53,577 nucleotides of DNA, from NCBI GenBank assembly GCA_900542595.1, contig UQOB01000002.1, positions 1 through 53,577 on the forward strand, given 5' to 3'. Below, in pieces: positions 1 to 53,577 of this stretch. The notes under the pieces were generated by a model that was given only the letters and a program-made list of their open reading frames with translations, was not told where the DNA came from and did no database searches. How positions within the stretch are numbered: the stretch's first letter is position 1; every line of letters begins with the position of its first letter. The DNA is from an uncultured Mollicutes bacterium (lineage in GTDB: Bacteria; Bacillota_I; Bacilli_A; RFN20; CAG-826). Position numbers and translations under genes: made by a program.

Positions 1-522
1 TCCATCGATGACTTCTTCGTTAGCTAAAACAGTTCCGAGTTCCGGGCAGAAATTGACCGGGACATCGCTGACATAGGCAAGATCATGCTCGAACATCTTG
101 ACGAAGATCCATTGAGTCCATTTATAGTAACTGGGGTCACAAGTCGCAATTTCTTTGCTCCAATCGACGCTCATACCGAGGGCTTTGATCTGTTGACGGA
201 AGTGGTCGATGTTTTTTCGCGTGATGATTTCCGGGTGTTCATTGTGCGCTATCGCGTACTGTTCAGCCGGTAAACCGAAAGCGTCCCACCCCATCGGGTG
301 AAGGACGTTAAAACCCTGCATCCGTTTCATCCGGCTCACAATGTCTGTCGCCGTGTACCCTTCCGGGTGCCCGACGTGAAGACCTTGGCTGGAAGGGAAT
401 GGGAACATGTCTAAGGCATAGTACTTCGGTTTACTGAAATCATAGACATCGCATTTAAATGTCTGATTATCATCCCAAAATTTTCGCCACTTGGCTTCTA
501 TTGTCTTGTGATCATAGCTCAT
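1..522 (-). CDS. leuS: leucyl-tRNA synthetase, N-terminal part (gene runs off the left edge of the window)
   Basis: Absent from the ORF track because it is open to the window edge. Hand translation of the minus strand from ATG 522 gives [90 protein letters not shown]..., a class I LeuRS N-terminus with a HIGH-type motif (HVGH). The ATG lies 1 nt after the glgA stop (524-526). Confidence 0.9.
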
Positions 523-523
523 A

Positions 524-1954
524 TTATTTCAACAATTCCTGATATAACTTCTGGTATTCTTCCGCGCTATTCTTCCACGACCAATCCTTGCTCATGCCGT
601 TTTTGGCGAGTTTATAATATAAATCTTGGTCATTATAGATCTTTTCCGACATCTCTAACGCGTAAGAAAGACCCGTATCATTATAGTCGTTGAAGACGAT
701 TCCGTCCGCTATTTTTTCGTTAGTACCATTAAATCCCACCACCGTATCCGCGAGGCCACCGGTTTTTCTGACAATCGGAAGGGTTCCGTACCGTTCACTA
801 ATCATCTGAGAAATCCCGCAGGGTTCGAATAAAGAGGGCATTAGGAAAAAGTCGCTTCCAGCATAAATCTTATGAGCAAGTTCATTGCTGAAACCGATGA
901 ATATCCCCACCGTTTCTGGGAATTCTCTCCTCAAATCTTCGAGAGCTTTTTCCATCTCATATTCCCCGCTTCCGAGGATTAAAAGATTAGCCCCCGTTTT
1001 AAGCATCTTCCGCATCCCATGTATGACGAGATCAATCCCTTTTTGCCAAGAAAGACGGCTCACAATCCCGTACACCGGCCGGTTATACCAGTGCACTCTA
1101 AATGATCTTAAGACATCAGCTTGGCAGAGGTGTTTTCCTTCTTCGACCGTGGTTTTCGTGTAATTCCGGGCTAATAACGGGTCCGTTTTCGGGTTCCATT
1201 CTTTAGTATCGATGCCGTTAAGAATCCCAACAAAATCCCGGGTTCTTAAAGCGAGAACAGACGCTAAACCTTGCCCGCTTTCTTCGACTAAGAGTTCATT
1301 TCGGTGGGTGGGACTGACGGTCGTAATCTTATCTGCGTAGATAATCCCGCTCTTTAAAGTAGAGACCATCCCTTGGAACCGGACCTTCCCCATATCGTAT
1401 AAACTATCGTCTAAATCATAGAAATTCCGTAAGTAATAACGATCAATCATTCCTTTAAAAGCCGGGTTATGAATCGTTAAGACAAACCTCATATCTTGGA
1501 AGAACGGGTCATCATAGTTTTGTTCATGAATCAAAGTCGGTATCATCCCCGTTTGCCAGTCATGGACATGGATGATATCGGGTTTTAAATTGACAAATTT
1601 TAAAAGCTTTCTAAAGGCTAATTGGAAGAAAGCGAACCGTTCTCCATCATCATCGAAGCCATAGAGTTGGGGTCTTTCAAAATAGAAATCATTTCCGATG
1701 AAGTAATAGGTTAAACCCTTCTCTTCCCGCATGTAGATTTCGGCAAGTTGTTTCCGCCAGGACATGTAGACGAAGAAAGAACCGATTTTCTTGGTATTCG
1801 GATAATGATCTTTAATCGTTTCGTAATAAGGAAGCACGATGGTCACTTCGTGTTTCAGTTTCTTTAAGGCTAAGCTTAAAGAATAGACAACATCGGCTAA
1901 ACCACCGCTTTTACAGTAAGGCAAGGCTTCGCTTGCCACCATGCAAATGTTCAT
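524..1954 (-). CDS. glgA: glycogen synthase (ADP-glucose type, GT5)
   Basis: 476 aa. N-terminus [23 protein letters not shown] matches the GlgA KxGGL motif, with the typical C-terminal GT-B region ([15 protein letters not shown]). The ATG overlaps the glgD TGA (ATGA). Confidence 0.92.
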
Positions 1955-3069
1955 AAGATTGCCCCCTGTCTGAGGTAGATAGGATTCTCGCTATCGCCCT
2001 CGATTGCGTGTCTACTAGTGACTACCGAATATTTATCGATAATGACGTCACTCAAGGTAACGTTTTGCCCGATTGCAACGTTACTTAAGATGATCGAACG
2101 CTTAATCTTACTCCCCTTCCCGATTTTCACGTTCCGGCAGATGATGCTATCGGTAACACTGCCATCGATGACGCAGCCGTTACTGATGAAGGAGTTCTTG
2201 ATTTGGCTATGCGCTCCGTATAAAGCCGGAGGAGTATCATGGGTCAAAGTGTAAATCGGCCAATCTTCATGGAAGAGTTGCTTAATGACGTTAACATCGA
2301 GCAGTTCAAAGGAATATTGCATGTAATGTTTCATGCTATCGAAACATCTCGCGTACCCTTTGTGTTCAGCCGTATGAATTTTAAAGAGCTTATTCGTCAA
2401 AGCGTACACGAGCATATCTTTCATGTTGAAGGAGATATCAACTTGACTATGAAGATGGGTGAGGTTAGCTAAGGTTGTTCTATTGATAATCCAACATTCA
2501 AGTGAAGCATTGACTTTTTTCTTCCGACCATCATTTTTCCTGACGGAAGTGACATAACCATTTTCATCGATATCGAAAACTTGGCTACTTAAGAAAGCTT
2601 CGTCCCCGTTATCGATCTTTTGATAGATCGCGGTGATCTTTTCACCTCTTCTTATATGTTCTTCTAAGAGCGGTCTAAAATCGATATTCATCACCACGCT
2701 GGGGGAGCAGAAAATCAAGTGAGTAGCATTGCTATCGTAGAGCATCCAGTCATTTTGCCGGATGTTATTGATGTCGCTATTGTAAGCGGGGTTCAGTTGC
2801 CCCTGTTCGTTATAACAGATGTTGATTCGACCGATCTTGGTGTTTTCTAACCAGCTCAACATATTCCCCATGTGTTTTAAGATGGAACGTTGATGGTTTC
2901 TGACTAAGATACCGACCTTATTGATTTCTGAGTTACAGAAATTACTGAGCGCGAAGTCCATGAACGCGTACCGGCCGAGGAAGGAGGTACTCGCTAGATC
3001 CCTATCGCTCGTTAAAAGTCCTAAGCCTGGACTATTATGGCAATCTAAAAGCCCGATGACACCTTTCAT
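1951..3069 (-). CDS. glgD: glucose-1-phosphate adenylyltransferase, GlgD (regulatory-type) subunit
   Basis: 372 aa with a nucleotidyltransferase plus left-handed beta-helix layout. It lacks the GGxGxRL motif present in the upstream paralog. It sits between glgC and glgA as in Bacillota glg operons. Confidence 0.8.
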   Translation of the reverse strand: MKGVIGLLDCHNSPGLGLLTSDRDLASTSFLGRYAFMDFALSNFCNSEINKVGILVRNHQRSILKHMGNMLSWLENTKIGRINICYNEQGQLNPAYNSDINNIRQNDWMLYDSNATHLIFCSPSVVMNIDFRPLLEEHIRRGEKITAIYQKIDNGDEAFLSSQVFDIDENGYVTSVRKNDGRKKKVNASLECWIINRTTLANLTHLHSQVDISFNMKDMLVYALTNKLFKIHTAEHKGYARCFDSMKHYMQYSFELLDVNVIKQLFHEDWPIYTLTHDTPPALYGAHSQIKNSFISNGCVIDGSVTDSIICRNVKIGKGSKIKRSIILSNVAIGQNVTLSDVIIDKYSVVTSRHAIEGDSENPIYLRQGAIL

Positions 3070-4205
3070 TTTCTCGCTCCTTTCTGATTGACGACAAGTT
3101 CAATATCGTCATCTTTCCCTTCGACTATTTCATCTTTTTCAATCAATGTATCCGGTCCAATTATCGCGTTGATGACCTTGGCCCCACTTTCGATTTTCGC
3201 TCCGTTCATAAGGACGGAATTAGATACATAAGCTTTTTCTTCCACCAGGACTTCGTTACTGATGACTGAATGATCAACTTCCCCGAGGATGACCGCGCCT
3301 TGGTTGATGAGGCTATCCCTCACTTTCGCTTTCGGTCCGATATATTGTGGGGTGGAATAAGTATCTTCCGAATAGATAGAATTATCGTTAAAGAAGGTAT
3401 AAAGACCTCCCCCGTTATCATCGTTTAAAAGTAAATCCATGTTGGCTTGGTGGAGGGATTTCACGGTTCCAACATCTTTCCAATAGCCTTCATAGGTATA
3501 GGCAACAAGCTTTTTCTTCTCGTTAAGCATCTTAGGGATGATGTCTTTCCCAAAATCGTGATCGCTGGTCGGATCTTTAGCGTCCTGAATTAAGGCCGCT
3601 CTTAAGGTTTTATAAGTAAAGATATAGATACCCATCGAAGCTAAATTGCTCAAAGGTTTCTTAGGTTTTTCTTGGAAGGAAGTGATGTTTCCGTCTTTAT
3701 CGGTGGAAAGGATGCCGAAGCGGGAAGCTTCTTTCATGGGAACAGGGTAAACCGAGATGGTACAATCCGCTTTCGTATCGGTATGGAGTTTCAGCATCGC
3801 GTTATAAGTGGTCGAATAGATGTGGTCACCGCTTAGGATGAGGACGTATTCTGGGTCGACTTTATCGAGCCAATCGATGTTTTGATAGATAGCGTCCGCG
3901 GTCCCGAGGTACCAAGCGCTGCCTTCATCGGTTTGTTTGGGGGTGAGGACAGATGTTAAAGCTCGAACCCCGTTGAGGCCCCACTTTTGCCCGTTCCCGA
4001 CGTAACTATTAAGTTCACTACTTTCATATTGGGTTAAAACCCCAACGATATTAATGTTGCTATTGGCAAGGTTGCTTAAAGGAAAATCGATAATTCGATA
4101 TTTTCCCCCGTAGCTGACAGCCGGTTTTGCGACTTTCCGCGTTAAAGCGTGGAGACGCGTCCCCTTCCCACCAGCTAAAATCATCGCGGCGATATTGTTT
4201 CCCAT
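3066..4205 (-). CDS. glgC: glucose-1-phosphate adenylyltransferase
   Basis: Contains ILAGGKGTRL (the G-x-G-x-R-L NTP-transferase motif) and a C-terminal hexapeptide-repeat region. The ORF track starts at 4211, but AAAGGA abuts that ATG. The second ATG at 4205 has 5-nt spacing from the SD, so it is preferred. Confidence 0.9.
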   Translation of the reverse strand: MGNNIAAMILAGGKGTRLHALTRKVAKPAVSYGGKYRIIDFPLSNLANSNINIVGVLTQYESSELNSYVGNGQKWGLNGVRALTSVLTPKQTDEGSAWYLGTADAIYQNIDWLDKVDPEYVLILSGDHIYSTTYNAMLKLHTDTKADCTISVYPVPMKEASRFGILSTDKDGNITSFQEKPKKPLSNLASMGIYIFTYKTLRAALIQDAKDPTSDHDFGKDIIPKMLNEKKKLVAYTYEGYWKDVGTVKSLHQANMDLLLNDDNGGGLYTFFNDNSIYSEDTYSTPQYIGPKAKVRDSLINQGAVILGEVDHSVISNEVLVEEKAYVSNSVLMNGAKIESGAKVINAIIGPDTLIEKDEIVEGKDDDIELVVNQKGARK

Positions 4206-4293
4206 ACCCATCCTTTCTAGATGTATTTAACTAAACCTATTTTAATATAAGGGAACGATTTTTAGAAGAAACACAACAATGGAAAACATTTTT

Positions 4294-4322
4294 TCTTAAT
4301 TCCCGCTTTTTTGGTCTATAAT
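4294..4322 (+). promoter_or_regulatory. candidate sigma-70-type promoter for aspS
   Basis: Perfect TATAAT at 4317-4322 and only a weak -35 (TCTTAA/CTTAAT) 16-17 nt upstream. The aspS ATG follows at 4348, preceded by GAAGGAA. Confidence 0.3.
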
Positions 4323-4347
4323 TTCCACGCGTAGAAGGAAAAAAGAA

Positions 4348-5649
4348 ATGAAAAGAACCTTGATCAAAGACCTCAAACTCAATGAAGTTAACACTCTCGC
4401 GGGTTTTGTTGAAAATATTAGAAATAAAAAGACGATGTGTTTCATCGTTTTACGGGATATTTCGGGAAAAATTCAAATCACGATTGAAAAAGAAAAACAC
4501 CCCGAAATGATTGAAAACTTAGATAAAATCACTATCGATAGTGTGATTGAAGTAACCGGAAAAATCGTTCCCAGCGATTACGTAAAACTTAATCACATGG
4601 AAATGCTCCCCGATACTTTAGAAATCCTTTCGATCGCGCTTCCGAGCCCCATTGTCAGCCCGAAGGGCGAAGAAACTAATATTGACTTACGTCTCGATTA
4701 CCGGTGGATTGACTTAAGAACCGATAAAAATACTTTGATGTTCAAAGTCCAATCATGCTTCTTCAACGCCTGCCGGGAATTCTTAAATCAAAGGGATTTC
4801 ACGGAAATCCACACGCCTAAATTAATCGCGACGGAAAGCGAAAGCGGCGCGGGTGTCTTTAAAGTCGACTATTTTGATAGGAACGCTTACCTCGCTCAAT
4901 CGCCCCAATTCTATAAACAAATGGCGATGGCGGCCGGCTTTGAACGAATCTATGAATCGGGCCCTGTTTTCCGAGCGGAGAAATTTGCCAGTCGGAAGCA
5001 CGCGACTGAATTCACCGGTTTCGATATCGAATTCAGCTACATCGATAGTTATAAAGACGTCATGCATTTAGAAGAAGAAATGCTCCACTACGCCTTACAA
5101 GCCGTCAAAGATAAATACGGGGAAGAAATTAAGAAGGTCTTCAACATTGATGTCATTGTCCCCACTCTTCCTTTCCCGGTCATCGATTTACATGATTTAT
5201 ACGATGAACTTGAAAAACGGTACGGCTACAAAGTACCGGAAAGCGAGAAAGGCGACTTAACAACGGAAGGTGAACGGCTCTGTGAAAAGTTCAGCAAAGA
5301 AAAGTACGGCCACGAATTCCTCTTCGTCACTGGTTACAGCAAGGAAAAACGGGCCTTCTATCATATGAGGGATGAACATGGTGTCCCCTGCGGTTATGAC
5401 TTGATTTGGAAGGGCTGCGAAATCACCACGGGTGCGCAACGTGAACACCGATATGAAATCCTTAAGAAACAAGCCGAAGAAAAAGGTCTCGATAAAGACG
5501 TTAAGTTCTACCTCGAATTCTTCCGTTACGGCTGCCCGCCGCACGGGGGCTTCGGGGTCGGGGTTGACCGAATCACGATGATTCTCTTCAACGAAGGAAT
5601 TAAAGAATCGATGTTTATCTTCCGGGGACCCGACCGCTTGAATCCTTAA
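4348..5649 (+). CDS. aspS: class IIb aminoacyl-tRNA synthetase, most likely short (archaeal/type-2) aspartyl-tRNA synthetase
   Basis: 433 aa with an N-terminal OB anticodon-binding domain. Motifs seen: YLAQSPQFYKQ, FRAE...RKHATEF, DIEFSY, GGFGVGVDRI, and a C-terminal RGPDRLNP. The D-x-E pattern after motif 2 favours AspRS over AsnRS. Whether it discriminates tRNA-Asn cannot be judged from sequence. Confidence 0.78.
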   Translation: MKRTLIKDLKLNEVNTLAGFVENIRNKKTMCFIVLRDISGKIQITIEKEKHPEMIENLDKITIDSVIEVTGKIVPSDYVKLNHMEMLPDTLEILSIALPSPIVSPKGEETNIDLRLDYRWIDLRTDKNTLMFKVQSCFFNACREFLNQRDFTEIHTPKLIATESESGAGVFKVDYFDRNAYLAQSPQFYKQMAMAAGFERIYESGPVFRAEKFASRKHATEFTGFDIEFSYIDSYKDVMHLEEEMLHYALQAVKDKYGEEIKKVFNIDVIVPTLPFPVIDLHDLYDELEKRYGYKVPESEKGDLTTEGERLCEKFSKEKYGHEFLFVTGYSKEKRAFYHMRDEHGVPCGYDLIWKGCEITTGAQREHRYEILKKQAEEKGLDKDVKFYLEFFRYGCPPHGGFGVGVDRITMILFNEGIKESMFIFRGPDRLNP

Positions 5650-5710
5650 AATCTAGTTGCAAATAAAGTCCATTTAGGGTTTAATTTATAAGCGTTTGTG
5701 AGGTGAGTTT

Positions 5711-5911
5711 ATGGCAAGAAAATGTATGTTAACCGGAAAAGCAGCGTTAAGCGGCAATAATCGTAGTCACTCTATGCGGGCCACCCGACGCACTTGGGAC
5801 GTCAATTTACAAAAGCACACCATTGAAATCGACGGGAAAAAAGTGCAAGTTCGGCTCTCCGCGAGAGGCTATCGCACTTTATTAAAAGCCAACAAACAAA
5901 AAGCGGCGTAA
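5711..5911 (+). CDS. rpmB: 50S ribosomal protein L28
   Basis: 66 aa, MARKCMLTGKAALSGNNRSHSMRATRRTWDVNLQK..., with SD GAGGTGA upstream. Confidence 0.95.
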   Translation: MARKCMLTGKAALSGNNRSHSMRATRRTWDVNLQKHTIEIDGKKVQVRLSARGYRTLLKANKQKAA

Positions 5912-5931
5912 TTTAAGGTTACAAAAATGAT

Positions 5932-5960
5932 AAAATCTCTGCAAAACAGAGATTTTTTTC
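5932..5960. terminator. bidirectional rho-independent terminator between rpmB (+) and the 231-aa membrane protein gene (-)
   Basis: Stem AATCTCTG (5934-5941) pairs with CAGAGATT (5947-5954) around loop CAAAA. A T-run follows on the plus strand and an A-run precedes it. Confidence 0.6.
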
Positions 5961-5967
5961 TTTATAT

Positions 5968-6663
5968 TCAGATAAATAAGAAGCAGACGTAGCTGAGAAG
6001 TAAGAGGAATAAATTGATAAAGGGAAGGATGTTTTCATAGATCGCAAGCGTTATCTTATCCGGCCGTTTTAAACTGGTTGTCCCATCCTTCTCACTCTGC
6101 ACTTCCATATGATTCCATTCACGGATCCCCGGAAGGAAGAAGATTAAAATCGGGAGTAAAGATAAGATGATGAGGAAGAGACCTAAGCCCATCCCCACCG
6201 CTTGATTGATTACCGCGTTTCTCCCCCAAGTTAAGAGAAGTAAACCATAACAGATATTAGGAACCGACGATATTACTTGTCCAAAAACTAAAGTGTAAAA
6301 GTGGAATTTAGTCTGGGATAAGGGGATGAAATAGGATAAAGAAAGAAGCCCTTCCCCTAAGATACTCATCACTAAGGCAAAGACTAAATAGACAGTGACA
6401 TTAGTCCCAGCTTCTACGGACGCTAAAAGAAGGATGAGAGGGAAAATGAAATAGCTTAAGGCGTAGAGACTCGCCATTAAGCGAAGAATGGTGCTCTTCC
6501 CCTTTTCTTCCATTTCAAAAGTTTCATAGGGATAGTGATTTAAATAATAGGAAAGTTTTCGGTTTTCTTTTTTAAAATAAAAGGCTAAACCGAAAAGGAT
6601 AAGCAGTAACACTAAGGGGATAATAAAACCTAAACTAAGCAAGCCTTTATCGAGGTTTTCCAT
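5968..6663 (-). CDS. polytopic membrane protein, unknown function
   Basis: 231 aa with several long hydrophobic segments. The start overlaps the rpe stop by 17 nt. It occupies the slot where thiN sits in Bacillus. No family recognised. Confidence 0.6.
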   Translation of the reverse strand: MENLDKGLLSLGFIIPLVLLLILFGLAFYFKKENRKLSYYLNHYPYETFEMEEKGKSTILRLMASLYALSYFIFPLILLLASVEAGTNVTVYLVFALVMSILGEGLLSLSYFIPLSQTKFHFYTLVFGQVISSVPNICYGLLLLTWGRNAVINQAVGMGLGLFLIILSLLPILIFFLPGIREWNHMEVQSEKDGTTSLKRPDKITLAIYENILPFINLFLLLLSYVCFLFI

Positions 6664-7339
6664 TCTTTAAATCCTCAACTCTTTCAAAGAAATCATCATG
6701 GTTAAACAGGTAAGAACCCGCAACAAGGAGGTCCGCTCCATGCTTGATGGCTAAGGGGCCGGTTTCGCCATTAATGCCCCCATCGATTTCGATGATTGGT
6801 CGTTCTTCAACCGGTAATTTATCAATCTCTAGTCTTAACGAATCGAGCCGGTCTAAACTATTTTCAATGAACTTTTGTCCACCCCAACCGGGTTCCACTG
6901 ACATTAAAAGCACTAAATCGATATCTTTTAAATAAGGAATAAGAAATTCAACTGGAGTTTTAGGTTTAATCGAAAGCCCTACTTTCTTACCTAAGCTACG
7001 GATAAAGTCGATGGTCTTCCTTGTTTCTTCGTCAGTTCCCGCTTCTAAGTGGAAAGTGATGATATCAGCACCATATTTAATGAAGTCTTTGGCCCAACTG
7101 ATGGGGTCAATGACCATTAAATGAACATCGTTAATGACCTTGGAATACTTAACGACTTCCTTAAAATCTTCTAAAGAGAAAGAAGTCGGAGGAACGAACT
7201 TTCCGTCCATAACGTCAAAATGCAAAAAGTGAGCAGCGCTCTTATTTACTAGCTCTACCCCTTGCTCGATATGTTCTTTCCCGTACGCTAAAAAGCTCGG
7301 AGCGACATCAGGGAATGTAACGGACCATTTTTTCATCAT
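6647..7339 (-). CDS. rpe: ribulose-phosphate 3-epimerase
   Basis: 230 aa. Motifs: HFDVMDGKFVP, DVHLMV, MSVEPGWGGQKF, EIDGGIN. Confidence 0.92.
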   Translation of the reverse strand: MMKKWSVTFPDVAPSFLAYGKEHIEQGVELVNKSAAHFLHFDVMDGKFVPPTSFSLEDFKEVVKYSKVINDVHLMVIDPISWAKDFIKYGADIITFHLEAGTDEETRKTIDFIRSLGKKVGLSIKPKTPVEFLIPYLKDIDLVLLMSVEPGWGGQKFIENSLDRLDSLRLEIDKLPVEERPIIEIDGGINGETGPLAIKHGADLLVAGSYLFNHDDFFERVEDLKNGKPR

Positions 7340-8214
7340 TTAAATCCAAATATCCTGGACAAAAAGCCTCTCTTTTCATGGAAATTGCCTTGATCTTTCA
7401 ATACTTCATTGATAGCGTCGCCCATTTCTTTCGCGCTCTTATAACGTTCGCTGTAACGTTTTCTCGTCGCTTTTTGGATGATTTTATCAATGGCTTTGGG
7501 GACGGAGGGAACGAGTTTACTCGCTTCCGGCATCCGGTTTTTAATCTGCGCGACCGCGACTTCTTCCATCGTTTTCCCGTCAAAAGGAACAGTTCCTACT
7601 AAAAGTTCATAGAAGACGATACCCATCGAATAAATATCGCTTTGAATGACGGCTGGATCCCCTAAAAGAATCTCGGGAGCGGTATAGTAAACAGTACCAG
7701 TAATCGAATCTTTCTTGGGTTTTTCTCTTAAAGATGAGCTGATACCAAAGTCGCTGATTTTGATGGAACCATCCGGCAAATAGAATAAGTTATCCGGTTT
7801 AATATCCCGGTGGATAATACCGTGCTCATGGATGTATTGAACCCCGTGACTGAGTTGGACCATGATTTCACAGGCTTCTAATGGGCTTAAACAGTGACCG
7901 GTGGTCATATTGAGTTTATCTCTTAAGGTCCGACCTTCCACATATTCGTTCGCCATGTAAGGTCTGCCGTCAATCGTGCCATTCCCATAAACTTTCACGA
8001 TATTGGGGTTATTTAAAGAGGCGGAAGCGATGCATTCTTTCTTAAACCGAGAGAGATTTGCAGGGTTTTTCATCATATCTTCCCGGAGGAGTTTTAAGGC
8101 GACAGTTTTGTGAGTAATAACGTCATAAGCTTCATAGACGTCCGCCATCCCTCCATGCGCAATCCGGCCGGTAACCCGATAACGATTGTCGACTTTATCA
8201 CCAATTTGTATCAT
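7336..8214 (-). CDS. prkC: Hanks-type Ser/Thr protein kinase, catalytic domain only (no TM segment, no PASTA repeats)
   Basis: Motifs: GGMADVYEA, VALK, HRDIKPDN, DFGIS, APE. The ORF track extends to 8325, but that extension overlaps the PP2C gene. ATG at 8214 (MIQIGDKVDNRYRV...) is the natural start and gives about 292 aa. Confidence 0.85.
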   Translation of the reverse strand: MIQIGDKVDNRYRVTGRIAHGGMADVYEAYDVITHKTVALKLLREDMMKNPANLSRFKKECIASASLNNPNIVKVYGNGTIDGRPYMANEYVEGRTLRDKLNMTTGHCLSPLEACEIMVQLSHGVQYIHEHGIIHRDIKPDNLFYLPDGSIKISDFGISSSLREKPKKDSITGTVYYTAPEILLGDPAVIQSDIYSMGIVFYELLVGTVPFDGKTMEEVAVAQIKNRMPEASKLVPSVPKAIDKIIQKATRKRYSERYKSAKEMGDAINEVLKDQGNFHEKRGFLSRIFGFK

Positions 8215-8965
8215 GATCGATAATCTCCCAGAAAGCGCAGGCGATGTTATCGGTGCCCCCATTATGATTGGCTTCCAAAATAAGGTTTTGCACCTTTTGG
8301 TCCGCTCGTTCATCGGTGGTGACAACCGCTAAGATCTCCCGATCCTTTAAATTATTATATAATCCATCAGAACAGAGAAGAATTTTTTCCCCGTTATATT
8401 TCTTGTGAGTCAAGGTGTAAGAAAGGGAAGGATGGATGCCTAAAGCATTTAAAAGGACGTGTCTCTTTTCATGGACTTTCGCTTGTTCTTCGGTGATTTC
8501 CCCGGTGGAAACTAAGTAATTAACATAGGTTTGGTCTTTGGTTAATTGGATTAAGTTCCCATCTTTAATGATATAGGCTCTGGAATCCCCGATATTGCAG
8601 ATGAAGATATTTCGCCCGTCAATTAAACAAGCCACTAAGGTGGTTCCCATCCCTTCATAGTTACTATTTTTAATGGAATTGGTATAGATTAAATCATTAG
8701 CTTCTTTTAAAGCTTTTGCGAACCAGCGTTTGGTTAAGAAACCGGAACTATGTTGTTTCTTGCGCTCGAAGCTTTTAATCATGCTGTCGACCGCCATTTT
8801 GCTCGCTAGTTCCCCTTTTTTCTCACCGCCCATCCCGTCGCAGACAATCAAAAAGACTTCGCCATAAGCGTTCATGCTAACCATCGCTTGGTCTTCGTTA
8901 TCTTCCCTCACGCGGCCCTTGTTAGTTTTGTAAGCATATGTCCCATGAAAATCACGCTTTTTCAT
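8198..8965 (-). CDS. stp: PP2C-family Ser/Thr protein phosphatase
   Basis: 255 aa. Motifs: REDNEDQ, VCDGMGG, GDSRAY, LCSDGL, TDNI. Its TGA stop is followed directly by TAA, and it overlaps the kinase start by 17 nt. Confidence 0.9.
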   Translation of the reverse strand: MKKRDFHGTYAYKTNKGRVREDNEDQAMVSMNAYGEVFLIVCDGMGGEKKGELASKMAVDSMIKSFERKKQHSSGFLTKRWFAKALKEANDLIYTNSIKNSNYEGMGTTLVACLIDGRNIFICNIGDSRAYIIKDGNLIQLTKDQTYVNYLVSTGEITEEQAKVHEKRHVLLNALGIHPSLSYTLTHKKYNGEKILLCSDGLYNNLKDREILAVVTTDERADQKVQNLILEANHNGGTDNIACAFWEIIDHDTNW

Positions 8966-10005
8966 GCTTTTATTTTCTCATATTTCGCTCGAAGTTGACC
9001 ACAAGCAGCTTCGATGTCGGTTCCGAATTCTTTCCGGATGGTGGCTTTTAATCCCCGTTCATTTAAAGCATCTCTAAAGCGGTGAACTTGGTTATTGCTC
9101 GGCCGCATAAAGTTTTTTTCGGTAACTGGGTTAATCGGGATTAAATTAACGTAACAGAAAATATCTTTCAGTAGTTTTGTCAGTTCAATCGCATCCTCGA
9201 TTGAGTCATTGAAATCTTTAATCAAAATGTATTCGATAGTGATCCGTCTTCCGGCGACTTTTTGGTATTCCTTTAAGGCGCTTAAAAGTTCATCAAGGGA
9301 GATTTTTCTGGCAATCGGCATGATTTGTTTGCGCTTTTCATCGTTCGGAGCGTGTAAACTGATCGCTAAATTTAAGGGAAGCTTTTCATCTTTATATCTT
9401 AAGATGCCTTCCGTTAAACCGCAGGTGGAAATGGTTAAATGACGAGCCCCGATATTAAAAGCTTTCGGGTCATTAGCAATCTTTAAGAACTTAAGGCAGT
9501 TATCGTAGTTATCGAATGGTTCTCCAGTTCCCATGATGACGATGTGGCTAACTCGGTCTTCCCCTCGTTCATCTAAGATTTGATCCATCAATAAAACTTG
9601 CCCTAAAAGTTCATGGACTTCTAAACCGCGGACTTTTCTAAAGAGGCCACTCGCGCAGAAAGCGCAGCCCATCGAGCAACCGACTTCACTGCTGACGCAG
9701 ATGGCGTTTCCGTAGTCGTATGGCATAAGAGCGGTCTCGACTTTACTCCCATCTTCCATCTTAAGAAGGAGCTTAATCGTGCCGTCTTTCGCCACTCTTT
9801 GCTCGATGATTTCCGGTAACTTTAAAGAAAAATTTTGTTCAAGCTTTTCTCTTAAGGCAACCGAAAGATTAGTCATCTCACTAAAGGAGAAGACCCGTTT
9901 ATCATAAATCCAGTCGTAGATTTGTTTAGCGCGAAAACTCGATTCCCCAATCTCTTTAAAGTAAGCTTCGAGCTCCGGTAAGGTGTAATCGAGAATCGAA
10001 GTCAT
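8962..10005 (-). CDS. rlmN: 23S rRNA/tRNA (adenine-C2)-methyltransferase, radical SAM
   Basis: 347 aa. Contains the radical-SAM cluster motif CSMGCAFC, plus MGTGEP and a C-terminal AACGQL. Confidence 0.93.
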   Translation of the reverse strand: MTSILDYTLPELEAYFKEIGESSFRAKQIYDWIYDKRVFSFSEMTNLSVALREKLEQNFSLKLPEIIEQRVAKDGTIKLLLKMEDGSKVETALMPYDYGNAICVSSEVGCSMGCAFCASGLFRKVRGLEVHELLGQVLLMDQILDERGEDRVSHIVIMGTGEPFDNYDNCLKFLKIANDPKAFNIGARHLTISTCGLTEGILRYKDEKLPLNLAISLHAPNDEKRKQIMPIARKISLDELLSALKEYQKVAGRRITIEYILIKDFNDSIEDAIELTKLLKDIFCYVNLIPINPVTEKNFMRPSNNQVHRFRDALNERGLKATIRKEFGTDIEAACGQLRAKYEKIKA

Positions 10006-11372
10006 TATTTTTGTCCTTGCATTAAAGGAACACTTTCGCTTTGGGGGGCTTGGGCTTGAATGATGGCAGGATCGGCCGCAACTGCGGTGTTTTCATCCTT
10101 CTGCATCACGCAGTAGAAAAGGTTGCCGCGGACAGTGAAGTCACCTTTACACGGGAAAAGTTGTTCCATTTTCACGATATGGAATTCTGGGTGATTAGCG
10201 ACAAACTTATTGATTTGTTCTTCCCCTTCTTTCTTATCGATAGTGTTGACGAAATAAAGGAGAGTTCCTTTATTGTTGACGTATTTACTGACCCCTTCTA
10301 AGGCGTCTTCTTGTCTCTTTAAGATTTCGTCGATTTTCGAAGTATCGAAGTTAACGAAATAACCAGGATTGGTGGTGATTAAATCAAAGAAGGTGTTATC
10401 GGGAGCGCAGATGGCTAAATCGACAGGTCTCGAAATCGAAGCTTCCATCGCGTTCGGTTTAGCGCTGAAGAAATTAACATTGGTTAAACGGTTCTTTTTA
10501 ATCGTGTTCTTAATCACTTCATAACCATGGGTGGACGGCACTGCGAGATTCATCCCAACCGTGTTGCCGTAGGTTTCTAAGAGTTCTTTTAAGACATTCT
10601 TATTAGCGGCATTGCCGTTATAGATTAACAGTTCACTCGGTTCACTGATCGTGTAGGTATCGAGTAAATGTTTAACGACGGGTTTAATTTCATAGAGCAA
10701 GCCGTTCCGGAATTCATCGAGGGTGTATAAACTCTTACTGCCTTTATAAAGTAAGAGGTTAGGAATCTCGGTTTCTTCGAGGATGCCCTTATATTTTTCT
10801 AAGAGGGTTTCGATTTTAATCCGGCTGGTTCTCACTCTTAAGGTGGTGAGAGGAGGATTAATATAGTTCTTCAGGACATTGAAAGTCATGCTTAAGCCGA
10901 AATGATGAAGGATTTTAATCACCCACATTGGAGCGTTAAAATGGGTCATCAAATAGATTTCCATTTCTTTCTTGGTCGCTTTCTCGCCTTTATTTAAGCT
11001 GACTTGCGGCGGAAGAGCTTCCGCGTCCAAGAGGGGTTTCACGACATCTAAATGATCTTTAAAGCGTTCAAAAGCTTCCGTTTTGATTTCTTCTTTCGCT
11101 TTCGGGTCTTTCCCAAGTTTACTGACAAATAAAGCCGCTAAAACGATGAGAAGATAACGGATATCTTGTTCATCGACCTTGCCTTCTAAGGGTTTTAAAA
11201 GGTAACGAAGACGATAATAGTGAGTGATCACGTACCGGAAAATAAAGATGCTATCACGGTGCGCTGCCCTGTCTTCTTTCGTCTTAAATGTCTTATCAAT
11301 GGTGGTGAAGAAGTTATCTCTTTCATCTAAGAAACCATTGAGAGCTTGCCCCGCTAAAGTAATGTTTTCCAT
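10005..11372 (-). CDS. RsmB/Sun-like protein (NusB-like N-domain plus MTase-like fold) with degenerate catalytic motifs
   Basis: 455 aa in the rsmB slot upstream of rlmN. It can be aligned by eye to E. coli RsmB (LRVRTSR..., FRNGLLYE...). The SAM loop DLCAAPGGKT corresponds to IYNGNAANKN, DAPCS to CAPDN, and TCS to VNT. Confidence 0.7.
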   Translation of the reverse strand: MENITLAGQALNGFLDERDNFFTTIDKTFKTKEDRAAHRDSIFIFRYVITHYYRLRYLLKPLEGKVDEQDIRYLLIVLAALFVSKLGKDPKAKEEIKTEAFERFKDHLDVVKPLLDAEALPPQVSLNKGEKATKKEMEIYLMTHFNAPMWVIKILHHFGLSMTFNVLKNYINPPLTTLRVRTSRIKIETLLEKYKGILEETEIPNLLLYKGSKSLYTLDEFRNGLLYEIKPVVKHLLDTYTISEPSELLIYNGNAANKNVLKELLETYGNTVGMNLAVPSTHGYEVIKNTIKKNRLTNVNFFSAKPNAMEASISRPVDLAICAPDNTFFDLITTNPGYFVNFDTSKIDEILKRQEDALEGVSKYVNNKGTLLYFVNTIDKKEGEEQINKFVANHPEFHIVKMEQLFPCKGDFTVRGNLFYCVMQKDENTAVAADPAIIQAQAPQSESVPLMQGQK

Positions 11373-11386
11373 GTTCGGTTGATCTC

Positions 11387-11878
11387 CTACTTTTTATTTT
11401 TATCGTCATAGAGACGATTGAGCTCATCGATATGACCTTCGAAGACATTGCCGGTATGGATTTCTTCATCGTCATCGCTATCGGCTTCATAGTCTTGGTC
11501 ATCTTTATCGTCATTGAAGGAAACGATGTTCTTCTCCTCGATAAATCGAGGGTAGTCATCGTTAATCAGCTGATAAGTATGTTCTTCTTCAAAGTAATGG
11601 AATTGGATATTGAGATTGATGGAGAAGTCCTTCAAAGTCTTCATCAAATAAGTCGCAACTTTTTCTTCTAATCTTTCGTATTTATGGGGAGCGAGGACGA
11701 TGACTAAAGTGTCCCAACTCACCTGTTCCACTCCTTTATGGAAAAGGACACTCTGCGGAGCGTAGAAGGAAATATCATCTTCTTCCGTTTCGAAAAGCGA
11801 GGCGAGATTAGCCGTGTGGTTTTTGGAATAATGGCCGGTCACATATTGATCAAGGCCGAGGATTGCGATGGTTATCAT
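11387..11878 (-). CDS. hypothetical protein with an acidic C-terminal tail (possibly DUF1904/tautomerase-like N-domain)
   Basis: 163 aa with tail DDKDDQDYEADSDDDEE. AGGAG lies 11 nt upstream of the downstream gene. It sits where def-fmt lie in Bacillus. The family assignment is a weak recollection only. Confidence 0.55.
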   Translation of the reverse strand: MITIAILGLDQYVTGHYSKNHTANLASLFETEEDDISFYAPQSVLFHKGVEQVSWDTLVIVLAPHKYERLEEKVATYLMKTLKDFSINLNIQFHYFEEEHTYQLINDDYPRFIEEKNIVSFNDDKDDQDYEADSDDDEEIHTGNVFEGHIDELNRLYDDKNKK

Positions 11879-11896
11879 AAATTTTCTTTCGTTGTG

Positions 11897-11905
11897 ATTA
11901 TATCA
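11897..11905 (-). promoter_or_regulatory. extended -10 promoter element (TGATATAAT) upstream of the 163-aa gene
   Basis: The minus strand reads TTGTGATATAAT, a perfect TGnTATAAT, embedded in the palindrome GTGATATAATCAC in the 69-nt priA-downstream gap. Confidence 0.45.
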
Positions 11906-11947
11906 CAAGAATCCGAGTGGAAAAGACTTTTAAAAGAATGTAAAGCA

Positions 11948-14149
11948 CTAATAATCCATGGGGTCAGCGTTAACTTGGAGAGAGATCTTACCTCCACTTT
12001 TATAAGTTTGAAGAAGGTTTCGTAAAACGGAACGGGTTTCTTCTTGGTTTTTGGTCTTGATGATGATTTGCTTTCGGAATTTCCCGTCCATCATCGAATA
12101 GTATGGGGTGAAGGGTCCAATTACTTTATCATTAGGTAGCTCTTTTCTTAGGTAATCACGGATACTGATGGCTTCGTTCATCGTCTCTTCGTTTTCTTTA
12201 CCTTTCACGATCAATAAGTAAAGGAAGAAATATGGAGGATTTTGATTGAGATAACGTTCCCTCATCTCTCGTTTATAGAAGGTATCGTAATCCTGCTTCG
12301 CTCCTAGGGTTATCGCGTAGTGATCAGGGTTAAAAGTTTGGATTAAGGCTTCACCTTTTAAGGAACTCCTACCGCTGCGTCCGACCATTTGACTGATCAG
12401 TTCAAAACTTCTTTCGCTCGCCCGGAAAGTGGGCAAAGTGAGCCCGATGTCCGCGAGAACGACAGCGGATAAAGTAACATACGGGAAGTCATGCCCTTTC
12501 GCGATAATCTGGGTGCCTAAAAGGATGTCGTATTTCCTCTCGTAGAAATCTCTTAAGAGTTTCGATGTTTCGAAAGAGAGACGTGAGATATCGCTATCGA
12601 GACGAGCAATCTTTTTATCAGGGAAAAGAGTGTGTAAATCTTCTTCCACTCTTTCAATTCCAAAACCGACTCGCCTGAAGTTTCTCGCTCCACAGACAGG
12701 GCAAGCTTTTGGGAATTCTTCCACGTGCCCACAGTGGTGACATTTAAGGAGATTGTCGCTTCGGTGGTAGGTTAGAACGGAACCGCAGTCAGGGCAGGTC
12801 ATCATGTGGTTACAGTTAGCGCAGTTAACCCCAGTCCAGTAACCCCTTCTATTCATTAAGAGTAAAACCTGTTCCCCTTTTGAAAGCTTTTCGTTGATTT
12901 TTTCAATGAGGGGTAAACTGAGCTTATCACTCAAATTTCCAAAAATATGTGGGGTTTTTAAATCGATAATTTGATAATCGATTTTTATATTGCCGTTAAT
13001 TCTTTCCTTTAAAAGGTAATATCCATACTTCCCTTTTAACGCTCTCGCGCGGGTTTCAAAAGAGGGGGTTGCACTTCCTAAAACTACTTTCGCTCCTGTG
13101 ATGTTCGCTCTTAAAATCGCCGCTTCTCTCGCGTGGTAGAAAGGGGGAACGTCTTGCTTATAACTTTCAACATGCTCTTCATCAATGATGATGAGTTTAA
13201 GATTTTTAATCGGTGAGAAGACCGCGCTCCTCGCTCCAATCGCGACCTTCGCCTTTCCGTCCCGCATCTTCCGGTATTCGTCATAACGTTCGCTAGGAGT
13301 TAAACCGGAGTGAAGGATGGCTACTTGATCACCGAATCTGTTTTTTAAGAGGCTGACTAACCTCGGTGTTAAACTGATTTCGGGGACGAGATAAATAATG
13401 CCGGCATCTTCCTTTAAATAATGTTCAATTAAGTGAAGATAGATTTCCGTTTTACCGCTACCGGTGACACCTTCGATTAAGAAAACATTCTGGGGAGCAT
13501 TTAGCACCGCTTCCATCGCTTCTTGTTGTTTAGGAGTTAAAACTTTCTTCTCATAATCGAAGCTTTCATCCATCACTCTTAAGCGGTAATGTTCACGTTT
13601 CTTAAGTTTAAAATAGCCATTATCCAAAAGCTTTTTAACAATAGAGGGACTACCGGCTTCTTTCTTAGGCACCGGTTGATGAAGAGCCACTAGACGATAA
13701 ATTTCTTTTTGTTTAGGAGTAAGAGTTTCATCCTCCGCTTTATCAGTGACTAAGAAATAATCGTATTTAATCTTTGGTCCTTTTAAGGCTGTTCTTTTCG
13801 GGGACAAAGATAAAGGCAACATCGCTTGAAGAACGGTCATTAAAGGGGACACATAGTATTCACTCACTTGTTTAGCGAGTTCTAAGAGTTCATCACTCAA
13901 CAAAGCGTCTTCATCGATGATATCTTCATCCATGATTTCCTTATAGGCGATAGAGGAATTATCGATGATTTCATCGATATTATCTTGTTTTTCTTCCACT
14001 CCCACCACAAAACCAACGGAAGGACGATGATTGAAATCAATCTTCACTCTTCCGTAAAGGGGGATCTTTCTCTTACCTTTATATAGATAATAAAAAGGTC
14101 GGTTTAAGTCCCAGGCCTGGTATTCGGTTAAAACACTGATGAGTTTCAC
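11948..14149 (-). CDS. priA: primosomal protein N' (replication restart helicase)
   Basis: 733 aa. Walker A GVTGSGKT, DEEH box, and the Cys-rich zinc region CANCNHMMTCPDCGSVLTYH...CHHCGH...CPVCG. Confidence 0.93.
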   Translation of the reverse strand: MKLISVLTEYQAWDLNRPFYYLYKGKRKIPLYGRVKIDFNHRPSVGFVVGVEEKQDNIDEIIDNSSIAYKEIMDEDIIDEDALLSDELLELAKQVSEYYVSPLMTVLQAMLPLSLSPKRTALKGPKIKYDYFLVTDKAEDETLTPKQKEIYRLVALHQPVPKKEAGSPSIVKKLLDNGYFKLKKREHYRLRVMDESFDYEKKVLTPKQQEAMEAVLNAPQNVFLIEGVTGSGKTEIYLHLIEHYLKEDAGIIYLVPEISLTPRLVSLLKNRFGDQVAILHSGLTPSERYDEYRKMRDGKAKVAIGARSAVFSPIKNLKLIIIDEEHVESYKQDVPPFYHAREAAILRANITGAKVVLGSATPSFETRARALKGKYGYYLLKERINGNIKIDYQIIDLKTPHIFGNLSDKLSLPLIEKINEKLSKGEQVLLLMNRRGYWTGVNCANCNHMMTCPDCGSVLTYHRSDNLLKCHHCGHVEEFPKACPVCGARNFRRVGFGIERVEEDLHTLFPDKKIARLDSDISRLSFETSKLLRDFYERKYDILLGTQIIAKGHDFPYVTLSAVVLADIGLTLPTFRASERSFELISQMVGRSGRSSLKGEALIQTFNPDHYAITLGAKQDYDTFYKREMRERYLNQNPPYFFLYLLIVKGKENEETMNEAISIRDYLRKELPNDKVIGPFTPYYSMMDGKFRKQIIIKTKNQEETRSVLRNLLQTYKSGGKISLQVNADPMDY

Positions 14150-14156
14150 AACTCAA

Positions 14157-14735
14157 TTATAAAGTTTTTTCAATTTCTTGACGGATAATCTTTTCGATTT
14201 CGTGGGCAGCTTCATCAACATTGTTATTGATGATGGTGTGTTTATAATCTTTCGCGTACTTGAGTTCGGTCTTCGCTCGTTTTAAACGCTTTTGAATAGC
14301 TTCTTCATCTTCTGAACATCTTCCCCGGATCCGTTTTTCCAGTTCTTCTAAGCTCGGAGGTAAAAGGAAGAAAGAAAGGATATCGATATCCTTTAAAGCT
14401 TTCATCACTGTTTCCGCTCCATTAACTTCAATCTCAAGGATCACGTTCTTTCCTTCATTCATCGCATCGAAAACCGGTTGCTTTAAAGTTCCATAATTAT
14501 GTTTAACGAAAGAAGTATGTTCTAAGAAATTGCCTTCTTCCACTTGTTGTTTAAAATATTCAGGGGTAACGAAGTGATAATGAACTCCTTCAATTTCGCC
14601 CGGTCTCGGACCTCTGGTGGTTAAAGAAACACTATAAAATAAGTTCAAGGAATGGTTTTCCATGACTTTTGCCCGGATGGTGCCTTTACCGACACCGCTA
14701 GGACCAGAGATGATAATTAAAAGACCCTTTTTCAT
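14157..14735 (-). CDS. gmk: guanylate kinase
   Basis: 192 aa. Motifs: GPSGVGKGT, TTRGPRPGE, YHF. Only 7 nt separate it from the priA start. Confidence 0.95.
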   Translation of the reverse strand: MKKGLLIIISGPSGVGKGTIRAKVMENHSLNLFYSVSLTTRGPRPGEIEGVHYHFVTPEYFKQQVEEGNFLEHTSFVKHNYGTLKQPVFDAMNEGKNVILEIEVNGAETVMKALKDIDILSFFLLPPSLEELEKRIRGRCSEDEEAIQKRLKRAKTELKYAKDYKHTIINNNVDEAAHEIEKIIRQEIEKTL

Positions 14736-15102
14736 ATGTTTAACCTTTATTATGCAATATTATTTAAAAAAGTTCACATATAATCGAACAAAATTTGCTA
14801 TCTTTTTTCCTTTGTTAAGATTGTAATCACTAAAAATAATTGAGATTTAAAGAGATATTTCAATATTTTTGGAAAATACTTTGGAAGATAGTTTCGACTT
14901 TAAACTTTTTTCTCTTCCTTTTTTGAGACAGTTTTGCTTATAAGAAAAACAGCCCAATAATATAGCTGTTATCAAAGAATTAGTTGCGCTGAGAGGGTAA
15001 CTTCATCAGCACTGATATAAATAATCGACTTAAGTAAGTTTATATTTAGGTCTTTCACCATTGTTATCTAAAGACAGCTCAGTTAGAAAGGAGAAGAAAA
15101 GG

Positions 15103-15609
15103 AAGTATGTCTGTACCATCTGCGGATACGTCTATGATGAAGAAAAAGAGAAAGTTCTTTTAAAGACCTTCCCGATTCTTGAATTTGTCCCTTATGTGAA
15201 ACCCCTAAGTCGGCCTTTGTTCCTATAGAAGATAAGAAAAAAGAAGAAACAAAGAAACCCACGAGAGCGCTCCCGATCGATGAGTATATGAAAAAAATCC
15301 CCACTAGCGTTATCCGCTTTGTGTAATAACTCAGCGAGAGGATGCAAAAAACAATATAAGGATGAAGAAGGCTTCCCGCTCCTCACAGCGAAATTCCGCT
15401 TAGTGGCCGCTATCGAAAAGCACCACGAAGAGCGGTATCGGAAACTCTTACATAACGTCGAGAAAAAAGAAACCTTCCAAAAGAGCGAAGTTAAGATCTG
15501 GGAATGCCGGAACTGCGGTCACCTTGTCATTGGTACCAAAGCGTCGGAAATCTGTCCGACCTGTGGCTACGCTCAAAGCTTCTTCGAACTTAACTGCGAA
15601 AACTATTAA
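15103..15609 (+). pseudogene. decayed rubredoxin-rubrerythrin fusion gene (frameshifts, in-frame TGA, internal deletion)
   Basis: Frame A from 15103 reads KYVCTICGYVYDEEKEK. A shifted frame reads FKDLPDS[TGA 15180-15182]ICPLCETPKSAFVPIEDKKKEE... to TAA 15324. A third frame (ORF 15319..15609, TTG start, no SD) holds only the last ferritin-like helix plus the C-terminal rubredoxin-like domain (EEGFP...IEKHHEERYRKLL...WECRNCGH...CPTCGYAQSFFEL). No ATG precedes the N-terminal CxxC. Confidence 0.65.
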
Positions 15610-15625
15610 TCCTCCAAGGTTAATA

Positions 15626-15652
15626 AAAAGAGCTCCTGAGGGAGCTCTTTTC
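15626..15652. terminator. bidirectional rho-independent terminator (rubrerythrin remnant / degV)
   Basis: AGAGCTCC (15629-15636), loop TGAG, GGAGCTCT (15641-15648). It is flanked by an A-run upstream and TTTT downstream. Confidence 0.7.
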
Positions 15653-15708
15653 TGTTTAAAATCGTGAAATAATAATTTTAATGAGGTTTTTACAAAGATA
15701 ATCAGTTT

Positions 15709-16560
15709 TTATTCTTCCGGTAAATCCGTTAAAAATTGGACCCCTAAGGCTTTCGGTCCGGCGTGGTAAGAGTTGGTCGGACAAGCTTTGGTGGTGACGA
15801 CTTGTTGGAAGCCGAAGGAATAAAGATAGTCTTGAATCATCTTGAGGTCGCTTTCTTCCGCGGTCGAATAGTTGATGAAACACATCGACTTATCGATGAC
15901 GGGATAAGAAGCTAAATGGTCTTTCACATAGTTCATTACACATTTGGTGTAAGTACCTCTATATTTCTTCCCGATAATGAATTTTCCTTCTTTATCGCAC
16001 ATGATGACCGGTTTAATATGGAGTAAGTTCGCCCCAAACAAGGCAAGTTTCGAACATCTCCCGCCCTTTTGTAAGAAATAAAGGGTGTCGATGATGAAGG
16101 AACATTTTGCGTTCTCTCTTCTTCTTAAGAGTTCTTTCTTAATTTCTTCAAAGCTCTTACCCTTTTGAATCAATTGGTAAGCATAAATAGCGAGTAAGGC
16201 GATTTCACCGCTGGTACCGTGGCTATCGAGGACGAAGATATTTGGATCTTCATGGGACGCTACTACCGCGTTCGGGTAACCGCTACTTAACCCGCTGGAA
16301 ATGGTGAAGTGAATGATTTGGTCGGCTCCACTTCTCTTTAAAGTTTGAAAATGGTTTTCTAACTCCTCAATATTCACCGCTGCTGTGTGACAAAGTTTTC
16401 CGCTTGTTTTAGTGAATTCAAAGAGTTCTTCATTAGTGAATTCGTTATCAAGATAGGTGACACCTTCTTTTTCAAGGTGGAAATGAACAATCTTGATTCC
16501 GTATTTGTTGAGTAATTCAGGTGTTAAATCAATAGTGCTTTCTGCGCTTAAGGCAATCAT
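15709..16560 (-). CDS. DegV-family fatty-acid-binding protein
   Basis: N-terminus MIALSAESTIDLTPE and overall DegV-like layout. ATG 16560 is preferred over the track's GTG 16578 because GGGAGGGG lies about 7 nt upstream of it. Confidence 0.88.
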   Translation of the reverse strand: MIALSAESTIDLTPELLNKYGIKIVHFHLEKEGVTYLDNEFTNEELFEFTKTSGKLCHTAAVNIEELENHFQTLKRSGADQIIHFTISSGLSSGYPNAVVASHEDPNIFVLDSHGTSGEIALLAIYAYQLIQKGKSFEEIKKELLRRRENAKCSFIIDTLYFLQKGGRCSKLALFGANLLHIKPVIMCDKEGKFIIGKKYRGTYTKCVMNYVKDHLASYPVIDKSMCFINYSTAEESDLKMIQDYLYSFGFQQVVTTKACPTNSYHAGPKALGVQFLTDLPEE

Positions 16561-16606
16561 AAGGCCCCTCCCAAGCACAATACCATATCTTGTTTTAAAT
16601 ACTAGG

Positions 16607-16635
16607 TCAACAAAAATGCATCGGTGGTCTATACT
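16607..16635 (+). promoter_or_regulatory. candidate promoter TCAACA-17-TATACT in front of rqcH
   Basis: -35 at 16607-16612 and -10 at 16630-16635. If this promoter is used, ATG 16645 would sit 2-3 nt from the transcription start (near-leaderless). Confidence 0.3.
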
Positions 16636-18054
16636 ATGTTCAATATGAAATTGACCAATAAAAGTTTAAAAATATACCTCGATTACTTAAAACCAATGTT
16701 GGTGGGAACCCACCTCACCTTGGTGGACTTTTTCACTAAAGAAGACTTGGTTTTTTACTTCGCCAAAAGTGACCCATCATCGTTAGTTTTGTCACTCAAC
16801 GGATCCCAAGCCAGACTCATTTTAACTAACCGTTTTCCAAGATTTAGAGGAGTTGAAAATTCCTTCCTTGATAAACTGAAAAAGGAACTTGGGAATGGCT
16901 ATCTTTTAAACCTCGAGCAGGTGAATGAGGATCGAATCGTCCATTTTACCTTTGAAGTGACTAACCGCATCTTCCAAAGAGAAAAGGTTCAGCTCTATTT
17001 TGAAATGTTCCCCCACCGAGCGAACCTCATTTTGACTAATGACGAAAATAAGATTATCGGTTTACTAAAACCCTCCTTGTTAACCGATGACCGGGTCCTC
17101 TTACTCAATATGCCCTACACTTTCCCAAAGAAACCGGACGCTCCCATCGATAATGTTTCGTTCGACCCAGAGGAATATCTTTTAAGTGAACAAAGTTATA
17201 TCACCTCTTTAACGCAGAAAAGAAAAGATAGTGAGATGCGGCCGATCCTCAAAGCCTTGAACAATCGGCTTAATCTCTTAAAACGGAAGAAATTTAAACT
17301 CCAAGAAGAAAAGCAAGCGGCTGAAACTTACCCGGAAGACCAAATGAAGGGAGAATACCTTTTCACCTACTGCAATCCTTCCGACTTTAATTTAGATAAA
17401 GTTGAGCTTGATGGTATCACTATCGCTTTAGATCCCTTAAAAACCATTAAAGCGAACGCGGAAGCCTATTTTAAACGAGCAAAAAAGAAGAAAGCCACCC
17501 TGAAATTTAGTGAGGAGAATATCGAAAAAGTTAATAAGGAATACACTTCCTTAGAAGCGATCAAAAACAATATTGAAGCCCTGTCCTATGATGAACTTAA
17601 ATCTTTGGGTCTTAAGGTTAAACTGAACGGTAAAAATTCTTTAAAAGAAATCAATGATTTTGGAACGGCTCTAAATCCTTATTATATAGAGTACCATGGC
17701 AAGACTTTCTATTTTGGAAAGAACGCCAGGCAGAATGATAGTGTTACTTTCATCTTAAAAAGGCTCTCGAGGGATGCTTATTGGTTCCACTTAAAAGATG
17801 GACCTTCTTCCCACGTCCTATTAGAAAAGGATGGGTCATTAAGCGAAGAAGATAAACTCGTCGCCGGATCCATCGTCCTTTTAAATAGTGAAATGCCCTC
17901 TGGGGAAATTATTCTTAGCCAAAAGAAACATTTAAAACGCGGTAATAAACCCGGAGAAGTTAAGATGACGCATTATGAATCTTTCTATGTGAGGGAGATA
18001 GATAAAAATATTAAACCCCTCCTCCTTAAAGCGGAGAAAGTTAACCACTTATGA
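16624..18054 (+). CDS. rqcH: NFACT-family ribosome quality control protein (RqcH / FbpA-like), short form
   Basis: The NFACT-N region contains EDRIVHF (the conserved DR). It also has a central K/E-rich coiled coil and a DUF814/NFACT-R motif DAYWFHLKDGPSSHVLL. The start is uncertain: GTG 16624, ATG 16636 or ATG 16645. Confidence 0.8.
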   Translation: MVYTMFNMKLTNKSLKIYLDYLKPMLVGTHLTLVDFFTKEDLVFYFAKSDPSSLVLSLNGSQARLILTNRFPRFRGVENSFLDKLKKELGNGYLLNLEQVNEDRIVHFTFEVTNRIFQREKVQLYFEMFPHRANLILTNDENKIIGLLKPSLLTDDRVLLLNMPYTFPKKPDAPIDNVSFDPEEYLLSEQSYITSLTQKRKDSEMRPILKALNNRLNLLKRKKFKLQEEKQAAETYPEDQMKGEYLFTYCNPSDFNLDKVELDGITIALDPLKTIKANAEAYFKRAKKKKATLKFSEENIEKVNKEYTSLEAIKNNIEALSYDELKSLGLKVKLNGKNSLKEINDFGTALNPYYIEYHGKTFYFGKNARQNDSVTFILKRLSRDAYWFHLKDGPSSHVLLEKDGSLSEEDKLVAGSIVLLNSEMPSGEIILSQKKHLKRGNKPGEVKMTHYESFYVREIDKNIKPLLLKAEKVNHL

Positions 18055-18911
18055 CGATCTTTAAAGACTATAGAACCGCAAGAGAGTTCTTTAAAAAAGC
18101 TTTCCCAAAAGAAGAAATTAAAAGCTGTAAAACGCTTAAAAAAGGTACAACTAATCGCCTCTTTCTCATTAATAATCACTATGTCGTTCGCCTTAAAAAA
18201 CCTTTAGAAAAGGAACTCTTTAACGCGGAAGAAGAACAAAAAGATTTATCCTTTCTTTTTAAAAATGACTTAGGACCTAAGCCGTACGCTTTTTCTAATA
18301 ATGGGAACTACATCATTCAATATTTAGCTAACACAGAACTAACGAAAGACGATTATCCCTCGATCGCGAGAGCCCTTAAAAAACTCCACTCTTTAAAACT
18401 GGAAAGCACTTCTTTCAACCCTATTGAAAGGCTTGATTTATATAAGATGGATGAGGAATATCCGCCTCTCTTAAAGGAACTTATTCCTTTGATAGAACAC
18501 TACACAAAAGAAAACCTGGTACTCTGCCACAACGACTTATTGCTCGCAAATATTTTAAAAACGGAGGACGGAATCAAATTCATCGATTATGAATACATGG
18601 CCCTTAACCATCCCTACTTTGATTTAGCTAGTTTTATTTCTGAAAATGTTCTAAGTAAAGAAGAAGCAAAACTCTTCCTCGAAAGTTACTTTGAAAAGCC
18701 TTTAACTAAAGATCAAATTATCCTTTTAAAACAGTTTATCGCGTTCGAAGATTACCTCTGGGGATATTGGGCGAAAAAGAATTATTTCTTTACTAAGAAG
18801 AAAGTTTATAAAGACATTTATGAAGATAAAAAGGCCGCTCAAGAAATTGATGAAGAATATTTCGCTAAGCATCCTGAGGAATTAAAAATCCTCGAGGGAT
18901 TTAACGCCTAA
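18051..18911 (+). CDS. choline/ethanolamine kinase-family phosphotransferase (APH fold)
   Basis: 286 aa. Brenner-type motif LCHNDLLLANIL followed by FIDYEY. The ATG overlaps the rqcH TGA (ATGA). Confidence 0.7.
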   Translation: MTIFKDYRTAREFFKKAFPKEEIKSCKTLKKGTTNRLFLINNHYVVRLKKPLEKELFNAEEEQKDLSFLFKNDLGPKPYAFSNNGNYIIQYLANTELTKDDYPSIARALKKLHSLKLESTSFNPIERLDLYKMDEEYPPLLKELIPLIEHYTKENLVLCHNDLLLANILKTEDGIKFIDYEYMALNHPYFDLASFISENVLSKEEAKLFLESYFEKPLTKDQIILLKQFIAFEDYLWGYWAKKNYFFTKKKVYKDIYEDKKAAQEIDEEYFAKHPEELKILEGFNA

Positions 18912-18930
18912 ATCTTCCTATAATATAGTG

Positions 18931-19728
18931 ATGAAAAAGTTATTCATTCTCCCCCTTATCTTAATGTGTACCGGCTTAATGAGCTGCGACACCCAACCCA
19001 AGGATTACCTGATTTTTAAGAATGGGGATTTAAATAAAACTGAGAACACGTATTTAGTAAAAGAATATTTCATAAGCGCTGAAGAAATCATCAGTGACCT
19101 GGAAATGGGGAACGATGTCATCTTCTTTATCGCCAGTGAAGAATGTGAGCCTTGCTATTTCTTTGAAGAAGATTTTTGCCGTTTTATCAACGACACCGAA
19201 ATTGCTATCGGCGGCATTTATTGGGACGGAAATGATGAAACATATGGGGATTATGCTGGGGATTTTGAGATTTTAGAAAATTATTTTACGAGTAAAAATA
19301 ACTTTGAATTTGTGACACCCAGCCTTTACCTCGCGAAAGGAAAAGAGGTTACACAGCTTCAAAGAGGAAGAGTTGAATGGGATTATTTAACGAGAAGATT
19401 TAACTCCTATTGCAACACGAAAGATGTTTATCGTTATCGAACCTATGAAGGTTTTATGAATAGAAAAGACATGTCTAAACCTGCTTTCCTTTATTCATCG
19501 AGCGATGAAGAGGCAATCCACTATTACCAAAATTACCTTTTACCTTCTATCGAAGAGAAAAATCAATTGATTGATCTCATCGATTTTGATTTATTCTCAG
19601 ACCAAGAAAAAACCCAACTCCTTCAAGAATTGGGTCTTACGTCTTATGAAGCAGGAATGTTTATTTCGAAGAAATTTCTTCCACTTTCGACGCTTACGGA
19701 AGAACTTTTTTCCCTTTCTTTGCTCTGA
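18931..19728 (+). CDS. lipoprotein with a thioredoxin-like CxxC motif
   Basis: Signal peptide plus lipobox MKKLFILPLILMCTGLMSC. CEPC motif in FFIASEECEPCYFFE. ATG 18931 is preferred over GTG 18928. Confidence 0.65.
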   Translation: MKKLFILPLILMCTGLMSCDTQPKDYLIFKNGDLNKTENTYLVKEYFISAEEIISDLEMGNDVIFFIASEECEPCYFFEEDFCRFINDTEIAIGGIYWDGNDETYGDYAGDFEILENYFTSKNNFEFVTPSLYLAKGKEVTQLQRGRVEWDYLTRRFNSYCNTKDVYRYRTYEGFMNRKDMSKPAFLYSSSDEEAIHYYQNYLLPSIEEKNQLIDLIDFDLFSDQEKTQLLQELGLTSYEAGMFISKKFLPLSTLTEELFSLSLL

Positions 19729-20932
19729 CGAATTGATCGAAGGCTAAACCATCTTCGAAATTCTTAAATTTAGCGTAATAGTATTCATCCCCCATAGCGC
19801 TCGCGATGTGCTTCGGGTAACGGCCACTCATGCAGAGATTGTTCTTAAATTTTTCTTTGATTTCGTCGATGGTATGAACGTAATCATAGACATCTAACCG
19901 ACTGACCGCGAAAGCGTAGAACTTTTCTTTATTCATGTCTTGCCGGTTTTCATCGTACTTCACCACATCCGCGTAAATCTGATAACAACTCACACTATTA
20001 GCAAAGTCAATTAAGTCAGGAGTGTAGCCTCCCGCTGGACGCATATTGCATTCTAAGGCCACCACGTCACCTTTTTTCCCTAAACCTGGGTGATCCTTGG
20101 TTAAAAGGAAGAACTCGATATGGAAAAATCTCTTTTTAATCCCGAAACTTTTAACGACTCGTTGCCCGATTTCTTTAAAAGCTTCTTTATCCATATCGAT
20201 GAAGGGTAAATCAAAGGGATTAGTGTAGTAATATTCGTCTAAAGCGTCATTCACAATGTCCGCGACAGGAGTCGGGAAATGGTCGGTAGTCATAAAGACG
20301 ACGTCACTATGGGAGTTACAGATACCATCGAAACTAACGATGGTGCCTTCCACAAATTCTTCCATGATGTAGGTTTCCGGAAGGTCTTTTTCTAAGAAAT
20401 GTTTTACTTCGTCTTCATTGCTGAGTTTAAAGGAATCGGTCGCTCCGACCCCAACATTAGGTTTTACGAAGACAGGATAATTAACTTCTTTCGCGAAGGC
20501 TAAAGCTTTCTCTAAGTCTTTCGGTCCATCGACTAAGGTGTAACGCATGACTTTCGCTCCGGCATTGATAAAGCACTCCTTCATCGCGCTCTTAGCCTTA
20601 ATCTTTTCCATATCTTCCGGATAGAAACCGGTAGTGACATTGAAGGCTTTTCTTAAGACGCTATCGTTATAAAGCCACCATTCGTTATCGCTTTCGATGT
20701 AGTCAATTTTCCCGTATTTATCTTGGAAATATTGGCAGGCTTTCTTTAAATCTTCGATGTTGGAAAGATCTTTAACAAAGTAATATTCAGTTAAAGCATG
20801 AAGTAAACGCGGATGGACATCATATAAAGGGCTGTCCCCAATGCCGAGGACAGTGATTCCATGATCTTTGAGGGCTTCCGCCCATTTATAGTAACGGACC
20901 GGGAAGTTCGGTGAGATAAAGACGAAATTCAT
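19694..20932 (-). CDS. ATP-grasp domain protein, substrate unknown
   Basis: 412 aa with a pre-ATP-grasp Rossmann-like N-terminus. The central part (PVFVKPNVGVGATDSF, IMEEFVEG, ECNMRPAGG) is typical of ATP-grasp ligases. AGGAG lies 6 nt upstream of the ATG. Confidence 0.75.
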   Translation of the reverse strand: MNFVFISPNFPVRYYKWAEALKDHGITVLGIGDSPLYDVHPRLLHALTEYYFVKDLSNIEDLKKACQYFQDKYGKIDYIESDNEWWLYNDSVLRKAFNVTTGFYPEDMEKIKAKSAMKECFINAGAKVMRYTLVDGPKDLEKALAFAKEVNYPVFVKPNVGVGATDSFKLSNEDEVKHFLEKDLPETYIMEEFVEGTIVSFDGICNSHSDVVFMTTDHFPTPVADIVNDALDEYYYTNPFDLPFIDMDKEAFKEIGQRVVKSFGIKKRFFHIEFFLLTKDHPGLGKKGDVVALECNMRPAGGYTPDLIDFANSVSCYQIYADVVKYDENRQDMNKEKFYAFAVSRLDVYDYVHTIDEIKEKFKNNLCMSGRYPKHIASAMGDEYYYAKFKNFEDGLAFDQFVRAKKGKKVLP

Positions 20933-21047
20933 AGTAACTCCTATTTCCGCGTCAATTATAAAAGCAAAAACTAAGTCTTAAAACTTTTAGTTTTAATTTT
21001 TTTACAAGTGAAAATGGTTTAGAAGTTAAATCAAAGATAAGGAATCT

Positions 21048-23570
<2,523 letters not shown>

Positions 23571-23574
<4 letters not shown>

Positions 23575-25082
23575 GGTTTCCTCTTTAAGTAATCAGTGAT
23601 GATATCGACCAATTTTTCGGAGTTTTCATCCGTTAAATCATGAGTCTTATCAATCTCATCTAATAAGTCTTGATGTCCAGCGTGGAGATAGACTTTGATA
23701 TCGGTTAGGAGTTGACTGACGTCTTTTTTATCGATGTCATCAAAGAAACCCTTTTGCACGATGAAAATATCTAAGATTTCATCGATTTCTTTTAAAGGTT
23801 TATAGTTCCATTGTTTTAAAGCTTCCATCACCACTTCCCCGTGGTGGAGAATCTTTCTCGTCGATTCATCGAGGTCACTTCCAAATTGGGCGAAACTTAA
23901 GTTTTCCCGGTAGTTAGCGAGGGAAATCTTTAAGCCCTTCGACACCTTCTTCATCGCGTTATGTTGAGCGGAACTTCCGACCCGGGAAACGCTGAAACCA
24001 CTATCGACCGCCGGTCTTTGCCCAGAGGTAAAGTAATCGGTGATTAAGAAGATTTGGCCGTCCGTAATGGAAATGACATTTGTCGGAATGTAAGCGGAAA
24101 TATCACCGGCTTGGGTTTCGATGATCGGGAGAGCGGTAATCGAGCCACCGCCGTATTCTTTACTGAGTTTACAGGCCCGTTCAAGGAGTCTGGAATGGAG
24201 GTAGAAAATATCACCAGGATAGGCTTCCCGTCCTGGAGAACGTCTTAAAAGAAGCGACAAGGCCCGGTAGCTCACCGCGTGTTTACTTAAGTCATCGAAA
24301 ACGATGAGGACGTCTTGCCCTTGCTCCATCCACTCTTCCGCTATTGCCATCCCGGCGTAGGGGGCGATATAGAGTTCCGGAGCGCTATCGCTGGCACTAG
24401 CATTCACAACCACCGTGTACTTTAAAGCGCCGGCTTGTTTGAGTTTATAAGTCAAGGTAGCGACGGAAGAGTTCTTCTGACCAATCGCGACATAGATACA
24501 TTTAACATTTTGATCTTTTTGATTGATGATGGTGTCGATAGCGATGCTGGTTTTCCCAGTTTGCCGGTCCCCGATGATGAGTTCCCGTTGTCCCCGACCG
24601 ATTGGAATCATCGTGTCGATAGCTTTGATACCAGTTAAGAGCGGTTCATTGACACTTTCCCGTTTCATGACCCCGGGAGCGATTCTTTCAATCGGTCTCG
24701 TTTTTTCGTACGTTAAAGGTCCCACATCATCGATTGGGATACCTAAAGCGTTAACCACCCGCCCTAAAAGGCCATCCCCGACCGGGACTTCCACCACCCG
24801 ACCGGTGGATTTAACAGTGTCACCTTCTTTAACGAGTTCTTCCCCGTTAAGGACGACCGCGCTCACGGTATCGAGGTTAAGGTTCATTACCATCCCGAGG
24901 ATATCATGCGGGAAGAGTAAAAGCTCACCTAACATCGCTTGTTTTAAGCCGTAGATTGTCGCGATACCGTCGCCGTAGCTGATGACAGTTCCAACTTTAT
25001 TGACCGCCATTTCGCCTTTAAAGGAGGCGATTTGACTTTTGATCAACGCGCTGATTTCTTCCGGTGTCATGTTTTTATTCAT
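23571..25082 (-). CDS. atpA: F1 ATP synthase alpha subunit
   Basis: 503 aa. Motifs: [19 protein letters not shown]. Confidence 0.97.
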
Positions 25083-25623
25083 AATCGTTCTCCTTTAAAA
25101 GGGCCTTCCTCAGTTCGTTAAGTTTCTCAAGCAAGGTATCATCATAGACTTGGTCATCGATGAAGATTTTCACCCCAGCTAAAAGGGAACTGTCGACGAT
25201 ATTTTGGAAGCTGACTTTCTTTTTAAGTTTTTGGCTAAATAAGGTTTCAAATTTCTTAATCTGAACATCTTTTAAGGGTCTCGCCGAATAGATGATCCCT
25301 AAGAGTAAGCCGAATTCATCGCTATAGAGTTTCTTATAAGCCTCTAAGATTTCTTCATAACGATTGATGAAATGCCGTTTGACCGCTAAAGAAAGGAAGG
25401 GAAAAAGATAAGTTAAAGAATAGTTATCCGTCAAAGTTTTTAAGACTTCCAGTTTCTTTTCCACTGGAATCTCATAGCTTTCGAGGAAGGTTAATAAATC
25501 TTCCCCTCTTTTTAGCGAGGGGGCTAAAGATTGAAGAGCCTCTAAGTACGGGGTTTTTTCTTCCTTGCTTAAAAGAAGATAAAGCCCCTTAGCTAAAGTT
25601 AAATCTTCACTTGTCGGATTCAT
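25075..25623 (-). CDS. atpH: F1 ATP synthase delta (OSCP) subunit
   Basis: 182 aa. Assigned from its position between atpF and atpA and its helical OSCP-like composition. Confidence 0.8.
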
Positions 25624-26164
25624 CTTTCTTCTCCTTTAAAGATTTGAGAATGTCTTTTTGAAGTTTCTCATCATCTTTTTCTGTCACCTCTCTCTGCAAG
25701 AGTTTAGCGCTGGCTTGCATGGCGACATCGACAATTTCCTTGTTGAGCGAGGCTTTCGCTTTCTGCTTTTCTCGTTCAACTTCTTCTAACATCTCCGCTT
25801 TCATAGCAGCGACTTCTTGCTTGGAACTTTCGATGCTGTCTTGCTTTAATTTTTCACCAGTCTTCCTCGCTTCATCGACGATGACGTAGGCTTTCTTTTC
25901 GGCGTCATGGACGATGTGGCGGGTTTCCTTTTCTCTTTTTTCCATCGTGGCCTTGGCTTTTTCGCTATCTTCGATGTTTCCTTTGACGTAGTCTTTTCTA
26001 GCTTTTAAATAACGTTTAACAGGTTTATACGCTACAAAATAAAGGATGACAAAAGTCACGATCAAAGCGAGAAGATTGATAATAAAACTCCAAAAGTTCG
26101 GAATCAGTTTATTAAGAAAATCTTCCGGGGTAAAAGGGTCCGATAACAATAAGAGAAAAGGCAT
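25607..26164 (-). CDS. atpF: Fo ATP synthase b subunit
   Basis: 185 aa with a single N-terminal TM helix followed by a long charged helix. Confidence 0.8.
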   Translation of the reverse strand: MPFLLLLSDPFTPEDFLNKLIPNFWSFIINLLALIVTFVILYFVAYKPVKRYLKARKDYVKGNIEDSEKAKATMEKREKETRHIVHDAEKKAYVIVDEARKTGEKLKQDSIESSKQEVAAMKAEMLEEVEREKQKAKASLNKEIVDVAMQASAKLLQREVTEKDDEKLQKDILKSLKEKKDESDK

Positions 26165-26168
26165 AAGC

Positions 26169-26411
26169 TTACGCTCTGGCTCCTAAGATGAAGATGATGA
26201 GAATCGCCACGATTAAGCAGTAAATAGCGGTACTTTCATCGAGGGCGACCCCGATGATCATCGTGCTTTGAAGTTTCCCGTGCATCTCCGGATTTCTGAC
26301 CATCCCATCGATAGCGTGGCTGATGATCCAAGCTTCCCCGATGGAGCTTAAGCACCCGAAGGCTACTGCGATGGCCGCCGCAATGGCGATTAAACCTAAG
26401 TTGATATCCAT
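26169..26411 (-). CDS. atpE: Fo ATP synthase c subunit (proteolipid)
   Basis: 80 aa helical hairpin with the RNPE loop and the ion-binding Glu in ALDESTAIY. GGGAGG lies 8 nt upstream of the ATG. Confidence 0.9.
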   Translation of the reverse strand: MDINLGLIAIAAAIAVAFGCLSSIGEAWIISHAIDGMVRNPEMHGKLQSTMIIGVALDESTAIYCLIVAILIIFILGARA

Positions 26412-26436
26412 AAGTTTTTCCTCCCGATATCAAATT

Positions 26437-27324
26437 TTATCCTATCTCCGTTCTCAGTTCGAGTTGCTTAGCTTGCTCCACTTCTTCTTCGGAAGGCATT
26501 TCTTGAGCGATCCAAAGAGCAGAAAGCGAAGCGAAGACTAAAGTCTGAACCGCGGAGCTGAATAAACTAAAGTAAAGATTGAGGACGCCGGCGAAGATGG
26601 GGCTTAACCAGATCGACGTCCAAGCGTAATTGTGGGAAACGTCCCACGAGGGCCAATAATTAGCGTACGCCATATCGGCGAGGCCAAAGAGATTGAAAAT
26701 AGCATCGGTTGCTCCTCCGAGCGCCCACTGAACGAGCCCGATGATGATACTCCCAGCTAAACAGTTCCCAAATAACCGCATGGAGGTGGAAATAATCGGG
26801 CTCCACATCGTGATTAGGTTAACTGGTAAGAAAATGGCAAACGGTTCCACATAGCGGTGGAAATAGTGAAGATGTTGATAACGTAACGCTGTCACTTGAA
26901 TCATCACAAACATGACGATCGATAAAGATAACGGAGCGGCTAACCAGTCGATAACTGAGGGAATCCCGAACAAAGAAATGTTAAACGCGAGAAAAAGATA
27001 AGCGAAAAGGGTGAAGAAGTAGCCCGCCCAAGCGTCTTTGGTTGGACCCATCTTATCTTTGGTGAATTTATCGATGAAATCGTAATAGATTTCGACTAAA
27101 AGCATGAAACCTTTCGGCTCTTGGAGATACTTTTTCTTCTTTAATCCGTAGGTCGCTTTGATTCCGATGATGACACCGAGAATGATTAAAACAATCATCA
27201 CGATGAGGGATGTATAAAGAGGAGCGTCGATATTCCAATCAAAGAAATGGGCGATCTTATAGTTAAAATCAACCGTTTCTTCCAGATTATTCGCTAAAAG
27301 AAGAGCCTCATTCATGCTGCTCAC
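26437..27324 (-). CDS. atpB: Fo ATP synthase a subunit
   Basis: 295 aa, polytopic. Contains the conserved stator Arg motif SMRLFGNCLAG. Confidence 0.9.
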   Translation of the reverse strand: MSSMNEALLLANNLEETVDFNYKIAHFFDWNIDAPLYTSLIVMIVLIILGVIIGIKATYGLKKKKYLQEPKGFMLLVEIYYDFIDKFTKDKMGPTKDAWAGYFFTLFAYLFLAFNISLFGIPSVIDWLAAPLSLSIVMFVMIQVTALRYQHLHYFHRYVEPFAIFLPVNLITMWSPIISTSMRLFGNCLAGSIIIGLVQWALGGATDAIFNLFGLADMAYANYWPSWDVSHNYAWTSIWLSPIFAGVLNLYFSLFSSAVQTLVFASLSALWIAQEMPSEEEVEQAKQLELRTEIG

Positions 27325-27799
27325 CTTCTTTTTCCTTTACCGGAACATTTTTGATTTTTCTCGCTTCCACTAAATGGAAGAAAAACATCAGGAAAAACGA
27401 AGGAAGGAGAGACGCGGCTGCCGTCCAGAAATTAAACCCGGTGAAATTATTGAGCCATTCGGGTTTAAAGGTCGATAAAGCAGCTAAGACCAGGACGACA
27501 ATATAAAGTAAGAATCTTAAGAAAAAGGAAAGGATGGCCCCACCCATCATTTTGCCGCTACTACCGGACGTGTTGAGTAAGACTTTCGCCATAAAGATGA
27601 TGCTCCAACAAGCAAAAACGCTGACGACGGAACCTAAGAGCCAGCCTAAGGGATACGCTCCTAAAGGGTAACCGCTTTCGGCGTGGAAAAAGAAGAGAGG
27701 AAGCTGGATAAGAAAACCAAAAACCGCGATGACGATGGTCCAGAATAAAGTCCGCCCATTGACGTCGAGTTTGATGTACTTTTCCACTACCTTTTTCAT
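27308..27799 (-). CDS. small membrane protein at the head of the atp operon (AtpI-like by position)
   Basis: 163 aa with about 4 hydrophobic helices. It overlaps the atpB start by 17 nt. The call rests on position only. Confidence 0.45.
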   Translation of the reverse strand: MKKVVEKYIKLDVNGRTLFWTIVIAVFGFLIQLPLFFFHAESGYPLGAYPLGWLLGSVVSVFACWSIIFMAKVLLNTSGSSGKMMGGAILSFFLRFLLYIVVLVLAALSTFKPEWLNNFTGFNFWTAAASLLPSFFLMFFFHLVEARKIKNVPVKEKEGEQHE

Positions 27800-27819
27800 A
27801 ATCTAAATATTAGCGGTTT

Positions 27820-27847
27820 ATTATATAATGTCTCGCTTTTTCTTCAA
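27820..27847 (-). promoter_or_regulatory. candidate atp operon promoter TTGAAG-16-TATAAT
   Basis: On the minus strand: -35 TTGAAG (27842-27847), 16-nt spacer, -10 TATAAT (27820-27825), about 20 nt upstream of ATG 27799. Confidence 0.5.
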
Positions 27848-27869
27848 TAAAAATCGCCATAATCGTTCG

Positions 27870-28394
27870 TTATCGATCGATTACTTCTACTTGTAGGTTT
27901 TTTAGCTCGTTAACAGCGACCTCTTCGATATAATCGCTTAAGGTCTTACAACCCTTTAAATCCACCACGATGTGAGCGTTCGGAAGGGCGCTTTTACACA
28001 TCACCGCGTTACTTAAAACGCAGATAGCTAAATCGAGCCCCACGATGGTAATTTCATCGTAATTTTGGTCTTTTAAGAGTTCTGCTAAAGTGAGCGAGGG
28101 AAAGGTATTTTTCTCAATAACCTCGTAATTCTTGGATATTTTTTCTAATTCTCCATAAAACTCCCAGCCCTTAGTGCCTTTGATACAGTGCTTGATAGGG
28201 AGGTGTTTTCCTTCTTCCGTCGAAAGGTAATTTTCTTCATGGGTATCCCGGGTAAAGATGATGTCATCCCCCTCTTTTTGGTATTCTTCAATCAAGTTAA
28301 GAATATGGGGGTAACATTTTTCACTATCTTTGGTAGCGAGGGCCATATCGACGAAGTCATTTTGGTAGTCGACAATCAACAATAATTTTTTCAT
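27870..28394 (-). CDS. pncA: isochorismatase-family cysteine hydrolase (nicotinamidase/pyrazinamidase-like)
   Basis: 174 aa. LLIVDYQNDF (catalytic Asp) and GLDLAICVLS (catalytic Cys). Confidence 0.8.
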   Translation of the reverse strand: MKKLLLIVDYQNDFVDMALATKDSEKCYPHILNLIEEYQKEGDDIIFTRDTHEENYLSTEEGKHLPIKHCIKGTKGWEFYGELEKISKNYEVIEKNTFPSLTLAELLKDQNYDEITIVGLDLAICVLSNAVMCKSALPNAHIVVDLKGCKTLSDYIEEVAVNELKNLQVEVIDR

Positions 28395-28467
28395 AACAAT
28401 AATATTGTAGAAAGAAAAGAAAAATAATGAAACGAAAAAGGCACTTCACATATAATGATGTAAGCGC

Positions 28468-28496
28468 TTGCATAGATTAAGCGTTCCCTCTATCAT
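28468..28496 (+). promoter_or_regulatory. candidate promoter TTGCAT-17-TATCAT for the udk-like gene
   Basis: -35 at 28468-28473 and -10 at 28491-28496. AAGGAG (28509-28514) lies 5 nt before ATG 28520. Confidence 0.45.
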
Positions 28497-28519
28497 AAAG
28501 TGCTTAGCAAGGAGCTATT

Positions 28520-30172
28520 ATGTCATTCAAAGTAACTTATAACGGAAAAACAGAAACCTTCGATAAGAAGGTCAAGGTCATCGACTTATTGACCGATGAA
28601 CAAAGAAAAGAAAGAAAAATTATCTCCAGCCGGGTGAATAACCTCATTAGAGAATTAACGTATGAAATCTATTATGATGCGGAAGTCGAATTCTTAACCT
28701 TAGAAGACCATGAAGCGATGAAGATTTATGAGGCGTCACTTCGCTATATTGTCGCGATGGCGTTCCGCCGGTGTTATCCGGACCTCCACATCCGCTTTGC
28801 CTATAACCAAAGCCGCTGCATCTCCATCCACTTATTGGACCCGAAAGTCGTCAGTAACACCGCAATGTTAATTAAAATCAATCACGAAATCGAACACATC
28901 GTGAAATCTGACTTCCCTTTAAAACGGATGGTTGTGCCCAACGAAGAAGCTAAAAAGATTTATGAAGAACGGGGTTTCGATGATAAACTCGCGATTCTTC
29001 CTTTTAGACCTGAAAAAACCGTCCACTTCTACGAATGCGACGGCTATTTGGACTACATGTATTCCCACTTAGTTCCTTCCACCGGTTATATCACCGATTA
29101 TAAACTCCGTCTTTACTCACCGGGTTTCCTCCTTCAATATCCCAGAAGCGAAACCAACGGGAGAATCCCACCCTTTGAAGAAGCGCCGACCTTTAGCCGG
29201 ACTTTAAAAGAAGCTCATGACTGGGCGAAGATTGTCGGGATGGATACCGTCGCGAAAATCAATCAAAAGATTCAAACGACCCCTGACGTCGAATTCATCA
29301 ACATCTGTGAAGCCCGCCATAACCGGATGCTCGCAGAACTCGGCCAATTAATTGAAGACGATATCGAAGATATCCGCCTGATCTGTGTCGCCGGTCCTTC
29401 TTCTTCTGGTAAGACGACTTTTGCTAACCGCTTAAGAATTGAGCTTCTTTCAAGAGGTATCAGCCCCATCCGGATTTCGATCGATGATTACTATAAACCG
29501 AAACACTTGGTTCCCGTCGATGAAGATGGGGAACCGGATTTAGAATCCCTCGGGGCCTTAGACGTTGAACTCTTTAACGAAAACATGTTCGACTTAATCA
29601 ATGGTAACGAAGTGCAACTTCCGAAGTTTGATTTTAAACTTGGAAAGAGAGTCCCAGGAAGAATCGTTAAACTCTCCACTCATCAACCGATCATCATCGA
29701 AGGCATTCACGCGTTAAACGATAAACTCACCACCTCTATTCCGAAGAGCAATAAATTTAAAATCTTTATTTCTCCCCAAATGCAGATCAATCTCGATGAC
29801 CATAACCCGGTCAGCTTGACGGATTTACGGCTGTTAAGAAGAATCGTCCGTGACCAAAAGTTTAGAAAAGCTCCGGTCGAAGAAACTTTAGGGATGTGGC
29901 CAAAGGTCCGAGCGGGTGAATTTAAATGGATTTATTCCACTCAAGAAGGAGCGGACTATATCTTTAACTCCTACCTGCCTTATGAACTTCCGTTGATGAA
30001 AAAATACGCGGAACCACTGCTCAGAACCATCACCAAAGAAAGCCCCTATTTCGGGGTGGCAGAACGATTGTTGAGAATGCTTAAATTCTTCTTACCCTTC
30101 AGCGATAACTGGGTCCCCTCTAACTCCTTGATGAGAGAATTCATCGGGGGCAGCTGCTACGCTGACGTATGA
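28520..30172 (+). CDS. uridine-kinase/PRK-family P-loop kinase with an N-terminal TGS/ThrRS-SAD-like extension
   Basis: 550 aa. Walker A VAGPSSSGKTTFANRL sits in the C-terminal half. The N-terminal half resembles the ubiquitin-like and second-additional domains of ThrRS. Confidence 0.7.
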   Translation: MSFKVTYNGKTETFDKKVKVIDLLTDEQRKERKIISSRVNNLIRELTYEIYYDAEVEFLTLEDHEAMKIYEASLRYIVAMAFRRCYPDLHIRFAYNQSRCISIHLLDPKVVSNTAMLIKINHEIEHIVKSDFPLKRMVVPNEEAKKIYEERGFDDKLAILPFRPEKTVHFYECDGYLDYMYSHLVPSTGYITDYKLRLYSPGFLLQYPRSETNGRIPPFEEAPTFSRTLKEAHDWAKIVGMDTVAKINQKIQTTPDVEFINICEARHNRMLAELGQLIEDDIEDIRLICVAGPSSSGKTTFANRLRIELLSRGISPIRISIDDYYKPKHLVPVDEDGEPDLESLGALDVELFNENMFDLINGNEVQLPKFDFKLGKRVPGRIVKLSTHQPIIIEGIHALNDKLTTSIPKSNKFKIFISPQMQINLDDHNPVSLTDLRLLRRIVRDQKFRKAPVEETLGMWPKVRAGEFKWIYSTQEGADYIFNSYLPYELPLMKKYAEPLLRTITKESPYFGVAERLLRMLKFFLPFSDNWVPSNSLMREFIGGSCYADV

Positions 30173-31302
30173 GGATCTTTGATTTGATCGGTCTTCTTGT
30201 TGAGATTGGTGAATTCTTTTCTCGTTAAATCGTAACAAGCTAAGAGTTCCCCGTAATACATCTTCCGCATCGCGAGGTACCTCTTAGCTTCCATCTTATC
30301 GACATTGTTAAAATATAAAGATGAGAAAATCTTTTCCAAGCGGAAGAAAGATTCATAGAGATTGAGTAATGTAATCAGATAGAAATAGTTCTTTCTCGAA
30401 TAAATAAGTAAGGGAGAACTATGAGCGATTTCGGAACTCATCTCATAGACGCGGCTATACTCCTTGAGGTTAGCCGCTTTTTCAACCCCGTCCCTAAAAT
30501 TAAGTCTTAAGTCTTCCGGTTTTTGATCATCGGGGATGGCTAAAAGCCAGCCATATTCAATGAAGCGTTTCATGTCTTTACTCTTAAGGTCATGTTCTTT
30601 CATTTCCCGCTTGATATCGACGAAAATATTGTCGGTTTCTTCTTTGCTCGGTATCGCTCCCCGGAACGCGAGAGCGTACTTTAAGTGTACTAAATACCGG
30701 TCCATCACCGGTTTTCCATATTTCACTAAGACTTGCACGATACATTCATTTTCATGCATCGTTCGCCAGGTGGAAAAAGCTTCCGTTTCAAAGCCTTCCG
30801 TTAAAAGGAGGGTGATGCACTTCGCCATCGAGAAGCCCTTCTGCATAATATCGGTGATCAAGGTTTTATCGGGATTGGATTTCGCTACCCGTTGGAGAAC
30901 CCCTAAGATAAAGTTCAAAAATAAAGTAATCGTGGAAACAACCGGTAAATAGCGGGACGCAAAAGAACCGTTCTTAAAGGCTAAGTGTTCATTAGTGTAG
31001 TATTTATCGAGAGCGACACTAGCGGTTAAATTAAGATAGTCTTCTTTCTTAATTAAATCCTCTTCCTTCATCTCCGGATGAGCAGCTAAATAGAACACGT
31101 GTTCATTAGCGATATACAAGGTCAAGCTGATGTAGTTTAAAGAAAAACGACCGAAGATTTTAAAGTTCTCTTCCAGTGATGCACTGGCTTCCACTGCTTT
31201 TTGGTAACACGCGAAAATAAAATCAAAGGGCACCTTCCCTTGAAGATTTAAATACTTAATGATTAACTCAAAATTCTCTTTTGTAATCTGGGTTTTATTC
31301 AT
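30157..31302 (-). CDS. hypothetical protein (possibly DUF5677-like), last gene of the addBA string
   Basis: 381 aa, apparently all-helical. Segment ITLLLTEGFETEAFSTWRTMHENECIVQVL and a later EIAHSSP recall DUF5677. This is a weak recollection. The 3' end overlaps the convergent udk-like gene by 16 nt. Confidence 0.5.
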   Translation of the reverse strand: MNKTQITKENFELIIKYLNLQGKVPFDFIFACYQKAVEASASLEENFKIFGRFSLNYISLTLYIANEHVFYLAAHPEMKEEDLIKKEDYLNLTASVALDKYYTNEHLAFKNGSFASRYLPVVSTITLFLNFILGVLQRVAKSNPDKTLITDIMQKGFSMAKCITLLLTEGFETEAFSTWRTMHENECIVQVLVKYGKPVMDRYLVHLKYALAFRGAIPSKEETDNIFVDIKREMKEHDLKSKDMKRFIEYGWLLAIPDDQKPEDLRLNFRDGVEKAANLKEYSRVYEMSSEIAHSSPLLIYSRKNYFYLITLLNLYESFFRLEKIFSSLYFNNVDKMEAKRYLAMRKMYYGELLACYDLTRKEFTNLNKKTDQIKDPHTSA

Positions 31303-31303
31303 A

Positions 31304-34300
31304 CTACATTACAAGTTTATCGCGATTCTCCAAAATAGAAAGTAGGTAAAGTTTAGGTTTCATCCCAAAAACTCGTTCGATGTATGAACCATAAGCTTTA
31401 ACTTGCTTGTTGTAAGATTCATCATCAATGTTTCTCGTCTTATAATCAATAACCAAGATTTCATCGGGCTTAACTATCAATAAGTCAATGATGCCATCAA
31501 GATTATTTTCTTCATCAAAGAACTCGTATTCTTTGAAGATTTCGGCCTTTTCTAAGTTATCAAAAAGATGGTTATGGAGAACTCTTTCAATTACTTTTCG
31601 ATCTTTATCATCTTTGATAAAAGAACAATCTTTCGTTTTTAAATCGGTAAGTTCCAAATAACGATGGAGTTTATTTCCCCGTTTTAAGGCTTCATAGTTG
31701 ATGTCCGTGATGAGAGATTTACTCGCTCGTTCTTTAGTTAAGGGTTTAGAAGATGGATATTCAAAGGCCTTAAAAGTAAAAGGTGGTAATTCTTTCATCT
31801 GACCATATTCACTATTACCACGACCAAAGGAGTTATTATCTTTTAAGAGATTATCATCAACATTAACCCTCTTGTATACAGGAATGTCGTAACCATACTT
31901 TAAGAAGTCATTGAAGGTTCTAGGATTAACAAAATAAAATTTAGTACTAGATTTTCCAGTATTTTTATCAACTTTTTCAGTGGGTTGAATAAGATACGAC
32001 TTTCCAGCATATGAAATGAAAGACAATGCTTTGTCATCTTCCTTTTTAATGAGAATTATCTCGCTTTGGGCTCTGGTCAAGGCGACATAGAAAAGACGCA
32101 TTTTTTCGCTGAGAGACTTTTTTAATCTTTCTTTTTTAATAAGATCGGCAAAAAAGAAGCCTTTTTGGCTGAAATCCTTAATGGGAACAACACCCATATT
32201 CTTATCGACAAGGAAGTCGGTACTTTTTTCATTAGCATTTCCTACGGTGTTAAGATCCGGAACATAAACAATGCGGTTTTGAAGCCCTTTACTAGCATGG
32301 ATAGTCATTAAATGAACAGCATTAATACCGGTATTAACATGGACCGAATCTTCTTTTTCTTCGCTATCCCCGAGCATCGCAAAGTGCTCCACGTAATCTT
32401 TAAAGCTTCGACCCATTTCAGAGAAGGTTGTTGCTGTATCTAGAAGTTTTTGAATATAAGCAAAATTTTCTTTAACGTTATTTAAGCGATAAAGCTTTTC
32501 TTCAATTGGAAGGGTGGCAAGAATTAAATCCATCATCTCACGGGGAGTTAATCTATCTTTCTTTTTAGTCAATTCTCGGATAGTGGTAAAGACTTCATTC
32601 TTCTTAAAACCATCATTCGTGTCTTTAAGTAAGTGATAAATTTTTTCGTCCGAGTAACTATAAAGATAGCTACGAAGCACGCCAGCTAAATGCAACTTTA
32701 AAGCATCAACATCCTTCTCATCATCATTGATAAGATTGATGATATTGGTGATCGTTAAAAAGATTAGGTTATCCCGGATGACAGTTTTTTCCGTTGCTTC
32801 GATGGGAATTTGATAATCATTAAAGACTTTTCGATAGATATTAAAGTGACTTTTCCGTCGAATTAAAATCAAAAAATCTCCGTAATCCAAGGGTCTTTTT
32901 TCTAAATTTGAGTGTTTAGGGTCCGTATTTTCATTTTTCATTCTCTTAAGAATGTCTTGGGCGATAAGCTTGGCTTCCACCATTTGTTTATCGTTTTCCG
33001 AAATCTTATTAGCTGTATAGTAAACGATACTTTGAATACCAGGTTTATTAGCATCTTTAATCCGTTTCTCGTTGCCCCACTCTAACTCTTCTTTATCGCG
33101 GTAGCTGACTTCCCCAAGTTCTTCAGTCATTAAGTCTTGGAAAAGCTTATTGATGTCATTAATAACAGCATCCGCACTTCTAAAGTTCTTTTTCAGCCGG
33201 ATTACATGTCCTTTACTGCTATCTTTTTCATACATTCTTTCTTTATTTAAGAAAGGTTCGGGATAGGCATACCGCCAGGCATAGATTGACTGTTTAACAT
33301 CACCGACCATGAACATATTGCCACTGGTTAAGGTATTTAAGAAACTTTCTTGAAGATCAGACGTATCCTGATATTCATCGACCATAATGTATTGGTAATG
33401 TTTCTTAACTTCGGCAAGTACATTGGAGTCTTTGACTAATAAATTGGCAAAATAGGCGATATCACCGAAAGAATATAAGCCCACTTCTTTTTTCTTGGCT
33501 TGATAAAGATCATAAATTCTTTCGCTTAAATCGAAGATATAAGTTAAGACAGGAGACAACCTGTTATATAGCTTTTGCGTTATTTCTAAAGAAGCATAGG
33601 GAGAGTCGGCAAGAAGATTTTTGACGGCCTCTTTAATAGCTTTAAATATTTTAATTTGTTCTTCGTCTTTTGATTTACACTGCTTGCCCGGACGAGTTCC
33701 TCCCTCCACTCGAATTTTTTTGCATGCCGCAATATATTCTTTAATCGTTTCAAAATCCGTTCCATCAAGATAGGCTTTTGCCAAATCTTTGTAATCCTGA
33801 ATTTGGTCTTCTAAATCTTTTTCATAAGTATTCAAAAAACTTTTGGCGAAATCAAAAGTAGATTTATCCCTTAACTCGCGGAGAAGACCTTTAGGATCAC
33901 TATTTCTTTCCATTTCTTCAATGATGGAAACTAATAAGCCCTTAAGGGGGTTAGCGTTTTTAATGCAGTAGGCCTCAATGAAGAAATGAAGTTGAGGGTT
34001 CTTTTTGATAACTTCTTCTTCAATCACATCATCGATGATTTGCTTTAACATCGATTCGAGAATCTTATCGTCCCCAATATCGAGTTTGGTAGGTAAATTT
34101 AACGTGTAGCCATAAGTTAAAACGATTTTTCTTGCGAAAGCATCGAAGGTTGTAATATCCGCGTTTTCTGCCTTTTCAGCATTTTCGAAATCATTGTTCT
34201 CGGCGAATTTTGCTTTGATTCGGCTCTTCATTTCGGCCGCGGCGTCTTTAGTGAAAGTGAGAATTAAAAGGTTTTTTAAATCGACAGCTAAGCTTGGGTC

Positions 34301-34453
34301 ACAAACGTTGCTTCCTAAAGTTGAAATACCTTTTACAAGATAATAAACACGTTCCGAAAGAACAGCGGTTTTCCCGCTTCCGGCACCCGCACTGACGAGG
34401 AAGTTACCCTTCTTCGACAAGATAGCTTGTTCTTGATCTTTAGTCCATGCCAT
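31304..34453 (-). CDS. addA: ATP-dependent helicase/nuclease AddA (UvrD-like helicase plus RecB-type nuclease)
   Basis: 1049 aa. Walker A SAGAGSGKT, MVDEYQDT, and the C-terminal PD-(D/E)xK motif GIIDLLIVKPDEILVIDYKT. Confidence 0.9.
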   Translation of the reverse strand: MAWTKDQEQAILSKKGNFLVSAGAGSGKTAVLSERVYYLVKGISTLGSNVCDPSLAVDLKNLLILTFTKDAAAEMKSRIKAKFAENNDFENAEKAENADITTFDAFARKIVLTYGYTLNLPTKLDIGDDKILESMLKQIIDDVIEEEVIKKNPQLHFFIEAYCIKNANPLKGLLVSIIEEMERNSDPKGLLRELRDKSTFDFAKSFLNTYEKDLEDQIQDYKDLAKAYLDGTDFETIKEYIAACKKIRVEGGTRPGKQCKSKDEEQIKIFKAIKEAVKNLLADSPYASLEITQKLYNRLSPVLTYIFDLSERIYDLYQAKKKEVGLYSFGDIAYFANLLVKDSNVLAEVKKHYQYIMVDEYQDTSDLQESFLNTLTSGNMFMVGDVKQSIYAWRYAYPEPFLNKERMYEKDSSKGHVIRLKKNFRSADAVINDINKLFQDLMTEELGEVSYRDKEELEWGNEKRIKDANKPGIQSIVYYTANKISENDKQMVEAKLIAQDILKRMKNENTDPKHSNLEKRPLDYGDFLILIRRKSHFNIYRKVFNDYQIPIEATEKTVIRDNLIFLTITNIINLINDDEKDVDALKLHLAGVLRSYLYSYSDEKIYHLLKDTNDGFKKNEVFTTIRELTKKKDRLTPREMMDLILATLPIEEKLYRLNNVKENFAYIQKLLDTATTFSEMGRSFKDYVEHFAMLGDSEEKEDSVHVNTGINAVHLMTIHASKGLQNRIVYVPDLNTVGNANEKSTDFLVDKNMGVVPIKDFSQKGFFFADLIKKERLKKSLSEKMRLFYVALTRAQSEIILIKKEDDKALSFISYAGKSYLIQPTEKVDKNTGKSSTKFYFVNPRTFNDFLKYGYDIPVYKRVNVDDNLLKDNNSFGRGNSEYGQMKELPPFTFKAFEYPSSKPLTKERASKSLITDINYEALKRGNKLHRYLELTDLKTKDCSFIKDDKDRKVIERVLHNHLFDNLEKAEIFKEYEFFDEENNLDGIIDLLIVKPDEILVIDYKTRNIDDESYNKQVKAYGSYIERVFGMKPKLYLLSILENRDKLVM

Positions 34454-36779
34454 CGTCTTCTTCCTCCGCGTTTATTTCATCACTATCGACAATATTCGGG
34501 TCACTGGTAATTTGTTTCGTTTTATAGCAAATGCCGTTATAAGGACAATATTTACAGGCTTCTTTATTATCTGGTTTAATTGGGAAATCGCCAGCATTTC
34601 TCTTTTTAGAAGCATCTCGAACAAAACCTTCGGCTTTAAGAGCAATATTTTTTAGAAAGTCTGAATTTCTAGCGTTTGAATTAGCATAAAAACCCTTTTT
34701 CGAATAACGGGATTTTTTAACAATATCAAGCTTATTAGTTAACTGATCAAAAGCTAATAAGTCATTAAGGAAAGGACCAGAAAGCATCGAACTATCTTTC
34801 TGCAGTGCAATCGTTTCATCTACATCTAATAAACCTTTCACCGCTTTGATGGAGGCAATATACGCCCCTTGAAAAGTAAGGTTTTCAAATGTTTCGTCCT
34901 TTTCACTCAGAAAATAATAGAGAGGCAATTGCAAGGAGCGTCCTTTTTCAAGTTCTTTATATGAAAACCCGGCATCACCGGTTTTAAAGTCTAGGATGGA
35001 ATAATATCTACCATAAGTAATAACAAGGTCAACTCTTCCGCCTAAAGAGAGTTTTTCATCAAACTCATAGGCAAAATCACGTTCATGGTCAAAATGAGAA
35101 TTTGCGATGGCTTTGAAGGCTTCACGATATTTATCAAAACTAATCTTTAAATGTTGAAATTCATTTTCAATTAACGCTTCTTCTAATTTGGTTAATGGTG
35201 GTTTTTGGCTTTCGTTATTTTTAATCGCTCTTGCTTTTAAGGTTTCAAAGTCTTCTGTTCCCTCTACTCCTTCAAAAATTTCATGAGCGAGTGTTCCATA
35301 ATACGTATGCATCGTGTCTTCATAGGTAGATAGACTCAAAATATAGGAACAGTAATATTGGAAGGGGCAAGCATAATATTTATCCAGCGAACTATAAGAA
35401 AACTTAACCGGTTGGTTTTGGTAACCTGCATTAAAGGATTGGTAAACAGGTAAATAATCGGTGTTTTCAGGGAAACGATCACCCTTAAACCTAATGTAGT
35501 CATCATTAGCGGTCCCGTAGTTATGTTTATCGTCCAAGGCTGCTCGATGAAAATAATTATCGTGAGATTGGCTGAGATTAGTGTCATCCATCGATGCCTG
35601 CTTAAGGTCTTTCTTACTAGTCCCAAAGTACGTGGAAGGTTCGGTCTTCTTGCCTCCCACCGAGTTTGAAAAAGAAATAAAAAGATGATTGTTCTTGATG
35701 AATAAACGTTCTCTTTCCTTTTGCTCCCGTTCTTTCCAAATATTATCCATATAGCCGAGAGCGATTAGATCCTCATCTTCTAAAAAGAGTTCGGCAGAAT
35801 GACCTTTAGGGAAGGACGAAAGGTTGAAATTTAAGAAATAGCCATCTTTACCCTGATATTCATTCGGGGAAGATAGAAGCTCCAATTCCGTTTCATAATG
35901 AATAACAGGTTTACTTATATTCTTAACTGCTTGATCTAAAAGCGATAATTCTTGTTCTTTATTTTCAAAAATCCCTTTAAATCTCAAATATAAAGATTGA
36001 ATTTTCGATATTTCATCAGCGGAATACCCTTCTTTTATTAGAACATCAAAAGGATTTTCTTCTGTTAAAAATAAGGCTCTAAATCTCTTGTAGGTTCCAC
36101 TTCCAAATAGGGAGATGGGCGAAGGGACAGCAATTGGTAAATTACCAAAATCTTTAGCTAAAAATTTTAAGGAAGGGTAATAATTATCATCCGCCCCATA
36201 GATAAAACATTTCTTAAGATAGTCTTTATCCTCTGATGCTTTCCTCGCAATTTCATTGAGGATATAACGGCATTCATCGCCGGGTTCATCAAAGACATAA
36301 ATCGTAGGTTTAAAGTCATCCTCTACCGGTTGTTCAAGGTAAACATGCGGTTCGTTTGTAATTCCATGCTTTTTAAGGAACCCTTTGATCGGAGTCGCAT
36401 CAAAATAACCAGCGATAACAATAGAACGACTATATTCTTCGAGGAGATTATCTTTGATATCCAAAAGATGTTCTTTTAAGAATTCTTCTTGCCAGGTTTT
36501 TAACTTATCAAATTTCGCTTTAGTTGTTTCTTTAAGGTGGGGGCTTTTAATGGCCTTGACGTACGCGAGAGCTAAGTTATAATCTTCCCCTTTTTTAAGG
36601 ATTTCTCTCAGCACCCGGTCATCAGCTTGATAGAAAAAATCATCGATGACATCTTCAAAAGACTTTAAAGAAAAAGCGAGATGAGGATTTGTTCTCCTCA
36701 TCGCTAAATAGCCTTTAAAGTTACTCCTCGGAGTGATAATTAAAGGATTTTTATACTGCTTGATGTCGTCGATTTTCAC
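34440..36779 (-). CDS. addB: helicase-nuclease subunit AddB/RexB, short form
   Basis: 779 aa with a GTG start. Nuclease motif GRVDLVITYGRYYSILDFKTG. Fe-S cluster cysteines are present (YYACPFQ ... CKYCPYNGIC). No Walker A motif seen. Confidence 0.8.
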   Translation of the reverse strand: MKIDDIKQYKNPLIITPRSNFKGYLAMRRTNPHLAFSLKSFEDVIDDFFYQADDRVLREILKKGEDYNLALAYVKAIKSPHLKETTKAKFDKLKTWQEEFLKEHLLDIKDNLLEEYSRSIVIAGYFDATPIKGFLKKHGITNEPHVYLEQPVEDDFKPTIYVFDEPGDECRYILNEIARKASEDKDYLKKCFIYGADDNYYPSLKFLAKDFGNLPIAVPSPISLFGSGTYKRFRALFLTEENPFDVLIKEGYSADEISKIQSLYLRFKGIFENKEQELSLLDQAVKNISKPVIHYETELELLSSPNEYQGKDGYFLNFNLSSFPKGHSAELFLEDEDLIALGYMDNIWKEREQKERERLFIKNNHLFISFSNSVGGKKTEPSTYFGTSKKDLKQASMDDTNLSQSHDNYFHRAALDDKHNYGTANDDYIRFKGDRFPENTDYLPVYQSFNAGYQNQPVKFSYSSLDKYYACPFQYYCSYILSLSTYEDTMHTYYGTLAHEIFEGVEGTEDFETLKARAIKNNESQKPPLTKLEEALIENEFQHLKISFDKYREAFKAIANSHFDHERDFAYEFDEKLSLGGRVDLVITYGRYYSILDFKTGDAGFSYKELEKGRSLQLPLYYFLSEKDETFENLTFQGAYIASIKAVKGLLDVDETIALQKDSSMLSGPFLNDLLAFDQLTNKLDIVKKSRYSKKGFYANSNARNSDFLKNIALKAEGFVRDASKKRNAGDFPIKPDNKEACKYCPYNGICYKTKQITSDPNIVDSDEINAEEEDDGMD

Positions 36780-36809
36780 GAGGCAATTTTACAACGTAAA
36801 GGACTTTAA

Positions 36810-38294
36810 TTAAATATCTTTTGTCTTAAACGCTCGGGTCGCTTTCACCGCGGTTTTCCAACCACGATATTTCTTTTCTCTCGTTTCTTTATCGAGTTTC
36901 GGGGTAAAGATATTTTCTTTCCGGCTCGCGATTAAGCTTTCAAGGTCATCGAAGAAGTGTGTATAGATGCTGGCGAGATAAGCCGCTCCGAGAGCGGTTG
37001 TTTCTTTTTCGGTTTGGACCCCGACTTTCACCCCTAAAATATCGCTTTGGAATTGCATCAAAAGATTATTTTGGCTCGCTCCCCCATCGGCTTTAAGAAC
37101 CTTTAGTTTGAGCTTAGCTTCTTTTTTCATAATGTCGAAGACGTCACGACTTTGATAGGCGATGCTTTCGAGAGCCGCTCGGGTGATATGGTGGCGGCTG
37201 ACGCCTCTTGTTAAACCAACAATCGCTCCCCTCGCTTCTTCATCCCAATAAGGTGTTCCAAGCCCGGTAAAACTCGGGACAAAGTAGATGCCGTTACTAT
37301 CGCTCACCTTATTAGCGTGCATCTCGCTGTCACTGCTGCTTTTGATCCAGCCTAATTGGTCACGGACGTATTGAACGACCGCACCCCCGATAAAGACACT
37401 ACCTTCTAAAGCGTAAGTTACTTGCCCATTAATTTTCCAAGCGACAGTCGAAAGTAAACCATGCTTACTATCCACCACTTTATCCCCGGTATTCATCAGC
37501 ATAAAGCAACCGGTGCCGTAGGTGTTTTTGCTGTCCCCTTCTTTAAAGCAACCTTCCCCGAATAAAGCAGCTTGTTGGTCACCGGCTACCCCGGTGATGA
37601 TGAGGTCATGGTTAAAGAAATCAGCGTGACCAAACATGTCAACATTTTCTTTGATTTCCGGAAGCATGGCTCTCGGAATATTGAAGAGTTTTAAAAGCTC
37701 ATCATCCCAAGTGAGAGTGTGGATATTAAATAACAATGTTCTTGAAGCGTTCGTGATATCGGTGACGTGAGATTTTCCCTTCGTCATCCGGTAAATTAAG
37801 AAAGTTTCGACCGTTCCAAAAAGGAGTTCGCCGGCTTCCGCTCGGGCTTGGAAGGTCGGGTCTTGTTCTAAGATATAACGAATCTTACTAGCGCTAAAAT
37901 AGGGGTCTAATCTAAGACCAGTTTTGGCTTTTAAGAAGTCCTCGTACTTTTCATAACGCTTAACGACTTCTAAAGAATCTCTTCCCTGCCACACGATAGC
38001 GGGAAAGACCGCTTTCCCCGTCGCTTTTTCAAAGACAATCGTGGTTTCTCTTTGAGTCGCGATCCCTAAACAAGCGATATCGGAAAACGAAACATTACTT
38101 CTAATCAATACATCATTGATGACATCGACCACCGAGATCCAGATTTCTTCCGGGTCTTGCCGGACAAAGCCCGGAGCAGGGAAAGTGCAATGTACTTCCC
38201 TTTGGGCCTTTTGAATGACCTTACCGGTTTTATCCACGAGTATCGCTCGCGTGGAGGTCGTTCCTTGGTCGATGCTCAAGATGTAAGATTTCAT
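36810..38294 (-). CDS. glpK: glycerol kinase
   Basis: 494 aa. N-terminus YILSIDQGTTSTRAIL, plus GDQQAALFG and the FGGY fold. Confidence 0.95.
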   Translation of the reverse strand: MKSYILSIDQGTTSTRAILVDKTGKVIQKAQREVHCTFPAPGFVRQDPEEIWISVVDVINDVLIRSNVSFSDIACLGIATQRETTIVFEKATGKAVFPAIVWQGRDSLEVVKRYEKYEDFLKAKTGLRLDPYFSASKIRYILEQDPTFQARAEAGELLFGTVETFLIYRMTKGKSHVTDITNASRTLLFNIHTLTWDDELLKLFNIPRAMLPEIKENVDMFGHADFFNHDLIITGVAGDQQAALFGEGCFKEGDSKNTYGTGCFMLMNTGDKVVDSKHGLLSTVAWKINGQVTYALEGSVFIGGAVVQYVRDQLGWIKSSSDSEMHANKVSDSNGIYFVPSFTGLGTPYWDEEARGAIVGLTRGVSRHHITRAALESIAYQSRDVFDIMKKEAKLKLKVLKADGGASQNNLLMQFQSDILGVKVGVQTEKETTALGAAYLASIYTHFFDDLESLIASRKENIFTPKLDKETREKKYRGWKTAVKATRAFKTKDI

Positions 38295-39583
38295 AAATGG
38301 CTCCGGCTCGCTAAAAGTTTTTCAATTTCTTCAGGTTCTTTCAAAATTTCTTTCGTTAAGACTTCACATCCGTCTTTGGTGATTAAAAGGTCATCTTCAA
38401 TTCTAATCCCAATTCCGAGATCTTCAAAGTAGAGCCCCGGTTCGTCGCTGATTACCATCCCTTCTTCTAATGGAAGTTCTTTGTATTTTCTATCGACCGG
38501 TGAAAGATAAGGATCATGGGTATCAAGGCCAATCATGTGGCTGACGTTATGGAAATAGACATTGACGATATCTTTCTTATCTTTTAAGAAGCCTTTTTCG
38601 ACGAGCCGTGTCGCTAAAAGCTCGATGGTCGCGTTCTGTAAGTCTTGAACTGTGATACCAGGCTTCGCTAAATTGATGACGAGTTTATTGGCTTCTAAAA
38701 CGATTTCATAGAGCGAACGTTGAACGGAGGTAAATTTTCCATTAATCGGGAAGGTTCTCGACACATCCGCGCAGTAGTACCCGCTTCTCGCTCCTAAGTC
38801 CATCAGGAGTAAATCCCCATCTTTTAAGGTATCTAAGGGAGTAGGATAGTGAAGAACAGTTCCGTGCATGCCGCTCGCCATGATAGTGTGGAAAGATAAG
38901 CCATGATAATGGTTTAAATCGTTGATCGTGTGGAAGAAGATATCCGCCATTTCGTATTCTTTCGCCCCCGGAATCATCTTGTTAATAGTTGCTAAAATGC
39001 CAAGTTTCGTAATTTTGATAGCTTTTCTAAATTCTTCGATTTCGGCTGGGGATTTTCTGAGTCTCAGAGTCGTGACTAAGGGATAAGCATCTTTAATCTT
39101 GAGGGACGGATATTTTTCGTGGAGACTAGCGATTAAATCTTTAACCGAATATTCCGATTTAATCTTGATTTCCCGATCAAAGTCAAAGTAGACATTATCG
39201 AGAACATCATACGAAGCAATTTCCGGATTTAAACAGCTTTCCAGTCTCGCTTCAAAAGCGGTATTTTCTAAGACATTATTGATACCCGAGATATCGCTCG
39301 CTTCTTTCGGGGTTAACCGTTTCCCGTACCATTTTTCTTTGTTCTTATCGAAGGGGGAGATGAAGAGGAAGGTTTTTCTTTCCCCGTACGCGTTTACCAT
39401 GAAGAGGACGCTATCTTCTTGCTCGATGCCGGTTAAATAGTAGAAGTTCCGGTTAACTTCAAAATCATAATCTTCATCCGCGCTTTTAACTTTACCAACG
39501 CCGGAGAAGAGAACTAAAAGACTATTGTCTTCCATCATCGAAAAGAGTTTTTCTCTTCGACTTTCGAATTCCTTTTTATTCAT
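38291..39583 (-). CDS. pepP: Xaa-Pro aminopeptidase (M24B) with an N-terminal AMP_N domain
   Basis: 430 aa. Metal ligand motifs DLGARSGYYCADVSRT, HNVSHMIGLDTHD, SDEPGLY, IRIEDD. Confidence 0.88.
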   Translation of the reverse strand: MNKKEFESRREKLFSMMEDNSLLVLFSGVGKVKSADEDYDFEVNRNFYYLTGIEQEDSVLFMVNAYGERKTFLFISPFDKNKEKWYGKRLTPKEASDISGINNVLENTAFEARLESCLNPEIASYDVLDNVYFDFDREIKIKSEYSVKDLIASLHEKYPSLKIKDAYPLVTTLRLRKSPAEIEEFRKAIKITKLGILATINKMIPGAKEYEMADIFFHTINDLNHYHGLSFHTIMASGMHGTVLHYPTPLDTLKDGDLLLMDLGARSGYYCADVSRTFPINGKFTSVQRSLYEIVLEANKLVINLAKPGITVQDLQNATIELLATRLVEKGFLKDKKDIVNVYFHNVSHMIGLDTHDPYLSPVDRKYKELPLEEGMVISDEPGLYFEDLGIGIRIEDDLLITKDGCEVLTKEILKEPEEIEKLLASRSHL

Positions 39584-40194
39584 TTATTAAGCTCCTTTAA
39601 AATCATTTGGCTTTCTTTTTTTATCTCGATATTCAGGAGATAGTTTTTGATGAAAGCCTCTATAATGGTAACACTTCCGAGCAAGACAAGGTTTATCGAC
39701 ATACCAAAATTTTTATTGAGGACAGTGATACCTTCCCTTTCGATAATTTTCTCGATCTGGTTGTAGGTTTTGTAATCGATATCGAAGGTGATTTTTTCCC
39801 CTTCAATATAGACCCCATATTCCCCCTTCTTTAAGGCTAAAGATGCCGCGTCCCCGTACGTCCTTCTAAGGCGTGGGAGACCGAGCTTAATGCCGCCGTA
39901 AAAACGAATTACCGCTGCAAAAACCCCATAAACTTTTTCTTTTCTTAAAATATTGAGGATGGTGTAACCCCCGGAATTAGAGGGTTCTCCGTCTTGAGAA
40001 AAGCCCTCCTTTTCATCCAACACATAAGCATAGCAAAGGTGGTCCGCTTTCGGGTATTTGGCCTCGAAATCTTTGATAAACTTATCCACTTCTTCTTCCT
40101 TAGACAAAGGAAAAACGTGGGTAAAGAATTCAGAGTTTTCAAGGCAGATATAAGAAGTAACAGGTTTTAAAAGGTACCGCTTAGGACAGCTCAT
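39580..40194 (-). CDS. yigZ: IMPACT/YigZ (UPF0029) family protein
   Basis: 204 aa. Contains KADHLCYAYVL and GEPSNSGG as in YigZ. The ATG lies inside the last codons of the giant gene (14-nt overlap). Confidence 0.8.
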   Translation of the reverse strand: MSCPKRYLLKPVTSYICLENSEFFTHVFPLSKEEEVDKFIKDFEAKYPKADHLCYAYVLDEKEGFSQDGEPSNSGGYTILNILRKEKVYGVFAAVIRFYGGIKLGLPRLRRTYGDAASLALKKGEYGVYIEGEKITFDIDYKTYNQIEKIIEREGITVLNKNFGMSINLVLLGSVTIIEAFIKNYLLNIEIKKESQMILKELNK

Positions 40195-43100
40195 AATTTA
40201 AGACGGATTTAAGAGTAGACCAACGGTTGGTTTCGTACTTCTGATTAAGGTCATACCAGACATCCCGGTGGTTATCTAATAACGGCATTCCGTTATAAGT
40301 CGAGCTTAAGAGGCTATCGAGATAGAGACTGTAGTAAAGAACAGTAGTGACTTCCACCGCATATTTACCATATCCATCGCCGATGAGACGGTCGAGGTCT
40401 CTTTGAAGAGTATCTAAATCGTCATTAGTGATGGTGATGATGCTCTTATTCGGCATTTTCTTAAGAGCCACATCGACTATCCGGTCAAGGTAACTCGCCA
40501 TCCATTCCGCGTCAGTAACGGTCATCGCGTCTTTCATAAAGTCAACGAAAGACATCTTGCCGTGGATGTGTTCAGGATTACTACACTGCTCGATCATTTC
40601 TAAACGATTCTTAAAAGGAACGATCACGTGAGAAGGTAAGTTCGCCGTATACACCCCGCTGACTAAGTAGGTGTAGTTCCGGTTAAACATACTGGTGAGA
40701 AGGTTACCCGCGATTGCTTGGGCGATGGTTCCATCATAATAGAGGCCTGTCGCATTCGCGCTTACGTTATTCAAGAGTAAGTTATGAAGGTTCTGCATCG
40801 CATCAGGACTACTATTAAAGAAATCAAAGTAATATCTCGGCGAATATTCACCCTTAGTAATTTGATTTTGGGTCATCGAAAGGACACCTAAGGAATCGTT
40901 AACCAAGAACTGCCCAATATCCGCAAGGTTGTCAAATAAATGTTTCATTTCGCGGTAATAAACGTCATGCCCATCGGCCGGGACAGTTTCCTTTTGATAA
41001 ACATCAGAGATACCGTTAAGAACATGTTCAATTGAGACATAATCATCACGTCTTAAGACATCACCCGAAACATTGAGATCAGCGTAGAAGGTTTTATCAA
41101 AATAATCCGCGAGATTAAGTTGAATCTGACGACTACTGCCGTAGCTCACACTTCCCGCTTGATTTAAGAGGTTATAAAGGAAGAGCGATTTAACTTGGAA
41201 AGTATTATCGGCCGCTTCGGTGATAACGTAAGAACCATTATCCCCTAACGCGTAATTTTCGCCTTCAAAGAAGCCGCCTTCATAGTTGATGAAATGGAGG
41301 AGGTTTCCAAGCCGGCTGGCTCCGGTTTCCGCGTTGCTAAACATTTCTTGGACTAAGTTTTCACTTAAGGCGGTGTAACTGTTAGTGCTATCGTCCCAGA
41401 GAACGTTGATGGCTAAAGTAATGGCTGGGATACCGCTATCTTGGTATTGTTGTTGGTTGAGTAAATAATTTGCCCCATTATGAGCTTGCCCATCGACAGT
41501 TAAAACAGTGTAATCATTGAACTTCAAGCTATTGTTCAGGAGCTTATCCGTTTCGTAGCCGACGGCTGGACTTACGATATCGAGAGCGTTAAATTTATAA
41601 AGCACATTAGAAAGAACCGTTGGGTTTAAAGTATTGAAGTTAATGGTGTCGAAATCTATCCCTTCCCCATATAAGTCTTGATTTAAAAGATAGCTGAAAA
41701 TCCCTTCTTCCGGATTGAATAAGTTATGGATTTCATCGGTCCATTTACCCGCGTGCATCGAGGCTAATGTCCCGTCTGACATCCCTTTGATTCGGCTATG
41801 GAGGTTAAGCTGATAAGTAGCGGCTTCGTCGATGGAAGCGTTGTACGCTCTTTGAGCGAGACCAGTCTTGTCATAAAGCATGTACATGACTTGTTCAAAG
41901 ACCGTCATATCGTCCGGTGCACCGAGCGAAGTGATGGTTGAGCTCGGATTTCTCGCTCCGGCCCCGTGGAAAACTTCACTTTCTAAAAGGCTATCGAAGA
42001 GGTTTTCAAAAACGCTTAAGTCATCGAGACTAATCGCCGTTCCAGTCGTGAAGTTACTGAAGAGAGTGCTGCTATCATAGATTAAATAAATGGCTCTACT
42101 TAAATTAGTGATTTCGCTAGCGGGATAGGCCGCTTCATAATCCGGATGGAGAGGATCCATATAATAAACGAAGAAAGAATTGGCTTGTTTTAAGTTGATG
42201 TCACTCGCTAAGAGGTCACTGTTATTAGCGATGGCGTCATCGATAATGTTCGGGAGCAAATCTTTCGTGAGTTCGCAATCATTGACCGCGCTCAATAAGG
42301 AGTTGATATCCGCTTCTTCTAAGGCGCTTAAATCACCATTAGTAATAGCACTTTCTAAAGTCGGATCAGCTAAGAGTTCAATGATGGATTTTAAGGAATC
42401 AGTTTCCCCGTTGATAATCGGTTCATTGATATCGGTGACAGTGAAGGCAGGAGAAATTTCTCCGAACAATTTTGTCGCGTAATACACTGCTTTTTCATTG
42501 CTATTAGTGTAATAGCCTTCACTTATCGCATGAGCATCTTTATCGCTATTTTCACTGAAGTAATACTTACCTAACGACGGGTTAGAGAAGATGAGTTGAT
42601 AGGTGTCTTGGAAAACCGTCATGCTTTTCCCTTCAATTTTCGAGTTGAAGATGTGGCTATTAGCTAAATAGCTTAAGAGGTTAGTGACTTGGCCAGAGGG
42701 GATATCAGCGAGTTGGAAGTTATTGAAATCTATCGTCCCCATCGTCATCGCTTCTTTAAAGATATAAGAAAGGGTGCGGATTTCGTCTTTCCCGTACGGG
42801 GCATCGCCATTATAGTGGACGTTCGCTAAGGTTAAATCGAGACCACTTAAGTTATTGCCAATGGTGGAAATCGCTTCATCGATCTTTAAAGGTAATGCTC
42901 GATAAAGGGTGGTACTGTTATTAATGGAGTCAAGGATATTTTCTAAGGTCACCCGGCTTTCTTCCGGATCCCCTTCAAAGAAATTAGCGATATCAAAATC
43001 CGCTAAATCAAGAGAAGCATTTTGCGCTTCTCTTAAGGCTCCTAAGATGTTATGGATTTCGTTGTCCCAGCAGACAAACCGATCATCAGCTGTTACTGCG

Positions 43101-46100
43101 GGTTTGGTAACTTCTTTGACGTAACCTTCAATTTCCGAAACCGGGGTGGTGCCGTAAATACCGCTTTCACTTAAGAGCGCCGCGTATTCTTTTTCAAAAG
43201 CGCTTAAGGTTTCAGTGGATCCCTCTTCAACCGTATTGAAAACATAGCTATTAGCGAAGCTGTTGAGGAAGGGCTCTAAGGTGTAATCGACATTGATTTC
43301 GGTGATGTTGAAATTCATATCGATGTTGCCGTTTTCATCGATGAAACCATAGACAGGGTCATGGATGACATCGACGATATTTATTAAGTTTTCAATTTCA
43401 TGAACAGTGACATCATTATCGGCGGTCCAGAGAATCTTATCATTGATGCCGCTGAAGCTTTCAAAGCCGTTTTTAGTGAGAGCGGTCGCCAGTTGACTGA
43501 AGGTATTCGGTATTAAAAGGTTATGGAAAATGGCGCTTTCGTTACTGCTTAAAAGTAAGTCTTCTAAGGAAGACGGGTTAATAGCGGACAAATCTAAATC
43601 CTCGGTCATATCGCCGAGTCCCTTGAGTTGGAAGGAATGGACGATGTCGACTAAAATATCCGCTTGATGCGGCCATTCTTCACGGGTGATGCTATTGATG
43701 TTATTTTCTAAGGTATTGTAGGTGGTTGCCCCTTCATCGCCGAGATACTTCGCAATCGATTTGTTTCCTTCCGCGTTATTGATAAATAAGTCGGAAATGA
43801 AACCATTAAATAAGTATTCATTATCTTCGGTGAGGAAGATGCTACTTTGCGATAAGGATTCAATGATGTTGCCCACCGCTTGAGCGTCGCTATTGAAGAC
43901 ATCGATGTTATTTAAATCACCAATTTCACCAGCGGATCTGATGATGATGTTGAGGTTCTTCCCTTCATCCGCCCAACTCTTGACGTTTTCAAAGCTGATG
44001 CGGCAATCGACATCTTTAAAGATATCCATGGTGAGAATCTTATCGTCGAGCATTCCGGCTAAGGCAATCTTCATAATGCCGGAGTTATCGACGCGGCTAA
44101 AGAGAGTTTCGAAGTTAATGCTTTCTAAGGCGCTGAAATCAAGAGTATCGCTATTGATGACGCTAAGGACGTCGCTATCAGCGACATCGACGAAGACATC
44201 GACGAAGCTACTGACTTCTAAGCTCGCATTGAAATCTGGACTCACAATATAGCTATGAATGCGGTCGGCGATTTCTTCATTGAATAAGTCTTTTACTAAG
44301 AAATCAAAGATCGATGCAAAGTTATAGTTCTTGACCCCATCGATTTCGCTATTTAATAGAGGATTAGTGGCAAAGAGAGTTAAGAAGGATTTTAAATCAT
44401 CGGAATAAGAGGCAAGTTCACTGACAAAGTTACTTAAAGAAGCGGAGTTACTTAAATCGGTAGAAATACCGCTCATCATAAAGGTGACAAAGTCTTGGCT
44501 TTGGTTATAGGTGACGATGATATCCGCTAAACTATTACCGATATCGAGATCAGGATCACTGAAGTCAAATTTCAAATCGAAATCTAAATCTTTTAATATT
44601 CCATTTTCACCGGTTAAAAGTTGATCGAAAGCCTGCGGCATGATGGTTCTGGCGATGACGGAATCATCCAGTTTTCTTAAAGCGGCGGTAAAGGCATCCA
44701 TCAAGCCTTCATCCGCTCCTAAATATTGACCGGTCGGATCAAAATAGAAGCCCGGCATCGTCTTGAGGTTAACAAAGAAATTCTTACCTTCAGGGACACT
44801 CACAAAAGCATTAATCACCCCGAATAAAGAATGGAATTCACTCTTCATCCGGCTAATTTGCCCGGTGAAATCCGTTTCGGTATCTTTCTTTAAAAGAGTA
44901 TTTCTAATTTCCGATAAATCGAGGTTAAAACTAAGCCCACCTTCCGAACCTTGGCCCATATCGCCTAAGAATTTATCGGCTAAATCAAGGATTTCGTTCC
45001 AGCCGTAGTTGATGAAAACGCTGTCGAGGAGACCGAGGTTTTCATAGGGATCAGCTGTTTCTTCCCCTTCTTCGGTTGTTTCAACTTGCGGCGCTGCCGC
45101 TACTTGTTTCCCGGTGAAAATCATCTCCGCTTCCGCTGGGTGATCAGCGATAAGTTCCAACAGTTTATCCATCCGGATAACGAGGCCCGCTTCATCTTGA
45201 GTGACAAATTGCACTAAGAAGGCTGGGTCAAGAGTGATGAACTTGATTAAGGAACTATAGACGAGCGAAACTTCATGTCCCCACTTCATATCCTTATATG
45301 TACCAGGGATATAATCCGGGTACCCATTATTATCGGCATCGATATCTTCCGGAAGAGGCGGGAAGAAACCGGCCGCATCAGAGAGACCAATTTGACTGCC
45401 TTCTATTGGCTGTTCTTTGGAAGCTTTGAAAGCGAGGTTTAAAGTCACCGCTTCGATCATCGTATCAAAGAACTTCATTTCTTCTTTATCTAATGATTCA
45501 AAGATATCGATAAAGGTCGTATAGAATTGATCTGATAAAGTCGTTTGAATGAGTTGATCGTTTTGAATTAAGTTACCTTGATCATCGGTCAATTCATCGA
45601 GGTAACCCGATTGAATGACGGAATCATAGATATCGATTAAATCATCGATGGTTGCGGTGTAATTGAAATCCTTCATGTAGTCGATTCCGGTGTCGACTTT
45701 CACATATTCCGCAATCATCGGGAGATTGACGGCAATCGTCACGGCGCTCGGAAGGATAGAAGAAACTAAAGAGCTATTGTTTAAGGCCCTTAAGGTTAAG
45801 GGAGCTAAGGACGATGTCACAAAGGAAATTAAGGCAGTTTCTTGGACCCCTGCTTTTCCGATGATACCGGATTGGACGATATAGTTTCCCGCTTCTACGA
45901 AATTAGAAAGTTCATTGAGGAAGCCCGCGGACACTCCACCGGTTTCAATATTGGTTAAGAAATCGATGAGAACAGTGTCAAACGTCTTTCCATCCGCGTT
46001 TCTCGACCAGTTAAAGAAAGCTTGAGCAAAGATTGATTCATCGTAGGTTTTTAAGAGTTGATCGAGGTCATTGTAGAAATCATTATCGACCGTTTTTAAC

Positions 46101-46777
46101 GTGACTTCTGAGTTCTCTTTAGCTTTATTCCACCCGCTGTTGACCCCATTAATAATCGAGGTCAGAGGGAAAATCGCTAAGGTTAAACAGACAAAACAGG
46201 TGACCGCATTTAAGAGCCCACCCATGAGTTTGCCTTTTTTGTAGCTGGCTTTTCTCTTGTTTTTCTTGATGAAGCGTTTGAAAGCCAAGTGCCACATAAT
46301 CCAAATAAATAAGGTTCCAAAGATGGCGATTAAGATGGCATCAGCAAAGAGCAAGATAATGGTGATTAAAGATAGGGCTAAAGAATAAGAGTAATTAACG
46401 AGATCCGCCGGGTTCATGTCGATATCCATGCCCCGTAGAATCTGATCAGCGACGGACGCAATAGTGTCGAGCGGCGTTGTCCAAGCGGCACTGACGTTGA
46501 TGGTGGTACCATCGACATTCAAACTGAAATTCAGAGCGGGTAAACCGAAACTCGAAATATCCATCGTTCCTACCATTTGGGCAAGAGGTCTCGCGGTTAA
46601 GAAAGCGAGAACGACAAACAAAGTGAAAAACACTAAACGATAGGTCGCATACCGCCAGCCCCGGAATAAGCCCCGGAGAAAGGCGAGAACTAACACGACG
46701 AAGAAGGCGATAAAAAGTCCTAGGAGTGTATAATCAAGTATCGATATAATATTGTCTAAGGTGGCCGCGTCAAACAT
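40181..46777 (-). CDS. giant (2198 aa) membrane-anchored acidic protein, function unknown; N-terminal CvpA-like 4-TM module
   Basis: An uninterrupted 6.6-kb ORF. The N-terminal ~210 aa have 4 hydrophobic helices, and the first two (LDYTLLGLFIAFFVVLVLAFLRGLFRGWRY...LVFFTLFVVLAFLTARPLAQMV) resemble the CvpA/colicin-V-production family pattern. The remaining ~1990 aa are visibly rich in D/N/S/L/F/I and poor in K/R. I recognise no domain or obvious internal repeat there. Confidence 0.8.
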   Translation of the reverse strand: MFDAATLDNIISILDYTLLGLFIAFFVVLVLAFLRGLFRGWRYATYRLVFFTLFVVLAFLTARPLAQMVGTMDISSFGLPALNFSLNVDGTTINVSAAWTTPLDTIASVADQILRGMDIDMNPADLVNYSYSLALSLITIILLFADAILIAIFGTLFIWIMWHLAFKRFIKKNKRKASYKKGKLMGGLLNAVTCFVCLTLAIFPLTSIINGVNSGWNKAKENSEVTLKTVDNDFYNDLDQLLKTYDESIFAQAFFNWSRNADGKTFDTVLIDFLTNIETGGVSAGFLNELSNFVEAGNYIVQSGIIGKAGVQETALISFVTSSLAPLTLRALNNSSLVSSILPSAVTIAVNLPMIAEYVKVDTGIDYMKDFNYTATIDDLIDIYDSVIQSGYLDELTDDQGNLIQNDQLIQTTLSDQFYTTFIDIFESLDKEEMKFFDTMIEAVTLNLAFKASKEQPIEGSQIGLSDAAGFFPPLPEDIDADNNGYPDYIPGTYKDMKWGHEVSLVYSSLIKFITLDPAFLVQFVTQDEAGLVIRMDKLLELIADHPAEAEMIFTGKQVAAAPQVETTEEGEETADPYENLGLLDSVFINYGWNEILDLADKFLGDMGQGSEGGLSFNLDLSEIRNTLLKKDTETDFTGQISRMKSEFHSLFGVINAFVSVPEGKNFFVNLKTMPGFYFDPTGQYLGADEGLMDAFTAALRKLDDSVIARTIMPQAFDQLLTGENGILKDLDFDLKFDFSDPDLDIGNSLADIIVTYNQSQDFVTFMMSGISTDLSNSASLSNFVSELASYSDDLKSFLTLFATNPLLNSEIDGVKNYNFASIFDFLVKDLFNEEIADRIHSYIVSPDFNASLEVSSFVDVFVDVADSDVLSVINSDTLDFSALESINFETLFSRVDNSGIMKIALAGMLDDKILTMDIFKDVDCRISFENVKSWADEGKNLNIIIRSAGEIGDLNNIDVFNSDAQAVGNIIESLSQSSIFLTEDNEYLFNGFISDLFINNAEGNKSIAKYLGDEGATTYNTLENNINSITREEWPHQADILVDIVHSFQLKGLGDMTEDLDLSAINPSSLEDLLLSSNESAIFHNLLIPNTFSQLATALTKNGFESFSGINDKILWTADNDVTVHEIENLINIVDVIHDPVYGFIDENGNIDMNFNITEINVDYTLEPFLNSFANSYVFNTVEEGSTETLSAFEKEYAALLSESGIYGTTPVSEIEGYVKEVTKPAVTADDRFVCWDNEIHNILGALREAQNASLDLADFDIANFFEGDPEESRVTLENILDSINNSTTLYRALPLKIDEAISTIGNNLSGLDLTLANVHYNGDAPYGKDEIRTLSYIFKEAMTMGTIDFNNFQLADIPSGQVTNLLSYLANSHIFNSKIEGKSMTVFQDTYQLIFSNPSLGKYYFSENSDKDAHAISEGYYTNSNEKAVYYATKLFGEISPAFTVTDINEPIINGETDSLKSIIELLADPTLESAITNGDLSALEEADINSLLSAVNDCELTKDLLPNIIDDAIANNSDLLASDINLKQANSFFVYYMDPLHPDYEAAYPASEITNLSRAIYLIYDSSTLFSNFTTGTAISLDDLSVFENLFDSLLESEVFHGAGARNPSSTITSLGAPDDMTVFEQVMYMLYDKTGLAQRAYNASIDEAATYQLNLHSRIKGMSDGTLASMHAGKWTDEIHNLFNPEEGIFSYLLNQDLYGEGIDFDTINFNTLNPTVLSNVLYKFNALDIVSPAVGYETDKLLNNSLKFNDYTVLTVDGQAHNGANYLLNQQQYQDSGIPAITLAINVLWDDSTNSYTALSENLVQEMFSNAETGASRLGNLLHFINYEGGFFEGENYALGDNGSYVITEAADNTFQVKSLFLYNLLNQAGSVSYGSSRQIQLNLADYFDKTFYADLNVSGDVLRRDDYVSIEHVLNGISDVYQKETVPADGHDVYYREMKHLFDNLADIGQFLVNDSLGVLSMTQNQITKGEYSPRYYFDFFNSSPDAMQNLHNLLLNNVSANATGLYYDGTIAQAIAGNLLTSMFNRNYTYLVSGVYTANLPSHVIVPFKNRLEMIEQCSNPEHIHGKMSFVDFMKDAMTVTDAEWMASYLDRIVDVALKKMPNKSIITITNDDLDTLQRDLDRLIGDGYGKYAVEVTTVLYYSLYLDSLLSSTYNGMPLLDNHRDVWYDLNQKYETNRWSTLKSVLNYELS

Positions 46778-46783
46778 GTTAAT

Positions 46784-46818
46784 ATTTTGGCGGAAAACCT
46801 TCTAATTTTCAATTAGAA
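46784..46818 (-). promoter_or_regulatory. candidate promoter of the giant gene (TTGAAA-17-CAAAAT-6-ATG) overlapped by a perfect 8-3-8 palindrome
   Basis: On the minus strand: -35 TTGAAA (46807-46812), -10 CAAAAT (46784-46789), ATG at 46777, and no SD. The palindrome TTCTAATT-TTC-AATTAGAA spans 46800-46818 in the 54-nt divergent intergenic region. Confidence 0.3.
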
Positions 46819-46831
46819 AACACAAGAAAAC

Positions 46832-47683
46832 ATGAATATTTGGCAACGATTTGTAAAGAAAAAATGTGAAAAATGTGAGAAAGAGTATGATCCCTTAGAA
46901 AAAACTTGCCCTTTTTGCCATGAAATAAATCCTATCAGCCAAAAAGGTGATAGGGCTCTCGCGGTTTTAGATTGGAAAAAAGAAGTTGGATTATTCGGTG
47001 TTGGAACTTTAGGCTTCTACATTTTCGGCTTACTTCTCTCTTTAATAATTACGTCGATTGCCCAGAATGTTCTCTATGAAGCTGGCTTCACTGGAGCATC
47101 TTTAACCGCGGGTTTAAATGACTATATTTCTAGCGCCTCCTACACGATTCTCGTTAACTATTTGGTCTATCTTTTAATGCTGATCACCGATTTCTTCTTG
47201 ATTGGAAAATGCCTGCATAAAGTCTTTGATTCCTTTAAAAATTCAAAATTTGCCTTTGGTTTTGCTATCGGTATTGTGATTTTTGGAGTTTCAATGCTCT
47301 TAACTTATCTCTTAAGTTTTGCCGGTACTCACACCAGCGATAACCAAGTGATCATTGAGCAAGCTTCTAGCCAATATGCATTACTAACTGCGATATTGAC
47401 CATCGTCATAGCACCTCTCGTTGAAGAGCTCACTTACCGGGTTGGTCTCTTCACTGTTTTAAAACGGATCAATGTTTATTTTGCTTATGCGGCGGTCGCG
47501 ATTATCTTCGGCTTAATGCATATGAAGAACTTCGCGAGCCTCAACGAATGGTTGAATGTCATCGTCTATATGGTCGGTGGTCTTGGCTTAACTTTCGCTT
47601 ACCACCACTTCGGCTTTGCCGGAAGTTTTGCGGCTCATCTGACTTATAACTTAATCGGCACTATCTGGAACGCTTTAGCTTAA
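46832..47683 (+). CDS. CPBP-family (CAAX/Abi) intramembrane glutamic protease with an N-terminal zinc ribbon
   Basis: 283 aa. Zinc ribbon CEKCEKEYDPLEKTCPFCHE. CPBP motifs VEELTYR, FGLMHM, AAHLTYN. Confidence 0.8.
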   Translation: MNIWQRFVKKKCEKCEKEYDPLEKTCPFCHEINPISQKGDRALAVLDWKKEVGLFGVGTLGFYIFGLLLSLIITSIAQNVLYEAGFTGASLTAGLNDYISSASYTILVNYLVYLLMLITDFFLIGKCLHKVFDSFKNSKFAFGFAIGIVIFGVSMLLTYLLSFAGTHTSDNQVIIEQASSQYALLTAILTIVIAPLVEELTYRVGLFTVLKRINVYFAYAAVAIIFGLMHMKNFASLNEWLNVIVYMVGGLGLTFAYHHFGFAGSFAAHLTYNLIGTIWNALA

Positions 47684-47692
47684 GGAGAACAA

Positions 47693-48571
47693 ATGAAAAA
47701 ACATCTATATCTGAATGAAAGCCTCCTCAAAATCTTCGGCATCGTCTTCATGACCTTCGACCATATCGGGGCTTACATCATCTCAAGCGGTGTCGCTCCC
47801 GATAATAGCCCGCTCTACTGGACCGCTTACGTCTTTCGAATCATCGGTCGTTTAGCTCTTCCCCTCTTCCTCTTCTTCTTAGCGGAAGGGATGAGAAAAA
47901 GTCATGATCGAGCTAATTATCTCTTAAGATTAGCGTTGATTTGGGCCCCTATCTTAATTGTCGACCTCATCCTTTATTATTTAAGTCCCTCGCTCAGCCA
48001 AGCTCAGGCTTTCACGGACCTCTTAGTCTGCGGTCTCTTTGTCTTTTTCTTAGAGAAGAAAGGATGGATGAAAGCGTTAGCGGCGATTCCTGCTATTTAT
48101 GTTGGTTTAAGTTTCGCTGCTAATACTTATGAGATGGTGACTCAAACGGCCACTTGGACAGTTTATTTCCCCCTCTTCCTCCGAGCGGACTATTCGCTTT
48201 ACGGCTTCCTCATCTTCCTCGGCTTCTACTACGCTTACCCCATCATCGACAAATGGTTAAAAGGCAATGTTCTTTTAGGAGGAAAAACTTTAGAAGAATA
48301 TAAAGAAACCCCAGATTACCGGTGGACAATCAACATTTTTAACTTCACGATTTTCGTTGTCATCAACGTTGTTTTCTGGACTATCTACCGCTTCTTACCG
48401 GCCGCCGATTACTTAAATATGGGGATCCAAACCTATAGTATTTTGGCCGGTCTCTTCCTGCTATTTTACAATGGTAAAAGAGGCTACGACAAAAAGTGGT
48501 TCCGCTATTTCACCTATTTATATTACCCGGTGCATATAGCTTTAATTGCCTTAATCTTTTGGCTAATATAG
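47693..48571 (+). CDS. TraX-family membrane protein
   Basis: 292 aa, polytopic. N-terminal LKIFGIVFMTFDHIG is typical of TraX. AAGGAG lies 5 nt upstream of the ATG. Confidence 0.72.
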   Translation: MKKHLYLNESLLKIFGIVFMTFDHIGAYIISSGVAPDNSPLYWTAYVFRIIGRLALPLFLFFLAEGMRKSHDRANYLLRLALIWAPILIVDLILYYLSPSLSQAQAFTDLLVCGLFVFFLEKKGWMKALAAIPAIYVGLSFAANTYEMVTQTATWTVYFPLFLRADYSLYGFLIFLGFYYAYPIIDKWLKGNVLLGGKTLEEYKETPDYRWTINIFNFTIFVVINVVFWTIYRFLPAADYLNMGIQTYSILAGLFLLFYNGKRGYDKKWFRYFTYLYYPVHIALIALIFWLI

Positions 48572-48592
48572 GTTTCGTCAGGAGGTCAAATA

Positions 48593-48901
48593 ATGATTAA
48601 ACACATTCACGACAAAAACGAATTCTTAAAAGAAATTGCCGACAATGATAAAGTCCTCGTCGATTTCTTCGCCACTTGGTGCGGACCGTGCCAAATGCTT
48701 ACTCCGGTAGTTGAAAAGGTCAGCAAAGATTGCCCGGAACTCTTAGTCATCAAGGTCGATGTCGACCAAGCCCCCGAACTCGCGGCGATGTACACCATCT
48801 TCAGTGTCCCGACCCTTCAATACTTTGAAAAGGGCAAACTCGTCAGGCAAGAAGCGGGCTATCGTCCTGAAGCATCCTTACTAAAATTTGTTAATCTTTA
48901 A
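48593..48901 (+). CDS. trxA: thioredoxin
   Basis: 102 aa. Active site FFATWCGPCQML. AGGAGG upstream. Confidence 0.93.
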   Translation: MIKHIHDKNEFLKEIADNDKVLVDFFATWCGPCQMLTPVVEKVSKDCPELLVIKVDVDQAPELAAMYTIFSVPTLQYFEKGKLVRQEAGYRPEASLLKFVNL

Positions 48902-48908
48902 TGAAGAG

Positions 48909-48934
48909 CGCTGCTGAGGCAGCGTTTTTCTTTT
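48909..48934 (+). terminator. rho-independent terminator after trxA
   Basis: CGCTGC (48909-48914), loop TGAG, GCAGCG (48919-48924), then TTTTTCTTTT. Confidence 0.7.
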
Positions 48935-49048
48935 GTTAAAATTTATAAATTAAAAAAAGGAACGAGGTTTTACAAAGATATATTGGTTTTATCTTTCACC
49001 GGTTTCTTATCTTTTAAGCCTTCTGACCTATTTTCACATAAAAAACTA

Positions 49049-49077
49049 TTTATTGCCCCTGCGGTTTATGATATATT
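49049..49077 (+). promoter_or_regulatory. candidate tRNA promoter with an extended -10 (TGATATATT)
   Basis: TG at 49069-49070, TATATT at 49072-49077, and a weak -35 TTTATT at 49049-49054 (17-nt spacer). tRNA-Asp starts at 49101. Confidence 0.4.
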
Positions 49078-49100
49078 CTTTATCGCTCACTAGAGCCCAT

Positions 49101-49177
49101 GGACCATTGGTGTAGCGGTCTAGCATATCTCCCTGTCACGGAGAAGATCACGGGTTCGAATCCCGTATGGTCCGCCA
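49101..49177 (+). tRNA. tRNA-Asp (anticodon GTC), CCA encoded
   Basis: Hand-folded cloverleaf: acceptor GGACCAT/ATGGTCC, anticodon arm TCTCC-CTGTCAC-GGAGA, T arm ACGGG-TTCGAAT-CCCGT, then G-CCA. Confidence 0.93.
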
Positions 49178-49180
49178 ATT

Positions 49181-49254
49181 GCAGACATAGTTCAGTGGTA
49201 GAACATTAGCCTTCCAAGCTAATTATGCGGGTTCGATTCCCGTTGTCTGCTCCA
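49181..49254 (+). tRNA. tRNA-Gly (anticodon TCC), CCA encoded
   Basis: Acceptor GCAGACA/TGTCTGC, D arm GTTC-AGTGGTA-GAAC, anticodon arm TTAGC-CTTCCAA-GCTAA, T loop TTCGATT, then T-CCA. Confidence 0.93.
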
Positions 49255-49265
49255 CTTCAAAATTC

Positions 49266-49296
49266 ATCGTGATGCGTTGAGTATCGCGATTTTTTC
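49266..49296 (+). terminator. rho-independent terminator after the tRNA pair
   Basis: ATCGTGAT (49266-49273) pairs with ATCGCGAT (49283-49290) with one G-U pair and a 9-nt loop, followed by TTTTTT. Confidence 0.6.
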
Positions 49297-49370
49297 TTAA
49301 AAAAGACCTATTAAATAATTCGATATATTTTTTCTTTAATGTCAATAATCGCCATTATCGTGTAACATCA

Positions 49371-49500
49371 CCTTAACGGAAGATAGGTACGTGGATGCGA
49401 TTGACTTCGACTGCGCTGCCGCTGGCTATAGTGACGGGACCTGCACGGCGAAAGTTATCGACATCGGAACCACCAATTATACGGGTCCCCAAGCTTAAGC
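49371..49500 (+). other. GC-rich ORF-less island (candidate small RNA, leader, or gene remnant)
   Basis: By hand count, 49391-49490 is 57/100 G+C while 49291-49360 is 15/70. Both strands are open across it, but neither has an ATG plus SD. An 8-bp helix 49436-49443/49482-49489 (GGGACCTG/CGGGTCCC) is possible. A strong terminator follows. Confidence 0.3.
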
Positions 49501-49514
49501 AATAAAAAGCAAAG

Positions 49515-49540
49515 AAAGCCGGTTATTCCGGCTTTTTTTG
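49515..49540 (+). terminator. rho-independent terminator 23 nt upstream of rdgB
   Basis: AGCCGG (49517-49522), loop TTATT, CCGGCT (49528-49533), then a run of 7 T. Confidence 0.75.
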
Positions 49541-49567
49541 TGCCTCAAGAACTCTTAAAATAAAGCC

Positions 49568-50155
49568 ATGTATAAACCGATAGTGCTCGCGACAAATAAT
49601 CCTCATAAACTTCAAGAATATCGAGAAATCTTAGCCCCGATGGGCTACGTTATTTATGGGACCAAAGATTTAAATATCGATTGTGACCCACCGGAAATTG
49701 GGAACACCTATGAAGAGAACGCTTATATCAAGGCGAAGGCTTTAAGAAACCTCGTTCCTTACCCCGTCATCAGCGATGATAGTGGCTTAGAAATCGAAGC
49801 GCTCGACAATTTCCCCGGCATTCATAGTGCCCGTTTCGCTAGTCAATTTAAAAACTATAAAGAAGCGATGGAAGAAATTCTTAAGAGAATGAAGGATGAA
49901 GAAAACCGGAATGCCGCTTTCCACTGCACGATTTGTTTACTTGAAAATAAGGATAGTAAACCCCTCTTTTTCACTGGTATTTGTCCAGGTAAAATCTTAG
50001 ATCACATCGAAGGAGAACATGGTTTTGGCTATGACCCTATCTTCTTTTCTAACGAAGCTAATATGCCTTTTGGCTTAGCCAGCGAAGAAATTAAGAACAA
50101 ATATAGCCACCGAAAGAAGGCTTTAGAAAAACTCGCTTTGTACCTGGCCATTTAA
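49568..50155 (+). CDS. rdgB: dITP/XTP pyrophosphatase (RdgB/HAM1 family)
   Basis: 195 aa. Motifs: LATNNPHKLQEY, SDDSGLEIEAL, FGYDPIF. Confidence 0.9.
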   Translation: MYKPIVLATNNPHKLQEYREILAPMGYVIYGTKDLNIDCDPPEIGNTYEENAYIKAKALRNLVPYPVISDDSGLEIEALDNFPGIHSARFASQFKNYKEAMEEILKRMKDEENRNAAFHCTICLLENKDSKPLFFTGICPGKILDHIEGEHGFGYDPIFFSNEANMPFGLASEEIKNKYSHRKKALEKLALYLAI

Positions 50156-50171
50156 ATAGTTACAATTAGGT

Positions 50172-51566
50172 ATGAAGAAAAATAAGCTTACATGGGTGCA
50201 ATGGGTCGGCTTGATTTTAGTGGGTCTGGTCGGTCAGTTGGCCTGGGTTATCGAGAATAACCAAATCAATCTTTGGGTTTATAGTCAAACTCATGACGCA
50301 AGTTACGTCAACTGGATGACCACCGCTAGTGCCATCATGGCCACCGTCACCACTTTCTTAATGGGCGCTTTAAGCGATAAGTTAGGAAAGAGAAAAATCT
50401 TTATCTGCGGGGGCTACATGATTTGGGGGGTCACCGTTTTCCTCTTCGGTTTAATCAGTTACCAAAACATGAGCATCGTCTTCCCGATGGTCAGCGCCAG
50501 CATCATGGTCGGGGTGATGATGGTGATTATGGACTGCATGATGACTTTCTTCGGTAGTACCGCTAACGACGCATGTTTTAATGCCTACGTCACCGATACC
50601 ACTAATCCCGAAAACCGCGGGAAGGTCGAAAGCGTTCTTTCTGTCTTACCTTTAGTTGCTAATATCTTAATCGTTGGGGCTTTAATGGTCTTTGGAGCCA
50701 CCTCCTTACCGGAAAAGCCTACTGACTTGGAAACCGATGCTGCATCTGTTGCCCCAGCTTGGTTCTACTTCTTCCTCGCTTTCGGTATCCTCGTCTTCTT
50801 AGCAGGTTTAGCCGCCATATGGCTCCTCCCCAAGGAAGAAAAGAAACCGAAACCTGATCAAAAATATTGGGCGAGCTTAATCTATGGCTTTAGACCAAAA
50901 GTCATCAAGGATAATAAAAAGTTCTATATCGCCTTATTGACGTTCATGGCTTTTAATACCGCGGTCGATGCTTTCTTACCTTACTACATGATTTATTTCC
51001 AAAATGAAACCAGTACCGGAGGACTTGGATATTCTGGCGACAATATTATCTATTTCTACGTTGCTCTTTTAACGATTCTTCTCTGTGCATCTATCGTCAC
51101 GATTATCATCGGTTATTTCATGGAAAAGATTGGAAAAATGAAGTTACTGTTCACCGCTTTAGGGCTCAGTATCCTAGGATTTTTATTGATGTATTTTGCA
51201 AAAGACGTGGTTTTTGTGACGATTTCGGGATTTTTAATGATGACTGGTTACCTCATTGGTACCGCTGTTTTAGGAGCGATATTACGTAATGAAACACCCG
51301 TCAATGAAGTCGGGCTATTCCAAGGGGTGAGAATGATTTTCGCCGTTATGCTTCCGATGATTATCGGCAGTAACATCAGCACTCTCATCTTTAACTTATC
51401 AGGCGGCACCTATTTCGATAGCGGAATGCAGCAGACGATGACCGCGCCGAATAGCAACATGTTCTTAGTTAGCTTAGGCTTTATGGTGGTCGCGATTGCC
51501 CCGTCGATTTGGTTACTGAAAGCAAGCCAAAAAGAACCAGATTTAAAAGAAGAAACTAAACAATAA
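50172..51566 (+). CDS. MFS-type transporter, substrate unknown
   Basis: 464 aa with about 12 hydrophobic segments. Contains the MFS loop motif GALSDKLGKRK between TM2 and TM3. Confidence 0.82.
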   Translation: MKKNKLTWVQWVGLILVGLVGQLAWVIENNQINLWVYSQTHDASYVNWMTTASAIMATVTTFLMGALSDKLGKRKIFICGGYMIWGVTVFLFGLISYQNMSIVFPMVSASIMVGVMMVIMDCMMTFFGSTANDACFNAYVTDTTNPENRGKVESVLSVLPLVANILIVGALMVFGATSLPEKPTDLETDAASVAPAWFYFFLAFGILVFLAGLAAIWLLPKEEKKPKPDQKYWASLIYGFRPKVIKDNKKFYIALLTFMAFNTAVDAFLPYYMIYFQNETSTGGLGYSGDNIIYFYVALLTILLCASIVTIIIGYFMEKIGKMKLLFTALGLSILGFLLMYFAKDVVFVTISGFLMMTGYLIGTAVLGAILRNETPVNEVGLFQGVRMIFAVMLPMIIGSNISTLIFNLSGGTYFDSGMQQTMTAPNSNMFLVSLGFMVVAIAPSIWLLKASQKEPDLKEETKQ

Positions 51567-52691
51567 TTAGGCTAAAGGATAAAGGAAGGCCGCTCCCATA
51601 ATATGTTCGATGTCGAGCGGTTTTCCGTCGTAATTTTTACTGATTAAAGTATCGTCAATCGCGAGGTTTAAAGTGCCGTTATTGATAACGTCGCCGTTAC
51701 TTAAATAGTTGCCGGTTAATTCCGTTCCAGCGGGGAACGTTAAGGTCTTCTCTAAGTAAGAAAGAGTTACTTCATCGGTACTCGTCGTTCCTAATTTGAA
51801 ACCTTCCGTATAATTCACATAGATGATGTCTTTCGGGGTAGCTGTTAAATATTCTTTGCTATTAACATCGATGGCTTTATCAAAAATTAAAACCGGGAAG
51901 GTGGCTTTCACATTTTCATAGTTATAAGTGATGTCTAAAGTGGGGTTACTAGAGAGGTTCTTTTCTAAGTTTAACCAGCTTTCCCCGTTCGAAAGATAGA
52001 CGGGATATGCAGGGTTATCTTCATTTTGAGATCCCCGATCGAGGTAGAAAGTTCCTTTCCCTTGGATAGTTGTCGGGGCTCCAAAACCGCTCGCCCAAGT
52101 GAATTCAGTTCCTTCGTAGAGGGTGGTGTCAGAAGCGGCGCTAATCGTGTAGCCGGTGAAAGTCGGAACATAACCATATTCCTTGATACCGCCGGTACCT
52201 TCGGGATATTGGATATTTCATTTCTCATTATCTTTATATGTCGCATCAAAGGTGATGATTTGGCTTTCTTCATCCCGAATATATAAAGAGTTTTCTCTAA
52301 ATCTAAATTTTAAGCTGTAATCTTTTTCAACGAAGGAAGCATAGACATTACAGTCAGCGGTAATCTTACTTAAATCAACCGGATCACCATTTTCATAGCT
52401 CCCCTTCCATTCATCGAAGACATAATGTTTACCTGCGGAAGGAGCTTTTTCTGATCTGGATAAATAGTCATAAGGACTATTAGCATCGTTATTTTTAAAG
52501 GTAGCAGCTCTTCCACCGATAACGTAGGAATAACCGATAGCGACCGGCGTTGGAGCGTCGTCATAATAGGTGACCGTGAAGACGTTCTTCATCGCAGTAC
52601 TAGCACCTTCATTATCCCCGCAGGAAACTAAAGAAAGCGTGACAGTTGATAGAGTTAAGGCACTAAAGACAATTTTTTGTATTTTTTTCAT
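51567..52691 (-). pseudogene. lipoprotein gene interrupted by a single in-frame TGA (52218-52220); ORF-track pieces 52218..52706 and 51567..51911 are one reading frame
   Basis: Signal peptide plus lipobox MKKIQKIVFSALTLSTVTLSLVSCG from ATG 52691. Codon-by-codon translation of 52217 down to 51912 has no stop: NIQYPEGTGGIKEYGYVPTFTGYTISAASDTTLYEGTEFTWASGFGAPTTIQGKGTFYLDRGSQNEDNPAYPVYLSNGESWLNLEKNLSSNPTLDITYNYENV. It runs straight into the 114-aa ORF. The N-terminal part has a Listeria/Bacteroides-repeat-like HYVFDEWKG. Confidence 0.6.
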
Positions 52692-52839
52692 CGGGCTTAT
52701 TATCAACTACCGAAGAATAAAAATAAAGGGAAAGCGGAGAAAGTTCGTTATTCTTCCTTTAGGAAGAGGGCGTTTTTCCCTATTGCCTAGCCCCCTTGAT
52801 GAGGGTATATTTATAAAGCGAAAGACGGGTAAATTTCAT

Positions 52840-53349
52840 ATGAAAAAGACAAATACCAATAAAATCCTTATTCTCCTCAGCAATTTAGCGGTTATCATCG
52901 GCATCTTCTGTATGTTCGCGGCCGCTTTTAATGAAGATGGAGGTAGCGTTCGGGGCTCTGTATTCCAAGTCATGGCTCCTCTTAGCGAAACCGGCTACCA
53001 CTTAGTGGTTCCGCTGGTGATTGGCTTAACCATCCTCCTCCTCAGCGTCGTCCTCGGCTTCTTATCCTTGGTCCTCGACAATAAAAAACTTAAATTTGCG
53101 GCTGGCGTCCTCATCGTCCTTGACCTTGCCGGCGCGGTCCTCTTCTTCTTAACTCCGACCTTCTATATGGCCGCTAATCCCCAAATTGGAGATCTTGATT
53201 TAACCGGAGCGACCTCCCTCGGGGCTGGCCCGATTTGCGTCGGGGTGTTCACCATCTTAGGCGCTCTTCTCAGCCTTATCAGCATCGTCCTTAAGGGTAG
53301 CGACACTACTTCTCAACCCGTCAAAGGCGGTATTCGGAGAGCGAGATAA
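52840..53349 (+). CDS. small membrane protein (~4 TM), unknown function
   Basis: 169 aa from ATG 52840 (MKKTNTNKILILLSNLAVIIGIFCMF...). The track's upstream extension to 52570 is antisense to the lipoprotein gene start. A candidate promoter TTGCCT-17-TATATT lies upstream. Confidence 0.6.
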   Translation: MKKTNTNKILILLSNLAVIIGIFCMFAAAFNEDGGSVRGSVFQVMAPLSETGYHLVVPLVIGLTILLLSVVLGFLSLVLDNKKLKFAAGVLIVLDLAGAVLFFLTPTFYMAANPQIGDLDLTGATSLGAGPICVGVFTILGALLSLISIVLKGSDTTSQPVKGGIRRAR

Positions 53350-53368
53350 ATTTCTCCTTTTGCAAATT

Positions 53369-53396
53369 ATCCCCGATGAAAACCGGGGATTTTTTG
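53369..53396 (+). terminator. rho-independent terminator after the small membrane protein gene
   Basis: ATCCCCG (53369-53375) pairs with CGGGGAT (53384-53390) around an 8-nt loop, followed by TTTTT. Confidence 0.7.
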
Positions 53397-53523
53397 TTGC
53401 TTAAATAACCAAGATATAAAAAGAAAATCCCTCTTATTTCGGAGGGTTATTAACTGATAGATATTTATTATAAAAAACTAGAAAATATTATTAATTTTTA
53501 TATAAAATATGTTAAAATAAATT

Positions 53524-53577
53524 ATGGGAAAATTAGTTAATATTAGCGAAGCAGCACAAATATTGGGTGTAACCACA
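53524..53577 (+). CDS. start of a probable helix-turn-helix DNA-binding protein (partial, runs off the right edge)
   Basis: MGKLVNISEAAQILGVTT resembles the first helices of MerR/excisionase-type HTH proteins. Only 18 codons are visible, and they lie in a very AT-rich stretch. Confidence 0.3.
   Translation, partial: MGKLVNISEAAQILGVTT

Follow-up and report, generated by a model that had tools for sequence, protein, structure and literature searches.

Locus organization

A single open reading frame (ORF) of ~6.6 kb accounts for ~12% of the window, i.e. the whole 53,577-nt stretch of DNA analysed, and lies between a divergent gene cluster and a co-directional series of housekeeping genes.

40181..46777, minus strand: complete giant ORF, 2198 aa plus stop codon, ATG start
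39580..40194, minus strand: yigZ (UPF0029/IMPACT-N), its start overlapping the stop of the giant gene by 14 nt
36810..39583, minus strand: pepP (M24 aminopeptidase P) and glpK (FGGY kinase), conserved downstream neighbours
46778..46831, no strand assigned: divergent intergenic region, 54 bp, with a weak promoter-like site
46832..48901, plus strand: divergent CPBP (Rce1-like) protease, TraX-family membrane protein and thioredoxin, upstream neighbours in nearly all 47 relatives

The giant gene shares positions 40181–40194 with yigZ, ATGA overlaps of 4 nt link yigZ to pepP and pepP to glpK, and the co-directional string runs from 46777 to 30157 (16.6 kb). The original prediction had read the extent of the ORF, these overlaps, the 16.6-kb string and the divergent CPBP/TraX/thioredoxin cluster correctly. 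Within the intergenic region, a promoter-like TTGAAA-17-CAAAAT (46812..46784, minus strand) stops 7 nt before the ATG, but it is a consensus match only, and sites of this kind are not commoner here than in shuffled sequence. No Shine-Dalgarno sequence occurs within 20 nt of the ATG.

In relatives, the locus is ordered Trx←TraX←CPBP / giant→YigZ→PepP→GlpK, and in all 32 loci compared the giant and yigZ meet within ±60 nt of each other, at a median of −9 nt. The giant is a single-copy gene at a fixed chromosomal site. Its position and its coupling to yigZ are kept in every relative examined and it is missing from viral contigs and defence models, which supports a vertically inherited chromosomal core gene and agrees with the earlier view that it is not mobile cargo. 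A phage-derived or defence-system origin is rejected: no relatives were detected in viral contigs, Foldseek with one structure tile (tile A, see below) found no match in BFVD (viral structures) at E ≤ 1e-3, and PADLOC defence-system models did not match the giant. The suggestion of a multi-gene system is not supported, as synteny covers the whole neighbourhood; because the housekeeping genes are included in it, adjacency alone is uninformative on function. For a structural surface protein, a conserved operon with yigZ–pepP–glpK would be an uncommon setting, which counts against a surface coat.

A four-helix membrane anchor with predicted N-out/C-out topology

46133..46777, minus strand: N-terminal membrane anchor, residues 1–215, four TM helices, predicted N-out/C-out (hydropathy, AF2, family-wide loop charges)
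46637..46675, minus strand: cytoplasmic loop 1, residues 35–47, RGLFRGWRYATYR; G36, G40 and W41 invariant in a 17-sequence alignment
46229..46279, minus strand: cytoplasmic loop 3, residues 167–183, KRFIKKNKRKASYKKGK; conserved W162-H163 pair just before

Four N-terminal TM helices had been expected within the first ~210 aa, and both hydropathy (segments ~9–41, 43–69, 126–167, and 183–213) and the AF2 model (helices 7–39, 41–70, 123–169, and 183–224) recover them. Loop 2 is modelled as a 60-residue structured insert with a β-hairpin. Few parts of the protein are as well conserved as the cytoplasmic loops and TM ends; the motifs R-G-x-x-R-G-W and W-H-x-x-F-K-R-F are conserved in the anchors of the family, and an invariant P204-x-x-S207-x-x-N210 motif marks the outer end of TM4.

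Across 55 family members, loops 1 and 3 carry mean net charges of +3.3 and +7.1, respectively; negative charge marks the N-tail, loop 2, and the ectodomain in 55/55 (ectodomain pI 4.05–4.61, mean net charge about −184). By the positive-inside rule, the basic loops 1 and 3 face the cytoplasm and, consequently, the remaining ~1,990 residues are predicted to be extracellular. The charge bias of the 55 members makes this a clear prediction.

The first helix pair had also been likened to the CvpA (colicin V production) family, a likeness that finds no statistical backing. The MarP protease has a CvpA-type anchor of four TM helices, N-out/C-out, with an extracytoplasmic C-terminal domain. The giant shares with CvpA/MarP the four TM helices, the predicted orientation, the outer C-terminal domain, and the basic R-G-x-x-R loop after TM1, where R-G-x-x-R-G resembles I-R-G-F-V-R of E. 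coli CvpA; four helices with such a loop are, however, not CvpA-specific as a feature. A sub-threshold match to Pfam Colicin_V (PF02674) aligns residues 23–82 with profile positions 3–62 in the right register, yet it reaches only E = 2.1 and 8.8 bits against a gathering cut-off of 29.3, with no Colicin_V match at E ≤ 1, and just two of the 17 members searched show a match of any strength (Pfam, E ≤ 10). Likewise, hhalign of the 55-sequence N-terminal profile with E. coli CvpA (b2313), a weak test given its single-sequence template, yields 0.65% probability over 21 columns, the same as the reversed CvpA and unrelated membrane proteins used as controls, and an NCBIfam search with the anchor alone is blank. 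Unlike CvpA/MarP, the giant further carries the loop 2 insert and an appended 2,000-aa repeat array. We therefore regard it as unlikely that the functional core is a CvpA/MarP-like 4-TM module for membrane homeostasis or stress resistance, with the ectodomain as a sensor or regulatory appendage: the strong conservation of the cytoplasmic loops and TM ends would suit such a core, but it fails to explain an extracellular repeat array that makes up ~90% of the protein and is conserved along its whole length.

A tandem array of predicted helical modules

44699..46132, minus strand: membrane-proximal conserved ectodomain, residues 216–693 (alignments; lowest polymorphism at 201–400)
44111..44698, minus strand: helical module 1, residues 694–889 (iterated module HMM E 5e-6; hhalign 701–900 vs 1501–1750, 89.9%)
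43571..44122, minus strand: helical module 2, residues 886–1069 (iterated module HMM E 4.5e-14)
42962..43576, minus strand: helical module 3, residues 1068–1272 (module HMM E 2e-28)
42302..42952, minus strand: helical module 4, residues 1276–1492 (module HMM E 9e-39)
41582..42316, minus strand: helical module 5, residues 1488–1732 (module HMM E 2e-39)
40184..41581, minus strand: C-terminal helical region, residues 1733–2198 (less conserved, lower model confidence)

Residues 216–2198 are acidic and poor in K/R, as had been noted (pI 4.1; D+E 15.2%, K+R 5.4%, N 8.1%, S 8.6%, L 11.0%, F 5.8%), and cysteine is nearly absent. The outer part falls into three sections: the conserved proximal 216–693, the modules (694–1732), and a more variable distal end that is absent from ~1260-aa relatives (1733–2198). 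In the proximal domain, Y245, S248, D267, P343, G556, and E647 are invariant and a D-x-Y-[DN]-x-S-x-F-A motif follows TM4; its profile similarity to the modules is weak (57–61%).

The original prediction recognized no repeat, and a BLAST self-comparison detects none either; the modules are visible only to profile methods. Comparing sub-alignments of the family, profile–profile alignment joins residues 1231–1500 and 1501–1750 with 99.6% probability (E 4e-24) and neighbouring tiles with 97–98%, and the module HMM tiles residues 694–1732 in five copies. By these profiles, the giant contains at least five tandem ~210-aa modules of predicted helical structure. Relatives have between 3 (1263 aa) and 8 copies (~3000 aa), length correlates with copy number (r = 0.71, 173 proteins), and the spread from ~1,260 to 3,900 aa mainly reflects the number of modules.

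AF2 models of two tiles (pLDDT 80.5/pTM 0.54 and 74.1/pTM 0.62) are almost wholly α-helical, with nearly all helices 10–20 residues long. Neither tile matches a PDB structure in Foldseek at E ≤ 1e-3, and the top neighbours in the whole-tile search, which may overlook likeness of single domains, are generic HEAT/ARM-type solenoids (best E 0.0098–0.097, probability ≤0.25, TM ~0.1). At the sequence level, Pfam gives nothing significant for the giant (E ≤ 1) or 17 members (E ≤ 10), HEAT/ARM included; PDB searches with the giant and with the N-terminal profile return nothing below E 0.1; and NCBIfam offers only alginate lyase (E 0.015) and Scm1 (E 0.01), both ~14 bits and far under their cut-offs. 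No characterized family or solved fold is matched in these searches, which supports the impression that the large domain bears no recognizable enzyme signature.

The ectodomain could nevertheless act in a more specific manner than a passive coat: the conserved basic loops, together with polar ectodomain residues that are invariant across 55 sequences (Y245, S248, E647, S706, N809, N819, E854, E938, and S1177), would be compatible with a signalling, enzymatic, or transport activity. One concrete form, a surface multi-module platform that processes or binds polysaccharides or host glycans through lyase-type or carbohydrate-binding α/α-like modules, would draw on the same invariant residues and on a polysaccharide-rich habitat (gut, rumen, and digester in MAG titles). 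We judge it improbable, as the faint alginate lyase match (mannuronate-specific, residues 697–774) compares with a cut-off of 711 bits, no lyase, hydrolase, or carbohydrate-binding fold is found among the best 50 Foldseek PDB matches of either model, and the Foldseek and Pfam thresholds given above are not reached.

Comparison with solenoids and known giant proteins

HEAT/ARM solenoids such as karyopherins, CAND1, and TBCD, the sole structural neighbours, resemble the modelled giant in their long arrays of short antiparallel helices. In contrast to the giant, they are eukaryotic and intracellular and have a ~40-aa rather than a ~210-aa unit, and the matches are non-significant; as far as the models tell, the likeness is one of general class, not of family. 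Intracellular scaffolds typically have an all-α solenoid architecture, every one of the nearest Foldseek neighbours resides in the cytoplasm or nucleus, and the operon is shared with cytoplasmic housekeeping genes. A reversed topology, with the large domain as a membrane-tethered intracellular scaffold comparable to Mollicutes cytoskeletal giants, is nonetheless very improbable: it would place ~10 Lys/Arg outside and runs against the charge pattern seen in 55/55 members, while near-zero cysteine and a pI of ~4.1–4.6 are like those of secreted Gram-positive proteins. Moreover, the giant diverges much faster than its neighbour genes, with identities across relatives of 22–33% compared to 38–62% for PepP and 53–60% for GlpK.

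Ebh, like the giant, is held by a membrane anchor rather than a sortase anchor. The staphylococcal Ebh and Embp are also giant Firmicute envelope proteins composed of tandem all-α modules in an elongated string with variable repeat number. Embp is built from FIVAR, FIVAR-GA, and DUF1542 repeats (PMC9302970), and Ebh is described as a helical string of three-helix bundles (Tanaka et al, 2008, as cited in PMC9302970). The predicted ~210-aa modules of the giant, with ~8–12 short helices, differ from the 125–170-aa three-helix-bundle units, and an N-terminal four-TM anchor takes the place of a signal peptide and C-terminal TM; further, the giant's gene belongs to the core of its lineage, with one copy at a fixed site. 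An Ebh/Embp-type adhesin is not indicated, as Pfam finds no FIVAR, GA, or DUF1542 in the query or 17 members and the best 50 Foldseek PDB matches of either model include no Ebh/Embp chain.

Gli349 of Mycoplasma mobile is a giant surface protein of wall-less Mollicutes. Together with Giant1–5 of Apilactobacillus kunkeei, it shares with the present protein a very large size, fast evolution, predicted extracellular location, and a sizeable share of the coding capacity of a small genome. The A. kunkeei giants have N-terminal β-solenoid domains (PMC12863079), whereas the family described here is predicted to combine an all-α fold with four-TM anchoring and consists of a single conserved gene instead of a variable cluster; no sequence or fold relationship to Gli349 or the A. 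kunkeei giants was detected.

Classical wall attachment is likewise not indicated. SLH, CWB2, or other wall-binding domains are missing from the query (Pfam, E ≤ 1) and the 17 members (E ≤ 10), and an S-layer protein anchored by SLH/CWB2 is rejected on these grounds. The C-terminus (...RWSTLKSVLNYELS) has no LPXTG motif and no hydrophobic segment occurs past residue 356; as RFN20 also lacks srtA/B (PMC10868615), a sortase-anchored LPXTG surface protein is rejected as well.

A large family under purifying selection

The protein had been called an orphan, which it is not. A first homologue search gave 16 clusters, and an exhaustive profile search 505 cluster representatives at E ≤ 1e-3, of which 180 reach E ≤ 1e-30; among the best 150 of the 505, almost every protein is 1.2–3.0 kaa long or a fragment. 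An alignment-based scan, the phyletic survey that the original prediction had called for, places the family in 47 species genomes with a fixed neighbourhood, all of them uncultured Bacilli/Bacillota MAGs from gut, rumen, and digester, two labelled Ca. Enteromonas (RFN20). The giant combines the anchor motifs, D-x-Y-[DN]-x-S-x-F-A, ~210-aa modules, and a site between CPBP-TraX-Trx and YigZ-PepP that define the family, and is a member of a large, lineage-specific, unannotated family in small-genome RFN20-type Bacilli. We found no published description of it in RFN20, within an incomplete coverage of the literature.

Twelve independent variants from other assemblies are 96.5–98% identical and all exactly 2198 aa long, on contigs of up to 152 kb, and the gene order is identical in one independent assembly. 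Compared with an independent strain, dN/dS is 0.18 (0.29 in the module region), so the gene is under purifying selection. Polymorphism within the species has its minimum at residues 201–400 (3.5% of sites) and rises to 13–17.5% distally. Length, dN/dS, and the fixed codon count of the 12 variants identify a real gene, far beyond chance. A 911-aa database entry (P0018), which fuses a hydrolase, giant residues 302–981, and LspA on a 4.7-kb contig, is a chimera, and misassemblies involving the giant gene therefore do exist; even so, the equal-sized variants, synteny, dN/dS, full-length homologues in 47 species, and confident AF2 models leave practically no room for an assembly chimera, as had been proposed for testing, a pseudogene, or a chance non-coding stretch, and we reject the artefact reading.

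Proposed role at the cell surface

Ca. Enteromonas belongs to RFN20 family CAG-826 (PMC8035907). The RFN20 families CAG-826 and CAG-288 are peptidoglycan-deficient by prediction (PMC10868615), and among RFN20 genomes just 14% have mraY and 5% murG (PMC7301438). RFN20 and Ca. Enteromonas genomes measure 1.2–1.9 Mb (PMC8035907, PMC7301438), of which the giant gene would take up ~0.4–0.5%. The literature thus fits the streamlined, possibly wall-less lineage that had been surmised. A cell wall is predicted for some of the RFN20 families, which counts against a coat function.

We tentatively interpret the giant as a lineage-specific envelope protein, serving as surface coat, stalk, or adhesin in cells that have no sortases and, for the most part, no peptidoglycan, and put the probability of this reading at roughly 45%; it is probably a major component of the cell surface. 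The module array would form a long solenoid-like stalk or brush projecting from the membrane; it might serve as a main surface layer, a protective coat or spacer of negative charge, and/or as a stalk for adhesion. What the family members do in common would reside in the invariant proximal part, with the variable distal modules turned towards the environment. The low dN/dS, without the diversifying selection typical of many exposed adhesins, counts against a coat or adhesin.

As a more distant prospect, which we consider unlikely, the envelope of RFN20-type Bacilli may have this family as its principal scaffold, an α-helical “exoskeleton” or brush that replaces the lost wall and sortase-anchored proteins and that may be matured by the adjoining CPBP protease and TraX, e.g. 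by cleavage at P204-x-x-S207-x-x-N210. If true, wall-less bacteria would sort surface proteins by a system of a new kind.

RFN20 and its small-genome relatives among the Bacilli commonly inhabit the guts of humans and animals; they have no cultured member and, by prediction, most have neither wall nor sortases. In these organisms, at least 47 species have kept the giant gene at the same chromosomal position, and it is annotated nowhere. The ~210-aa module and the four-TM anchor are candidate new domain-family definitions, by which hundreds of metagenome giants now called “hypothetical” could be named. Should the giant turn out to form the main surface structure, an obvious target would be at hand for work on host and phage interaction, for antibodies or probes that enrich RFN20-type cells, and for studying the evolution of the envelope after wall loss.

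The giant ORF is a real gene

The locus around the giant ORF consists of the following features.

40181-46777, minus strand: giant ORF, one uninterrupted frame, ATG start, 2198 aa
at its stop: yigZ (UPF0029/YigZ), whose start overlaps the giant's stop by 14 nt
after yigZ: pepP (M24 aminopeptidase P) and glpK (FGGY kinase), with 4-nt overlaps
after glpK: addB, addA and a DUF5677 gene, completing a 16.6-kb co-directional string
other strand, 54 bp from the giant: CPBP/Rce1-like protease, TraX-family protein, thioredoxin
46778-46831: divergent intergenic region (54 bp) between the giant and CPBP start codons

The overlaps, the co-directional string, and the divergent CPBP/TraX/thioredoxin cluster are as the original prediction described them, and so are the four hydrophobic segments within the first ~215 residues and the acidic, K/R-poor remainder. 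Hydropathy analysis reveals no convincing segment beyond these four, and residues 216-2198, the ectodomain, have a pI of 4.1 with 15.2% D+E and 5.4% K+R, N, S, L, and F being abundant.

The ORF is a real gene, and the chance that it is an artefact is negligible. In its 90%-identity cluster of 83 members, 12 of the 14 other members listed are exactly 2198 aa long and 96.5-98.0% identical to it. These variants come from independent assemblies (contigs of up to 152 kb), and the gene order around one of them is identical. Compared with that independent strain, the giant has a dN/dS of 0.18; the values are 0.02 for PepP, 0.08 for YigZ, 0.10 for TraX, 0.12 for CPBP, and 0.26 for thioredoxin. The database protein P0018 (911 aa, ENA, 4.7-kb contig) is a chimera to which an alpha/beta hydrolase contributes 137 aa, the giant its residues 302-981 (96% identity; window 43835-45877), and signal peptidase II (LspA) its C-terminus; it is probably a metagenome misassembly that arose elsewhere and does not affect the window.

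A large family at a conserved chromosomal position

The giant had been taken for an orphan, but it belongs to a large family, specific to its lineage and so far undescribed, of giant helical-repeat proteins with a four-TM anchor. A first protein search returned 16 homologous clusters (22-33% identity, 1263-3033 aa), none with a Pfam domain or name, and a second search that started from the most distant one added 38 more. With residues 1-460 as the profile, exhaustive HMMER searching yielded 505 representatives (50% identity) at E≤1e-3, 180 of them at E≤1e-30; the best 150 of the 505 are nearly all 1.2-3.0 kaa long or fragments. A pattern-based scan, with each GTDB species represented by one genome, places the family in 47 species. 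All are MAGs of uncultured Bacilli/Bacillota sampled from gut, rumen, and digesters, and a few bins bear obviously wrong names. Two are labeled Candidatus Enteromonas, which is GTDB genus UBA733 (order RFN20, family CAG-826; PMC8035907). Within RFN20, mraY is present in only 14% and murG in only 5% of genomes (PMC7301438). PepP and GlpK of the window are only ~60% identical to those of its genome's closest relatives among the 47.

The order thioredoxin, TraX, CPBP on one strand and, diverging from it, giant, YigZ, PepP, GlpK recurs in practically all loci whose flanks are long enough to show it; further out, Ham1 and an MFS transporter lie on the upstream side, DUF5677 or AddBA on the downstream side. 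The giant's stop lies within ±60 nt of the YigZ start in 32/32 loci (median overlap 9 nt). Across the same loci, the giant retains 22-33% identity, compared with 38-62% for PepP and 53-60% for GlpK. Given this conserved synteny and its lower identity than its neighbors, the giant is an old, vertically inherited, fast-evolving core gene of the lineage. Neither a scan of viral contigs nor defense-system models yielded a relative or match. At the same chromosomal position, length ranges from 3921 aa in a water-deer abomasum MAG (locus L039, 9917-21679) to 1266-1292 aa in two other MAGs (loci L001 and L002), all three being complete ORFs with yigZ next.

The DUF5677 gene is itself a conserved member of the neighborhood (38-59% identity). 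In many relatives it directly follows glpK, and in the window (30157-36779, minus strand) and in L002 addB/addA lie between the two; GC over this stretch of the window is 0.36-0.38 vs 0.42 around it. The 20 nt ahead of the giant's ATG contain no Shine-Dalgarno sequence; a -10-like CAAAAT, a consensus match only, ends 7 nt before this codon. The giant's mRNA might be leaderless.

Membrane anchor

The AlphaFold2 model of residues 1-1200, built from a 55-sequence alignment, has a mean pLDDT of 80.5 and a pTM of 0.54. Its anchor (residues 1-215) is modeled with four long helices (7-39, 41-70, 123-169, and 183-224, the last running past it), loop 2 containing a small beta-hairpin and a helix. Over the 55 members, the loops after TM1 and TM3 carry mean net charges of +3.3 and +7.1, and the N-tail, loop 2, and everything past TM4 are acidic; by the positive-inside rule, this predicts an N-out/C-out topology with the large domain extracellular. 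Among the most conserved positions are the cytoplasmic loops, with the motifs R-G-x-x-R-G-W-R-Y and W-H-x-x-F-K-R-F-I-x-K-x-x-R-K, and the outer end of TM4, where P204, S207, and N210 (window 46148-46168) are invariant or nearly so in the 55 members. The motif D-x-Y-[DN]-x-S-x-F-A follows ~35 residues beyond.

The R-G-x-x-R loop had suggested a CvpA-like protein. The Pfam Colicin_V match is in the correct register, but at E=2.1 its 8.8 bits fall short of the 29.3-bit cut-off, and only 2/17 members show it. Aligned by hhalign to E. coli CvpA, the family's N-terminal profile reaches a probability of 0.65%; reversed or unrelated membrane proteins do at least as well. The likeness is unsupported, and we treat it as a lead rather than as membership; a CvpA/MarP-like membrane function with the ectodomain as sensor is unlikely.

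The P204-N210 region is a candidate site for processing or interaction. In 45/47 loci a CPBP protease is detected next to the giant, and one of the other two has almost no upstream flank. A bolder and unlikely reading is a sorting system in which CPBP and TraX mature the giant at P-x-x-S-x-x-N, where TM4 ends: the evidence is synteny, the genes being adjacent in nearly all relatives, and because the whole neighborhood is syntenic, adjacency alone proves no functional link with CPBP/TraX or YigZ/PepP.

Ectodomain modules

Both AlphaFold2 models consist almost entirely of helices of 10-20 residues with a few short hairpins; that of residues 1001-2198 has a pLDDT of 74.1 and a pTM of 0.62, its last ~300 residues being of low confidence. 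BLAST self-comparison found no repeats, in line with the original prediction. Profile comparison overturns this: with family sub-alignments, hhalign matches 1231-1500 to 1501-1750 at 99.6% probability (E 4e-24), 1051-1230 to these two at 98.3% and 96.9%, and 701-900 to 1501-1750 at 89.9%. A module HMM iterated within the family places five ~210-residue modules that tile 694-1732.

Modules of the giant (iterated module HMM)
Module 1: residues 694-889
Module 2: residues 886-1069
Module 3: residues 1068-1272
Module 4: residues 1276-1492
Module 5: residues 1488-1732

Recurring motifs mark the start of the module (L-[ND]-[DN]-S-x-[LI] ... L-P), its middle (W-x-x-E-I-x-N-L), and the stretch nearer its end (L-A-N-S-x-I-F-N, T-V-F-E-Q, and W-x-G-E-I-D-x-L). 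The same HMM counts three copies in relatives of 1263-1289 aa and eight in those of ~3000 aa, and length correlates with copy number (0.71, n=173 proteins). Residues 216-693, which show weak profile similarity to the modules, are the best conserved part of the ectodomain (invariant Y245, S248, D267, P343, G556, and E647). Within-species polymorphism is lowest next to the membrane (residues 201-400, 3.5% of sites) and higher distally, and residues 1733-2198 are missing from the shortest relatives.

Other features of the window

524-4211, minus strand: glycogen synthesis operon (glgC, glgD-like, glgA)
21314-27324, minus strand: F1Fo ATP synthase operon
49101-49254: tRNA-Asp, tRNA-Gly
5968-6663, 11387-11878, 18928-19728, 27308-27799, 51567-51911, 52570-53349: six more ORFs (114-266 aa) without a Pfam match at E≤1e-3

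The two operons are unremarkable housekeeping surroundings in a small-genome Bacillus-class organism; of the six ORFs, 27308-27799 sits directly upstream of the ATP synthase a subunit gene. At 7336-8325 (minus strand), an ORF of just 329 aa encodes a PrkC-like Ser/Thr kinase that has a kinase domain and lacks PASTA repeats, which would fit a lineage not sensing peptidoglycan. It adjoins a PP2C phosphatase gene (8198-8965, minus strand), and their 128-nt overlap suggests that the kinase's TTG start is over-called. A second low-GC stretch (14001-20000, GC 0.36-0.39) encodes DegV, NFACT/RqcH-like, and choline/ethanolamine kinase-like proteins and one unannotated ORF; the choline kinase hints at phosphocholine on surface lipids or polymers.

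Relation to known families and proposed function

Neither Pfam and NCBIfam, nor PDB sequence and profile searches, nor Foldseek (both models against PDB, residues 1-1200 also against BFVD) gave a significant match. The best Foldseek neighbors, eukaryotic HEAT/ARM solenoids (CAND1, karyopherins, TBCD), reach E 0.01-0.1, probability ≤0.25, and TM ~0.1; the likeness is one of general class, no more. The giant has no LPXTG, SLH, or similar anchoring device. Its closest functional analogues are of the staphylococcal Ebh/Embp type, likewise giant helical-repeat envelope proteins, but none of their defining domains or folds was detected. A giant repeat-built surface protein is familiar as a kind, whereas this anchor, module, and fold are without a described counterpart.

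The gene belongs to the lineage's core, is under purifying selection yet diverges fast, and varies in module number between species; its product is predicted to display a ~2000-aa acidic, cysteine-poor, all-alpha repeat array outside the cell. Such an array could form an elongated stalk or brush on the surface and act as a protective, negatively charged coat or spacer, as an adhesin, or as both, in bacteria that would lack sortase display and mostly a wall. We give this reading a probability of about 0.45. A surface enzyme or glycan-binding platform is improbable, and a cytoplasmic scaffold in reversed topology, which runs against the loop charges, is more improbable still; functions other than those named take the remaining probability. 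The family does not resolve any long-standing question; it is a clearly delimited gap in annotation and, within a gut lineage that is uncultured, a good target for experiments.
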